A stretch of DNA of 58,079 nucleotides. Source: Macrostomum lignano. Lineage: Eukaryota. Position numbers and translations under genes: made by a program. The stretch lies in NCBI GenBank assembly GCA_002269645.1, contig NIVC01001895.1:1-58079 (forward strand). The letters run 5' to 3'. Below are positions 1 through 58,079 of this stretch, piece after piece. The notes under the pieces were generated by a model that saw only the letters and a program-made list of their open reading frames with translations, did not search any database and had not been told where the DNA came from. Numbering within the stretch: position 1 is the stretch's first letter; every line of letters starts with the position of its first letter.

Positions 1-1
1 A

Positions 2-322
2 AGAGGTCGGAGCGGAGCCGATTTCGACAGGTCGGACTTGAGCAGAGGTCGGAGCGGAGCCGACTTCGACAGGTCGGACTTGAGCAGAAGAGGTCGGAGC
101 GGAGCCGACTTCGACAGGTCGGACTTGAGCAGCGGTCGGAGCGGAGCCGACTTCGACAGGTCGGACTTGAGCAGAAGAGGTCGGAGCGGAGCCGATTTCG
201 ACAGGTCGGATTTGAGCAGAGGTCGGAGCGGAGCCGACTTTGACAGTCGTCGCCGCGATCGCCTCGGTGGCGGCGTGGCTGCAGCGGCATCCGCGGAGCC
301 GACCAACCGCGCATCGTGGTGA
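2..322 (+). CDS. Possible 3' end of a gene with 14/15-aa tandem repeats (RGRSGADFDRSDLS); strand ambiguous
   Basis: Frame is open from the window start to TGA at 320-322. Repeat units are 42 or 45 nt, so the frame is preserved. AATAAA lies near 488. A minus-strand frame (LLKSDLSKSAPLRP repeats) is also open. Confidence 0.3.
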   Translation, partial: RGRSGADFDRSDLSRGRSGADFDRSDLSRRGRSGADFDRSDLSSGRSGADFDRSDLSRRGRSGADFDRSDLSRGRSGADFDSRRRDRLGGGVAAAASAEPTNRASW

Positions 323-733
323 CGGCCACGGACGGCACGGCAGGGCGATCCGGTGGTTGCGGTCAAGGTCGCGGCGGCGACTTCGACAGCGCAGTTTTTG
401 AGCTTCCTTGAAACTGCTTCTTTGAGCGCGTTATATTTTTTTCAAAGCAGAATTTCTTTGAAATTTGTGTGCGCAACGACACTCGTGAATAAATAAATAA
501 CTAATGCTTATTTACTTACGTAGCTTCTCTTAAGTCACAGTTTTTCTGACACACTCTTGCGCGATATGTATGGACCTATCTGTTAACCACATACTTCCTT
601 ATCTTTGCTATGTGCCTACTATATGTTATACACAGCCTCCGAGAATTAATAAAACAAACAATCTTCAACTGACTTGACGCTTAAACGTTTCTAAACGAAT
701 CATACATTTGTTATCTACAAGCGTATTAACAAC

Positions 734-3160
734 TGTCGTAGTTTGAACGAAGCTGTCGGCAGAGTTTCGTTCAAAACTGCGGTAAAGTGCAACAACGCTA
801 GCTCTAGCTAGCAGCCACTACCACATGTCCCCGTCTGCAACGGAAGACGATGGATAACGACGTCCGCAAGACAGTCAAACAAACAAACTTTAAGAACTAG
901 CTAGTAAACTTCGCAAAGTCAGTGAAATAACGCGATCACGGCTTACTCAGTCTGAGCCTACGGCACAAGGCGATTTGGGGGATTCCTCACCCTAGTGCAG
1001 GGGTCGGCAACCTTTTTCCACTTGAGGGCCCGATGAGGTTTTCAGTTCAAGACCACGGGCCACAGGTCGTCCCCGATTACTTCGCCCCCCCCCTGGGTCT
1101 TTCTTTACCCTAAAAAATCTGCCCTCTGGGTCTTTACCTCCAAAATCTGCCCCATGGGTCTTTACCCTCCAGAATCCGCCCCATGGGTCTTTACCCTCCA
1201 GAATCCGCCCATGGGTCTTTACCCCCAGAATCCGCCCCATGGGTCTTTACCCTCCAGAATCCGCCCCGTCGGTCTTTACCTTCCAGAATCCGCCCTCTGG
1301 GTCTTTACCCTCCAAAATCTGCCCCCCTGGGCCTTTACCCCCCCCCCCATACCATATTCGAAAGTTTGAACTGATGTGCTGTCTGTCTAGAGTTTGTAAA
1401 CAGCCACTTACACGATCAGTTTGGGTCTCATTGTTAACTAATTTGTTATTAAAGTTGGCAATTAAGGAAAGAAATTTCCCATTATTAGTGCACAAAACTT
1501 TTGTAGGAGAAACAATGAAGTTACAATAAAGGTGCGGGCCGGATTGTAATAATTAAGATTAAGGAAGTTCGCGGGCCGCATAGAAAGTCTTTGCGGGCCG
1601 GATCTGGCCCGCGGGCCGGAGGTTGCCGACCCCTGCCCTAGTGATTCTTCTTGTCGGAGCGATCTCTGGGGGAATCTCAGGCATGTTAGTTTGTGGTTGT
1701 TGGTGAACTTTTCTTCCTCATCGGCTTCAGAGGCAGGAGCCAGCGGGCCGAATTGATTGTTTGAAGCCAGGTGTAGTTTGGCGCCCGTCAGTAGCCAGGA
1801 GGTGTTGCGCCTTGTGACATCAGCTCGAGACATCAGCTCGAGAGCTGGTGGTGTCACCGTTGGCTTGAACTGCACCGGGTCGCCCTGCTGGAAGGTGGAG
1901 ACCACCGGAACCCGAAGTCGCCGTCCTAGCACGAGCTCGGCAGGGGTTCGTCCGCGTGAAGTTAAAGAATTGCGATGATGTAGCAGAGCCCTCTGCAAAA
2001 AAGCGATAAAGCTGCCATGTGTTAGACGCTGGGTCCATGCCTGCAAGGCTTTCTTGACAGTCTGGACGGCTCGCTCAGCTGCACCATTAGATTGAGGGGA
2101 ATATGGAGGGCTCTCCATCTTACGAGCACCATTCTTTTCCAACCAGGCGAGTAGTGGAGCTGAGGTGAACGAGCTGGTCCGAAACAACCAGCTCCGGAAC
2201 ACCAAAGCGAGTAAAAACCGTTTGCAGCGAGTTGATGACGCTGTCTGCTGATCTGTCCTTTGTGGGGAAAGCTTCTATCCAGCCCGAGTACGCATCAACC
2301 ACGATGAGAATGTTGCCAACGGCTGGTACAAAAGCCCAGTCCATGTGCACTCTTTGAAATGGAGCGGTGGCAGGTGGCCAAGTGTCCCGAGTTTTTTGTC
2401 GACGAGGTCTTAACTGAGTGCATGCCTGGCATTGATGAACGAATCGCTCCACGTCCCTCTGCATACCGGGCCACCAACAGGTCTGTGCAAGCAACTTGTG
2501 CGCTGCGTTGGAACCCGTATGAGTGTCATGCACTGTGTCGAAGGCCTCTCGTCTGAGCCTTGGTGGAATGAATGCTCGGCGGCGCATGTAGATCAGGCCA
2601 TTCTCTAGGGTCAGGTTTTCCGCGACTTTCTTAAAGGCTGCCTCTGCTTGTGTGCAGTCTCGCCAGTCACCAGTCTGACTCCATTTCGGATATTATTCTG
2701 TGTGGATCGATGGTTGGGGATTCAAAGGCAACGCAGTTTATCGCCCAAAAGGTACTGCTAGGCTCAAGATCCGCGTTTTCGAACCGGAGTCGGAGAGCGC
2801 GTCGGCATGCGGAATTTTTGTCCCTTGTACGTATTCCAGAGTGAAGTCGAATTGCATTAGAAACAACGCCCATCGGCTGATTCTGGAAGAGGTGCGCAAT
2901 GGAATGTGAATTTTCGGCCCTACAGATAGTGCAGATAGTGTGTCAGCCTATGGATTGCCCAGAAAATCGCCAGGGCCTCTCGTTCGATGTTTGAGTAGTT
3001 AGCTTCTGCGGATGAGAGAGTCCTGGAGATGTAAATCACGGGGTGCCCGTCCTGGGTCAAAACAGCCGCAAGCGCACCTTTGGAGGCGTCAGTGGTTAGA
3101 GTGGCCTCTTTTTCCAGACTGTATGGCTGCAGCACAGGCCTGGATGAGATTTCTGGATGA
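734..3160 (-). mobile_element. Decayed Ty3/Gypsy LTR retrotransposon, 3' part (RNase H, integrase, probable short 3' LTR)
   Basis: RNase H motifs TDASKG and NYSNIEREALAI; RWALFLMQFDFTLEYVQGTKIPHADALS; zinc finger HDTHTG..CQAC; integrase core RVHMDWAF..VVDAYSGW and PYSPQSNGAAERAVQTVK. Several frameshifts and stops. Purine tract AGACGGGGACA precedes TGTGGTAGT..ACTACGACA (825 to 734). Confidence 0.9.
998..1635. mobile_element. Non-autonomous hAT (Charlie-like) MITE, 638 bp
   Basis: Perfect 16-bp TIR CAGGGGTCGGCAACCT (998-1013 and 1620-1635). Perfect 8-bp TSD CCCTAGTG (990-997 and 1636-1643). Internal 29-30 bp tandem repeat at about 1094-1340. Confidence 0.93.
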
Positions 3161-3285
3161 GAATCTTCAACTGACTTAACGCTTAAACTTTTCTAAACGA
3201 ATCATAATTTTCTTATCTACGAGCGTATTAACAAGTTTATTTTCTTTAGCTTTACTTTATAAACTCCAAGGCACACAGGCTGTAC

Positions 3286-5179
3286 ATGCCCGCCGATTTG
3301 AGAGTCAGGGAAGCTGTACAACCTGCGAGCTCAGGGGTCATCTGACACTCCACAATCTCATCTGACACTCCACAATCTCATCTGACACTCCACAATCTCA
3401 TCTGACACTCCATAATCTAATCTGTCATATGGATTTATTAAAGTTCCTTTCTAGGCCTTGAATTATATTATCGCACTTATGTCTATGGCATAGTACTAAT
3501 ATGTACATGTGAGTAGCAAATCTACAAAATTAAAGAAAAATTTTTCTTTGAACTTTGAAAGAGATTATAAAGCACGCAATTGTATATTCGCTAGTGAGCA
3601 AAATGTATCTAAAAGTTTGGAATTTCTTTTTGCTACCACTGTGCATCGTTTTGCTGTCTCAGTTAGTACATGAATCACTAGGATGCGTCCTAAATCCGTA
3701 CTATGCATACTATGACGGTTACAGGCGATGTAAGTAGACAGCCCTGCATTCGATTAAACGCTCAGCTTGTATCTGTTTTACCTACTAGATTCTTTGCTAC
3801 TGCATTGTGTCACTCTACTGCATTCTGTGTTACTCTACTGCATTCTGTGTCCCTCTACTGCAATGTGTGTCACTCTACTGCATTGTGTGTCACTCTACTG
3901 CATTCTGTGTCACTCTACTGCATTCTGTGTCCCTCTACTGCATTCTGTGTTACTCTACTGCATTCTGTGTCACTCTACTGCATTCTGTGTCCCTCTACTG
4001 GATTGTGTGTCACTCTACTGCATTGTGTGTCACTCTACTGCATTCTGTGTCACTCTAACGCATTTTTTGTCACTCTAACGCATATTGTGTCACTCTAACG
4101 CATATTGTGTCATTCTAATGCATTTTGTGTTACTCTACTGCATTTTGTGTTACTCTACTGCATTCTGTGTTACTCTACTGCATCTTGTGTTACTCTACTG
4201 CATTCTGTGTTACTCTACTGCATTCTGTGTCACTCTACTGCATTCTGTGTTACTCTACTGCATTCTGTGTTACTCTACTGCATTCTGTGGCACTCTACTG
4301 CATTCTGTGTCACTCTACTGCATTCTGTGTCATTCTACTGCATTCTGTGTCACTCTACTGCATTCTGTGTCACTCTACAAACATACGTCACTCCTTGCTT
4401 CTGTGCCACCTTATCCGTGAATCAAGATTGGAATTAAGAAATCGATTTTTCATTTTTGCAGACAAGATCCATAAAGAGGAAAAGAACCGAGAAAAGGTCA
4501 TTGTGGCAAAAGGTCTGTACGGAATCAGTTTTGTGAATTTTATCGCGAATATCAGCCTCTATCAACTGCCAACTACTGCACATCAATTCAACTCCCTATT
4601 ATTCCGCTTGCAGCTCAGCAAAAGATGGATTCCATGAAAGCTTCGAGAAAACAGCTTACTCAAAAGCGTGAGTTTCTTACACACCCCCTACCACTGACAC
4701 ACCTATCAAGTGACACACCACTCACACCACTCACCTGACACACCACTCACCTGACACACCACTCACATGGCACATCACTTACCTGACACATCACTTACCT
4801 GACACACCACTTACCTGACACACCACTCACCTGACACACCACTCACCTGACACACCACTCACACTGACCACTCACCTGACACACCACTCACCTGACACAC
4901 ACTCACCTGACACACACACACACACTCACCTGACACCACCTCACACACCACTCACTGTCACACCAATTACCTGACACACCACTTACCTGATCTGACACAC
5001 TAATCACCTGATACACCACTCACCTGACGCACCATCTGACACATCAACTGACACATCAAGTTCGGTTACCTCATTTTGTTTACAATCTCCACTATTTTTC
5101 AGCAGCCAAGGTGCAGGGCATTAAACCGAGTATCCCATCTTCTGGTGCCGTCATGGTTTCGCAAAGGTTAAATCCATGA
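3286..5179 (+). CDS. Putative small spliced gene of unknown function (exons 3286-3336?, 3663-3729, 4462-4512, 4614-4667, 5103-5179; about 100 aa)
   Basis: Donors GTAAGT (3730) and GTGAGT (4668), pyrimidine-rich acceptors, compatible phases 0/1/1/1. Reads LVHESLGCVLNPYYAYYDGYRRYKIHKEEKNREKVIVAKAQQKMDSMKASRKQLTQKPAKVQG...LNP*. AATAAA near 5346. No family recognised and the first exon is weak. Confidence 0.4.
3340..3425. repeat. 20-bp tandem repeat x4 (TCTGACACTCCACAATCTCA)
   Basis: Directly visible units. Confidence 0.9.
3797..4378. repeat. 20-bp minisatellite (CATTCTGTGTCACTCTACTG), about 29 copies
   Basis: Directly visible; explains the overlapping repetitive ORFs at 3703-4637. Confidence 0.97.
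4680..5055. repeat. About 16-bp minisatellite (CACCTGACACACCACT)
   Basis: Directly visible degenerate units. Confidence 0.92.
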
Positions 5180-5819
5180 CGTTGCACCTATGCTGATTGC
5201 ACTTGCACAACACTGCGTCTGAATACGTACGAGTATACACACTGTACTAGTAGAAGGTCTAACAAGACACTATTTGTAAGTGTATTTTCAAGACTTCTGC
5301 TTCTAGGCCCATATTTTGGCAAATTATTTTTGCTTTTTGTTCTTGAATAAACGACAAAACTGCATACAAAACTGTAGCAGTAAACGCGGTGCCTTGCAAA
5401 TTTTAGTACTCGTAGCTAAAATTGATAACAATCAACATTTCGAGCTCATTTTCTTTTTGCACGTCTAACGTGACCAGCAATTATCATCAGGAATAGAAGA
5501 TTTCTCTGACCGGTTTCTACTTAGTTACACGAGTACAATCTCGCAAAACCACGAAGTGCTCGTATCCAATGACAAAACGCGGCCTATATCGATGCAAAGA
5601 CCAATGTACTGTAGTAGACTACATCCTTGTCTCTATGTTGAAACGCGGGGTGAACTCTGAATCCAGAGAAAATGCAACCGAGGATTCAAGGCGCTAAATA
5701 CTAACATGTGATAAGAAAGCAGCTTTTACTTGAATGATAAAAATTAATCGTTGAAAAAGGCAATGCTGGTGTTCATTGTTAACAAAATCATTCAAGGAAT
5801 CGGTAGGTAAATGATGGAA

Positions 5820-7130
5820 TCGAATCCATAGTCTTCGGACAAGCTGTCCGAAGAACTTAAGGCGCATGAAAGAAGGCATCACCGAGCGTGTAAAATTCAC
5901 ATCGGATTGGATGTCACGGTTGATGATAGCTTGGCAAGATTCAATCTGAGAGACTTCAATGAGGCGATGCAAAGAGAGTACCAACCTCTGCCCAGCATCG
6001 GCTAATCAACCGGTTAATGCAGGTGAAATTTTCTTCAATTAGAATTGCGCGAGAAGTCGTGCAAGCTTTCAATAATTTTCATTTGTCTACTGACCACTCA
6101 TGCGTTACAAGCGCGTATCAATGGGTTGGGTTTAACTCTTCTTTTGTGTGCCGGCCGACATCCCAGCGGACCTGATGTGCCGCGGCACAGCCGGGCAGAC
6201 TACCAAGCTCGCACGCTGGCAGCGGTTCACCTACATGTACCCCGGCGGTCTGGTGCCCCCACGTGGAGGAAGGCCTCCGGTGGCGCAGAGGACTTGCCTG
6301 GGCGGCCCTCCTTCGATCTGGGCATCCTCCAGTCCGAAGCGCTGCCCGACCGCCAGAGGGCTCGGCTGTGGCAGGCGGTGGTCGAAACCGTCCTGCTCTA
6401 CAACGCTGAGACGAACGCTGACGGCTACGCTGGAGCGGCAGCTGGACTCGGCGCACTCAGGGCTGCTCCGTGCGGCCTTTCGAGCTGACGAGAGCGTCGG
6501 GACCGAGGCCCTGTACGATCGGGCCAAGCTGCAGCGCCCGTCCACCATCCTGCGCCGGCGGCGACTTCAACTGGCGGGCGGCCACGTGATCCGGGCCGAG
6601 GGCTACTGCCCCCAACCTGTTCAGGACGTCCTGCTGCTCACCTTGCAGGGCCAGTTAGAGGCGGGGTCAGGCCCAAACCTGTCGATACGTGAGCTGCCTC
6701 CTACGCGACGCCGGGGTGCCCGACACTGCCAACGGGGCGGACTTCGTCCACTCTCAGGCTCTGCGGCGTGCCATCTGACGCGCCCTGCGTGGCTAGCAAA
6801 CAGCGAGGCTGTGTAATTTTTTGTTGTTGTTGTTGTTGTTTTGCATGCCAATCGGCGATGTAAAAGAATATTGGCAGGCCTAACAGGAGTGCTAAACATC
6901 CATGATGATAGCTCGTATCAAGATGCTATGATAAAAGCTTTCACAAACATTCAAGCAGCCGATAAACTCACTTGAGTTGAGATACTTCGTGGGATTAGGT
7001 CAATTTTTGAATCGATTCATACCGAATCTGGCACCTATTTCCAGCCGATTCAGAAAACGGCCTCGAAAGGTTTCAACTAGCAGTGGTCGACGGCGCGCTC
7101 AGATGAATACGTTTGAACGGAATAAAACTC
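5820..7130 (+). pseudogene. Highly decayed Gypsy reverse transcriptase relic, interrupted by a LINE
   Basis: Fragments in RT order: NLRDFNEAMQREYQPLPSI (about 5945-6000), RILAGLTGVLNIHDD (about 6865-6910, catalytic xxDD) and LRYFVGLGQFLNRFIPNLAPI (6977-7040). Many stops and frameshifts. Confidence 0.6.
6145..6842 (+). mobile_element. 5'-truncated, frameshifted RTE-like non-LTR retrotransposon with (TTG)n tail
   Basis: QSEALPDRQRARLWQAVVETVLLYNAE and LRRRRLQLAG..IRAEGYCPQPVQDVLLL are homologous to the copy at 16907-17814. Ends in TTTTTTGTTGTTGTTGTTGTT. Confidence 0.85.
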
Positions 7131-7499
7131 TAATGTACCTTCATCGTTTCAACGGCAATGACGAAAACAACGGAAATATTGGATGAAGACCAAGGTTTGA
7201 TTTACTGGCCTAATGCTTGGGTCAGACGCAGTTATCACTACTGATCCGAGGTGGCTAGTAAGGAATGACTAGTTTGATGAAGACTGCGTGAAGACTGCCT
7301 ATAGCGTTACAAACTGCCAAAACAATTTCTTTGGAAAGTGATATCCAACGACAAAACTGGCTGCATGTTTCATCTGGTTATAGCTCGTACTATAACATGT
7401 AGTTTGTATTTTGAGATCAGTAAAAATACTGATCTCTGGAGCAGTAACCAAGCAAACCAAGACGAAGTAACTGTCTGTAGTCTCTCCACTTTCTCCTGT

Positions 7500-8220
7500 A
7501 TTACTCCACTGCATTATCCGTCACTCCACTCCCTCCTGTGTCACTCCGTTTCCCTATGCGTATGCGTTGCTCCACTCCCCTATGCGTCACTCAACTCCCT
7601 TATGCGTCACTCCACTCCCCTATGCGTCACTCCACTCCCCTATGCGTCACTCAACTCCCTTATGCGTCACTCCACTCCCCTATGCGTCACTCCACTCTCT
7701 TATACGTCACTCCACTCCCCTATGCGTCACTCAACTCCCAATGCGTCACTCCACTCCCTTATGCGTCACTCAACTCCCCTATGCGTCACTCAACTCCCTT
7801 ATGCGTCACTCCACTCCCCTATGCGTCACTCAACTCCCTTATGCGTCACTCAACTCCCTTATGCGTCACTTAACTCCCTTATGCGTCACTCCACTCCCTT
7901 ATGCGTCACTCAACTCCCTTATGCGTCACTCCACTCCCCTATGCGTCACTCAACTCCCCTATGCGTCACTCAACTCCCTTATGCGTCGCTCCACTCCCTT
8001 ATACGTCACTCCACTCCCCTATGCGTCACTCCACTCCCCTATGCGTCACTCCACTCCCCTATGCGTCACTCCACTCCTTTATCAGTCACTCCACTCCCTT
8101 ATACGTCACTCCACTCCCCTATGCGTCACTCCACTCCCCTATGCGTCACTCCACTCCCCTATGCGTCACTCCACTCCCCTATGCGTCACTCCACTCCCCT
8201 ATGCGTCACTCCACTCCCTG
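7500..8220. repeat. 20-bp minisatellite (GCGTCACTCCACTCCCCTAT), about 35 copies
   Basis: Directly visible; source of the 7338-8268 ORFs. Confidence 0.97.
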
Positions 8221-9253
8221 ATGTGTAGCTCAATTACCACGTGTCATTCCACTCCCTCTGCGTCTTAGGCATGCAGAAGTGCAATTTTCTAGGTTTCCTA
8301 AGTTTCTAGTTTCTAGTGGTCCTTGAACATGCACCAGTAACATGCATCGGGTAGATGTATTGGTGACCTGTATCTGTCGCATACGTGGGTGACATGCATA
8401 TGCAGGCTCATAACCAACATTAAAGACTCGAGAATGAGTATGAAAAAATTCTGCCTACAGGCAGTTCCAACTTTTATTACTTGGCTAGAAGCTCTCTAAA
8501 ATAATATGTTGAACTAATGCGGGGCATAGAAAACGTAGTTTTTTCCTGCACAAAAGCATAGCTCGCATGCACAAATAAGCTATTCTCAAGCCTCTAAAGC
8601 AGAGCCTGTGGTAAGACTAACACAGTTTAGTTTAAGCAATCGTCCACCCATTTTAATTCAGTAGCTAGCTCTTATTTACTTTCATCTCAACTGGTCACAC
8701 GCCGAGAAGCACAATAGCAATGGAGCCCGATCTGCTTTTACCTCCCAACAGAAGCAGCTGCAATATCAGCCCTGATTCGAAAGCCCTCTCCAGGGGTTTT
8801 CATATTGTTTGACCATACTAATAAAAAGAAGGCTATTGTGCGTCGCTTCGATAGAAATCTCACTTTGAGCTCTACGAGGGGTTCTGCCAAGAAGGACAGA
8901 CTTTAGTGCCTCAGGGCGAATGTAGAAAGCACCCGCGAGAGACAGCGCGTGCTCTAAAGTGTCTGTTGGGCCAGTGCAGCAGTAGACGCAAGGTAGCAAA
9001 CCTAATAAATTTGCCAGCTAAAATTGCTTAGCAAAAGAGTTTAGGAAATGCTTGAAACTTATAGAGCAACCATTTAAGATTGATAACAATTGAGCAGTAA
9101 ACAATATTTTGAAAGGCTAGAGGTAGGTAAGGGAACGAAGCGGCGTGGTTTGCGTTCGCTGGATACAAGCGTCTACGGAGCGGTCAGCCAGATAGGTTTG
9201 GGGTGGGGCACTTTAAAGAACGAACGGACAGTGGTAAACGAACGCTCCCTGGG

Positions 9254-9261
9254 TATAAAAG
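9254..9261 (+). promoter_or_regulatory. Candidate TATA box of rhomboid copy 1
   Basis: TATAAAAG about 130 nt before the ATG at 9386. The same motif is kept at the equivalent position (13278-13285) in the diverged 5' stub. Confidence 0.55.
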
Positions 9262-9385
9262 GCGATGCTTTTGATCAAGCATAGGAATTCAAAACAACGC
9301 AAAAAATAATCTTTAAAGCAAAAAACTGTAGCATTAGCTTAACCCTAATTAGTTTATAGGATTTCCTTGAAAGTCTTCGAAAACA

Positions 9386-11008
9386 ATGGACAACCGCGGC
9401 TACTACACGATGCAGCCCCAGGCTCAGCAGTCCAACCAGTCCCAAAGTTACCAGTCCCAGACGCAGCAGAGAGTCGCCACAACCACATCGTCCGGCCAGC
9501 GGCAGCTCCAGTATGGCTACTCTGTCCCGGAAGTTCGGGTGGAGCTGGACACCCGCCAGCAGTATCCTGCCTCTACCGGACGATACGAATACTCGCAAAG
9601 TATCGGCGGCGGGACCGCAGCCAACGGAAACGGAACGAGCCACTCGCTCAAGGCCCAGTTCGCGAACCAGCAGTTCGAGATGCAGCATCCGACTGTCACT
9701 GCGTCAAACACAAACAGAAACTTCCTCAGCGTCTCCGGACACGACAAGCCTGACGGAGGTCCCGGAGGCGGAAGTGCCGCAATCAGTGTATGCGCTTCGT
9801 CGAACTGCGACAACTCTGAGCACATGAACGAAGACCAGTACAGAGAGTGGCTCACCAAGAACTTCAAGTACCGCTTCGATCCGTACGTGACTACTGGAGG
9901 CATGCCGCTCAAGGAGTTCATGGAGATGGCAGAGTCTGTCAACTTTAACCGGTCTCGAAACCTACAGGGACTGTTTAAGAGGCTGGACAAAGACGGAAAT
10001 CAACGAGTGTCTTGGGACGAGTTCTTTACCGGAATGAAGTACACGAAAAAGTCGGAGGTGTCTCGATCGAAGAGAGTCATCAACTCGTTCATCGAGAGCA
10101 TGACGCCTGCAGCGCAGAAGAAGCTTCGCAAAGAGAAGATCGAGGCAGCTCAAGCCGGAGAGCCGATCCCGGAAGAGAGCTACCTTGAGGCGTACAACTG
10201 CAGGCCGCCGCCGCTCTTCATTCCGCTGTTCTATGTAGCCGTTTGGATCTTCTTCATCATCTACACGGTTGAGCTGTCCAAGGGACCCGAGTGGAACAAG
10301 GTGGGATGGGAAAAAGGATTCCCGTACTACAGCCCGCTGGTCTTCTGTCCGAGTCTCCGACAAGAAGCTTGGCGCTTCGTGTCCTACATGTTCCTGCACA
10401 ATGGCTACCACCACGTCGTCTTCAACACGATCCTGTCGTTCCTTCTAGGAATCCCGCTGGAAAGTGTCCACAAAGCTTGGCGAGTAGGTCCAGTGTTTCT
10501 AATCGGTGTAACCATTGGTGCCATGGCCAGCAGCATCGCAGACCATAACACAATGCTGATCGGAGCCTCCGGTGGGGTGTACGCTTTGTTCGGAGCCCAC
10601 TATGCCACGGTGCTCATGAACTGGGAGGAGCTGCAGGATGACTGGCTGGATATCAGAGCAAATCCGCTGAAATTCCTTCTGAGTGGGATCATGCGCCTTG
10701 TCTATCTGACCCTCTTGCTCATCCTGGACTTTGGCATCAGTTTCTATGGACGCTACTCCGGAACTCAAACCCTCCCTGTGAGCGTTGCTGCTCACGTCGG
10801 AGGCCTGCTGGCTGGGTTCTTTGCTGGAGTTCCCATTCTACGAAACATCGACAAGAAACCGTGGGAGAGCAAGGTGTCGATTGTGTGCTGGGTTGTGCTG
10901 GCATGCATGTTTCTTTTCGGCGTGTTCTGGAACATTTTCTACAAGAACTACCCAGCAGCTGACAGCATCGTCTGCTCCAATACAGCGCTGGCCGACTCGT
11001 TGGGATGA
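9386..11008 (+). CDS. Intronless rhomboid intramembrane serine protease with N-terminal EF-hand (RHBDL1/3, Rhomboid-4-like), copy 1, 540 aa
   Basis: WR motif (QEAWRFVSYMFLH), HVVFN, catalytic GASGG and AHVGG, canonical EF loop DKDGNQRVSWDE, multiple hydrophobic helices, Gln-rich N-terminus. Confidence 0.95.
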   Translation: MDNRGYYTMQPQAQQSNQSQSYQSQTQQRVATTTSSGQRQLQYGYSVPEVRVELDTRQQYPASTGRYEYSQSIGGGTAANGNGTSHSLKAQFANQQFEMQHPTVTASNTNRNFLSVSGHDKPDGGPGGGSAAISVCASSNCDNSEHMNEDQYREWLTKNFKYRFDPYVTTGGMPLKEFMEMAESVNFNRSRNLQGLFKRLDKDGNQRVSWDEFFTGMKYTKKSEVSRSKRVINSFIESMTPAAQKKLRKEKIEAAQAGEPIPEESYLEAYNCRPPPLFIPLFYVAVWIFFIIYTVELSKGPEWNKVGWEKGFPYYSPLVFCPSLRQEAWRFVSYMFLHNGYHHVVFNTILSFLLGIPLESVHKAWRVGPVFLIGVTIGAMASSIADHNTMLIGASGGVYALFGAHYATVLMNWEELQDDWLDIRANPLKFLLSGIMRLVYLTLLLILDFGISFYGRYSGTQTLPVSVAAHVGGLLAGFFAGVPILRNIDKKPWESKVSIVCWVVLACMFLFGVFWNIFYKNYPAADSIVCSNTALADSLG

Positions 11009-11221
11009 ACGCCTTGGAATCGCGAAGTGAGACGAACGCTTCAGAGTATAACGTTTATATTTAGGCTTGCCTCTTTATTAATAAGAGAAATGATGAAATT
11101 TTGTGAAATTACTAGATTGCGTACATTTATACGAGCTATGCGATTTCAAACATTCAGACGTTAAATAAGTTATATGTCTGCGTCAGTTGATAGTGTCAAA
11201 AGCTTTATAATACGATCGTGT

Positions 11222-11528
11222 AATATCATAATAATAATTGTTTACACCTGCCCTAACGGCAGATGGACAACCGGCAGCTCAGCCGCAGCTATTGCGTGCC
11301 GCATCTGAAGGCTGCGTACGGCTGTTCAGTCCAATGACTGGGGAGTCGCCACACATCCTCAAATGCCCCAGATAATGCTGGCACCCATTTTACAGCTGGG
11401 TGAACTGAAGAAATACAGAGTTAGGTGTCTTACTCAAGGACACAAATTGTTCCAGTAGGATCGGGAATCGAACCCCTGACCTTCAAGTCGTGAGTCCGAC
11501 GCTCCAATCACTAGGCTAAAACCCCCAA
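11222..11528 (-). mobile_element. tRNA-derived SINE with CORE-like central domain
   Basis: Minus strand: A-box TAGCCTAGTGATTGG, B-box GGTTCGATTCCC, then TGTGTCCTTGAGTAAGACACCTAAC...CAGTTCACCCAGCTGTAAAATGGG, which resembles the MIR/CORE consensus. Ends in a (TTA)-rich tail. Confidence 0.8.
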
Positions 11529-11904
11529 TATTACCATTATATTATCCCGCTGTACAAACAGAAGTCAATATTGAACTAAAAATCCATTTTAACTTACATA
11601 TTTGTCATCGCATAAATCCTCCATACACTTAAATTTGTATTTTTGACTATATATTCTTAAAGCGGAATTCAATTCGAAGGTTTTTCTCCATCTCCATAGC
11701 CTGTGGTCGTTTGACGTGTCTATATTATGAACGATTTTATATTGATTCTTGTTTATCGCGCAAACCATGTGACTTTATGTCCTCATGTCGTTTATCATAA
11801 GCAAAATTAAGAAATGTTAAAGCGCTTTGTTGAATAAATATTTGAGCCTACTTCTAGCGATTTCGACGCTTTGTAACGATAAAGAATTCTGCTTATGAGC
11901 TATG

Positions 11905-12420
11905 CGCCAGCACCTGCTGAAATGTAATGAAATAATAAATCGAGACAAATCTTAGCCTGTGGAAGCTCACGGTTGCTGTTTAGCAGCTATAAAGTACACT
12001 GCATCAAACTCGAACCCCGTTTTACGCTTGCATCTACGAGCTCTGCCCATTAAATTTTATTTAAACAAAACTTCATAGCCAAGAGCTATAGCTGGCTGAA
12101 AAGCTAGAGAATGGCGAGTGGGCAAAGACCTGAGACCAAAATAAAACATGCTGGCAGGGCATACCATATGCTGTATATGGACTCAGTACGAGGAAGGGTT
12201 TTACTGCTTGAGGTAGTGCCCGAAAGTCTTCTCACTCTTCTGGAGACAGCAGGAGTCTCAGAGCGAGACAACTCGATTGTTCGTCAAATCTGCTGGATAA
12301 TATAGCCTACGAGCTCTCTCAGACAAAACTGCATACCGCGCCACTCAAGCCCTTGCCAGAACACCTCATCGACCCACGACACCCCGCGACTTAACAAAAT
12401 GTACCGCCAAATGCAGAGAC
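11905..12420 (+). repeat. Diverged duplicate of 13447-14045 (non-coding block)
   Basis: Colinear shared words: GCCAGCACCT, ATCTTAGCCTGT, CACTGCATCAAACTCGAA, AGAGAATGGCGAGTG, TGCCCGAAAGTCT, CTCATCGACCCAC and CGCGACTTAACAAAA. Confidence 0.8.
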
Positions 12421-13269
12421 TATATGCACAGCTTCGAGAATTAATAAACGAACAATCTTGAAACAACTTGACGTCTAAACGTTGCAAAAAATTTTTTTGT
12501 CATCTATCGCTCATTTCTCTTGCACAATTATTTTGAAAGCCTAACAGCAGGTCTACAAATGGTCTTGTTGATTTTATCTGACATCACAATCTTTGGCACT
12601 AGCCAAAGAGCCCTGCTGCTTCCAGTTAAAAAGGTTGCTGTGCGAATAAACAATCTGTCAGGAATAAATGAAACTTTAATGCAACTTGATCGCTTGGTAA
12701 TTCCTCAGTATTCGAGAGCAAAAATGCTACGACGGCGCACAAGGGGTATATGAGAATGACGAAAACAGCGAAAAGATTGCCCCAGATGCGTCTGCATGGT
12801 GCCCTCGAATACCGGAAGGCGTGCAGAGCTCTTGTCTCATCCTGCTACACCTTTTTACTTTCTATTTTGAAAAAGCTGCACTCAATATTGACATATTTGC
12901 ATTCAATTTTGACAGTCTGTGGTATCGCTTGAGAAATGTTCAACCTATTTTGACAAACTCAAATGCAATAATGACGATTTTCACACCGAAAATGACAAAT
13001 TCCAACCTTTATTAACAATTTGAATTCTTATTTGATCCAGCGTGCAAGAATGCTTTGGAAGTCGCCATATGCGTGCAGAAATTCAAGTGTCTATGGTAAA
13101 AGCACCTTGAATATACATGTGCACTCCGTGCAGGAATGTCAATCGTGCAAGAATGTAATGCGCAATGTTTCTATATTTAGCATAACAGCCATAGACTACA
13201 AGCATAATCTTCTTTCCATCGTGCAAGAATGTTCAGACTAGCTACGTATGGAGAATGGTCGACAAACCC

Positions 13270-13445
13270 TCTACCGCTATAAAAGACGATGTTTCTGATC
13301 AATCTTAGGAGTCTAAAACAGCGAAAAAACACTCTTTAAATAAAAAACTGTAGCATTAGCAAACCCAGATTTATAGTTCGCAGAATTTCCTTGAAGTCTT
13401 TGCAAACGACGGACAACCGTGGCTACTACACCATGCAGCCCCACA
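13270..13445 (+). pseudogene. Rhomboid 5' stub (promoter, leader and first about 12 codons; start codon mutated to ACG)
   Basis: TATAAAAG..AAAAAACTGTAGCATTAGC..ATTTCCTTGAAGTCTT..ACGGACAACCGTGGCTACTACACCATGCAGCCCCA matches 9254-9420. Confidence 0.85.
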
Positions 13446-14943
13446 CGCGCCAGCACCTAATGAAAAAACAAATCGTGACAGATCTTAGCCTGTAGAAGCT
13501 TAAGGTTGCTATTTAGCAATTAAAAAAGTGCACTGCATCAAACTCGAATCCTGTGTGCTCTCGTACCTACTAGCTCTTCCCATTAAATTTGATTTATTCT
13601 CAGAGTTTCTACCGACAAAAGGCTCTCCAAGCGCACTCATTTCTTATTTTCATTATTTTCATTTAAGCAATACATTCGTAGCCAAAAGGCTAAGAGCTAT
13701 AGCCAGCTAAAAAGCTAAGAGAATGGCGAGTGTGCACAGACCCCAGGCCAAAATGTGCTTACAGGGCAGACCTGTTGCTGTGTATTGTGACTAATACATA
13801 TTTCTCCACAAGTGGGTAGCCCTGAGCTCGGGAGTAGACTCATGCAGTATGCGGAAAGGTTTTGCAACTTGAGGCAAATGCCCGAAAGTCTGCCCACTCT
13901 TCTAGAACGAGCCAACTGGATTGTTCGTAAAACCGCTGCTAGTTTAGCAATGCGACCCTCGGACACAACTCTGTGTACCGCGCCACCCAGCCATTGCTAG
14001 AGCACTCTCATCGACCCACTACGCCCGCGACTTAACAAAAATGTCATGCAAGACGCAAAGTATGCAGCAACCCCGAGTAGAAATGTACGCGAAATTCCTT
14101 ATGTATGATTGTACATTATTTGACGTTATTTGGGTTATAGTCGCATTTGACTTCCTATATTAATCAATTCCGTTTAAGCAGGTACGTTTGCATTTATTGT
14201 AGGAGCGGTAATTGTCGAGATTTACCTGGTCAATCTATTGAACAATGGCTAAGCATGCGATTCGTCTTCACGAGGTTGAAATGAAAGGCTTCAGAAGCAA
14301 AATTCAATAAAACGATGAAGCTAATCTTTACATACATTATACACTTCACAAGCGAATGTAGCGAACATATCGCTAGTGATCAGTAAATAGAAGAACAATG
14401 CATAACATGATAAAAGAGGATATAAACTAATGAAATGCATCGCAACCTCCTCAGAAGTTTCCAGTAGCTACAAAGTCAATTATACGTACCACTGCATAAA
14501 ATTAAAGCAAAGCCGAAGATGCGTAAACCCATTGCTACAAGTCAAAATGCCGATAAAGTATTGAGTTGAAGCGCAGGCTTATAATACTCGGTAAATATTT
14601 TATTTTTGCCGCTTCACAAAAGATTTCAGGCAAATAAAATGATATTCTTAGCACACAGCTAGCCAAGCGTGTTACAGCATTCAATTACGAAAGGCGTTGG
14701 TAAAGACCTACATTTACTACAGGCTGCAAATGCAAAACGCTCATTCGGCAGAAGTAGAGGGCGTGAAGCAAAGCATGCTTCTAGCATGAGCGAATTGGCT
14801 GCCAGGGAATGGGGGAGGGCTTCGTGACTTGCTTTGTTGCACTCAATGGTATACAAATGTTGGGCAGAAACGAACTGAGTCAGCTCACTGAACACTTGAG
14901 CAAAGAAAGTCCAACAGAAAATTGGAAAACTGACCGAACAGAG

Positions 14944-16566
14944 ATGGACAATCGCGGCTACTACACGATGCAGCCCCAGGCTCAGCAGTCCAACCAGTCC
15001 CAAAGTTACCAGTCCCAGACGCAGCAGAGAGTCGCCACAACCACATCGTCCGGCCAGCGGCAGCTCCAGTATGGCTACTCTGTCCCGGAAGTTCGGGTGG
15101 AGCTGGACACCCGCCAGCAGTATCCTGCCTCTACCGGACGATACGAATACTCGCAAAGTATCGGCGGCGGGACCGCAGCCAACGGAAACGGAACAAGCCA
15201 CTCGCTCAAGGCCCAGTTCGCGAACCAGCAGTTCGAGATGCAGCATCCGACTGTCACTGCGTCGAACACAAACAGAAACTTCCTCAGCGTCTCCGGACAC
15301 GACAAGCCTGACGGAGGTCACGGAGGCGGAAGTGCCGCAATCAGTGTGTGCGCTTCATCGAACTGCGACAACTCTGAGCACATGAACGAAGACCAGTACA
15401 GAGAGTGGCTCACCAAGAACTTTAAGTACCGCTTCGATCCGTACGTGACTGCTGGAGGCATGCCGCTCAAGGAGTTCATGGAGATGGCAGAGTCTGTCAA
15501 CTTTAACCGGTCTCGAAACCTTCAGGGACTGTTTAAGAGGCTGGACAAGGACGGAAACCAACGAGTGTCTTGGGACGAGTTCTTTAACGGAATGAAGTAC
15601 ACGAAAAAGTCGGAGGTGTCTCGATCGAAGAGAGTCATCAACTCGTTCATCGAGAGCATGACGCCTGCAGCGCAGAAGAAGCTTCGCAAAGAGAAGATCG
15701 AGGCAGCTCAAGCCGGAGAGCCGATCCCGGAAGAGAGCTACCTTGAGGCGTACAACTGCAGGCCGCCGCCGCTCTTCATTCCGCTGTTCTATGTAGCCGT
15801 TTGGATCTTCTTCATCATCTACACGGTTGAGCTGTCCAAGGGACCCGAGTGGAACAAGGTGGGATGGGAAAAAGGATTCCCGTACTACAGCCCGCTGGTC
15901 TTCTGTCCGAGTCTCCGACAAGAAGCTTGGCGCTTCGTGTCCTACATGTTCCTGCACAATGGCTACCACCACGTCTTCTTCAACACGATCCTGTCGTTCC
16001 TTCTAGGTGTGCCTCTTGAGACTGTTCACAAGGCTTGGCGTGTTGCACCAGTCTTCTTCATCGGCGTCATTATTGGTGCCATGGCCAGCAGCATCGCAGA
16101 CCATAACACAATGCTGATCGGAGCCTCCGGTGGGGTGTACGCTTTGTTCGGAGCCCACTATGCCACAGTGCTCATGAACTGGGAGGAGCTGCAGGATGAC
16201 TGGCTGGATATCAGAGCAAATCCGCTGAAATTCCTTCTGAGTGGGATCATGCGCCTTGTCTATCTGACCCTCTTGCTCATCCTGGACTTTGGCATCAGTT
16301 TCTATGGACGCTACTCCGGAACTCAAACCCTCCCTGTGAGCGTTGCTGCTCACGTCGGAGGCCTGCTGGCTGGGTTCTTTGCTGGAGTTCCCATTCTACG
16401 AAACATCGACAAGAAACCGTGGGAGAGCAAGGTATCGATCGTGTGCTGGGTTGTGCTGGCTTGCATGTTTCTTTTCGGTGTGTTCTGGAACATTTTCTAC
16501 AAGAACTACCCAGCAGCTGACAGCATCGTCTGCTCCAACACAGCGCTGGCCGACTCGATAGGATAA
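14944..16566 (+). CDS. Intronless EF-hand rhomboid protease, copy 2, 540 aa
   Basis: Colinear with copy 1 (offset 5558) with the same catalytic motifs. The ATG at 14944 is chosen by homology instead of 14809. Confidence 0.95.
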   Translation: MDNRGYYTMQPQAQQSNQSQSYQSQTQQRVATTTSSGQRQLQYGYSVPEVRVELDTRQQYPASTGRYEYSQSIGGGTAANGNGTSHSLKAQFANQQFEMQHPTVTASNTNRNFLSVSGHDKPDGGHGGGSAAISVCASSNCDNSEHMNEDQYREWLTKNFKYRFDPYVTAGGMPLKEFMEMAESVNFNRSRNLQGLFKRLDKDGNQRVSWDEFFNGMKYTKKSEVSRSKRVINSFIESMTPAAQKKLRKEKIEAAQAGEPIPEESYLEAYNCRPPPLFIPLFYVAVWIFFIIYTVELSKGPEWNKVGWEKGFPYYSPLVFCPSLRQEAWRFVSYMFLHNGYHHVFFNTILSFLLGVPLETVHKAWRVAPVFFIGVIIGAMASSIADHNTMLIGASGGVYALFGAHYATVLMNWEELQDDWLDIRANPLKFLLSGIMRLVYLTLLLILDFGISFYGRYSGTQTLPVSVAAHVGGLLAGFFAGVPILRNIDKKPWESKVSIVCWVVLACMFLFGVFWNIFYKNYPAADSIVCSNTALADSIG

Positions 16567-16906
16567 GAGTTTGAGGTGAAACTGACAGTCAATTTGCCAC
16601 ATCTGTTTTTTTTTTACTTTTTGCTTCCAAAAAAATGTTTTTTGTCAGTTTTCATCAGTTTTCTAAGTAGATATCAATAACATGTACACTTTTGCTGTAA
16701 GTAGCTATCTAATGATCGAGGTACCTCGTGTACCATATTATAGATTGTAATCTAAGCAAATATTTCCTCGTCAGAATCATCTCGGCTGACGTAAACTGCT
16801 TTTACCTGGTGTAAATTTTCGTATAATTTCTGCCAAAATTTTCTCATTTCCCTACGAGCGCATTACTAGGAAGCCTTAGCTATCGCTTTTAGCAACTTTC
16901 CAGTTC

Positions 16907-17814
16907 TGGTGCTTGACTGGGTGCTGCGGACTGCTCTTCCTACCGACGACGACGGTTTTCTGCTGCAGCGACGCGTGGGTCGACGTCAACCGGAGAAGCG
17001 GCTCAGCGTGCTTGGCTACGCCGACGACCTCGCCCTGCTGTCCTCGACCGTCGAGGGCGCCCAACGGCAGCTGGACAGGCTGGTTGCCGTTGCGGCGAGT
17101 GTCGGCCTGGTGGTCAACACGCAGAAGACCGTTGTGCTCTGCGTGCCGGACGACATCGAGGCTGCAATATTTTGCCGAGGCGCTGACGGGCAGGCGACCG
17201 AACTCCCGCGATGTCAGCAGTTCGTCTACCTCGGCGGTCTGGTTCCAGACGCTCGCGAGGACCTGCGACGCCGCCGCGGGCTTGCCTGGGCTGCCTTTCG
17301 TTCTGTGAGGGCAGTCCTGCAGTCCGAGGCCCTACCGGACCGCCAGAGGGCGGCGCTGTTCCAGGCGGTAATCGAGACCGTCCTGCTGTACAACGCCGAG
17401 ACCTGGACGCTGACGGACTCACTCGAACAGCAAGTCGATGCGGCGCACGCTGGTCTGCTGCGCGCCGCCTTCAACATCGGCGTCGAGCGAGTCACCAACG
17501 CGGCACTCTATCGCCGCGCTGGCCTGCCACGTCCAAGTGATCTACTGCGCCGTCGGCGACTCCAGCTCGCAGGCCATCTCATCCGCGCCGAGTCGTACTG
17601 CCCACAGCCGGTGCAGGAGGTGCTGCTGCTCACGCTGCAGGCACCCTACCGGCGAGGTCAAGCGCGAACTCGGCGTTATGTCGACTGTCTGCTGGCTGAC
17701 GCCGGCGCCCCGGACACTGCCGGTGGCGCGGCCTTTGTTCGCGCCCAAGCCATGAAGCGCGCCCTGTGACGCTGACTTTTACCATCATGACAGCGTATTT
17801 TGTTGTTGTTGTTG
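16907..17814 (+). mobile_element. 5'-truncated RTE-like LINE, RT C-terminal part still in frame
   Basis: LGYADDLALLS (YADD), GLVVNTQKTVV, FVYLGG, DLRRRRGLAWAAF. Short 3' UTR with (TTG)n tail. Candidate 7-bp TSD CCAGTTC (16900-16906 and 17815-17821). Confidence 0.9.
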
Positions 17815-18110
17815 CCAGTTCAATTTTTTTCAGTAAAAATTTGGGGAAGTTGTCTGAAAAGCCGTACAAGCTTAAAAATTGTGTCTTACTTATAATTCCT
17901 AACTACTTTTCCTCATGATATTGTTGCGTCACTGTAACCAGCAGGCCTGTCTTGTTATTAACATCGAATAAAAAAGTTCATTTTCGTCTTCATCTTCGAT
18001 CAGTTTATTTTTACTTGGTAGATTCTGCTCTATAGCTATCCGATTAAAAAATTTACAGATTATGGAATATCTTATGGAGCTTCATTTAATGCTGGGTGGC
18101 GCCCCTTGGT

Positions 18111-18468
18111 GCTAAAGCCCCTTGGTGCTAAAGCCCCTTGGTGCTAAAGCCCCTTGGTGCTAAAGCCCCTTGGTGCTAAAGCCCCTTGGTGCTAAAGCCC
18201 CTTGGTGCTAAAGCCCCTTGGTGCTAAAGCCCCTTGGTGCTAAAGCCCCTTGGTGCTAAAGCCCCTTGGTGCTAAAGCCCTTGGTGCTAAAGCCCCTTGG
18301 TGCTAAAGCCCCTTGGTGCTAAAGCCCCTTGGTGCTAAAGCCCCTTGGTGCTAAAGCCCCTTGGTGCTAAAGCCCCTTGGTGCTAAAGCCCCTTGGTGCT
18401 AAAGCCCCTTGGTGCTAAAGCCCCTTGGTGCTAAAGCCCCTTGGTGCTAAAGCCCCTTGGTGCCCCCT
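18111..18468. repeat. 16-bp minisatellite (CCCCTTGGTGCTAAAG), about 22 copies
   Basis: Directly visible, near-perfect units. Confidence 0.97.
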
Positions 18469-19611
18469 GAACTTTTTAAAAGTGCCTAAAACTGACTAAC
18501 TACCTATACGAAATATGATGGAATGTCCCGCACTGGTTCATGTGCAAACGTAGAAAAGTGTAGCTCGAATATGGCAGAGAATTAATTGAATTACGATTCA
18601 TAATGGTTGCAGTATGTGAATGATAATTGGTGAATCATTTCCTATAGCTACTGAAATAATGACTAGCTTTCCTGCGCAGCTGTCACCTGCAACTATAATT
18701 AAATCAGTTTCTTTAATTGGCCACCTGGTCTGCTGGGGCAAGCTCATTAAATTCTCAATTATTAGTACGCTTTAATTAATATGGTCCTCAGCCATATATG
18801 CCAATAGTTTGTGCATGGCTCGTGAATTCAATAAATCATTGCCCACTCTAATCTGCGGTTTTAGTGCGTGTCACCCAATCGTCAGCGTTCTCGAGCAGTG
18901 TTGTCACGAATAAGCGATATTTTTCCTGCTCTCTGCTTATAGAAGCAAGCAGCATTGCTTACTGCAATCTGCCCCGGATCAGCTCATGCTTATATTATTT
19001 CGATAAAAAACCCTATAATTAATCGCTTGAGACCAAGAAATCGTTAGGCTGTAAAAATCTGTCCAATTTTTTTAAAAAATCCCTCTGAGCAACCAGTCTG
19101 AACGTTACTCAGTTTTTTGAGTAGAAATCTCTACAACACACTGGTGTCTTGCAGAGGGTTAGGACCGTACTAAGATTTTGAGGTCATCTCTGTGCTAGCT
19201 GAAAGCAATACGTATTGTGCTATATTTAGATATCTCCCTGTGTTTGTCCGAAGTGTGGTGGCTCGCCCTTATAGGTGTGTGCCAGTTCTAGTTGGTAAAT
19301 ATAGCATACAGCATACGATACATAATTCAATTATAATACAAACCAAGTATATGGCAAAGTTAGCAGAAACGCAGCAGCCCACCTCTCTGTTTGACAATTG
19401 AGAGAGACGACAGCGAATAATAGAAGTATGGTTAAGCAAACCCCCACCAGTGGGGCGAAATGAAATTCATGGACGATTTCCCGAACGAGAGTCTAAAGTT
19501 ACCCATCGGACCCTCTGCCCCAGACACCCTCCCCCTCGGTCCAGGCTAAATTGAAATGTCTTGTCTTGTCGTTAATTGAAAAATTTCAAACGTGGTTTCA
19601 TTTCTGCGCCG

Positions 19612-20595
19612 AGACTGTCTATGGTTGAAAAACGTTTAGCTATGCGCTTGTATGCTTTGTGGCGATTTAGGGCTCAGCAGAGACTGTCTATGGTTGAAAA
19701 ACGTTTAGCTATGCGCTTGTATGCTTTGTGGCGATTTAGGGCTCAGCAGAGACTGTCTATGGTTGAAAAACGTTTAGCTATGCGCTTGTATGCTTTGTGG
19801 CGATTTAGGGCTCAGCAGAGACTGTCTATGGTTGAAAAACGTTTAGCTATGCGCTTGTATGCTTTGTGGCGATTTAGGGCTCAGCAGAGACTGTCTATGG
19901 TTGAAAAACGTTTAGCTATACGCTTGTATGCTTTGTGGCGATTTAGGGCTCAGCAGAGACTGTCTATGGTTGAAAAACGTTTAGCTATACGCTTGTATGC
20001 TTTGTGGCGATTTAGGGCTCAGCAGAGACTGTCTATGGTTGAAAAACGTTTAGCTATGCGCTTGTATGCTTTGTGGCGATTTAGGGCTCAGCAGAGACTG
20101 TCTATGGTTGAAAAACGTTTAGCTATGCGCTTGTATGCTTTGTGGCAATTTAGGGCTCAGCAGAGACTGTCTATGGTTGAAAAACGTTTAGCTATACGCT
20201 TGTATGCTTTGTGGCGATTTAGGGCTCAGCAGAGACTGTCTATGGTTGAAAAACGTTTAGCTATACGCTTGTATGCTTTGTGGCGATTTAGGGCTCAGCA
20301 GAGACTGTCTATGGTTGAAAAACGTTTAGCTATGCGCTTGTATGCTTTGTGGCGATTTAGGGCTCAGCAGAGACTGTCTATGGTTGAAAAACGTTTAGCT
20401 ATGCGCTTGTATGCTTTGTGGCGATTTAGGGCTCAGCAGAGACTGTCTATGGTTGAAAAACGTTTAGCTATGCGCTTGTATGCTTTGTGGCGATTTAGGG
20501 CTCAGCAGAGACTGTCTATGGTTGAAAAACGTTTAGCTATACGCTTGTATGCTTTGTGGCAATTTAGGGCTCAGCAGAGACTGTCTATGGTTGAA
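19612..20595. repeat. 69-bp tandem repeat, about 14 near-identical copies
   Basis: Unit AGACTGTCTATGGTTGAAAAACGTTTAGCTATGCGCTTGTATGCTTTGTGGCGATTTAGGGCTCAGCAG. Confidence 0.97.
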
Positions 20596-20669
20596 AGCAT
20601 GTAGCTAGATGTTTGTGGCATCTTGATCGATCAATATTAGAGGAAGAAATTAACGGTTTAGAAATGAAT

Positions 20670-20699
20670 CAGAGAATATCGAGCGCTCGATATTCTCTG
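20670..20699. mobile_element. 30-bp perfect palindrome with 8-bp TSD; TIR-only hAT-like remnant
   Basis: CAGAGAATATCGAGC|GCTCGATATTCTCTG flanked by AAATGAAT (20662-20669 and 20700-20707). Confidence 0.65.
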
Positions 20700-21669
20700 A
20701 AATGAATGAAATTGAGTTTCTGCAGCAACTTGGTCATCGCAATCCTGGCATAAGAAGTTAATTCGATCGAAAAACAAAAAAAAATTTGTCATCTTGTTTT
20801 ACGAAAAAAGGACAATATTAATTAAGTCTCTTTTGTCAAAATTTTGAAAACAAACTGCTCTTGTCCGTTAGAACCCTTACTTTCCGTCTATATTTTAGTT
20901 AGAAGCTTCTTACTTTCTCAGTTACTTCTATATAGAAAAAAACTGAATAGACGGACAGCAAACGAAGCGATAGAGCGCCCCCAGCTCTCTCTATCTCACA
21001 TTCTATCTTCATGCTCATGATGTTGGGCTTTCGCAGCCTGAAAATGTCTCACAATAATAAACAACTTGGACAGACGGTGCAGTGGTTAAGCTAGTTGCAT
21101 ATCCAACTTTAAAGGCTACGCCTGGATAAATAGTGTATGGACTAGCGATCTGCGCCCCCCTCTGGGGAGGCAAAAAAAGAAAGGAATAAAGATTTTTGAA
21201 TCGACTACATGTAGGTTTTGACTTTGTGGAGTCACACTATTGTGAAGTAAATTTACTAAGGAAGATGGTGTTTAAAGCAAAACAGCATTAGACCGAAAGC
21301 CAGCTATCGAATCTTAGATATCAGATCCTCCTCTCAGAGCTTTGTCTCCAAGGATCTGAGCAACCCCAGAAGCCCTCTAGCATTTAAAAACTTCAGGCAA
21401 AATATGGAGATCAAGGCAGTTAAGTGTCGGCCAAATGGACGAAGATGGCGGCTGACTCTTTCGAAGATTTCTCGCCCATAAAGAAATATAGATATTTTGA
21501 TCTCCAAGCCTACTTGGAGATTGAGTATAATATTAATTGAGTATGTCAGCTCCTGATAAACGCATACAGCGATGGACAACTGTGCATGGATACTATACAC
21601 GGTGCAGTCTAAGGGTTGTTCTGATATTGTGAAGCTTTGAATTTCTATTGACAATAATAGCGGAAAAAT

Positions 21670-22105
21670 CCATGGCTAGCAGCATCGCAGACCACAACAC
21701 CATGCTGATCGGAGCCTCCGGTGGGGTGTACGCTTTGTTCGGAGCCCACTATGCCACAGTGCTCATGAACTGGGAGGAGCTGCAGGATGACTGGCTGGAT
21801 ATCAGAGCAAATCCGTTGAAATTCCTTCTGAGTGGGATCATGCGCCTTGTCTATCTGACCCTCTTGCTCATCCTGGACTTTGGCATCAGTTTCTATGGAC
21901 GCTACTCCGGAACTCAAACCCTCCCTGTGAGCGTTGCTGCTCACGTCGGAGGCCTGCTGGCTGGGTTCTTTGCTGGAGTTCCCATTCTACGAAACATCGA
22001 CAAGAAACCGTGGGAGAGCAAGGTATCGATCGTGTGCTGGGTTGTGCTGGCTTGCATGTTTCTTTTCGGCGTGTTCTGGAACATTTTCTACAAGAACTAC
22101 CCAGC
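21670..22105 (+). pseudogene. Rhomboid 3' fragment (MASSIADH...YKNYPA), closest to copy 2
   Basis: Near-identical to 16079-16514. Shares copy-2 variants GCCACAGTG, AAGGTATCGATC and CTGGCTTGC. Lacks the N-terminal half, the L1 loop and the native C-terminus. Confidence 0.9.
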
Positions 22106-22569
22106 TAACGCAATGGGCAAACCGTTAAAAAGTTTTTCATGCTTATTTATTAGCCTTGTACTTCGTTTCATGGTCTTGATTTTTAAACATTTTTCAACTT
22201 TGAACTTCCTGCGCATTACTAGAATTCTACTTTGTCGGCCAACCTAGTGCTAGAGCTAATTTAATTAAATTCCTGGTGTGATGAAATTTTCAACTGAAGA
22301 AAGACGCCCCAAGAATCCGCCTGGATGCTGCGACCAAATTTACTAGTCGGAAATGGCATGCGGCTGTGTACTTTTCGGCCTCTATTGCCATATCCCTTTT
22401 TTAGCAATAACCATAGCCACTTCCTGACAGCTGGGACACCGGCGTAGTTGGTCGGCTAGTCAGGCTCAAGGACTCCAGTATTCAGAACTTGGACGGTTAA
22501 TTCTACTTCCTTGAAGTCCTAGATTTCTGAGTTATATTTCACTGAAATATATTCAAATTCTATGCAAGA

Positions 22570-22635
22570 ACCGTAGCCCAGTGGTCCAGTGAGGCGCTCT
22601 GATAAGCCAGCGGCCCAGGCTCGATTCCAAGTGCA
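22570..22635 (+). other. Degenerate tRNA-like or SINE head
   Basis: A-box-like TAGCCCAGTGG and B-box-like GGCTCGATTCC at tRNA-like spacing. The stems do not form a convincing cloverleaf. Confidence 0.35.
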
Positions 22636-23324
22636 GTCACATAAATTTTTTGGTGCTAAATTGGAATCTCGGCTTGGCTCTGCTCGTGCAATTAACGGTC
22701 TTGAGGGCCAACCCCCAAGGCGCAGTGAAGTGTACATGCCTAACGATAAATAAAGTTAGAGCCGCTGTACACTCCTGTGTGAGTGTGTGCCTGTGCGTAT
22801 GACTGCGTACGTATCCGCGCGCTTTTGTGCCTGCTCAGGGGAGTCGGCAGAATGGGCAGCAATGCCTCTAGCCGGTTGTGTGACAATGTCGCTTAGAGTG
22901 CGCCAGCTGGTGAACACAGCCTCCTCGGCCTGGAAATAAAAATTCTCTGAGCAATGACAGAATTTTTGAAAATTCAAAAATTTAAGTTTCTATTCCAGAT
23001 AGAAATCTCAAGTAGTCCTTGTACCCCCCCCCCCAAGTTTTGCTCCTCTTCCCCCTTTGCGTGGACTTCCAGATGCCCATTCGGTTAGCAGGGCGCTCTG
23101 ATGGAGGGGTGCGCGAGTCCAGCCAATCATCGGTTTTGCCTCCCAGTTTCATCACGTGCAGGATGAGGATGCGAGGGGATTAAAGAATTCAGTTTGCCTG
23201 CAAGACCTACGATGGTTTGTGATTTGGCTTCTCATATTTTTAATCATTTTTTCTGAGCTTCAGAGCACCTAAATGTTTGTCTAAATAGGTAAAATATTCA
23301 ACAAAATATCGAATTGCCAACAAG

Positions 23325-23431
23325 ATGGAGTTGGATGCAGATGATCGACTGCAGAACTCCGGCGATGTCGGTGAGAGGCTGGAGCAACAGCAACAACAGC
23401 AGCAGGCTCGGATTTCGGTTGTTCCAGCGAA
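23325..23431 (+). CDS. PACC1: PAC/TMEM206 homologue, probable exon 1 (MELDADDRLQNSGDVGERLEQQQQQQQARISVVPA)
   Basis: AAGATGG start context. Phase-2 donor GTATGC at 23432 is compatible with the TTGCAG acceptor before 24318. No homology evidence for this exon itself. Confidence 0.55.
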
Positions 23432-23519
23432 GTATGCAAAATCTATCGAGATACATTGTGAATGCAGAAACTTGGGAGGAAATTTATTATGAAAAACTAG
23501 TGTGAAAAAGACGGATATT

Positions 23520-24288
23520 AGATTAGATAAAACTAGACTAGATTATATTAAACTAGATTAGATCAGACTAGATTAGACTGGATTAAATTAGATTAGACTG
23601 GATTATATTGTACTAGACTAGGCTAGACTAGATTAGATTAGATTAGATTAGATTTAACTAGATTAGACTAGACTATATTAGATTAGATTAGACTAGATTA
23701 GACTAGACTAGACTAGACTAGACTAGACTAGACTAGACTAGATTAGATTAGACTAGACTAGACTAGACTAGACTAGACTAGACTAGACTAGACTAGACTA
23801 GACTAGACTAGACTAGACTAGACTATATTAGATTATATTAGACTAGATTAGATTAGACTAGACTAGACTAGACTAGACTAGATTATATTAGACTAGGCTA
23901 GACTAGACTAGACTAGACTAGATTATATTGGACTAGATTAGATTAGAGTAGAGTAGATTAGATTAGACTAGACTAGACTAGATTATATTAGACTAGATTA
24001 GATTAGAGTAGATTAGATTAGACTAGACTAGACTAGACTAGACTAGACTAGATTATATTGGACTAGGCTAGACTAGACTAGACTAGACTAGACTAGACTA
24101 GATTATATTGGACTAGATTAGATTAGAGTAGAGTAGATTAGATTAGACTAGACTAGACTAGATTATATTAGACTAGATTAGATTAGATTAGACTAGACTA
24201 GACTAGACTAGACTAGACTAGATTAGATTAGACTAGACTAGACTAGAATAGATTAGATTAGACTAGATTAGATTAGATTAGATTAGAT
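23520..24288. repeat. (TAGAC/TAGAT)n pentanucleotide microsatellite, PAC intron 1
   Basis: Directly visible. Confidence 0.97.
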
Positions 24289-24317
24289 ATCTACGCTCCC
24301 ACGCCATCGCATTGCAG

Positions 24318-24649
24318 CCCAGCCGCCCAGCCGTCACTCCGCCAGCGAACTTGGCTACAGAAGCGTCGCGCACTGATCCAATTCGCGCCGATAAACGGCC
24401 GGACAAGACAAAGAAAAAAGCGTCGATCAACGTCGTCGGATGCGGCTTCGGTGACAGCAGCGCCGACTGCGCAGCGGCACATGACCCGCAGCGAGTACGT
24501 GTGCAGACTGGTCTGCACCGCAGTGCTCACCGCCTTCGGCTTGGCTGCCTGCCTGTTCGCCGTGCAGCTGCTCGAGGAACTGCTGCTGGCGCTGCGGTTC
24601 CCGGTTCGGTCGCTCAAGCACCGACCGGTGGAAGAATTTGAGGCCCCTG
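24318..24649 (+). CDS. PACC1: PAC/TMEM206 homologue exon 2 (cytosolic N-terminus, TM1, start of ectodomain)
   Basis: Hydrophobic TM1 (LVCTAVLTAFGLAACLFAVQLL), then ALRFPVRSLKHRPVEEFEAP aligns without gaps to human KLKHPVMSVSYKEVDRYDAP (recalled). Phase-1 donor GTGCGT. Confidence 0.88.
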
Positions 24650-24655
24650 GTGCGT

Positions 24656-25233
24656 ATGAGCAGCTTCTGACCGATGCTTTATGAGCAGCTTCTGACTGAT
24701 GCTTTATGAGCAGCTTCTGACCGATGCTTTATGAGCAGCTTCTGACCGATGCTTTATGAGCAGCTTCTGACCGATGCTTTATAAGCAGCTTCTGACCGAT
24801 GCTTTATGAGCAGCTTCTGACCGATGCTTTATGAGCAGCTTCTGACCGATGCTTTATGAGCAGCTTCTGACCGATGCTTTATGAGCAGCTTCTGACCGAT
24901 GCTTTATGAGCAGCTTCTGACCGATGCTTTATGAGCAGCTTCTGACCGATGCTTTATGAGCAGCTTCTGACCGATGCTGTATGAGCAGCTTCTGACTGAT
25001 GCTTTATGAGCAGCTTCTGACCGATGCTTTATGAGCAGCTTCTGACCGATGCTGTATGAGCAGCTTCTGACTGATGCTTTATGAGCAGCTTCTGACCGAT
25101 GCTTTATGAGCAGCTTCTGACCGATGCTTTATGAGCAGCTTCTGACCGATGCTTTATGAGCAGCTTCTGACCGATGCTTTATGAGCAGCTTCTGACCGAT
25201 GCTGTATGAGCAGCTTCTGACCGATGCTTTATG
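24656..25233. repeat. 25-bp minisatellite (ATGAGCAGCTTCTGACCGATGCTTT), about 23 copies
   Basis: Starts 6 nt after the exon-2 donor. Confidence 0.97.
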
Positions 25234-25244
25234 CTTTATATTCA

Positions 25245-25350
25245 TCCCATCCCTATCTATCCATCCAATCATCCCATCCCAATCTATCCCATCCCAATCC
25301 ATCCCATTCAAGCTATCCCATCCCAATCGATCCCATCCCCACCTATCCCT
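25245..25350. repeat. (ATCCC)n-like microsatellite
   Basis: Degenerate pentamer run. Confidence 0.8.
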
Positions 25351-25734
25351 TCTCAATGAGCATGACAACAATATCTTCCCTAGAAGCTGAGATCTCACAG
25401 ACAGCCTTTATTGCTGATGTGCCCTCGTCATAAATGAATTCTATATAAATATTGATACACAGGGAGTCTGTCTGAGCCCTCCCGTCCCATCAGGGCCTCC
25501 GTGGCTACTGCAGTTTATAATTAATAACAGGCAGCGCGGCGCACTGACTGCGCTTCCGGGATTTCAGGCTTAGGGATGCACTGGTGCACTCTAGTGGGTT
25601 GGATAAAAAGCAGGCTTTGAAAAAGATTGCTTCGAAGCCTATCTAACAGCGCCTGTCAGTCATGTTGTCAACTTTTTCTGCCTCAAAAACTGTCCACCAG
25701 ATGCTTACTCAGATGATTGTCACTTCAGGTGTCA

Positions 25735-27620
25735 GTAGTGGCGCCACTATCTCCCTCAGATCCTTCAGTAGTGGCGTCACTATCGCCATCAGATCCTTCA
25801 GTAGTGGCGCCACTATCTCCCTCAGATCCTTCAGTAGTGGCGCCATTATCTCCCTCAGATCCTTCAGTTGTGGCGTCACTATCGCCATCAGATCCTTCAG
25901 TAGTGGCGCCACTATCTCCCTCAGATCCTTCAGTAGTGGCGCCACTTTCTCCCTCAGATCCTTCAGTAGTGGCGCCACTATCTCCCTCAGATCCTTTAGT
26001 AGTGGCGCCATTATCTCCCTCAGATCCTTCAGTAGTGGCGCCACTATCTCTCTCAGATCCTTCAGTAGTGGCGCCACTATCTCCATCAGATCCTTCAGTA
26101 GTGGCGCCATTATCTCCCTCAGATCCTTCAGTAGTGGCGCCACTATCTCTCTCAGATCCTTCAGTAGTGGCGCCACTATCTCCCTCAGATCCTTCAGTAG
26201 TGGCGCCACTATCTCCCTCAGATCCTTCAGTAGTGGCGCCACTATCTCCCTCAGATCCTTCAGTAGTGGCGCCATTATCTCCCTCAGATCCTTCAGTAGT
26301 GGCGCCACTATCTCCATCAGATCCTTCAGTAGTGGCGCCACTATCTCCCTCAGATCCTTCAGTAGTGGCGCCACTATCTCTCTAAGATTCTTCAGTAGTG
26401 GCGCTACTGTCTCTCTCAGATCCTTCAGTAGTGGCGCCGCTGTCTCTCTCAGATCCTTCAGTAGTGGCGCCGCTGTCTCTCTCAGATCCTTTAGTAGTGG
26501 CGCCATTATCTCCCTCGGATCCTTTAGTAGTGGCGCCACTATCTCTCTAAGATCCTTCAGTAGTGGCGCCGCTGTCTCCCTCAGATCCTTCAGTAGTGGC
26601 GCCACTATCTCTCTCAGATCCTTCAGTAGTGGCGCCACTATCTCCATCAGATCCTTCAGTAGTGGCGCCACTATCTCCATCAGATCCTTCAGTAGTGGCG
26701 CCATTATCTCCCTCAGATCCTTCAGTAGTGGCGCCACTATCTCTCTCAGATCCTTCAGTAGTGGCGCCACTATCTCCCTCAGATCCTTCAGTAGTGGCGC
26801 CACTATCTCCCTCAGATCCTTCAGTAGTGGCGCCACTATCTCCCTCAGATCCTTCAGTAGTGGCGCCACTATCTCCATCAGATCCTTCAGTAGTGGCGTC
26901 ACTATCGCCATCAGATCCTTCAGTAGTGGCGCCACTATCTCCCTCAGATCCTTCAGTAGTGGCGCCATTATCTCCCTCAGATCCTTCAGTTGTGGCGTCA
27001 CTATCGCCATCAGATCCTTCAGTAGTGGCGCCACTATCTCCCTCAGATCCTTCAGTAGTGGCGCCACTTTCTCCCTCAGATCCTTCAGTAGTGGCGCCAC
27101 TATCTCCCTCAGATCCTTTAGTAGTGGCGCCATTATCTCCCTCAGATCCTTCAGTAGTGGCGCCACTATCTCTCTCAGATCCTTCAGTAGTGGCGCCACT
27201 ATCTCCATCAGATCCTTCAGTAGTGGCGCCATTATCTCCCTCAGATCCTTCAGTAGTGGCGCCACTATCTCTCTCAGATCCTTCAGTAGTGGCGCCACTA
27301 TCTCCCTCAGATCCTTCAGTAGTGGCGCCACTATCTCCCTCAGATCCTTCAGTAGTGGCGCCACTATCTCCCTCAGATCCTTCAGTAGTGGCGCCATTAT
27401 CTCCCTCAGATCCTTCAGTAGTGGCGCCACTATCTCCATCAGATCCTTCAGTAGTGGCGCCACTATCTCCCTCAGATCCTTCAGTAGTGGCGCCACTATC
27501 TCCCTCATATCCTTCAGTAGTGGCGCCACTATCTCTCTCAGATCCTTCAGTAGTGGCGCCACTATCTCTCTCAGATCCTTCAGTAGTGGCGCCACTATCT
27601 CCCTCAGATCCTTCAGTAGT
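25735..27620. repeat. 33-bp minisatellite, about 57 copies, with internal block duplication
   Basis: Unit AGATCCTTCAGTAGTGGCGCCACTATCTCCCTC. The variant pattern recurs at an offset of 1122 bp (34 units). Confidence 0.97.
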
Positions 27621-28032
27621 TAGCGGCGCCCTTGATTGTCAACTGTGTTGTCAGCCTGTCAAAAATAAGCAAAATATCAGAGGCACACACCAATCAAACC
27701 AAACATCTGATACAAAATATTCCGTGTCATGATGTAAGCAGAAAAAATCTCTGATCGCCCAGGCACCCATTTTTATCATACAGAGAAACACTGGGAGAAT
27801 GGAGTAGATCTATGGGAAACAATTGCCTGGAACTGATATCCCGTGCGATCTAAGCTCCATTGTTTGACAACCCCAGACAATGGCTCGTATATTGTTGTTG
27901 GTTGACTCGAAAAGACTGATTTCTGTTCAATTAATCAACTGACAGCTTAATCTAATTACCCGATAGGCTAAGGTTTATGAAGCAAGAAAAATCAATCAAT
28001 ATTTTTTCGCACTTGAATATGTTTCCAATCAG

Positions 28033-28107
28033 CCATCGTGATTTTCCCGGAGAAGGCGCACCTCGAGTCCTGCAATCATTTCAATGAGCTGCAGATGGAA
28101 TTTTGGA
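28033..28107 (+). CDS. PACC1: PAC/TMEM206 homologue exon 3
   Basis: (A)IVIFPEKAHLESCNHFNELQMEFW versus human GIALYPGQAQLLSCKHH (recalled). Acceptor TTTCCAATCAG, donor GTGAGT, phase 1/1, 75 nt. Absent from the ORF track. Confidence 0.88.
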
Positions 28108-28299
28108 GTGAGTTGTACTTTTATCATTTCTTCATGATCTCAAGTTGTATTTATTACTGTACAGTGGGTTCTAACCGATGTAGCTACTGATTCAAGGATG
28201 CTGATTTAGAGTTGTACATGTTTGCTAGTGAAATCCATGTTTGTGATTTGTTTATTTGATCTTGCTGTTCGGTTGTGGTTGATATTATTTTTATTGTTG

Positions 28300-28661
28300 C
28301 TGTTATTGTTGATGCTGTTGTTGTTGTTGTTGTTGATATATTTTTATTGTTGCTGTTATTTTTATTGTTGTTGTTATTGTTGATCTTGTTGTTGTTGTTA
28401 TTGTTGTTGTTGCTGCTGTTGCTACTGTTATTGTTTTGTTTTTGTTGTTTTTGTTGTTTTTATTGATATTGTTGTTGTTTTTGTTGTTTTTTGTTGTTGT
28501 TATTGTTTTTGTTGTTGTTGTTGCTATTGTTGTTGTTGTTAATGCTATCTATTGTTATTGTTAATTTTGTTGTTGTTGCTATTGTTATAGTTGTTGTTGT
28601 TGTTGTTGCTATTGTTGTTATTGTTAATGTTTTTGTTATTGTTAATGTTGTTGTTGTTGCT

Positions 28662-28703
<42 letters not shown>

Positions 28704-28815
28704 GCTATTGTTATTTTTGTTAATGTTGTTGTTATTGTTAATTTTGTTGTTGTTGCTATTGTTGTTGTTGCTAATGTTTTTTTTATTGTTTATGTTGTTG
28801 TTGTTGCTATTGTTA
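28300..28815. repeat. (TTG/TTA)n trinucleotide microsatellite, PAC intron 3
   Basis: Directly visible; yields the spurious poly-L/V ORFs. Confidence 0.95.
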
Positions 28816-28903
28816 TTTACCTTTGATACTTCTGTCTTGTGTGCTGGGATTAAATAGATATTTACCTATTAAAGTAATTCATGATTGACCGTCTTCATTG
28901 CAG

Positions 28904-29138
28904 ACAATGCCTCGGACTGGAATCTGCAAACAATAAACTGCACCTTCATCTCAGTGGAGTACAATGACCCTTACTCACTCCGGTTAAACGACTCCCATCC
29001 CGTAATAGTTTTTCGGGGACCGAGAAGGGTCAAGGAGAAGGAGACCGTGTTTCTGCACTTTGTCACCCACAGTCAAAGTCAGGACTTTTACACCATGTCG
29101 TTTCTGCTGATGCACAACTTCTCCGAGTTCAGTGCGCT
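28904..29138 (+). CDS. PACC1: PAC/TMEM206 homologue exon 4 (ectodomain)
   Basis: INCTFISVEYNDPYS..VIVFRGPRRVKEKETVFLHF..SQDFYTMSFLLMHNFSEF versus human MNCTTQRINYTDPFS..LIVQGPREVKKRELVFLQF..SEDFSAIDYLLFSSFQEF (recalled). Acceptor TTCATTGCAG, donor GTGAGT, phase 1/2. Confidence 0.92.
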
Positions 29139-29159
29139 GTGAGTTTGGAATTCGATGCT

Positions 29160-32100
29160 GATTTGTCACCTGAGTGAGCTATTGATGTGCTCATTTCTGT
29201 AATATGATTGTCACCTGAGTGAGCTATTGATGTGCTCATTTCTGTAATATGATTGTCACCTGAATGAGCTATTGATGTGCTCATTCATTTCTGTAATATG
29301 ATTGTCACCTGAGTGAGCTATTGATGTGCTCATTTCTGTAATATGATTGTCACCTGAGTGAGCTATCGATGTGCTCATTTCTGTAATATGATTGTCACCT
29401 GAGTGAGCTATTGATGTGCTCATTCATTTCTGTAATATGATTGTCACCTGAGTGAGCTATTGATGTGCTCATTTCTGTAATATGATTGTCACCTGAATGA
29501 GCTATTGATGTGCTCATTTCTGTAATATGATTGTCACCTGACTGAGCTATTGATGTGCTCATTTCTGTAATATGATTGTCACCTGAGTGAGCTATTGATG
29601 TGCTCATTTCTGTAATATGATTGTCACCTGACTGAGCTATTGATGTGCTCATTTCTGTAATATGATTGTCACCTGAGTGAGCTATTGATGTGCTCATTTC
29701 TGTAATATGATTGTCACCTGAGTGAGCTATTGATGTGCTCATTTCTGTAATATGATTGTCACCTGAGTGAGCTATTGATGTGCTGATATCTGTAATATGA
29801 TTGTCACCTGAGTGAGCTATTGATGTGCTCATTTCTGTAATATGATTGTCACCTGAGTGAGCTATTGATGTGCTGATATCTGTAATATGATTGTCACCTG
29901 AGTGAGCTATTGATGTGCCCATTTCTGTAATATGATTGTCACCTGAGTGAGCTATTGATGTGCTCATTTCTGTAATATGATTGTCACCTGAGTGAGCTAT
30001 TGATGTGCTCATTCATTTCTGTAATATGATTGTCACCTGAGTGAGCTATTGATGTGCTCATTTCTGTAATATGATTGTCACCTGAGTGAGCTATTGATGT
30101 GCTCATTTCTGTAATATGATTGTCACCTGAGTGAGCTATTGATGTGCTCATTCATTTCTGTAATATGATTGTCACCTGAGTGAGCTATTGATGTGCTCAT
30201 TTCTGTAATATGATTGTCACCTGACTGAGCTATTGATGTGCTGATATCTGTAATATGATTGTCACCTGAGTGAGCTATTGATGTGCTCATTTCTGTAATA
30301 TGATTGTCACCTGAGTGAGCTATTGATGTGCTCATTTCTGTAATATGATTGTCACCTGAGTGAGCTATTGATGTGCTCATTCATTTCTGTAATATGATTG
30401 TCACCTGAGTGAGCTATTGATGTGCTCATTTCTGTAATATGATTGTCACCTGACTGAGCTATTGATGTGCTGATATCTGTAATATGATTGTCACCTGAGT
30501 GAGCTATTGATGTGCTCATTTCTGTAATATGATTGTCACCTGAGTGAGCTATTGATGTGCTCATTTCTGTAATATGATTGTCACCTGAATGAGCTATTGA
30601 TGTGCTCATTTCTGTAATATGATTGTCACCTGAATGAGCTATTGATGTGCTCATTTCTGTAATATGATTGTCACCTGAGTGAGCTATTGATGTGCTCATT
30701 TCTGTAATATGATTGTCACCTGAGTGAGCTATTGATGTGCTCATTTCTGTAATATGATTCTCACCTGACTGAGCTATTGATGTGCTCATTTCTGTAATAT
30801 GATTGTCACCTGAGTGAGCTATTGATGTGCTCATTTCTGTAATATGATTGTCACCTGAGTGAGCTATTGATGTGCTCATTTCTGTAATATGATTGTCACC
30901 TGAGTGAGCTATTGATGTGCTCATTCATTTCTGTAATATGATTGTCACCTGAGTGAGCTATTGATGTGCTCATTTCTGTAATATGATTGTCACCTGACTG
31001 AGCTATTGATGTGCTGATATCTGTAATATGATTGTCACCTGAGTGAGCTTTTGATGTGCTCATTTCTGTAATATGATTGTCACCTGAGTGAGCTATTGAT
31101 GTGCTCATTTCTGTAATATGATTGTCACCTGAATGAGCTATTGATGTGCTCATTTCTGTAATATGATTGTCACCTGAATGAGCTATTGATGTGCTCATTT
31201 CTGTAATATGATTGTCACCTGAGTGAGCTATTGATGTGCTCATTTCTGTAATATGATTGTCACCTGAGTGAGCTATTGATGTGCTCATTTCTGTAATATG
31301 ATTCTCACCTGACTGAGCTATTGATGTGCTCATTTCTGTAATATGATTGTCACCTGAGTGAGCTATTGATGTGCTCATTTCTGTAATATGATTGTCACCT
31401 GAGTGAGCTATTGATGTGCTCATTTCTGTAATATGATTGTCACCTGAGTGAGCTATTGATGTGCTCATTCATTTCTGTAATATGATTGTCACCTGAGTGA
31501 GCTATTGATGTGCTCATTTCTGTAATATGATTGTCACCTGACTGAGCTATTGATGTGCTGATATCTGTAATATGATTGTCACCTGAGTGAGCTTTTGATG
31601 TGCTCATTTCTGTAATATGATTGTCACCTGAGTGAGCTATTGATGTGCTCATTTCTGTAATATGATTGTCACCTGAATGAGCTATTGATGTGCTCATTTC
31701 TGTAATATGATTGTCACCTGAATGAGCTATTGATGTGCTCATTTCTGTAATATGATTGTCACCTGAGTGAGCTATTGATGTGCTCATTTCTGTAATATGA
31801 TTGTCACCTGAGTGAGCTATTGATGTGCTCATTTCTGTAATATGATTCTCACCTGACTGAGCTATTGATGTGCTCATTTCTGTAATATGATTGTCACCTG
31901 AGTGAGCTATTGATGTGCTCATTTCTGTAATATGATTGTCACCTGAGTGAGCTATTGATGTGCTCATTCATTTCTGTAATATGATTGTCACCCGAGTGAG
32001 CTATTGATGTGCTCATTTCTGTAATATGATTGTCACCTGACTGAGCTATTGATGTGCTGATATCTGTAATATGATTGTCACCTGAGTGAGCTATTGATGT

Positions 32101-35100
32101 GCTCATTTCTGTAATATGATTGTCACCTGAGTGAGCTATTGATGTGCTCATTTCTGTAATATGATTGTCACCTGAGTGAGCTATTGATGTGCTCATTTCT
32201 GTAATATGATTGTCACCTGAGTGAGCTATCGATGTGCTCATTTCTGTAATATGATTGTCACCTGAGTGAGCTATTGATGTGCTCATTTCTGTAATATGAT
32301 TGTCACCTGAGTGAGCTATTGATGTGCTCATTTCTGTAATATGATTGTCACCTGAGTGAGCTATTGATGTGCTCATTTCTGTAATATGATTGTCACCTGA
32401 GTGAGCTATTGATGTGCTGATATCTGTAATATGATTGTCACCTGAGTGAGCTATTGATGTGCTCATTTCTGTAATATGATTGTCACCTGAGTGAGCTATT
32501 GATGTGCTCATTTCTGTAATATGATTGTCACCTGAGTGAGCTATTGATGTGCTCATTTCTGTAATATGATTGTCACCTGAGTGAGCTATTGATGTGCTCA
32601 TTTCTGTAATATGATTGTCACCTGAGTGAGTTATTGATGTGCTGATATCTGTAATATGATTGTCACCTGAGTGAGCTATCGATGTGCTGATATCTGTAAT
32701 ATGATTGTCACCTGAGTGAGCTATTGATGTGCTCATTTCTGTAATATGATTGTCACCTGAGTGAGCTATTGATGTGCTCATTTCTGTAATATGATTGTCA
32801 CCTGAGTGAGCTATTGATGTGCTCATTTCTGTAATATGATTGTCACCTGAGTGAGCTATTGATGTGCTCATTTCTGTAATATGATTGTCACCTGAGTGAG
32901 CTATTGATGTGCTCATTTCTGTAATATGATTGTCACCTGAGTGAGCTATTGATGTGCTCATTTCTGTAATATGATTGTCACCTGAGTGAGCTATTGATGT
33001 GCTCATTTCTGTAATATGATTGTCACCTGAGTGAGCTATTGATGTGCTCATTTCTGTAATATGATTGTCACCTGACTGAGCTATTGATGTGCTCATTTCT
33101 GTAATATGATTGTCACCTGAGTGAGCTATTGATGTGCTCATTTCTGTAATATGATTGTCACCTGAATGAGCTATTGATGTGCTCATTTCTGTAATATGAT
33201 TGTCACCTGAATGAGCTATTGATGTGCTCATTTCTGTAATATGATTGTCACCTGAGTGAGCTATTGATGTGCTCATTTCTGTAATATGATTGTCACCTGA
33301 GTGAGCTATTGATGTGCTCATTTCTGTAATATGATTCTCACCTGACTGAGCTATTGATGTGCTCATTTCTGTAATATGATTGTCACCTGAGTGAGCTATT
33401 GATGTGCTCATTTCTGTAATATGATTGTCACCTGAATGAGCTATTGATGTGCTCATTTCTGTAATATGATTGTCACCTGAGTGAGCTATTGATGTGCTCA
33501 TTTCTGTAATATGATTGTCACCTGAGTGAGCTATTGATGTGCTCATTTCTGTAATATGATTGTCACCTGAGTGAGCTATTGATGTGCTCATTTCTGTAAT
33601 ATGATTGTCACCTGAGTGAGCTATTGATGTGCTCATTCATTTCTGTAATATGATTGTCACCTGAGTGAGCTATTGATGTGCTCATTTCTGTAATATGATT
33701 GTCACCTGACTGAGCTATTGATGTGCTGATATCTGTAATATGATTGTCACCTGAGTGAGCTATTGATGTGCTCATTTCTGTAATATGATTGTCACCTGAG
33801 TGAGCTATTGATGTGCTCATTTCTGTAATATGATTGTCACCTGAGTGAGCTATTGATGTGCTCATTCATTTCTGTAATATGATTGTCACCTGAGTGAGCT
33901 ATTGATGTGCTCATTTCTGTAATATGATTGTCACCTGACTGAGCTATTGATGTGCTGATATCTGTAATATGATTGTCACCTGAGTGAGCTATTGATGTGC
34001 TCATTTCTGTAATATGATTGTCACCTGAGTGAGCTATTGATGTGCTCATTTCTGTAATATGATTGTCACCTGAATGAGCTATTGATGTGCTCATTTCTGT
34101 AATATGATTGTCACCTGAATGAGCTATTGATGTGCTCATTTCTGTAATATGATTGTCACCTGAGTGAGCTATTGATGTGCTCATTTCTGTAATATGATTG
34201 TCACCTGAGTGAGCTATTGATGTGCTCATTTCTGTAATATGATTGTCACCTGACTGAGCTATTGATGTGCTCATTTCTGTAATATGATTGTCACCTGAGT
34301 GAGCTATTGATGTGCTCATTTCTGTAATATGATTGTCACCTGAATGAGCTATTGATGTGCTCATTTCTGTAATATGATTGTCACCTGAGTGAGCTATTGA
34401 TGTGCTCATTTCTGTAATATGATTGTCACCTGAGTGAGCTATTGATGTGCTCATTTCTGTAATATGATTGTCACCTGAGTGAGCTATTGATGTGCTCATT
34501 TCTGTAATATGATTGTCACCTGAGTGAGCTATTGATGTGCTCATTCATTTCTGTAATATGATTGTCACCTGAGTGAGCTATTGATGTGCTCATTTCTGTA
34601 ATATGATTGTCACCTGAGTGAGCTATTGATGTGCTCATTTCTGTAATATGATTGTCACCTGAGTGAGCTATTGATGTGCTCATTTCTGTAATATGATTGT
34701 CACCTGAGTGAGCTATTGATGTGCTCATTTCTGTAATATGATTGTCACCTGACTGAGCTATTGATGTGCTCATTTCTGTAATATGATTGTCACCTGAGTG
34801 AGCTATTGATGTGCTGATATCTGTAATATGATTGTCACCTGAGTGAGCTATTGATGTGCTCATTTCTGTAATATGATTGTCACCTGAGTGAGCTATTGAT
34901 GTGCTCATTTCTGTAATATGATTGTCACCTGAGTGAGCTATTGATGTGCTCATTTCTGTAATATGATTGTCACCTGAGTGAGCTATTGATGTGCTCATTT
35001 CTGTAATATGATTGTCACCTGAGTGAGCTATTGATGTGCTGATATCTGTAATATGATTGTCACCTGAGTGAGCTATTGATGTGCTCATATCTGTAATATG

Positions 35101-35945
35101 ATTGTCACCTGAGTGAGCTATTGATGTGCTCATTTCTGTAATATGATTGTCACCTGAGTGAGCTATTGATGTGCTCATTTCTGTAATATGATTGTCACCT
35201 GAGTGAGCTATTGATGTGCTCATTTCTGTAATATGATTGTCACCTGAGTGAGCTATTGATGTGCTCATTTCTGTAATATGATTGTCACCTGAGTGAGCTA
35301 TTGATGTGCTCATTTCTGTAATATGATTGTCACCTGAGTGAGCTATTGATGTGCTCATTTCTGTAATATGATTGTCACCTGAGTGAGCTATTGATGTGCT
35401 CATTTCTGTAATATGATTGTCACCTGAGTGAGCTATTGATGTGCTCATTTCTGTAATATGATTGTCACCTGAGTGAGCTATTGATGTGCTCATTTCTGTA
35501 ATATGATTGTCACCTGAGTGAGCTATTGATGTGCTCATTTCTGTAATATGATTGTCACCTGAGTGAGCTATTGATGTGCTCATTTCTGTAATATGATTGT
35601 CACCTGAGTGAGCTATTGATGTGCTCATTTCTGTAATATGATTGTCACCTGAGTGAGCTATTGATGTGCTCATTTCTGTAATATGATTGTCACCTGAGTG
35701 AGCTATTGATGTGCTCATTTCTGTAATATGATTGTCACCTGAGTGAGCTATCGATGTGCTGATATCTGTAATATGATTGTCACCTGACTGAGCTATCGAT
35801 GTGCTGATATCTGTAACATGATTGCACCTGAGCTGATGTGCTGATATGTATGATTGTCACCTGAGTGAGCTATTGATGTGCTGATTTCTGTAATATGATT
35901 GTCACCTGAGTGAGCTATTGATGTGTTGACTTCCGTAATATGATC
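29160..35945. repeat. 45-bp satellite, about 150 copies (6.8 kb), PAC intron 4, with higher-order structure
   Basis: Unit GATTGTCACCTGAGTGAGCTATTGATGTGCTCATTTCTGTAATAT. A 544-bp period (12 units + 4 nt) is visible at 30352/30896/31440. Confidence 0.98.
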
Positions 35946-36009
35946 ATTATGTTTCAATTAATAATTCAATCAAAAAGCACTCCAAAAACCGTACTGATCA
36001 TGTTTTCAG

Positions 36010-36166
36010 ACCGGACCAACTCAGATTAGACCGCATAGCCCGAGCTCACGCCCAGGAGTCCTTGCACGCTGCGTCGGCAGGCCTGCGCCTGTGGGGCAAG
36101 ATCAGCATGACCCAGCTGCACCTGGAAGATGGAGAAGGACCAGCTAGGACCATTCTAGATATGGAG
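36010..36166 (+). CDS. PACC1: PAC/TMEM206 homologue exon 5
   Basis: SAGLRLWGKISMTQLHLEDGEGPARTILDME versus human SGGFRTWVKMSLVKTKEEDGREAVEFRQE (recalled). Acceptor TGTTTTCAG in phase 2 completes the CT|A Leu codon. Phase-0 donor GTCAGC. Confidence 0.87.
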
Positions 36167-36296
36167 GTCAGCGGGGCTTTCTCGGATCCAAATATTGGTT
36201 GCCTAATATATTTTCAGAGTGTCAGGGGGCAGAGCTTTCCCAAACCCTAAATTTCACAACGTCGGAAACAAAACTTGCATCAGACTGCATAAACTA

Positions 36297-37040
36297 TAAA
36301 TTTCACAAGCCCTAAATTTCACAAGCCCTAAATTTCACAAGCCCTAAATTTCACAAGACCTAAATTTCACGAGACCTAAATTTCACAAGACCTAAATTTC
36401 ACAAGACCTAAATTTCACAAGCCCTAAATTTCACAAGCCCTTAATTTCACAAGCCCTAAATTTCACAAGCCCTAAATTTCACAAGACCTAAATTTCAAAA
36501 GCCCTAAATTTCACAAGACCTAAATTTCAAAAGCCCTAAATTTTACAAGACCTAAATTTCAAAAGCCCTAAATTTCACAAGACCTAAATTTCACAAGACC
36601 TAAATTTCACAAGACCTAAATTTCACAAGACCTAAATTTCAAAAGCCCTAAATTTCACAAGACCTAAATTTCACAAGCCCTTAATTTCACAAGCCCTAAA
36701 TTTCACAAGACCTAAATTTCAAAAGCCCTAAATTTCACAAGACCTAAATTTCAAAAGCCCTAAATTTCACAAGACCTAAATTTCAAAAGCCCTAAATTTC
36801 ACAAGACCTAAATTTCACAAGCCCTAAATTTCACAAGCCCTAAATTTCACAAGACCTAAATTTCACAAGACCTAAATTTCACAAGCCCTAAATTTCACAA
36901 GACCTAAATTTCACAAGCCCTAAATTTTACAAGCCCTAAATTTCACAAGACCTAAATTTCACAAGACCTAAATTTCACAAGCCCTAAATTTCACAAGACC
37001 TAAATTTCACAAGCCCTAAATTTTACAAGACCTAAATTTC
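36297..37040. repeat. 16-bp minisatellite (TAAATTTCACAAGMCC), about 46 copies, inside a dispersed element (about 36240-37105)
   Basis: Directly visible. The flanks are homologous to the inverted copy at about 44436-44720. Confidence 0.95.
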
Positions 37041-37176
37041 ACGAGACCTTAATTTCACAACGCTTAAAGACACTATATGGAGATACAATATTTCTTCTAC
37101 AATTTCTTCTTCTTCAGCATATTGCTTGAATTTTTATAATAAAAGTTTGTTCAAATCATTCTTCAACAACGCGCAG

Positions 37177-37674
37177 AGCAGCTTGGCGGCTTCGTATTTC
37201 ATAGAAAACACGCCAGAAGCGCCGAGCAAGTCGGACAACGCAACAGACGGGCGGAGGCGGCGGAGACGGCGGCGCATGAAGCGAACTCAGGCAGGGCCGA
37301 TGCGACCAACTGCGGACACGAGACTGAAGAAGCAGTTCTTTCTCTTCTTCGAATGGAAGAGCGGCATTCTGGCTGAGTCGCATGTCGTTCGAACTCAATC
37401 CGTTTGGAGCGTCGGCGCCTCTCTGTGCGGCGTGCTGCTCACCCTGCACAAGGGCTACAGCCTGGCGGCTGGCAACGTGCGCAGACTCAAGCGAACTCGA
37501 GACCGGCGTCAGAGAAGCCAGCAGCACCGTCAGCGGTCAATGCAAGCCATGATAAAGGAGATTGCTGAGCAGTCTGGCAATGACTGCGGGCAGAATCCGC
37601 AGGTCGATCTGGACGAGATTAACGCGGTTGATGAGCATCTGAATGAGTCTACTCATGCTCGTGTGGCTGTCTAA
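37177..37674 (+). CDS. PACC1: PAC/TMEM206 homologue exon 6 (end of ectodomain, TM2, basic C-tail, stop)
   Basis: QFFLFFEWKSGILAESHVVRTQSVWSVGASLCGVLLTLHKG aligns without gaps to human QLFFVVFEWKDPFIQKVQDIVTANPWNTIALLCGAFLALFKA (recalled). The phase-0 acceptor GCGCAG at 37176 is inferred. Confidence 0.9.
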   Translation, partial: SSLAASYFIENTPEAPSKSDNATDGRRRRRRRRMKRTQAGPMRPTADTRLKKQFFLFFEWKSGILAESHVVRTQSVWSVGASLCGVLLTLHKGYSLAAGNVRRLKRTRDRRQRSQQHRQRSMQAMIKEIAEQSGNDCGQNPQVDLDEINAVDEHLNESTHARVAV

Positions 37675-38702
37675 GCATTAATTTAATTAATTTAATTACT
37701 ACAGAAATTCGTATAGGACTCTTTTACGGCTATTTACGCACTGTTTTGCAATCTATCTAATTACACGTACGGCTGATTCAGAAGTAAATAAGTATTTTTG
37801 TGATGGCTACTTTACTGACGCGATCTGGTTTGGACTGGCCCGCCATACGCTGAAATAAAGCTGTAGCCATGTACTTTTAACTGCATCCAGAGCTTTAAAC
37901 CTCCGCTAGAAGACCATGCACACAAAAAGCTTTTCATCCTATTAGCAAATCAACAAATGCAGAGACAAAAACTGTTTCAATTGTTGCAATTTCTAAACGT
38001 GTGGTTTTTTCAAAGCATTCGCATGCAATCGGCAGCTGAAAAAAGGAGGACAAAAAGAGGAATAGAGGCTTTAAAAAGCGATCGGTGCAGATACAAATTC
38101 TCAATGCAAACCCAGACTCGCTTGCTAACTGGTTGTCTCTCTATAGAAGCGATGCTCATGGTAAAGTTAATGATTTGCAAGATGAATAAATACTTTGCGG
38201 ATGTCAGTATTCAGTATTCGGAATAGGAATTTAATGGCCTGAATCGGACCACGTGGAATAAAGTGCAATTATACTCTAGCAGTGTAGAATTAGTGAATTA
38301 GACAAGAATCTATTAGAATCTATAATGAGGACAACTGTACATAATATATATTACATTACACGTCGACGCATTTATATTTGCACATGTACATAGTGTACAT
38401 ATTATATTATGACGTATGTATGAATTACAATTTTACATTACACATTACAACAGAGGAACGGTTTAAGCTGCATACATAAACCCAAGGACTACCCAAGTAG
38501 TTGTCAAGTAGTCTACTTTAAGTAGTCCTTGCATAACCTTGATTGACTAAATTCATTCAACCGTCAATTGCATTTTATTGCAGATTTCGTGTGGCAGTCA
38601 TCAAAATACTAAATCTGACGTTTTGTTTGAGTGTAAGCGTGTGTGTGTGTGTCTGTATTGTAACGTTCTACGCGCTTTCTCTGGGGGTTTTATGGCTAAA
38701 TA

Positions 38703-39677
38703 CTTCGGGTGTGTCATAAGTAATGTCACTGCAGGCCTCTGTCTAAAATATGTAGGCACATGGACTTGTGGGTAGTGTAGCTGCAAAGTATACTTGGTGA
38801 AGCAATAGCAGTGCATTTGAGACGTGCAAAGGTTGTTTATGGCCCAAGCTATCGCAAGAATACATGTACGCCAAGCAGATTTAGAAAGTGCAACGCGATG
38901 AAAAACCGTCTATGCAGCGAACAAAAATCACCATGAATCTCGACATGACGCCTGCACCAAGCAGATCCGCAAGGTGTTTAGCAGCCGGGGCTTGAATGAC
39001 ATCCTAAACTGCCTGGTTGCTGAGGATGAAAGCTGGCTCCACCTGGATGGCAAGGGCAGCAAAGCAGACAATCGCTGCTGGCTGGGAGCTGGGGACTCCA
39101 GGCCGATGGTGACTAGGAAGTCCATCTTGGACAAGAAGACCATGCTGCTGGTAGCCTTCACGCCAAACAAACGAGTCTCCATCTGCACAACTCCACCGAA
39201 CACCAAGGTCGATGGCCAGTATTTTATCGACTTTGTCCGGCACACTGGAGACCTCTGGCGCACTCTCCGGTCAAATCCATGTCACCGGGACGAAGTTCTG
39301 TGGCAGATGGACACCGCACGGCTGCACATCTGAAGGCTGTTTCGAATTTTCTGCCTGTACGGCGAGTGAATATGCTCTGACAGAGTCCCTACAGCCCGGA
39401 CTTCAACTTTTGCAAGAGATTCCTATTCAAATGGCTGAAGGCTGACTTTTCCAAGAAGAGTTGCAAACCGTGAAGAGGTCAAACAGGCCGCGTTGCACTG
39501 GTTATGGCAGTTGGAGGAAAAACACCTGCAGGCTGAGGTGGACAAGCTGTATGAGCATTGCCAGAGGGTGATTGATATTGGGGGACTCTATGCTGTTGAG
39601 TGCTACAGTTTTGTTAATCTGCGATTGCAAGTTCGTCTGTTTTCACATCAGTGACATTACTTATGACACACCCGAAG
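38703..39677 (+). mobile_element. Internally deleted mariner (Tc1/mariner) element, 975 bp
   Basis: Perfect 29-bp TIR CTTCGGGTGTGTCATAAGTAATGTCACTG with TA TSD (38701-02 and 39678-79). Transposase remnants VAEDESW, QMDTARLH and SPYSPDFN, with frameshifts. Confidence 0.93.
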
Positions 39678-41023
39678 TATTCTCACTTTCTATAATATGG
39701 TCTAGCGCTCTAAGGTTCTTACAGCTCTTTATATATTCTGTCAGGCCGCCAGAGAAAACCGTAAACTGACGGGATCTCCTAGTATAGGCTGAATTTAAAT
39801 CACACGAATATTTCTCTCTGTGTAACTTATAAGGCAAATAATTGGTTTTAAGACTTAAATTTGAGCCAACTGGATAATCCAGAGACCAATACAAATAGAG
39901 CGGTTAGGATCTGAGATCGCGCAAAGCGGAAAAAGCAGAAAAACCAGTTTGAGATGGGCGTCTATTTTATACAGGTAGGCATTTTTGACCTCCCCCGCCG
40001 CCGGTGGGGTGTCTTCGCGTGGTTAGCAACGGCGGGGGGCTTAAGCAATAAAAATCTGGGACTCAGTCCCCTACAGTTGTATGCGAATTTAGTTAGTTCT
40101 AGTATTGTTGCTAAGTGTGTGGGTTAGGATTATTCGGGGTTTTGCAAATCTATGCGTTGAGTTGGAAATTTTGGGATAGAAAGATTACAGAAAAAGAGCT
40201 TAATTTTCCTTCTCTTAACTCCGGCATAGATGATACACAGTCCTCTCTCTCTCTCTCGGTTGTCAAACTACTTGGGGTTGATCTCGCCTTCTTGGGCAGC
40301 TTCGGGTTGGATAGAAGTCCGTGGGCGGGCCGTGCGATTCTCCTCCAAAGTTCGCCAGGTTCTGGCGCGTGCCCACGGACCGATTGCTCTTTTTGACGTC
40401 ATTGCTGCCTAAGTCGGGCCTCTCCTCGGTTTGCAATTCTCCCAGCCGGTTTGAGCGCCATTGTGCCTGCGGCGGGGTGTTCGTGTTGCTACTCACTGAA
40501 ATGGAAAGATGCTTTATTAGATTCGGTAATTCATATCGATTTGACTTTTGTTGCTGCTTTTGTTTGCCCTTCTAATACATGTAGCTATCTAGGGGTTCCT
40601 TTGCTCCTCTATTCGCCCTTCACTGCGCCTATCTTCTTAAATACGTTTCTACCTATCTTCTAACTTAGGGTAAAACTTCAGATTTCTAACTCTTATAAAC
40701 GTAACTCATCCAAGGCTACTTGCAACTCAGCGTTAAACCTTATATTTTAAATAATCTTCGCCAATCGAGATCAGATTATGCGGTGTAATTTAATTCAAAA
40801 TGTTTAGAATTAAAGTTACTTGAATATAATCCATAGAAATAAAGACTTTCCGTGACAATATTTGCGTTCTCCGGGATTTTATTTGGTAATATTCAATAAT
40901 ATCCCGTAAAGTCTTTATGTCGCGGGCCTGGGTATTATGTATCTGTGTAACTATATATTACTGTTACGTAGATTATCTGCTCACCTATTCTAAATATCCA
41001 AAAATTGTCTATTGTACTTATGG

Positions 41024-43040
41024 TAGGGACTCCAGTGAGGTTACCGTAAAGCTGATAATTACACGAAAAATCGTAAAATAATGTTTTTTAAAAATGAAAT
41101 TGCCATGCATAGAAAATGTTTATAGTAAAAACAAAATATACATGTTAAAGAAGAGTTTCTATTCTTTTTAATGAGATAAAGAAACAAAAAATATATACAT
41201 TGTATGCCGAGTAATGTCCCACTGAACTTCGTCTTTTTTTTAATACACTCGTTTTGTTGCCAAAAAAAGTGACTTTCGAAAGTTCGTTTTTTTGTTGGAA
41301 AGCAATTATTTTAACAAAATATAACTATTTATTAATACAAACAACTATATTTACAAACATTTTTTGACATTTTGAGAAGAAATTTTTTTTCTTTTCTCCT
41401 TATTTAGACAGTATAAAAAAATTAAAGTTGAATAAAAATCGTACCCGTATTTCCGAAGCTTAGTAAAACCCGGAAATGAATGCTACTCCGTACGGTAATA
41501 TGATTACATTAAAAAAAACAGCACATGTCTATCTACATCCGCCAAAAAGTTATTGAAGCCTGTTTTTTGCCTATCTCTTCAGTGTAAAATAGACGGATAA
41601 AACAGAAAATTTAAATTTTTTTCTAGCAGTAATTTCCGAAGACTATTCTTCTACTGCATTTAATAGAGGAACTTATAGGAATTCTTCACAGCACTTTTAT
41701 ATCTTTCCACATACATCCGCCGAGGAGCAGCAGCAATGTTTGCTTTTTAGTAGCGATACTACTTACATACTACTTATATAAAAAGTGGCTTATTATGGCT
41801 TTTCTTAACCAAAAAGAAGACGTTTTACCATTGCAAATTAGTTTTGAAGGCAAAATAATACAAATAAATGTATGCTTTAGCTTATTGAGCTATAGCAATT
41901 GCAATCCCAATAAATGACCCCTTGAATGCACGTAACCTTGGTCTGCAATTCAAACTCCCATAAAAATGAACTGAATTTCATAAGAAATTGTGTTTATTCC
42001 ATTTGTAAGTTTAATAAGCAACTTCACAATATACAATTTTAAGTACAATATATTTTTAAATACTTCTTTACACTTGTTTACAGAAATGTTCATCGGTAAC
42101 TTTATTTACAATATACAATTTTACAATAAGGATAGGCTCAATCAAAAAATATACAAGACAATAGTATCAACAATTATTTACCTATATGTTTTACAGTTAA
42201 AAAGCAAAGCAGACAATATACATTATGTGTGTAAAGACAATAAGCATTAAATATATGCTAGGGCCTAACTTCAGTCTTCAGTTGCAGCTACTCAACAAGC
42301 AATAATATTGGAAAAAAAAGAACAAGAGCTTTTAAATAAACCAAAGTACACAAAAAAACATTTTCATATGTTTTTCATTAAAAAAACAAATCAAACTTTA
42401 TATATATTCATTAGTCTAAAAAATATAATCATTCAAAGTTGAAAAATGTGCAATTTTAAGATATGCTATCAAGTTCCAGTAGCAAAAAAGTCACAAAATT
42501 GGTGAATTTTTTAACCTTTGTCAATATATAGGAAAAAATGGTATAAAAATATATACTTTTATATGTTGTGGAGTAAACAAATAAAAAAGATTTCAGAAAA
42601 AGCAATTAACTTTTAAATAATAGTCATTTGAAATTTTAATTTTGCTCTATTTTTGATGTGCATTTTTCACTTTTTAAAAATTCAAATGCAAACCCCAAGA
42701 AAGATACATTAGAAAGAATAAAAACAATTTGTTAATCTTATGTAGAACTGCTTGGTCTTTAAAATGATACCAGACTCAATATTGTATGTTGAATAGCAAA
42801 AAAGAAATGACAACAAAAAGTGAAAAATTTTGTTTTCGTACATCTAATGGCAACAATCTATAATGTATTTTTCCTATCTAAAAAACGTAATTTTTTGGGC
42901 ACAAAAAATGCTATAACTTTTTTATTACTCAACCAAATTTAATAAGTGAAGCCATTTTGTGATGCTGTTATTGTCCTCTATCAGATACATATCTGAAAAT
43001 ATATAAATTTTAAAGTTTCAAAATCTCACTGGAGTCCCTA
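41024..43040. mobile_element. Non-autonomous AT-rich TIR element, 2017 bp, 7-bp TSD (hAT-type ends)
   Basis: 16-bp TIR TAGGGACTCCAGTGAG; CTTATGG at 41017-41023 and 43041-43047; no transposase ORF. Confidence 0.8.
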
Positions 43041-43045
43041 CTTAT

Positions 43046-43832
43046 GGCTCATTCCATATAAGATGGACATTTTTGGAAAATAGAAAAAAGTCAATATTTT
43101 TGCTTGCCATTGCCTTATCAGCCAATTTTTTTACCAAATGTTTTTTATGTGTAATATCTACAATCTAAGAATAAATGAATGATAAAATGTTAGATTAGTA
43201 TGCTATCAAGTGGCAAAAAGTCATTTTTGTAAAAATTTAGACATTTTTCTAAGCAAAAGACATCATTAAGTTTGTGTACCTTTTAAAAACAAATAGAAAG
43301 CTTTGGAAGGTTGAAACAAACTATAGATAAAAGTATAGTACTTGCATCATCAGATAAAAGTATTGGTGACCAAATAATCTATTATATTTTTAATATATTG
43401 GTACCTCAAAGTTACTGAATTGACAGAAAAAAATATGTTACAACCATAATGTTACGACCACAAGGCTGCCTTTTCTTTTGTATCTTTGTTGCCTTTTTGA
43501 GTTTATATATTCTAGTAAAAGAGTATGATTACTAAAGATGTTCTTAGTCAAATTTTAAAAAATGTACTGCAAAATATCAAAAATAAAAATGTTATAAGAC
43601 TTTTACCTTTTAGTTTCTATATGTCAAAAATCCTGTTGTTACGACCATAAGTGCCATTCAAGGTTTAATAGCATCTATACTAATGATGATATCTACATGA
43701 AACTCTATAAAAATATTTTTGACAAAATTATCTTTCATTTAAAATATTGGTTTAGTATATTCTATTATTATATTTCATTTTATAAGTAAAAATAGCCTGT
43801 CATGTTACGACCATGCTTATATGGAATGAGCC
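43046..43832. mobile_element. Non-autonomous TIR element (GG..CC ends, TTAT TSD; Kolobok-like?)
   Basis: 17-bp TIR GGCTCATTCCATATAAG (43046-43062 and 43816-43832). TTAT on both sides. Internal repeated GTTACGACCA motif. Confidence 0.7.
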
Positions 43833-45594
43833 TTATACACCTACGTATTTCTAAATAAATTTGTTGGACTGTTTCATCTAGGCATAGCCATAGTTTATTT
43901 TAAGTTTTTCACTTGCTTAAAATTAAACAGCTCTAGTTTAATAACTGTACATCGTCATTGCATTTTCATTGTCATTAACACTTGGACTTAGCCTAATGGT
44001 TCATAATCCATTTGGGCTATAAAAATACAAAGCAATTTTATCAATCCTAATTTATGCCATAGTAGGCCAATGGAAAATAAATACTGAAGTAGGCCTAATT
44101 TGTTTGCATTTAATTTATAAATTATAATTTTGATCAAAACTAGGTAGGCAGGTCTAGTATTACTAGTATCACTGATAAAATTTGCAGCCTTTGCCACTTT
44201 TATACTGGGCTAGGCCCTACCTACTGCTAGGGTCATTTCACAAACCCTAATTTTCATGTCAAAACCAGAACCTTTCATAAGACCTATATTTCATAAACCC
44301 TAGGCCTAATTTTTACAATGGTGAAAATAAGCAATGCAGCAGATTTCACAACACCTAAATTTCACAATGGCTAAAAACACAATGGAGATATGGATATGGC
44401 ACTGGAGATACAATCTTTCTTCTACAATTCTTCTGTATCTCCATAGTGTTTTTAGGCATTGTGAAATTTAGGGCTTGTGAAATTTATAGTTTATGCAATC
44501 TGATACAAGTTTTGGGGTATCTTCAAGTTTCGTTTGTTTAATTCCAACACCCATCCCCCACCACCCTTGAATAGAGGGCAAAATAATTCCGGAAATAATT
44601 AAACAAACAAAACTTGAAGATTGCCAAGTTTTGCTTTCAACATTGTGAAAATTAGGGTTCATGAAATTTAGAGCTTAATCCTATGAAAGTTTGTGTCTTG
44701 CAACATTGTGAAATTTAGGGTTTATGAAAACAACCCTACTACTAAGCCTGCCTTGTATATGCCCTTTGTTTCTAAATTGTGTATTGTTTTAATCAAATTT
44801 ATAAAAGGCTTTCAACAAGCCCAAGCCCTAGGTTAAAAAAAAGTTAGCTAAAATTCTAACTTCACTAACTTAACTAACTTTCTTAACAAAAGTTAGCTTG
44901 CTTTAGCTAAAATAGGCCTACTTGATAAAGTCAAGATAAAAGTATTTAGTATCAATACTTGGTATATAATTATAGAATATAGTATAACTTATACTATAAA
45001 CATAGAATTAAAAAAACTTTTATATGTTAAGTTCAATTAATTGAAATCATCAAATATATTTACCTTAATAAAGAAAAAAAGGCTATCTTTGTTTGCTAAT
45101 ACATTTTTGCAACTTAGTTTATAATATATTTATTAAAAATATCTAATATTACCCTTACCCTTGGGCCTTGAACATAATAGACTTCAACTAATTTTTTTAA
45201 ATAGGGCCTAATGCCTATTGCCTAGTCTTTAGACTTTATAGGCCCATGAATGATTTTCCATTATATAAAAAACAAGATTCATTAAAAATAAAAGTGCTTC
45301 TATTTTATTAGGATTATTAATGTAAAGATCTTAAAGTATAAAGCATACGCCTAATATAATATAATACAAAGATAATATAATATAACATAAAGATCTAGAA
45401 ATAAAAAATTCTAAGCTTTACTCTATCTTATTTGGCTTTAAAACTTAGATGGCAATTGGCCCTAATAAAAAACTAGATTATAAAACTAATACAAGGCTAG
45501 GCCTATATGCAGCTTATATAGCCTTTCTATTAGGCCTTTAGGTCCTTTGAAACTTCATATCATAGGACCTAATAGTAATTTAGCTTGCTCAACA

Positions 45595-45870
45595 TTTGTG
45601 TTTTCTTAGTTCTTTTTTATTTTTTTACCTCTCTTCATTATTGATTTTATTTTCTCTATCTTCTTTGTCTTCACTTTCTTTTCTTATTTTTTCTCTTTTC
45701 TCCTTTTCCTTTTCCATTTTAACTTCTTTTTCCTTTTCTTATTTCTTTTCTCTTATCTCTCTTATCTCCTCTCCTTATCATCTCCTCTCCCTTTTTCCCC
45801 TCTTGTTATCCTTTCCTTTCCTGTCTTACCTTTTGTTTTCTTTCTCATCTCTTTTCCTTATCTTCCCTCT
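45595..45870. repeat. CT-rich low-complexity tract
   Basis: Almost purely pyrimidine on the + strand. Confidence 0.8.
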
Positions 45871-46415
45871 GGTTGTTCGTCAAGTGCTAGATTCTATATC
45901 TGCCCCTCAAGTTGGATCAAGCTAGATCAAGCATTCTTTTTGCCAAGACTTTGATCTAGTTTTTATTATCAATGAAAACTATATGAGAATGAACCACAAA
46001 AATGGAGTTAAAGGCTAGAATTCTAATATTTAATTTTTAAGATTTGAGACTTCTGGGACAATCAATATTATTTGGACTTATTAAATTTATCAGTTATGCC
46101 AAAAAAGGCAAATGCCAAATAGCCTACTTATTTGTACTGTATGGGGCTTTCAGAGTCGTTTTATTATAAGCAGACTTTTCATATTTATACTCATATATAG
46201 CTACTTTATATAACACCACTAATAAGTAGTGTATCTTGATTGATAATGGCTAATTTTAGCAGTATCTCTTAAAAATAGTAATATTGATGATTGATTAAAC
46301 GATCAATATTAGTTAAAGTTTCCATCTTAAGAATCGATGTTTATCTTTGAGATAGAAGTTAGCCTAATCTGTATTCAACATTCCAGAATCATTAGATTAC
46401 AAATATTGCTATTAA

Positions 46416-46589
46416 ATGGACAATTTCAACGATCTCAGTCAGCTGTTCGACATGCAGGAGGCGGTACACATCAAACGGGCCACCTGCGGCAGGTGCGGCC
46501 GACCCAGCCCCACCTGCTGGTGCCCCTCGCTGCCCCGAGTACCAGTTGACATTGCCACCAAAGTGATCATACTGCAGCATCCGTTTGAG
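46416..46589 (+). CDS. DTWD2: DTW-domain tRNA-uridine aminocarboxypropyltransferase (DTWD2-like), exon 1
   Basis: KRATCGRCGRPSPTCWCPSLP..VIILQHPFE: Cys cluster and QHP motif. Phase-0 donor GTGAAT. Confidence 0.88.
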
Positions 46590-46689
46590 GTGAATGTCAG
46601 TCTTCTATACACTCTTAAATTGAATGTGTAGCTTTATGATGGCATCAAATGCGCGCTAAATTGGCGCAAAAACCTTCAATATGGCGCTT

Positions 46690-47650
46690 AAATCTAGACT
46701 ACAGCAATAAAATCTTGGTCTTGACCGTAGCGCTAAAGTCTAAATGTGGCGCTGAAATCTAGAATGTGGCTCTAAAATGTATAATAATGCGCTAAAATCT
46801 TGACTGTGGCGCTAAAATCTATAATATGGTGCTGAACTCTAGAATATGGCGCTGAAATCTATAATAATGCGCTAAAATCTTGACTGTGGTGCTAAAATCT
46901 ATAATATGGCGCTGAAATCTATAATGTGGCGCTAAAATATAGAATATGGCGCTGAAATCTAGAATAAGGCGCTAAAATATAGAATGTGGTGCTGAAATCT
47001 ATAATATGGCGCTAAAATATAGAATGTGGCGCTGAAATCTATAATATGGCGCTAAAATATAGAATGTGGTGCTGAAATCTATAATATGGCGCTAAAATAT
47101 AGAATGTGGCGCTGAAATCTATAATATGGCGCTAAAATATAGAATGTGGCGCTGAAATCTATAATATGGCGCTAAAATATAGAATGTGGCGCTGAAATCT
47201 ATAATATGGCGCTAAAATATAGAATGTGGTGCTGAAATCTATAATATGGCGCTAAAATATAGAATGTGGCGCTGAAATCTATAATATGGCGCTAAAATAT
47301 AGAATGTGGCGCTGAAATCTATAATATGGCGCTAAAATATAGAATGTGGCGCTGAAATCTATAATATGGCGCTAAAATATAGAATGTGGCGCTGAAATCT
47401 ATAATATGGCGCTAAAATATAGAATGTGGCGCTGAAATCTATAATATGGCGCTAAAATATAGAATGTGGTGCTGAAATCTATAATATGGCGCTAAAATAT
47501 AGAATGTGGTGCTGAAATCTATAATATGGCGCTAAAATATAGATTGTGGCGCTGAAATCTAGAATAGGGCGCTTAAATTTTAACTGCAGAGCTTAAAATC
47601 TCAAGTGTGGCGCTAAAGTGGCGCTAAAATCTCCAATGTGGCGCTAAAAT
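46690..47650. repeat. 20-bp minisatellite with 40-bp dimer period (GGCGCTAAAATATAGAATGT/GGCGCTGAAATCTATAATAT)
   Basis: Directly visible; lies in the DTWD2 intron. Confidence 0.95.
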
Positions 47651-48084
47651 CCTGTCTGCTGTAGGACTTCACTGTGAAACGAAAATTGTTCTCCTTTTCA
47701 CGATTCCCGAGTTTTCATTATGCCACGCTCTGTAATTTTCGAACTAGAGAACTCTAGGATAATCCGCTGTGGGCTCGGTTGTTACTGCGGGAATAACAGT
47801 TTTCACGCCTCTAGGTTGTCCCACAGATACTCGTATTGTCCGCCTTTGCCTGCGTCGTGTGTCGTTATCTGCCTTAGGACAGATTTCCCTAGGGAATAGC
47901 CGGGGTTGCAGACCCGACTTAATTTGGAATCGGCAAGAGTTTCCTGCCCAGTCTGCTTTTGGTTTTATATGCCATTCGACCTTTTCTGTTAGCTGAAATT
48001 TTTGAGAAACTAAAAGGCAAATTCAGATGGTTTTATGCAATTCTGAAGCTTTAGTTCGATATTCTGCTGCTACTTTAAACTGCC

Positions 48085-48715
48085 ATCCCCCTTCCTGAAG
48101 CATCTCAGTCACCCTGAGGACCGGCTATCCCCCTTCCTGAAGCACCCCAGTCACCCTGAGGACCGCTATCCCCCTTCCTGAAGCATCTCAGTCACCCTGA
48201 GGACCGGCTATCCCCCTTCCTGAAGCAGCACCTCCAGTCACCCTGAGGACCGGCTATCCCCCTTCCTGAAGCATCCCAGTCACCCTGAGGACCGGCTATC
48301 CCCCTTCCTGAAGCATCCCAGTCACCCCGAGGACCGCTATCCCCCTTCCTGAAGCATCTCAGTCACCCTGAGGACCGGCTATCCCTCTTCCTGAAGCAGC
48401 ACCTCCAGTCACCCTGAGGACCGGCTATCCCCCTTCCTGAAGCATCTCAGTCACCCTGAGGACCGGCCATCCCCCTTCCTGAAGCATCTCAGTCACCCTG
48501 AGGACCGGCTATCCCCCTTCCTGAAGCATCCCAGTCACCCTGAGGACCGGCTATCCCCTTCCTGAAGCAGCACCTTCAGTCACCCTGAGGACCGGCTATC
48601 CCCCTTCCTGAAGCAGCACCTCCAGTCACCCTGAGGACCGGCTATCCCCCTTCCTGAAGCAGCACCTCCAGTCACCCTGAGGACCGGCTATCCCCCTTCC
48701 TGAAGCATCTCAGTC
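48085..48715. repeat. About 42-45 bp minisatellite (CAGTCACCCTGAGGACCGGCTATCCCCCTTCCTGAAGCATCT), about 15 copies
   Basis: Directly visible. Confidence 0.95.
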
Positions 48716-49234
48716 CAGTGCTGAAGTTCCTTCACCTCAGCAGCCATCTACCCCCTCCCCCGAGTAAATACCGCATAAAAATGATGTTGGGTCTCTAATA
48801 AAAAGTTAACCGTCACACGTGCAGTCATGCAAACTTTTTTCACCTGCTTTGGTGTTAGCTATGCAGACATTGGTTCGTATTTTACTAACGTGTTGGTTCA
48901 CAGAGCTCCCTACACGTACGCAAAGTTTGCAGACTTGGAGCATGCTAGTTAGCTGCTATTTAATGTGTTGGCTTGAATTTCTTCATTTTTGGTAGAGTTT
49001 GGAGGGCTGCATTTTTTAATCACGTTCATATTTGCATTTTGAGCTGTCTGAGGTGTGTGCGGAAAAAATAGAATGTTCTAAAAAATGCACGGAAAGCCTA
49101 AGATGAAAACTAAGGCTGGGGCCTGTTCTGTAGGGAGAAAGGGTGCTCGCACATGTACCAACAAGTTTTACCGACTAAAATAAGGGAAATCTAAGAAATT
49201 TCTGGATATCTAAAATTCAGTATGTAATGAGACT

Positions 49235-50040
49235 TCTGAGAATCAGTGGATGATGATATTTCTAAGAATCAGTGAATTAATGAGGTTTCTGAGAATCAGT
49301 GGATGATGATATTTCTAAGAATCAGTGAATTAATGAGGTTTCTGAGAATCAGTGGATGATGATATTTCTAAGAATCAGTGAATTAATGAGGTTTCTGAGA
49401 ATCAGTGGATGATGATATTTCTAAGAATCAGTGAATTAATGAGGTTTCTAAGAATCAGTGAATGAATAAGGTTTCTAAGAATCAGTGAATGAATGAGGTT
49501 TCTAAGAATCAGTGGATGATAAGATTTCTAAGAATCAGTGGATGAGATTTCTGAGAATCAGCAGATGAGATTTCTGAGAATTTGAGGATGAGAGTTCTGA
49601 GAATCTGAGGATGTGATTTTGGATGATGAGATTTTTGAGAATCAGTAAATGAGATTTCTGAGAATGTTTGGTTGAAATTTCTGGGAATCAGTGAATGAGA
49701 TTTTAAAGAATCAGAGGATTTGATTTCTAAGAGTCAGTCAATGTGATTTCTTGAAAACTCTGGATGCTGTGATTTCTAAGAATCAGTTAATGGGTTTTTA
49801 AGAGTCACTGGAAAGAAACGATTTCTAAGAAACAGTGAATGATGAGGTTTCTAAGAATCAGGGGATGATGAGATTTCTAAGAATCAGGGGATGATGAGAT
49901 TTCTAAGAATCAGGGGATGATGAGATTCCTAAGAATCAGTATAACGAGATTTCTAAGAATATATGGTTGATGAGATTTCTAAGAATCAGTTCATGGGTTT
50001 CTAAGAGTCACTGGAAAGAAACGATTTCTAAGAATCAGTA
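49235..50040. repeat. 26-bp satellite (GATTTCTAAGAATCAGTGGATGATGA), degenerate array
   Basis: Same family as 52405-54850. Confidence 0.9.
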
Positions 50041-50133
50041 GAGTGAACATTGGACCGGAATGCAAAGCAGCAGTACCTTGCTCTATTGTTCCTACAAACC
50101 TACAAATGAGGACAAATCCCCCCCCCCTGGCAG

Positions 50134-50691
50134 GAGCATCGCAAGCTGCAGACGGCCCGCATGCTGCAGCTGGCCGCGGCGCCCGGTCGAGTTGAAATCT
50201 GGCGCGGCCGTCATTTCGCCAGCCACAAGCGACGTCGCGAGCTCGATTCCCCCGGCTGCGCTGTGCTGTATCCCAGCAGCGACTCGGTGCTAGCGGAGTC
50301 TCTGCCCCGCGGCAGCGTGACCACTCTGGTGGTCCTCGACGGCACCTGGCAGCAGGCCAGCGGGCTGCACTTTCACAACGACTTCCTGCACAAGCTGCCC
50401 CATATCCGGGTTGCCGCGCCCAACACCCCGTCAGCTTACGTGATTCGAACACAGCCAGATGTCGGCTGTCTGTGCACCGCTGAGGCTGCCGCCTTGGCTG
50501 TCGATGCGTTGGAGCACCGGTCAGACTGCCTTCCCGCCGTGCTGGGTCCCATCGAGGCCCTGTGCCGACACCAGCTGGCCTGGGGCGCCGTGCCGCACGC
50601 TGACAAGCGGACTAAGAAACGGCTTGAAGCTGAGGCTGCGGTGCTGGCAGCTGCGGCTGAGGAGGACAATCAGACTGGGGCCGGATTGTGA
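50134..50691 (+). CDS. DTWD2: DTWD2-like exon 2 (total about 243 aa)
   Basis: Acceptor CCCCTGGCAG, phase 0. Contains AVLYPS, VVLDGTW (DxTW motif) and YVIRTQP..LCTAEA. Confidence 0.92.
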   Translation, partial: EHRKLQTARMLQLAAAPGRVEIWRGRHFASHKRRRELDSPGCAVLYPSSDSVLAESLPRGSVTTLVVLDGTWQQASGLHFHNDFLHKLPHIRVAAPNTPSAYVIRTQPDVGCLCTAEAAALAVDALEHRSDCLPAVLGPIEALCRHQLAWGAVPHADKRTKKRLEAEAAVLAAAAEEDNQTGAGL

Positions 50692-50732
50692 TGGGGCAGA
50701 GGCTGGGCTGTTCTGTTTTTAGCAAATTAATG

Positions 50733-50968
50733 TCCCATTCTATTGGGGAAGCGGGCATTTCATAAATATCCCATTCTATTGGAGAAGCGGTCATTTCATA
50801 AATATCCCATTCTATTGGGGAAGCGGTCATTTCATAAATATCCCATTCTATTGGGGAAGCGGTCATCTCATAAATATCCCATTCTATTGGGGAAGCGGTC
50901 ATTTCATAAATATCCCATTCTATTGGGGAAGCGGTCATTTCATAAATATCCCATTCTATTGGGGAAGC
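50733..50968. repeat. 36-bp tandem repeat, about 6.5 copies, just after the DTWD2 stop
   Basis: Unit TCCCATTCTATTGGGGAAGCGGTCATTTCATAAATA. Confidence 0.95.
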
Positions 50969-51163
50969 CGCTGATTACTATAAAAGTTTGCTAAAAATCG
51001 GATTAAGTGCTTCAGAGGATTTGAGAGACTCCCCCAAATCTAAAGCTGATTAGATTTCCTATGAGCATTTTTTATTTTGGCTGCCATTTTTCTGTTTGCG
51101 TGAGTTGCGAATGCTGCTCCTGTCACTGGTTCTCGTATTGGCTCTGTGTGCTGCCTTGGCACC

Positions 51164-51610
51164 ATCACCCTCTCACCCTCTCTATCACCCTCTCACCCTC
51201 TCTATCACCCTCTCACCCTCTCTATCACCCTCTCACCCTCTCTATCACCCTCTCTATCACCCTCTCACCCTCTATATTACCCTCTCACCCTCTCTATCAC
51301 CCTCTCACCCTCTCTATCACCCTCTCACCCTCTCTATCACCCTCTCACCCTCTCTATCACCCTCTCACCCTCTCTATCACCCTCTCACCCTCTCTATCAC
51401 CCTCTTACCCTCTATATCACCCTCTCACCCTCTCTATCACCCTCTCACCCTCTCTATCACCCTCTCACCCTCTCTATCACCCTCTCACCCTCTATATCAC
51501 CCTCACCCTCTCTATCACCCTCTCACCCTCTCTATCACCCTCTCACCCTCTCTATCATCCTCTCACCCTCTATATCACTCTCTCACCCTCTATCACCCTC
51601 TCACCCTCTC
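51164..51610. repeat. CT-rich microsatellite (CACCCTCT/CACCCTCTCTAT)n
   Basis: Directly visible. Confidence 0.93.
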
Positions 51611-52404
51611 ATCTGTGCCAGTCTCTCCCATCTCTGCACACGTGTCGCAAAGTATTGTCGCCAATTAAAAGGATTTCTCCCAACTTGTTAATTTTTTTTG
51701 TCAAATTTGCAGCGATTTGTTTGTTAACTTGCTTGGAATATAAAATGGTCATATAATCTGAATAGAAGACACTATATTACTTGAGCTATTATGGCTTCTT
51801 TCTGCTTGAGACTGCGTGCTTCAAATGCAACAGTAATTGTGTGTTTCTATGCCCTTGTTTGATTAATTTTATTACTACCGTTATTCTCGTCACGGAACTG
51901 GATTAGGGTGGCAAAGGAGCTTGCCAGGGTCTAAGAGATTGACTTTTTATGCCACTTACTGATCTCGGGCAAAATGGATCCAGCTGTGTTGTCAATCATT
52001 TTCTTCCGCGGGTTGGAGACCCTCTGATAAGAGCAATTACAAGGAGGATTAACGTGTGGAGGGTTGTAACTTATAACTATGGGATAAAGCAGGGCACACT
52101 TGGGATACATGTAGTTCTGTTGAGACTTAATCGATCAGCAGTGTTTTCAATGAATTATAAATAGTCATCCATAGGTTAACACTGTTAAAGTCCTGAAAAC
52201 TTATAAGTTTTAGTTATGCAAACCTATAACCTATGTGTATAACCTATAAACCTATGTATTTGAGACCACAGATTTAGGGATAGAGCATTCCGTTGTGTGT
52301 TAGATGAGATTTCCATAAACCAGGGTAAGGGATTGAAATTTTTTAATTTTAAATTTTGAGGATTTGGCATGAGGAAGGCTCAGTGGGTGGTATTGTAAGA
52401 CTTC

Positions 52405-54850
52405 TAATAATCAGGGGATGATGATATTTCTAAGAATCAGAGGATGATGGGATTTCTAAGAATCAGTGGATGATGAGATTTCTAAGAATCAGGGGATGAT
52501 GAGATTTCTAAGAATCAGTGGATGATGAGATTTCTAAGAATTAGAAGATGATGCGATTTCTTAGAATCAGTGGATGATGCGATTTCTAAGAATCGGTGGA
52601 TGATGCGATTTCTAAGAATCTGTGGGTGATGAGATTTCTAAGAATCAGGGGATGATGAGATTTCTAAGAATCAGAGGATGATTGGATTTCTAAGAATCAG
52701 TGGATGATGCGATTTTTAAGAATCAGTGGATGATGAGATTTTTAGGAATCAGTGGATGATGACATTTCTAAGAATCAGGGGATGATGAGATTTCTAAGAA
52801 TCAGGGAATGATGAGATTTCTAAGAATCAGGGGATGATGAGATTTCTAAGAATCAGTGGATGATGAGATTTCTAAGAATCAGTGGATGATGCGATTTTTA
52901 AGAATCAGGGGATGATGAGATTTTTCGGAATCAGGGGATGATGAGATTTCTAAGAATCAGGGGATGATGAGATTTCTAAGAATCGGGGGATGATGAGATT
53001 TCTAAGAATCAGGGGATGATGAGATTTCTGAGAATCAGGGGATGATGAGATTTCTAAGAATCAGGGGATGATGAGATTTCTAAGAATCAGGGGATGATGA
53101 GATTTCTAAGAATAAGGGATGATGAGATTTCTTAGAATCAGTGGATGATGAGATTTCTAAGACTCAGTGGATGATGATATTTCTAAGAATCAGTGGATGA
53201 TGCGATTTTTAGGAATCAGGGGATAATGCGATTTTTAAGAATCAGGGGATGATTAGATTTCTAAGAATTAGGGGATGATGAGATTTCTAAGAATCAGTGG
53301 ATGATGAGGTTTCTAAGAATCAGGGGATGATGTGATTTCTAAGAATCAGGGATGATGAGATTTCTAAGAATCAGTGGATGATGAGGTTTCTAAGAATCAG
53401 GGGATGATGAGATTTCTAAGAATCAGTGGATGATGAGGTTTCTAAGAATCAGGGGATGATGAGATTTCTAAGAATCAGGGGATGATGAGATTTCTAAGAA
53501 TCAGTGGATGATGAGGTTTCTAAGAATCAGGGGATGATGAGATTTCTAAGAATCAGTGGATGATGAGATTTCTAAGAATTAGAAGATGATGCGATTTCTT
53601 AGAATCAGTGGATGATGCGATTTCTAAGAATCGGTGGATGATGCGATTTCTAAGAATCTGTGGGTGATGAGATTTCTAAGAATCAGGGGATGATGAGATT
53701 TCTAAGAATCAGAGGATGATTGGATTTCTAAGAATCAGTGGATGATGCGATTTTTAAGAAGCAGTGGATGATGAGATTTTTAGGAATCAGTGGATGATGA
53801 CATTTCTAAGAATCAGGGGATGATGAGATTTCTAAGAATCAGGGAATGATGAGATTTCTAAGAATCAGGGGATGATGAGATTTCTAAGAATCAGTGGATG
53901 ATGAGATTTCTAAGAATCAGTGGATGATGCGATTTTTAAGAATCAGGGGATGATGAGATTTTTAGGAATCAGGGGATGATGAGATTTCTAAGAATCAGGG
54001 GATGATGAGATTTCTAAGAATCAGGGGATGATGAGATTTCTAAGAATCGGGGGATGATGAGATTTCTAAGAATTGGGGGATGATAAGATTTCTAAGAATT
54101 AGTGGATGATGAGATTTCTAAGAATTAGAAGATGATGCGATTTCTTAGAATCAGTGGATGATGAGATTTCTAAGAATCAGGGGATGATGAGATTTCTGAG
54201 AATCAGGGGATGATGAGATTTCTAAGAATCAGGGGATGATGAGATTTCTAAGAATCAGGGGATGATGAGATTTCTAAGAATAAGGGATGATGAGATTTCT
54301 TAGAATCAGTGGATGATGAGATTTCTAAGAATCAGTGGATGATGATATTTCTAAGAATCAGGGATGATGAGATTTCTAAGAATAAGGGATGATGAGATTT
54401 CTTAGAATCAGTGGATGATGAGATTTCTAAGAATCAGTGGATGATGATATTTCTAAGAATCAGTGGATGATGCGATTTTTAGGAATCAGGGGATAATGCG
54501 ATTTTTAAGAATCAGGGGATGATTAGATTTCTAAGAATTAGGGGATGATGAGATTTCTAAGAATCAGTGGATGATGAGGTTTCTAAGAATCAGGGGATGA
54601 TGTGATTTCTAAGAATCAGGGATGATGAGATTTCTAAGAATCAGTGGATGATGAGGTTTCTAAGAATCAGGGGATGATGAGATTTCTAAGAATCAGTGGA
54701 TGATGAGGTTTCTAAGAATCAGGGGATGATGAGATTTCTAAGAATCAGGGGATGATGAGATTTCTAAGAATCAGTGGATGATGAGGTTTCTAAGAATCAG
54801 GGGATGATGAGATTTCTAAGAATCAGTGGATGACGAGGTTTCTAGGAATC
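52405..54850. repeat. 26-bp satellite, about 94 copies, with block duplications
   Basis: The variant AATTAGAAGATGATGCG recurs near 52540, 53579 and 54124. Confidence 0.96.
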
Positions 54851-55469
54851 AATGAATTAGATCAATAGAAACCCAATGTATTTGTACCTGCAGGAAAGGT
54901 TTGCAATACAGAAAAATTCGTTTTTATAGTCCTCAGCTATACGAATCCCCTTTGTAGTTCAACTTGCATATTCGTCATAGGAAAATATTTCAACAGCAAT
55001 TTCCCACTATGGAGCAGATATCATTAATCCTATGGAGAATTCATTTAAAATATTCTTTAATCCCCTTCCTAAGTGATGACAGGGAATTTCGTCGAAACAA
55101 AAATGGGGATAAGAGGGGATTTGCTTTGCAGGCTTGGCCAGGGTCGAAAGGGTTAAACAGATTGATTTTCTCTGGCCAGCCTGGCAAAAATGAGCAGTTG
55201 AATGAGGTCCGGCCTTGATTAGAATGCCAATTTCTCAGGCTGATTGTTTTAATATTCTAACTTATACTCTGCTATTAAATAGAAATTATGAGTACTTATT
55301 TTTACATGTGTTAGCCGCAGGAATTTGCAACGTCTGTGCATGCATTGGAATGATTCGGATATCATCGAATTTCATAACAACGTCTCGAATTTCACAAGAT
55401 GTCACAGATCCTACATGTATAAAATATAAGATAGTATCATTGTATTATCAGGATTCTGAAAAAATACCA

Positions 55470-56550
55470 TAGAATGTCACAGAATGCCATAAATGTCACA
55501 GAATGCCATAGAATGTCACAGAATACCATAGAATGTCACAGAATGCCATAGAATGTCACAGAATGCCATAGAATGTCACAGAATACCATAGAATGTCACA
55601 GAATGCCATAGAATGTCACAGAATGCCATAGAATGTCAAAAATGCCATAGAATGTCACAGAATACCATAGAATGTCACAGATTGCTACAGAATGTCACAG
55701 AATGCCATTGAATGTCACAGAATGCCATAAATGTCACAGAATGCCATACTATGTCACAAATTGCCACAGAATGTCACAGAATGCCATTGAATGTCACAGA
55801 ATGCCATAGAATGCAAAAATGCCATAGAATGTCACAAATGCCATAAAATGTCACAGATTGCCATAGAATGTCACAGAATGTCATAGAATGTCACAGAATG
55901 CCATTGAATGCAAAAATGTCATAGAATGTCACAGAATGCCATAGAATGTCACAGAATGCCATAAAATGTCACAGATTGCCATAGAATGTCACAGAATGTC
56001 ATAGAATGTCACAGAATGCCATTGAATGCAAAAATGTCATAGAATGTCACAGAATGCCATAGAATGTCACAGAATACCATAGAATGTCACAGATTGCTAC
56101 AGGATGTCACAGAATACCATTGAATGTCACAGAATGCCATAAATGTCACAGAATGCCATACTATGTCACAGATTGCCACAGAATGTCACAGAATGCCATA
56201 GAATGTCACAAATGCCATAAAATGTCACAGATTGCCATAGAATGTCACAGAATGTCATAGAATGTCACAGAATGCCATTGAATGCAAAAATGTCATAGAA
56301 TGTCACAGAATGCCATAGAATGTCACAGAATGTCATAGAATGTCACAGAATGTCATAGAATGTCACAGAATGCCATTGAATGCAAAAATGTCATAGAATG
56401 TCACAGAATGCCATAGAATGTCACAGAATGTCATAGAATGTCACAGAATGTCATAGAATGTCACAGAATGCCATTGAATGCAAAAATGTCATAGAATGTC
56501 ACAAAATGCCATAGAATGTCACAGAATGCCATAGAATGTCATAGAATGCC
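55470..56550. repeat. 20-bp minisatellite (CATAGAATGTCACAGAATGC) built of 10-bp subunits
   Basis: Directly visible. Confidence 0.95.
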
Positions 56551-57039
56551 CGCGCGTGTACTAAATGAAACTTTGGCAGTTAAGAAGACAAATAAGACGA
56601 TTGAATTGGAAAGTCTAATACATTAATTACTCAATGACCATAGTCTGAGGTGACATCCCAAACATCCCAAGCAGACGTGACAATAAAAGTGCAGCCAGAG
56701 TCAGGCAACTTTGGCCCGTGCAGTTTCTCTGCATAACTTTTCCACCCGAATTCGTTTGACTTTACGCTCGCCCGAGGCTAAAAACATCCCTTTTAACTTT
56801 GTATATCTCTCGCCCGCTGATTGAGTCGGTGCTGGCATGGGAGATCTTCTTGCGCGGCACATGCATGCAACTGCATGACTGCTTTCGAGCAAGCACTGCA
56901 GTTCGCCCAGTATGCGAGCGGTCTAATGAGACCGGCTTCAGTCTCGCTTGCTCATACCACACAGCTCAAAGTTCCGGCTTTGTTTTGTTTGTTTAAACTA
57001 GCTCTAATTCTAGCACGGTTTTAATTCTTGCCTCTGAAT

Positions 57040-57278
57040 TCGATCTTGGCGCCACAGCATTCTATCTTGGCGCCACTGCATTCGATCTTGGCGCCACTGC
57101 ATTCGATCTTGGCGCCACTGCATTCTATCTTCGCGCCACAGCATTCGATCTTGGCGCCACTGCATTCGATCTTGGCGCCACTGCATTCGATCTTGGCGCC
57201 ACTGCATTCGATCTTGGCGCCACTGAATTCGATCTTGGCGCCACTGCATTCTATCTTGGCGCCACTGCATTCTATCTG
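57040..57278. repeat. 21-bp minisatellite (ATCTTGGCGCCACTGCATTCG), about 11 copies
   Basis: Directly visible. Confidence 0.95.
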
Positions 57279-57744
57279 CTGAAATTATGCGACAAATTAA
57301 CTCTAATAATTGATTTTTATTGAGTACTATTCGTTAGGGAGTTTGGATCATAATTAAAAGTCGAAATTTATAAAAACACGAAATTCTTTTTTCGCAAGAT
57401 AAATACCCTTTAAAGCTAAAGCAGAATGTTTTTGCTGGTGGCCGGGGTTTTTGTGCGGAATACATTGGCGAGACAGCTGTTATTTTTCTCCAGTAAACAA
57501 TCCTGGATGGGGGATATCAAGTTAAAAATATCGCCTAATATTTACATATGGCTTACAATAAAGCAATAGCATGGCAGACACAAAATACTTGTTGAATGTG
57601 AGTAAATTGATAATAAAACAATTGTGAGTTTACTGCCTGCCTTCACAGCCTGTCATGCTCAAATTTGTGCAGTGTTAATCAGTGGCGAGAGCAGGAAATG
57701 TTTCTGGAAGATAATTGACACTTGGGGAGCCAATATTGGGTGCT

Positions 57745-58075
57745 CTGTCTCTTGGCGCCCCTGCCTCTTGTTGGGTGCCACTGTCTCTTGTTGGGCGCCC
57801 CTGTCTCTTGGCGCCCCTGTCTCTTTGTGGGCGCCCTTGTCTCTGGTGGGCGCCACTGTCTCTTGGTGGGTGCCCCTGTCTCTTGGTGGCGCCCCTGTCT
57901 CTTGGTGGTGCCCCTGTCTCTTGGTGGGCGCCCCTGCCTCTTGGTGGGTGCCACTGTCTGTAGGTGGGCGCCCCTGTTCTTGTGGGCGCCCCCTGTCTCT
58001 TGGTGGGCGCCCCTGTCTCTTGGTGGCGCGCCCCTGTCTCTTCTTGGGGCTCTTAGTTGGCGCCCCTGTCTCTTA
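57745..58075. repeat. About 17-20 bp GC-rich minisatellite (GGCGCCCCTGTCTCTTGGTG)
   Basis: Directly visible degenerate units. Confidence 0.9.
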
Positions 58076-58079
58076 GCGC

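Follow-up and report, generated by a model that had tools for sequence, protein, structure and literature searches.

A Six-Exon Gene of the PAC (TMEM206, Proton-Activated Chloride Channel) Family in the Flatworm Macrostomum lignano, Predicted to Encode an Anion Channel

The window analysed here, 58,079 nucleotides of contig NIVC01001895.1, comes from Macrostomum lignano, which bears out the flatworm origin suspected in an initial annotation made from the sequence alone. Its central part holds a gene of six exons whose product resembles PAC (PACC1/TMEM206), a chloride channel activated by protons. The features of the gene are as follows.

Exon 1, 23325..23431, + strand: start codon, aa 1-36, N-terminal cytoplasmic low-complexity region with a Q7 run; end phase 2
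Intron 1, 23432-24317, + strand
Exon 2, 24318..24649, + strand: basic cytoplasmic stretch, TM1 (~aa 96-126) and start of the ectodomain (RFPVRS...EEFEAP); end phase 1
Intron 2, 24650-28032, + strand
Exon 3, 28033..28107, + strand: 75 nt coding for AIVIFPEKAHLESCNHFNELQMEFW, with C160 (human C128) and H162 (human H130)
Intron 3, 28108-28903, + strand
Exon 4, 28904..29138, + strand: ectodomain with NCT glycosylation motif, GPRRVKEKETVFL and E218 (human E181); end phase 2
Intron 4, 29139-36009, + strand
Exon 5, 36010..36166, + strand: ectodomain with LRLWGKISM, the EDG motif (E289, D290) and E302 (human E261); end phase 0
Intron 5, 36167-37176, + strand
Exon 6, 37177..37674, + strand: 34-aa insert with R8, FFLFFEWK (K363 = human K288), TM2, basic C-terminal tail and TAA stop
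TM2 within exon 6, ~aa 376-400, + strand: carries the pore lysine K394 (human K319)
Candidate polyadenylation signal, 37854..37859, + strand: first AATAAA past the stop codon, 180 nt downstream, by pattern only

On re-reading of the sequence, the six exon coordinates given in the initial annotation proved exact, as did its claim that all five introns run from GT to AG with end phases 2, 1, 1, 2 and 0. The joined coding sequence is 1404 nt long and encodes 467 amino acids plus a stop codon, uninterrupted by internal stops. In the list of open reading frames the gene appears in fragments only, as had been pointed out, with exon 6 alone visible as a long frame (37126-37674). When homologues were searched against the raw window (tblastn), exons 2 to 6 were recovered collinearly and at the same coordinates, with E values of 1e-25 for exon 6, 1e-15 for exon 4, 3e-13 for exon 2, 5e-10 for exon 5 and 4e-3 for exon 3, the last a match to a paralogue from M. 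lignano itself; the same searches found no additional exon and no second gene copy in the window.

The gene had been described as hidden, which is not tenable because UniProt already holds it as two fragments, one of them under the PAC name. Entry A0A1I8GKN4, whose name, "TNFR-Cys domain-containing protein," is unrelated, agrees with the translated window at 169 of 169 positions, from 12 codons upstream of the start through exons 1 and 2, with the junction between them, to a read-through into intron 2. Entry A0A1I8GFN0, named "Proton-activated chloride channel," corresponds to exons 4 to 6 (model aa 173-421, beginning at the second codon of exon 4) with one substitution. Together, the two fragments reproduce junctions 1, 4 and 5, the exon 5 junction being represented in A0A1I8GFN0; both lack exon 3, and neither joins TM1 to TM2, unlike the six-exon model. 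Cross-species homology was not found for exon 1, whose proposed placement rests on the identity to A0A1I8GKN4, on a start codon context rated good (AACAAGATGG) and on an in-frame stop 12 codons upstream of the start codon. New here are exon 3, of 75 nt, and the joining of the fragments into a full-length model, which mends a gene that UniProt lists in two parts, one of them wrongly named. Homologues from annelids, nemerteans and hemichordates are already named "proton-activated chloride channel-like" by NCBI, and the matter is one of annotation and comparative biology of a known family, not of a novel type of system.

Tandem arrays make up 88% of the five introns (11412 of 12946 intron bases), and include (ACTAG)x151, a 25-bp unit x23, a 33-bp unit x57, (GTT)x181, a 45-bp unit x147 (6.7 kb) and a 16-bp unit x48. 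Long stop-free frames in introns 2 and 4 were considered as nested genes and rejected as artefacts of the 33-bp and 45-bp repeats. A 327-bit match to the Pfam family "Apolipoprotein" within the introns is likewise an artefact of these units, which span 11 and 15 codons, respectively. The remnant of a transposase is located 1.3 kb downstream of the PAC gene.

The identification as a PAC/TMEM206 homologue, which the initial annotation had drawn from the two-TM architecture and a set of motifs, was borne out by several lines of evidence. In the HMMER search it had proposed, the spliced protein scored 124.1 bits on the Pfam family TMEM206 (PF15122), for which the cutoff is 27 (E = 8.2e-36); the match falls into two segments, one on profile positions 26-200 and one on the C-terminal part. 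BLASTP against human PAC aligned 288 aa, reaching from TM1 to TM2, at 27% identity (E = 7e-33); in the reverse direction, profiles built from spiralian homologues retrieved vertebrate PACs. Low-complexity stretches (polyQ, polyR) were taken out of the query for the homologue search. Most of the motifs it had named stood up in the BLASTP alignment with the human protein, namely PVRS/PVMS, SC, NCT, GPRRVKEKETVFL in the flatworm with GPREVKKRELVFL as its human PAC counterpart, WGKIS/WVKMS, EDG, FEWK and W..LCG..K; the exception was APG, which is found in human PAC and reads APA in the flatworm.

Two transmembrane segments flanking a large ectodomain are also the topology of other trimeric channels, and the likeness to PAC might in principle be superficial if the protein belonged to the ENaC/DEG/ASIC or P2X families. 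ASIC and ENaC/DEG channels are trimers of this architecture, some of which sense acid, and PAC has been described as similar to ASIC in overall shape (PMC9351481). However, they are cation rather than anion channels, and a relationship in sequence was undetectable in the Pfam search: at E<=1, TMEM206 was the only family returned for the spliced protein, and the ASC and P2X_receptor profiles gave no match. Neither family appeared among the PDB sequences, where all seven matches at E<=1 are chains named "Proton-activated chloride channel" (E 2e-31 to 6e-25). The intron positions, moreover, agree with those of PAC genes. An ENaC/DEG/ASIC or P2X identity, which shares only its topology with the protein, is refuted by these three results and can be regarded as exceedingly improbable.

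Gene structure was compared among the flatworm, Owenia (annelid) and the X1 isoforms of Ptychodera (hemichordate) and Trematomus (fish). Introns 2, 4 and 5 fall at alignment columns 221, 351 and 404 in phases 1, 2 and 0 and are common to all four genes, while the flatworm and Owenia have intron 3 in common, at column 248 and in phase 1; Owenia also has a 75-nt exon with equal phases at the position of exon 3 and shares the exon plan. We regard family membership and the gene model as close to certain. Human PAC (PDB 7jna, 7jnc) shares with the flatworm protein the PF15122 domain, the two-TM topology, the NCT motif, both ectodomain cysteines, the LCG motif, FEWK and W304, as well as three introns alike in position and phase if the fish orthologue is taken to stand for vertebrate gene structure. 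In contrast, the flatworm protein is longer (467 aa compared to 350), with longer, low-complexity cytoplasmic termini, and the human protein lacks its arginine-rich 34-aa insert (in the loop at human residues ~270-279). The N-termini of the two proteins do not align, and therefore no equivalent of the human trafficking signals is identifiable.

A neighbor-joining tree followed the species tree, with a deuterostome clade and a spiralian clade that includes both Macrostomum paralogues. The second of these, A0A1I8HTS3, shows 53% identity across the conserved core, is sister to the present protein in the tree and is fused to a DDE_3 transposase in its database model. The two have in common the LTLHK pore motif of spiralians and a residue other than histidine at position 98, but A0A1I8HTS3 differs in lacking the R8 insert, in having a 21-aa insert after the exon 3 equivalent and in having Tyr in place of H162 (human H130). 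For the other spiralian PAC-like proteins (Owenia, Capitella, Lamellibrachia, Ridgeia, Tubulanus, Lineus), identity across the core is 29-35%, and they have, as does the flatworm protein, two signature residues of spiralians, G in place of human I307 and H in place of human F318.

Since M. lignano underwent a recent whole-genome duplication (PMC7053086), the gene could also be a non-functional duplicate, that is, a decaying copy whose frame has remained open by chance. Such a reading would fit the near-identical second sequence in A0A1I8GFN0, which differs by Q229H, the introns swollen with satellites and the nearby transposase remnant. Set against this, all 467 of 467 codons are open over six exons, 10 of 10 splice dinucleotides are canonical, the family-invariant residues are intact, the reading frame and the phases of the introns have been maintained since the bilaterian ancestor, and the two copies are separated by a single substitution over 249 aa. 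Decay of a duplicate is accordingly very unlikely. The best explanation overall, to which we assign a probability of roughly 0.9, is that M. lignano carries an intact PAC-family gene with six exons, whose predicted product is a homotrimeric anion channel.

The layout of TM1, large ectodomain and TM2 claimed earlier was upheld by hydropathy, which showed two peaks only, at aa 100-118 (Kyte-Doolittle 2.4) and aa 372-390 (1.26), aligning with human TM1 and TM2. The maximum within the ectodomain was 0.63, and TM2 is moderately hydrophobic (1.26 compared to 1.73 in human). Five N-x-S/T sites lie between the peaks. The protein is thus predicted to begin with aa 1-95 in the cytoplasm, followed by TM1 (~96-126), an ectodomain that is glycosylated and rich in beta structure (~127-375), TM2 (~376-400) and a basic tail, again cytoplasmic. 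Given its homology to the human and pufferfish channels of solved structure, it would most likely assemble as a homotrimer. A predicted structure of the exons 4-6 fragment, based on an alignment of eight sequences, was too poor to inform on this (mean pLDDT 48, pTM 0.35).

The insert in exon 6, 34 aa with eight arginines, is lineage-specific and interrupts an ectodomain loop. Its reading as a missed intron was rejected: in-frame GT..AG candidates had no polypyrimidine tract and would remove conserved residues. The insert is also retained in A0A1I8GFN0. We speculate that its RRRRRRRRMKR stretch, which resembles a proprotein-convertase site in an exposed loop, could allow proteolytic processing of the kind seen in ENaC.

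The pore lysine that sets anion selectivity is preserved. K394 aligns to human K319 in HMMER, BLASTP and MAFFT alignments, and this position is K or R in every family member examined. In human PAC, K319E is reported to turn the channel cation-selective, as cited from Ruan 2020 in PMC8733619. By homology, TM2 would line an anion-selective pore governed by K394, and, judged from the sequence, the flatworm protein is likely an anion channel. In human numbering, K319, H130, E181, E250, D251, E261, W287, K288, W304, C128, C149, C311 and G312 are kept. The human H130-E181 intrasubunit pair, which is required for folding and assembly (PMC9351481), corresponds to H162, encoded by exon 3, and E218. Among the joint-region residues on which activation depends (human E257, E261 and K288), E261, required for activity in human PAC (PMC9351481), is kept as E302 and K288 as K363. 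Human D289, D297 and F318 are replaced by S, V and H, respectively. The histidine at the last of these positions, directly before the pore lysine (LTLHK/R), is invariant among the spiralian homologues and could place a titratable group in their pore.

Residues implicated in proton sensing are a different matter. Four pH sensors have been proposed in human PAC, H98, H130, H131 and D269 (PMC9351481), among which H130 alone is clearly kept. H98 is replaced by F130 and H131 by F163. D269 aligns to E312 in BLASTP but to M344 in MAFFT because the 34-aa insert starts there. Of the acidic pocket into which H98 switches (E107/D109/E250), D109 and E250 are kept as E141 and E289, and E107 is replaced by P139; the H98 switch is accordingly missing from the flatworm protein, as it is from most invertebrate members. 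The switch marks the vertebrate gating mechanism and not membership of the family. The position of human E257, at which all substitutions tested except E257Q abolish activity (PMC9351481), reads R, T or I according to the placement of a 2-aa insertion; it is Glu or Asp in the spiralian PAC-like proteins and lost in the Macrostomum pair.

A true PAC-family channel could exist here that is not opened by extracellular or luminal acid, being instead constitutive, driven by another stimulus or strongly shifted in its pH dependence; activation by protons, by way of H98 together with the acidic pocket, would then have arisen in the vertebrate lineage. The loss of H98, H131, E107 and E257 would be in keeping with such a channel, as would the distribution of residues at the H98 position: N in Owenia, Lineus, Capitella and Lamellibrachia, R in Ptychodera, Y in the Macrostomum paralogue and His only in vertebrates, Tubulanus and a few metagenome members. 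In human PAC, the combined mutant H98R/H130R/H131R/D269A is deprived of the greater part of its sensitivity to pH and passes current at neutral pH (PMC9351481). However, the single mutants H98A/Q and H130Q/H131Q are still acid-activated (PMC9351481), and therefore no one sensor is essential. In addition, H130, E181, E261, K288, E250 and D251 are kept in the flatworm, D269 may be kept as E312, and the vertebrate orthologues tested to date are all acid-activated (PMC6663466). We regard a channel not opened by acid as a serious but somewhat doubtful alternative, and opening of the flatworm channel by acid as plausible, at a little under even odds. A broader proposal, that spiralian PAC homologues in general, the flatworm's included, are anion channels with a gating set unlike that of vertebrate PAC, lacking H98 and carrying the histidine before the pore lysine, appears unlikely. 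If true, vertebrates would have added activation by protons via H98 to an older bilaterian anion channel.

The founding paper of the family reported no PAC homologues below the level of hemichordates and no paralogues (2019, eLife; PMC6663466). The spiralian homologues contradict the first statement, and the Macrostomum paralogue contradicts "single gene, no paralogs," a description given for vertebrates. Intron positions common from flatworm to fish, together with the annelid and nemertean relatives and the Macrostomum paralogue, show that the PAC family is at least as old as the bilaterian ancestor. The earlier remark that work on PAC concerns vertebrates almost exclusively was upheld, functional studies being confined to them, and literature searches that combined TMEM206 or PACC1 with flatworm, protostome or annelid brought up no relevant work. 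The flatworm protein represents a natural variant without H98, H131, E107 and E257, and as such bears on the question of which proton sensors are required. As M. lignano is amenable to transgenesis (PMC7053086), the physiological role of PAC is approachable in vivo.

Joined, the six exons listed below, which the initial annotation had proposed as a gene of the PAC/TMEM206 family of proton-activated chloride channels, behave as described there: all five introns run GT..AG, the exons end in phases 2, 1, 1, 2 and 0, and the spliced coding sequence of 1404 nt comprises 467 codons followed by TAA, with no internal stop. When five homologues were compared with the raw window by tblastn, exons 2 to 6 were found again, collinear and with unchanged coordinates, and neither an extra exon nor a second gene copy appeared. 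In the mechanical ORF list of the window, exon 6 is the sole exon to show up as a long ORF, so the gene is invisible to the ORF track, in keeping with the earlier remark that the track holds only fragments.

Exons of the PAC-like gene, with in-window tblastn E-values
23325-23431, forward strand, exon 1
24318-24649, forward strand, exon 2 (3e-13)
28033-28107, forward strand, exon 3, 75 nt (4e-3)
28904-29138, forward strand, exon 4 (1e-15)
36010-36166, forward strand, exon 5 (5e-10)
37177-37674, forward strand, exon 6 (1e-25)

In Pfam, the only family that the spliced protein matches, even at E ≤ 1, is TMEM206 (PF15122); the score is 124 bits (E = 8e-36), the curated cutoff being 27. Every match in a search of all PDB sequences at E ≤ 1 was to a proton-activated chloride channel, seven distinct chains with E between 2e-31 and 6e-25. 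BLASTP against human PAC (PDB entry 7jna, its sequence rebuilt from HMMER alignments) aligned 288 residues, from TM1 to TM2, at 27% identity (E = 7e-33), so that the Pfam and BLASTP checks both uphold the proposed homology. All the PAC motifs listed in the initial annotation are visible in this alignment, with one difference: the flatworm reads APA and human PAC APG. Identity as an ENaC/DEG/ASIC or P2X channel is ruled out, as neither was matched in the Pfam or PDB searches. Hydropathy has only two peaks, at aa 100-118 and aa 372-390, which align with human TM1 and TM2; between them lie five N-glycosylation sequons, including the conserved NCT. Structure prediction of the fragment covering exons 4 to 6 (P0002, UniProt A0A1I8GFN0) gave an unusable model (pLDDT 48).

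Exact exon-intron structures of PAC genes were rebuilt from genomic loci of Owenia fusiformis (annelid), Ptychodera flava (hemichordate) and Trematomus bernacchii (fish). When the proteins are aligned together, introns 2, 4 and 5 of the flatworm gene fall at columns 221, 351 and 404 in phases 1, 2 and 0, and both column and phase are identical in all three species. The flatworm has intron 3 (column 248, phase 1) in common with Owenia, where a 75-nt exon occupies that place too. Among the four species compared, intron 1, located in the unconserved N-terminus, is found in the flatworm only. At the level of sequence, these cross-species positions verify each of junctions 2 to 5 with nucleotide precision, independently of RNA data, and argue for orthology inherited from the bilaterian ancestor. 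The proposed exons and their assignment to the PAC family are both right, and each gains strength from intron conservation.

The gene is not hidden, as had been claimed: UniProt already holds it, split into two fragments of which one is misnamed, and automatic annotation names both the gene and its invertebrate relatives. Macrostomum lignano A0A1I8GKN4 (P0004) equals the window translation residue for residue, which settles the suspected flatworm origin; it consists of 12 codons upstream of the ATG, exons 1 and 2, and intron 2 read through to the first stop. Since it runs from stop to stop with intron 1 removed and intron 2 kept, its shape suggests derivation from a partly spliced transcript. 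Model residues 173-421 (exons 4 to 6) are reproduced by A0A1I8GFN0, titled "Proton-activated chloride channel," apart from one substitution, Q229H; the presence of this second, almost identical sequence agrees with the recent whole-genome duplication in M. lignano (PMC7053086). Exon 3 is in neither fragment. One new result is the complete merged gene model with its 75-nt exon, unannotated before, which carries H130 (human numbering).

Human PAC residues and their flatworm counterparts (model residue in brackets)
K319 (K394), kept
H130-E181 pair (H162, E218), kept
E261 (E302) and K288 (K363), joint region, kept
E250, D251, W287, W304, C128, C149, C311, G312, kept
H98, replaced by F130; H131, replaced by F163
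E107, replaced by P139
E257, non-acidic, beside a 2-aa insertion
D289, replaced by S; D297, replaced by V; Q296, replaced by H

According to a passage of PMC8733619 citing Ruan 2020, K319E makes human PAC cation-selective. The H130-E181 pair is required for folding and assembly (PMC9351481). Directly ahead of the pore Lys/Arg, all spiralian members have His (LTLHK/R), whereas vertebrate PAC has Phe. H98, H130, H131 and D269 act jointly as pH sensors in human PAC (PMC9351481). The counterpart of D269 is E312 by BLASTP and M344 by MAFFT, a difference that arises because a 34-aa insert in exon 6 begins there. Human PAC with single pH-sensor substitutions is still activated by acid, and substitutions of E257 abolished activity in all cases tested except E257Q (PMC9351481). 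Given these kept and lost residues and the human mutant results, the protein is likely a trimeric anion channel (probability about 0.7), and its activation by acid is a tentative reading that falls somewhat short of even odds. The main rival to acid activation is a PAC-family channel whose gating is different or shifted: the replaced sensors and non-acidic E257 position point toward it, and the acid response of singly substituted human channels points back to acid activation. The flatworm protein is a natural variant without several proposed proton sensors.

The insert, ENTPEAPSKSDNATDGRRRRRRRRMKRTQAGPMRPT, maps to a loop near human residue 277. A FLAG tag at that residue is detected on live, non-permeabilized cells (PMC9351481), and the loop is therefore extracellular. 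The insert has mixed Arg codons, contains no credible splice sites and is kept in A0A1I8GFN0. Speculatively, the stretch of basic residues that it places in a loop of the ectodomain looks like a convertase site.

Tandem arrays make up 88% of intron sequence (23432-37176), each intron being dominated by its own distinct array: in order, (ACTAG)x151; a 25-bp unit x23, beginning 6 nt past the donor site of exon 2, together with a 33-bp unit x57; (GTT)x181; a 45-bp unit x147 (6.7 kb); and a 16-bp unit x48. Long stop-free ORFs that could pass for nested genes lie at 25662-27623 (forward) and 25709-27595 (reverse) in intron 2, open on both strands, and at 29395-35718 (reverse) in intron 4; the repeats of 33 bp (11 codons) and 45 bp (15 codons) create them as artefacts, and a 327-bit Pfam "Apolipoprotein" match is likewise an artefact of tandem repeat units. 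In all, the 58-kb window holds no fewer than 20 different tandem arrays.

Other features of the window
2120-2587, reverse strand, retroelement fragment, integrase (Integrase_H2C2 and rve)
9386-11008, forward strand, intronless-looking ORF, 540 aa, EF-hand and Rhomboid (99 bits)
14809-16566, forward strand, intronless-looking ORF in tandem with the last, 585 aa, EF-hand and Rhomboid (99 bits)
16909-17769, forward strand, retroelement fragment, weak reverse-transcriptase match
21648-22247, forward strand, third, partial Rhomboid ORF, just upstream of the PAC-like gene
38953-39538, forward strand, frameshifted DDE_3 (Tc1/mariner-like) transposase remnant, 1.3 kb downstream of the stop codon
49225-50039, 26/53-bp array related to the 26-bp satellite
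50161-50691, forward strand, 176-aa ORF, DTW domain (74 bits), satellites on both sides
52398-54851, 26-bp satellite, 95 copies

The Rhomboid ORFs are a local rhomboid-protease duplication, the DTW ORF probably belongs, as an exon, to a DTWD-type gene, and the 26-bp satellite accounts for the strong GC skew at 52-55 kb. The M. lignano paralogue has a chimeric model, A0A1I8HTS3 (P0001), with a transposase fused to its N-terminus. The DDE_3 remnant shares 69% identity with that transposase, and 94% in a second, short piece; a single transposon family beside both PAC-like loci is probably a coincidence involving a high-copy element.

The family is small: when 1.84 billion representative proteins were scanned exhaustively with a profile, only 195 matched at E ≤ 1e-3, 31 of them at E ≤ 1e-30. 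Named members are deuterostome (mammals, birds, fishes and the hemichordate Ptychodera) or spiralian (the annelids Owenia, Capitella, Lamellibrachia and Ridgeia, the nemerteans Tubulanus and Lineus, and two Macrostomum paralogues). The kangaroo rat model (Dipodomys ordii XP_012870434, P0027) is chimeric, matching PAC only at residues 121-162 and from 165 on. A neighbor-joining tree of 281 columns separated three clades, one spiralian, one deuterostome and one that is divergent and made up of environmental sequences, and placed the two Macrostomum genes (53% identity) as sisters within the spiralian clade. Outside the named clades, the divergent one holds family proteins P0031, P0032, P0035, P0036 (found on ENA contigs up to 2.3 Mb) and P0041, together with full-length, intronless TMEM206-family genes on a TARA ocean metagenome scaffold (L004, 1220-2347) and in JGI 3300046521 (L005/L006, 135-1535). 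These intronless genes may extend the family past the taxa named so far. In the literature collection searched, we found no paper discussing protostome PACs. Ullrich et al. (PMC6663466) stated that PAC has no homologue below hemichordates and no paralogues; both statements are now contradicted by database content, and the results provide evidence, against that published view, for a bilaterian age of PAC and for its duplication in a flatworm.
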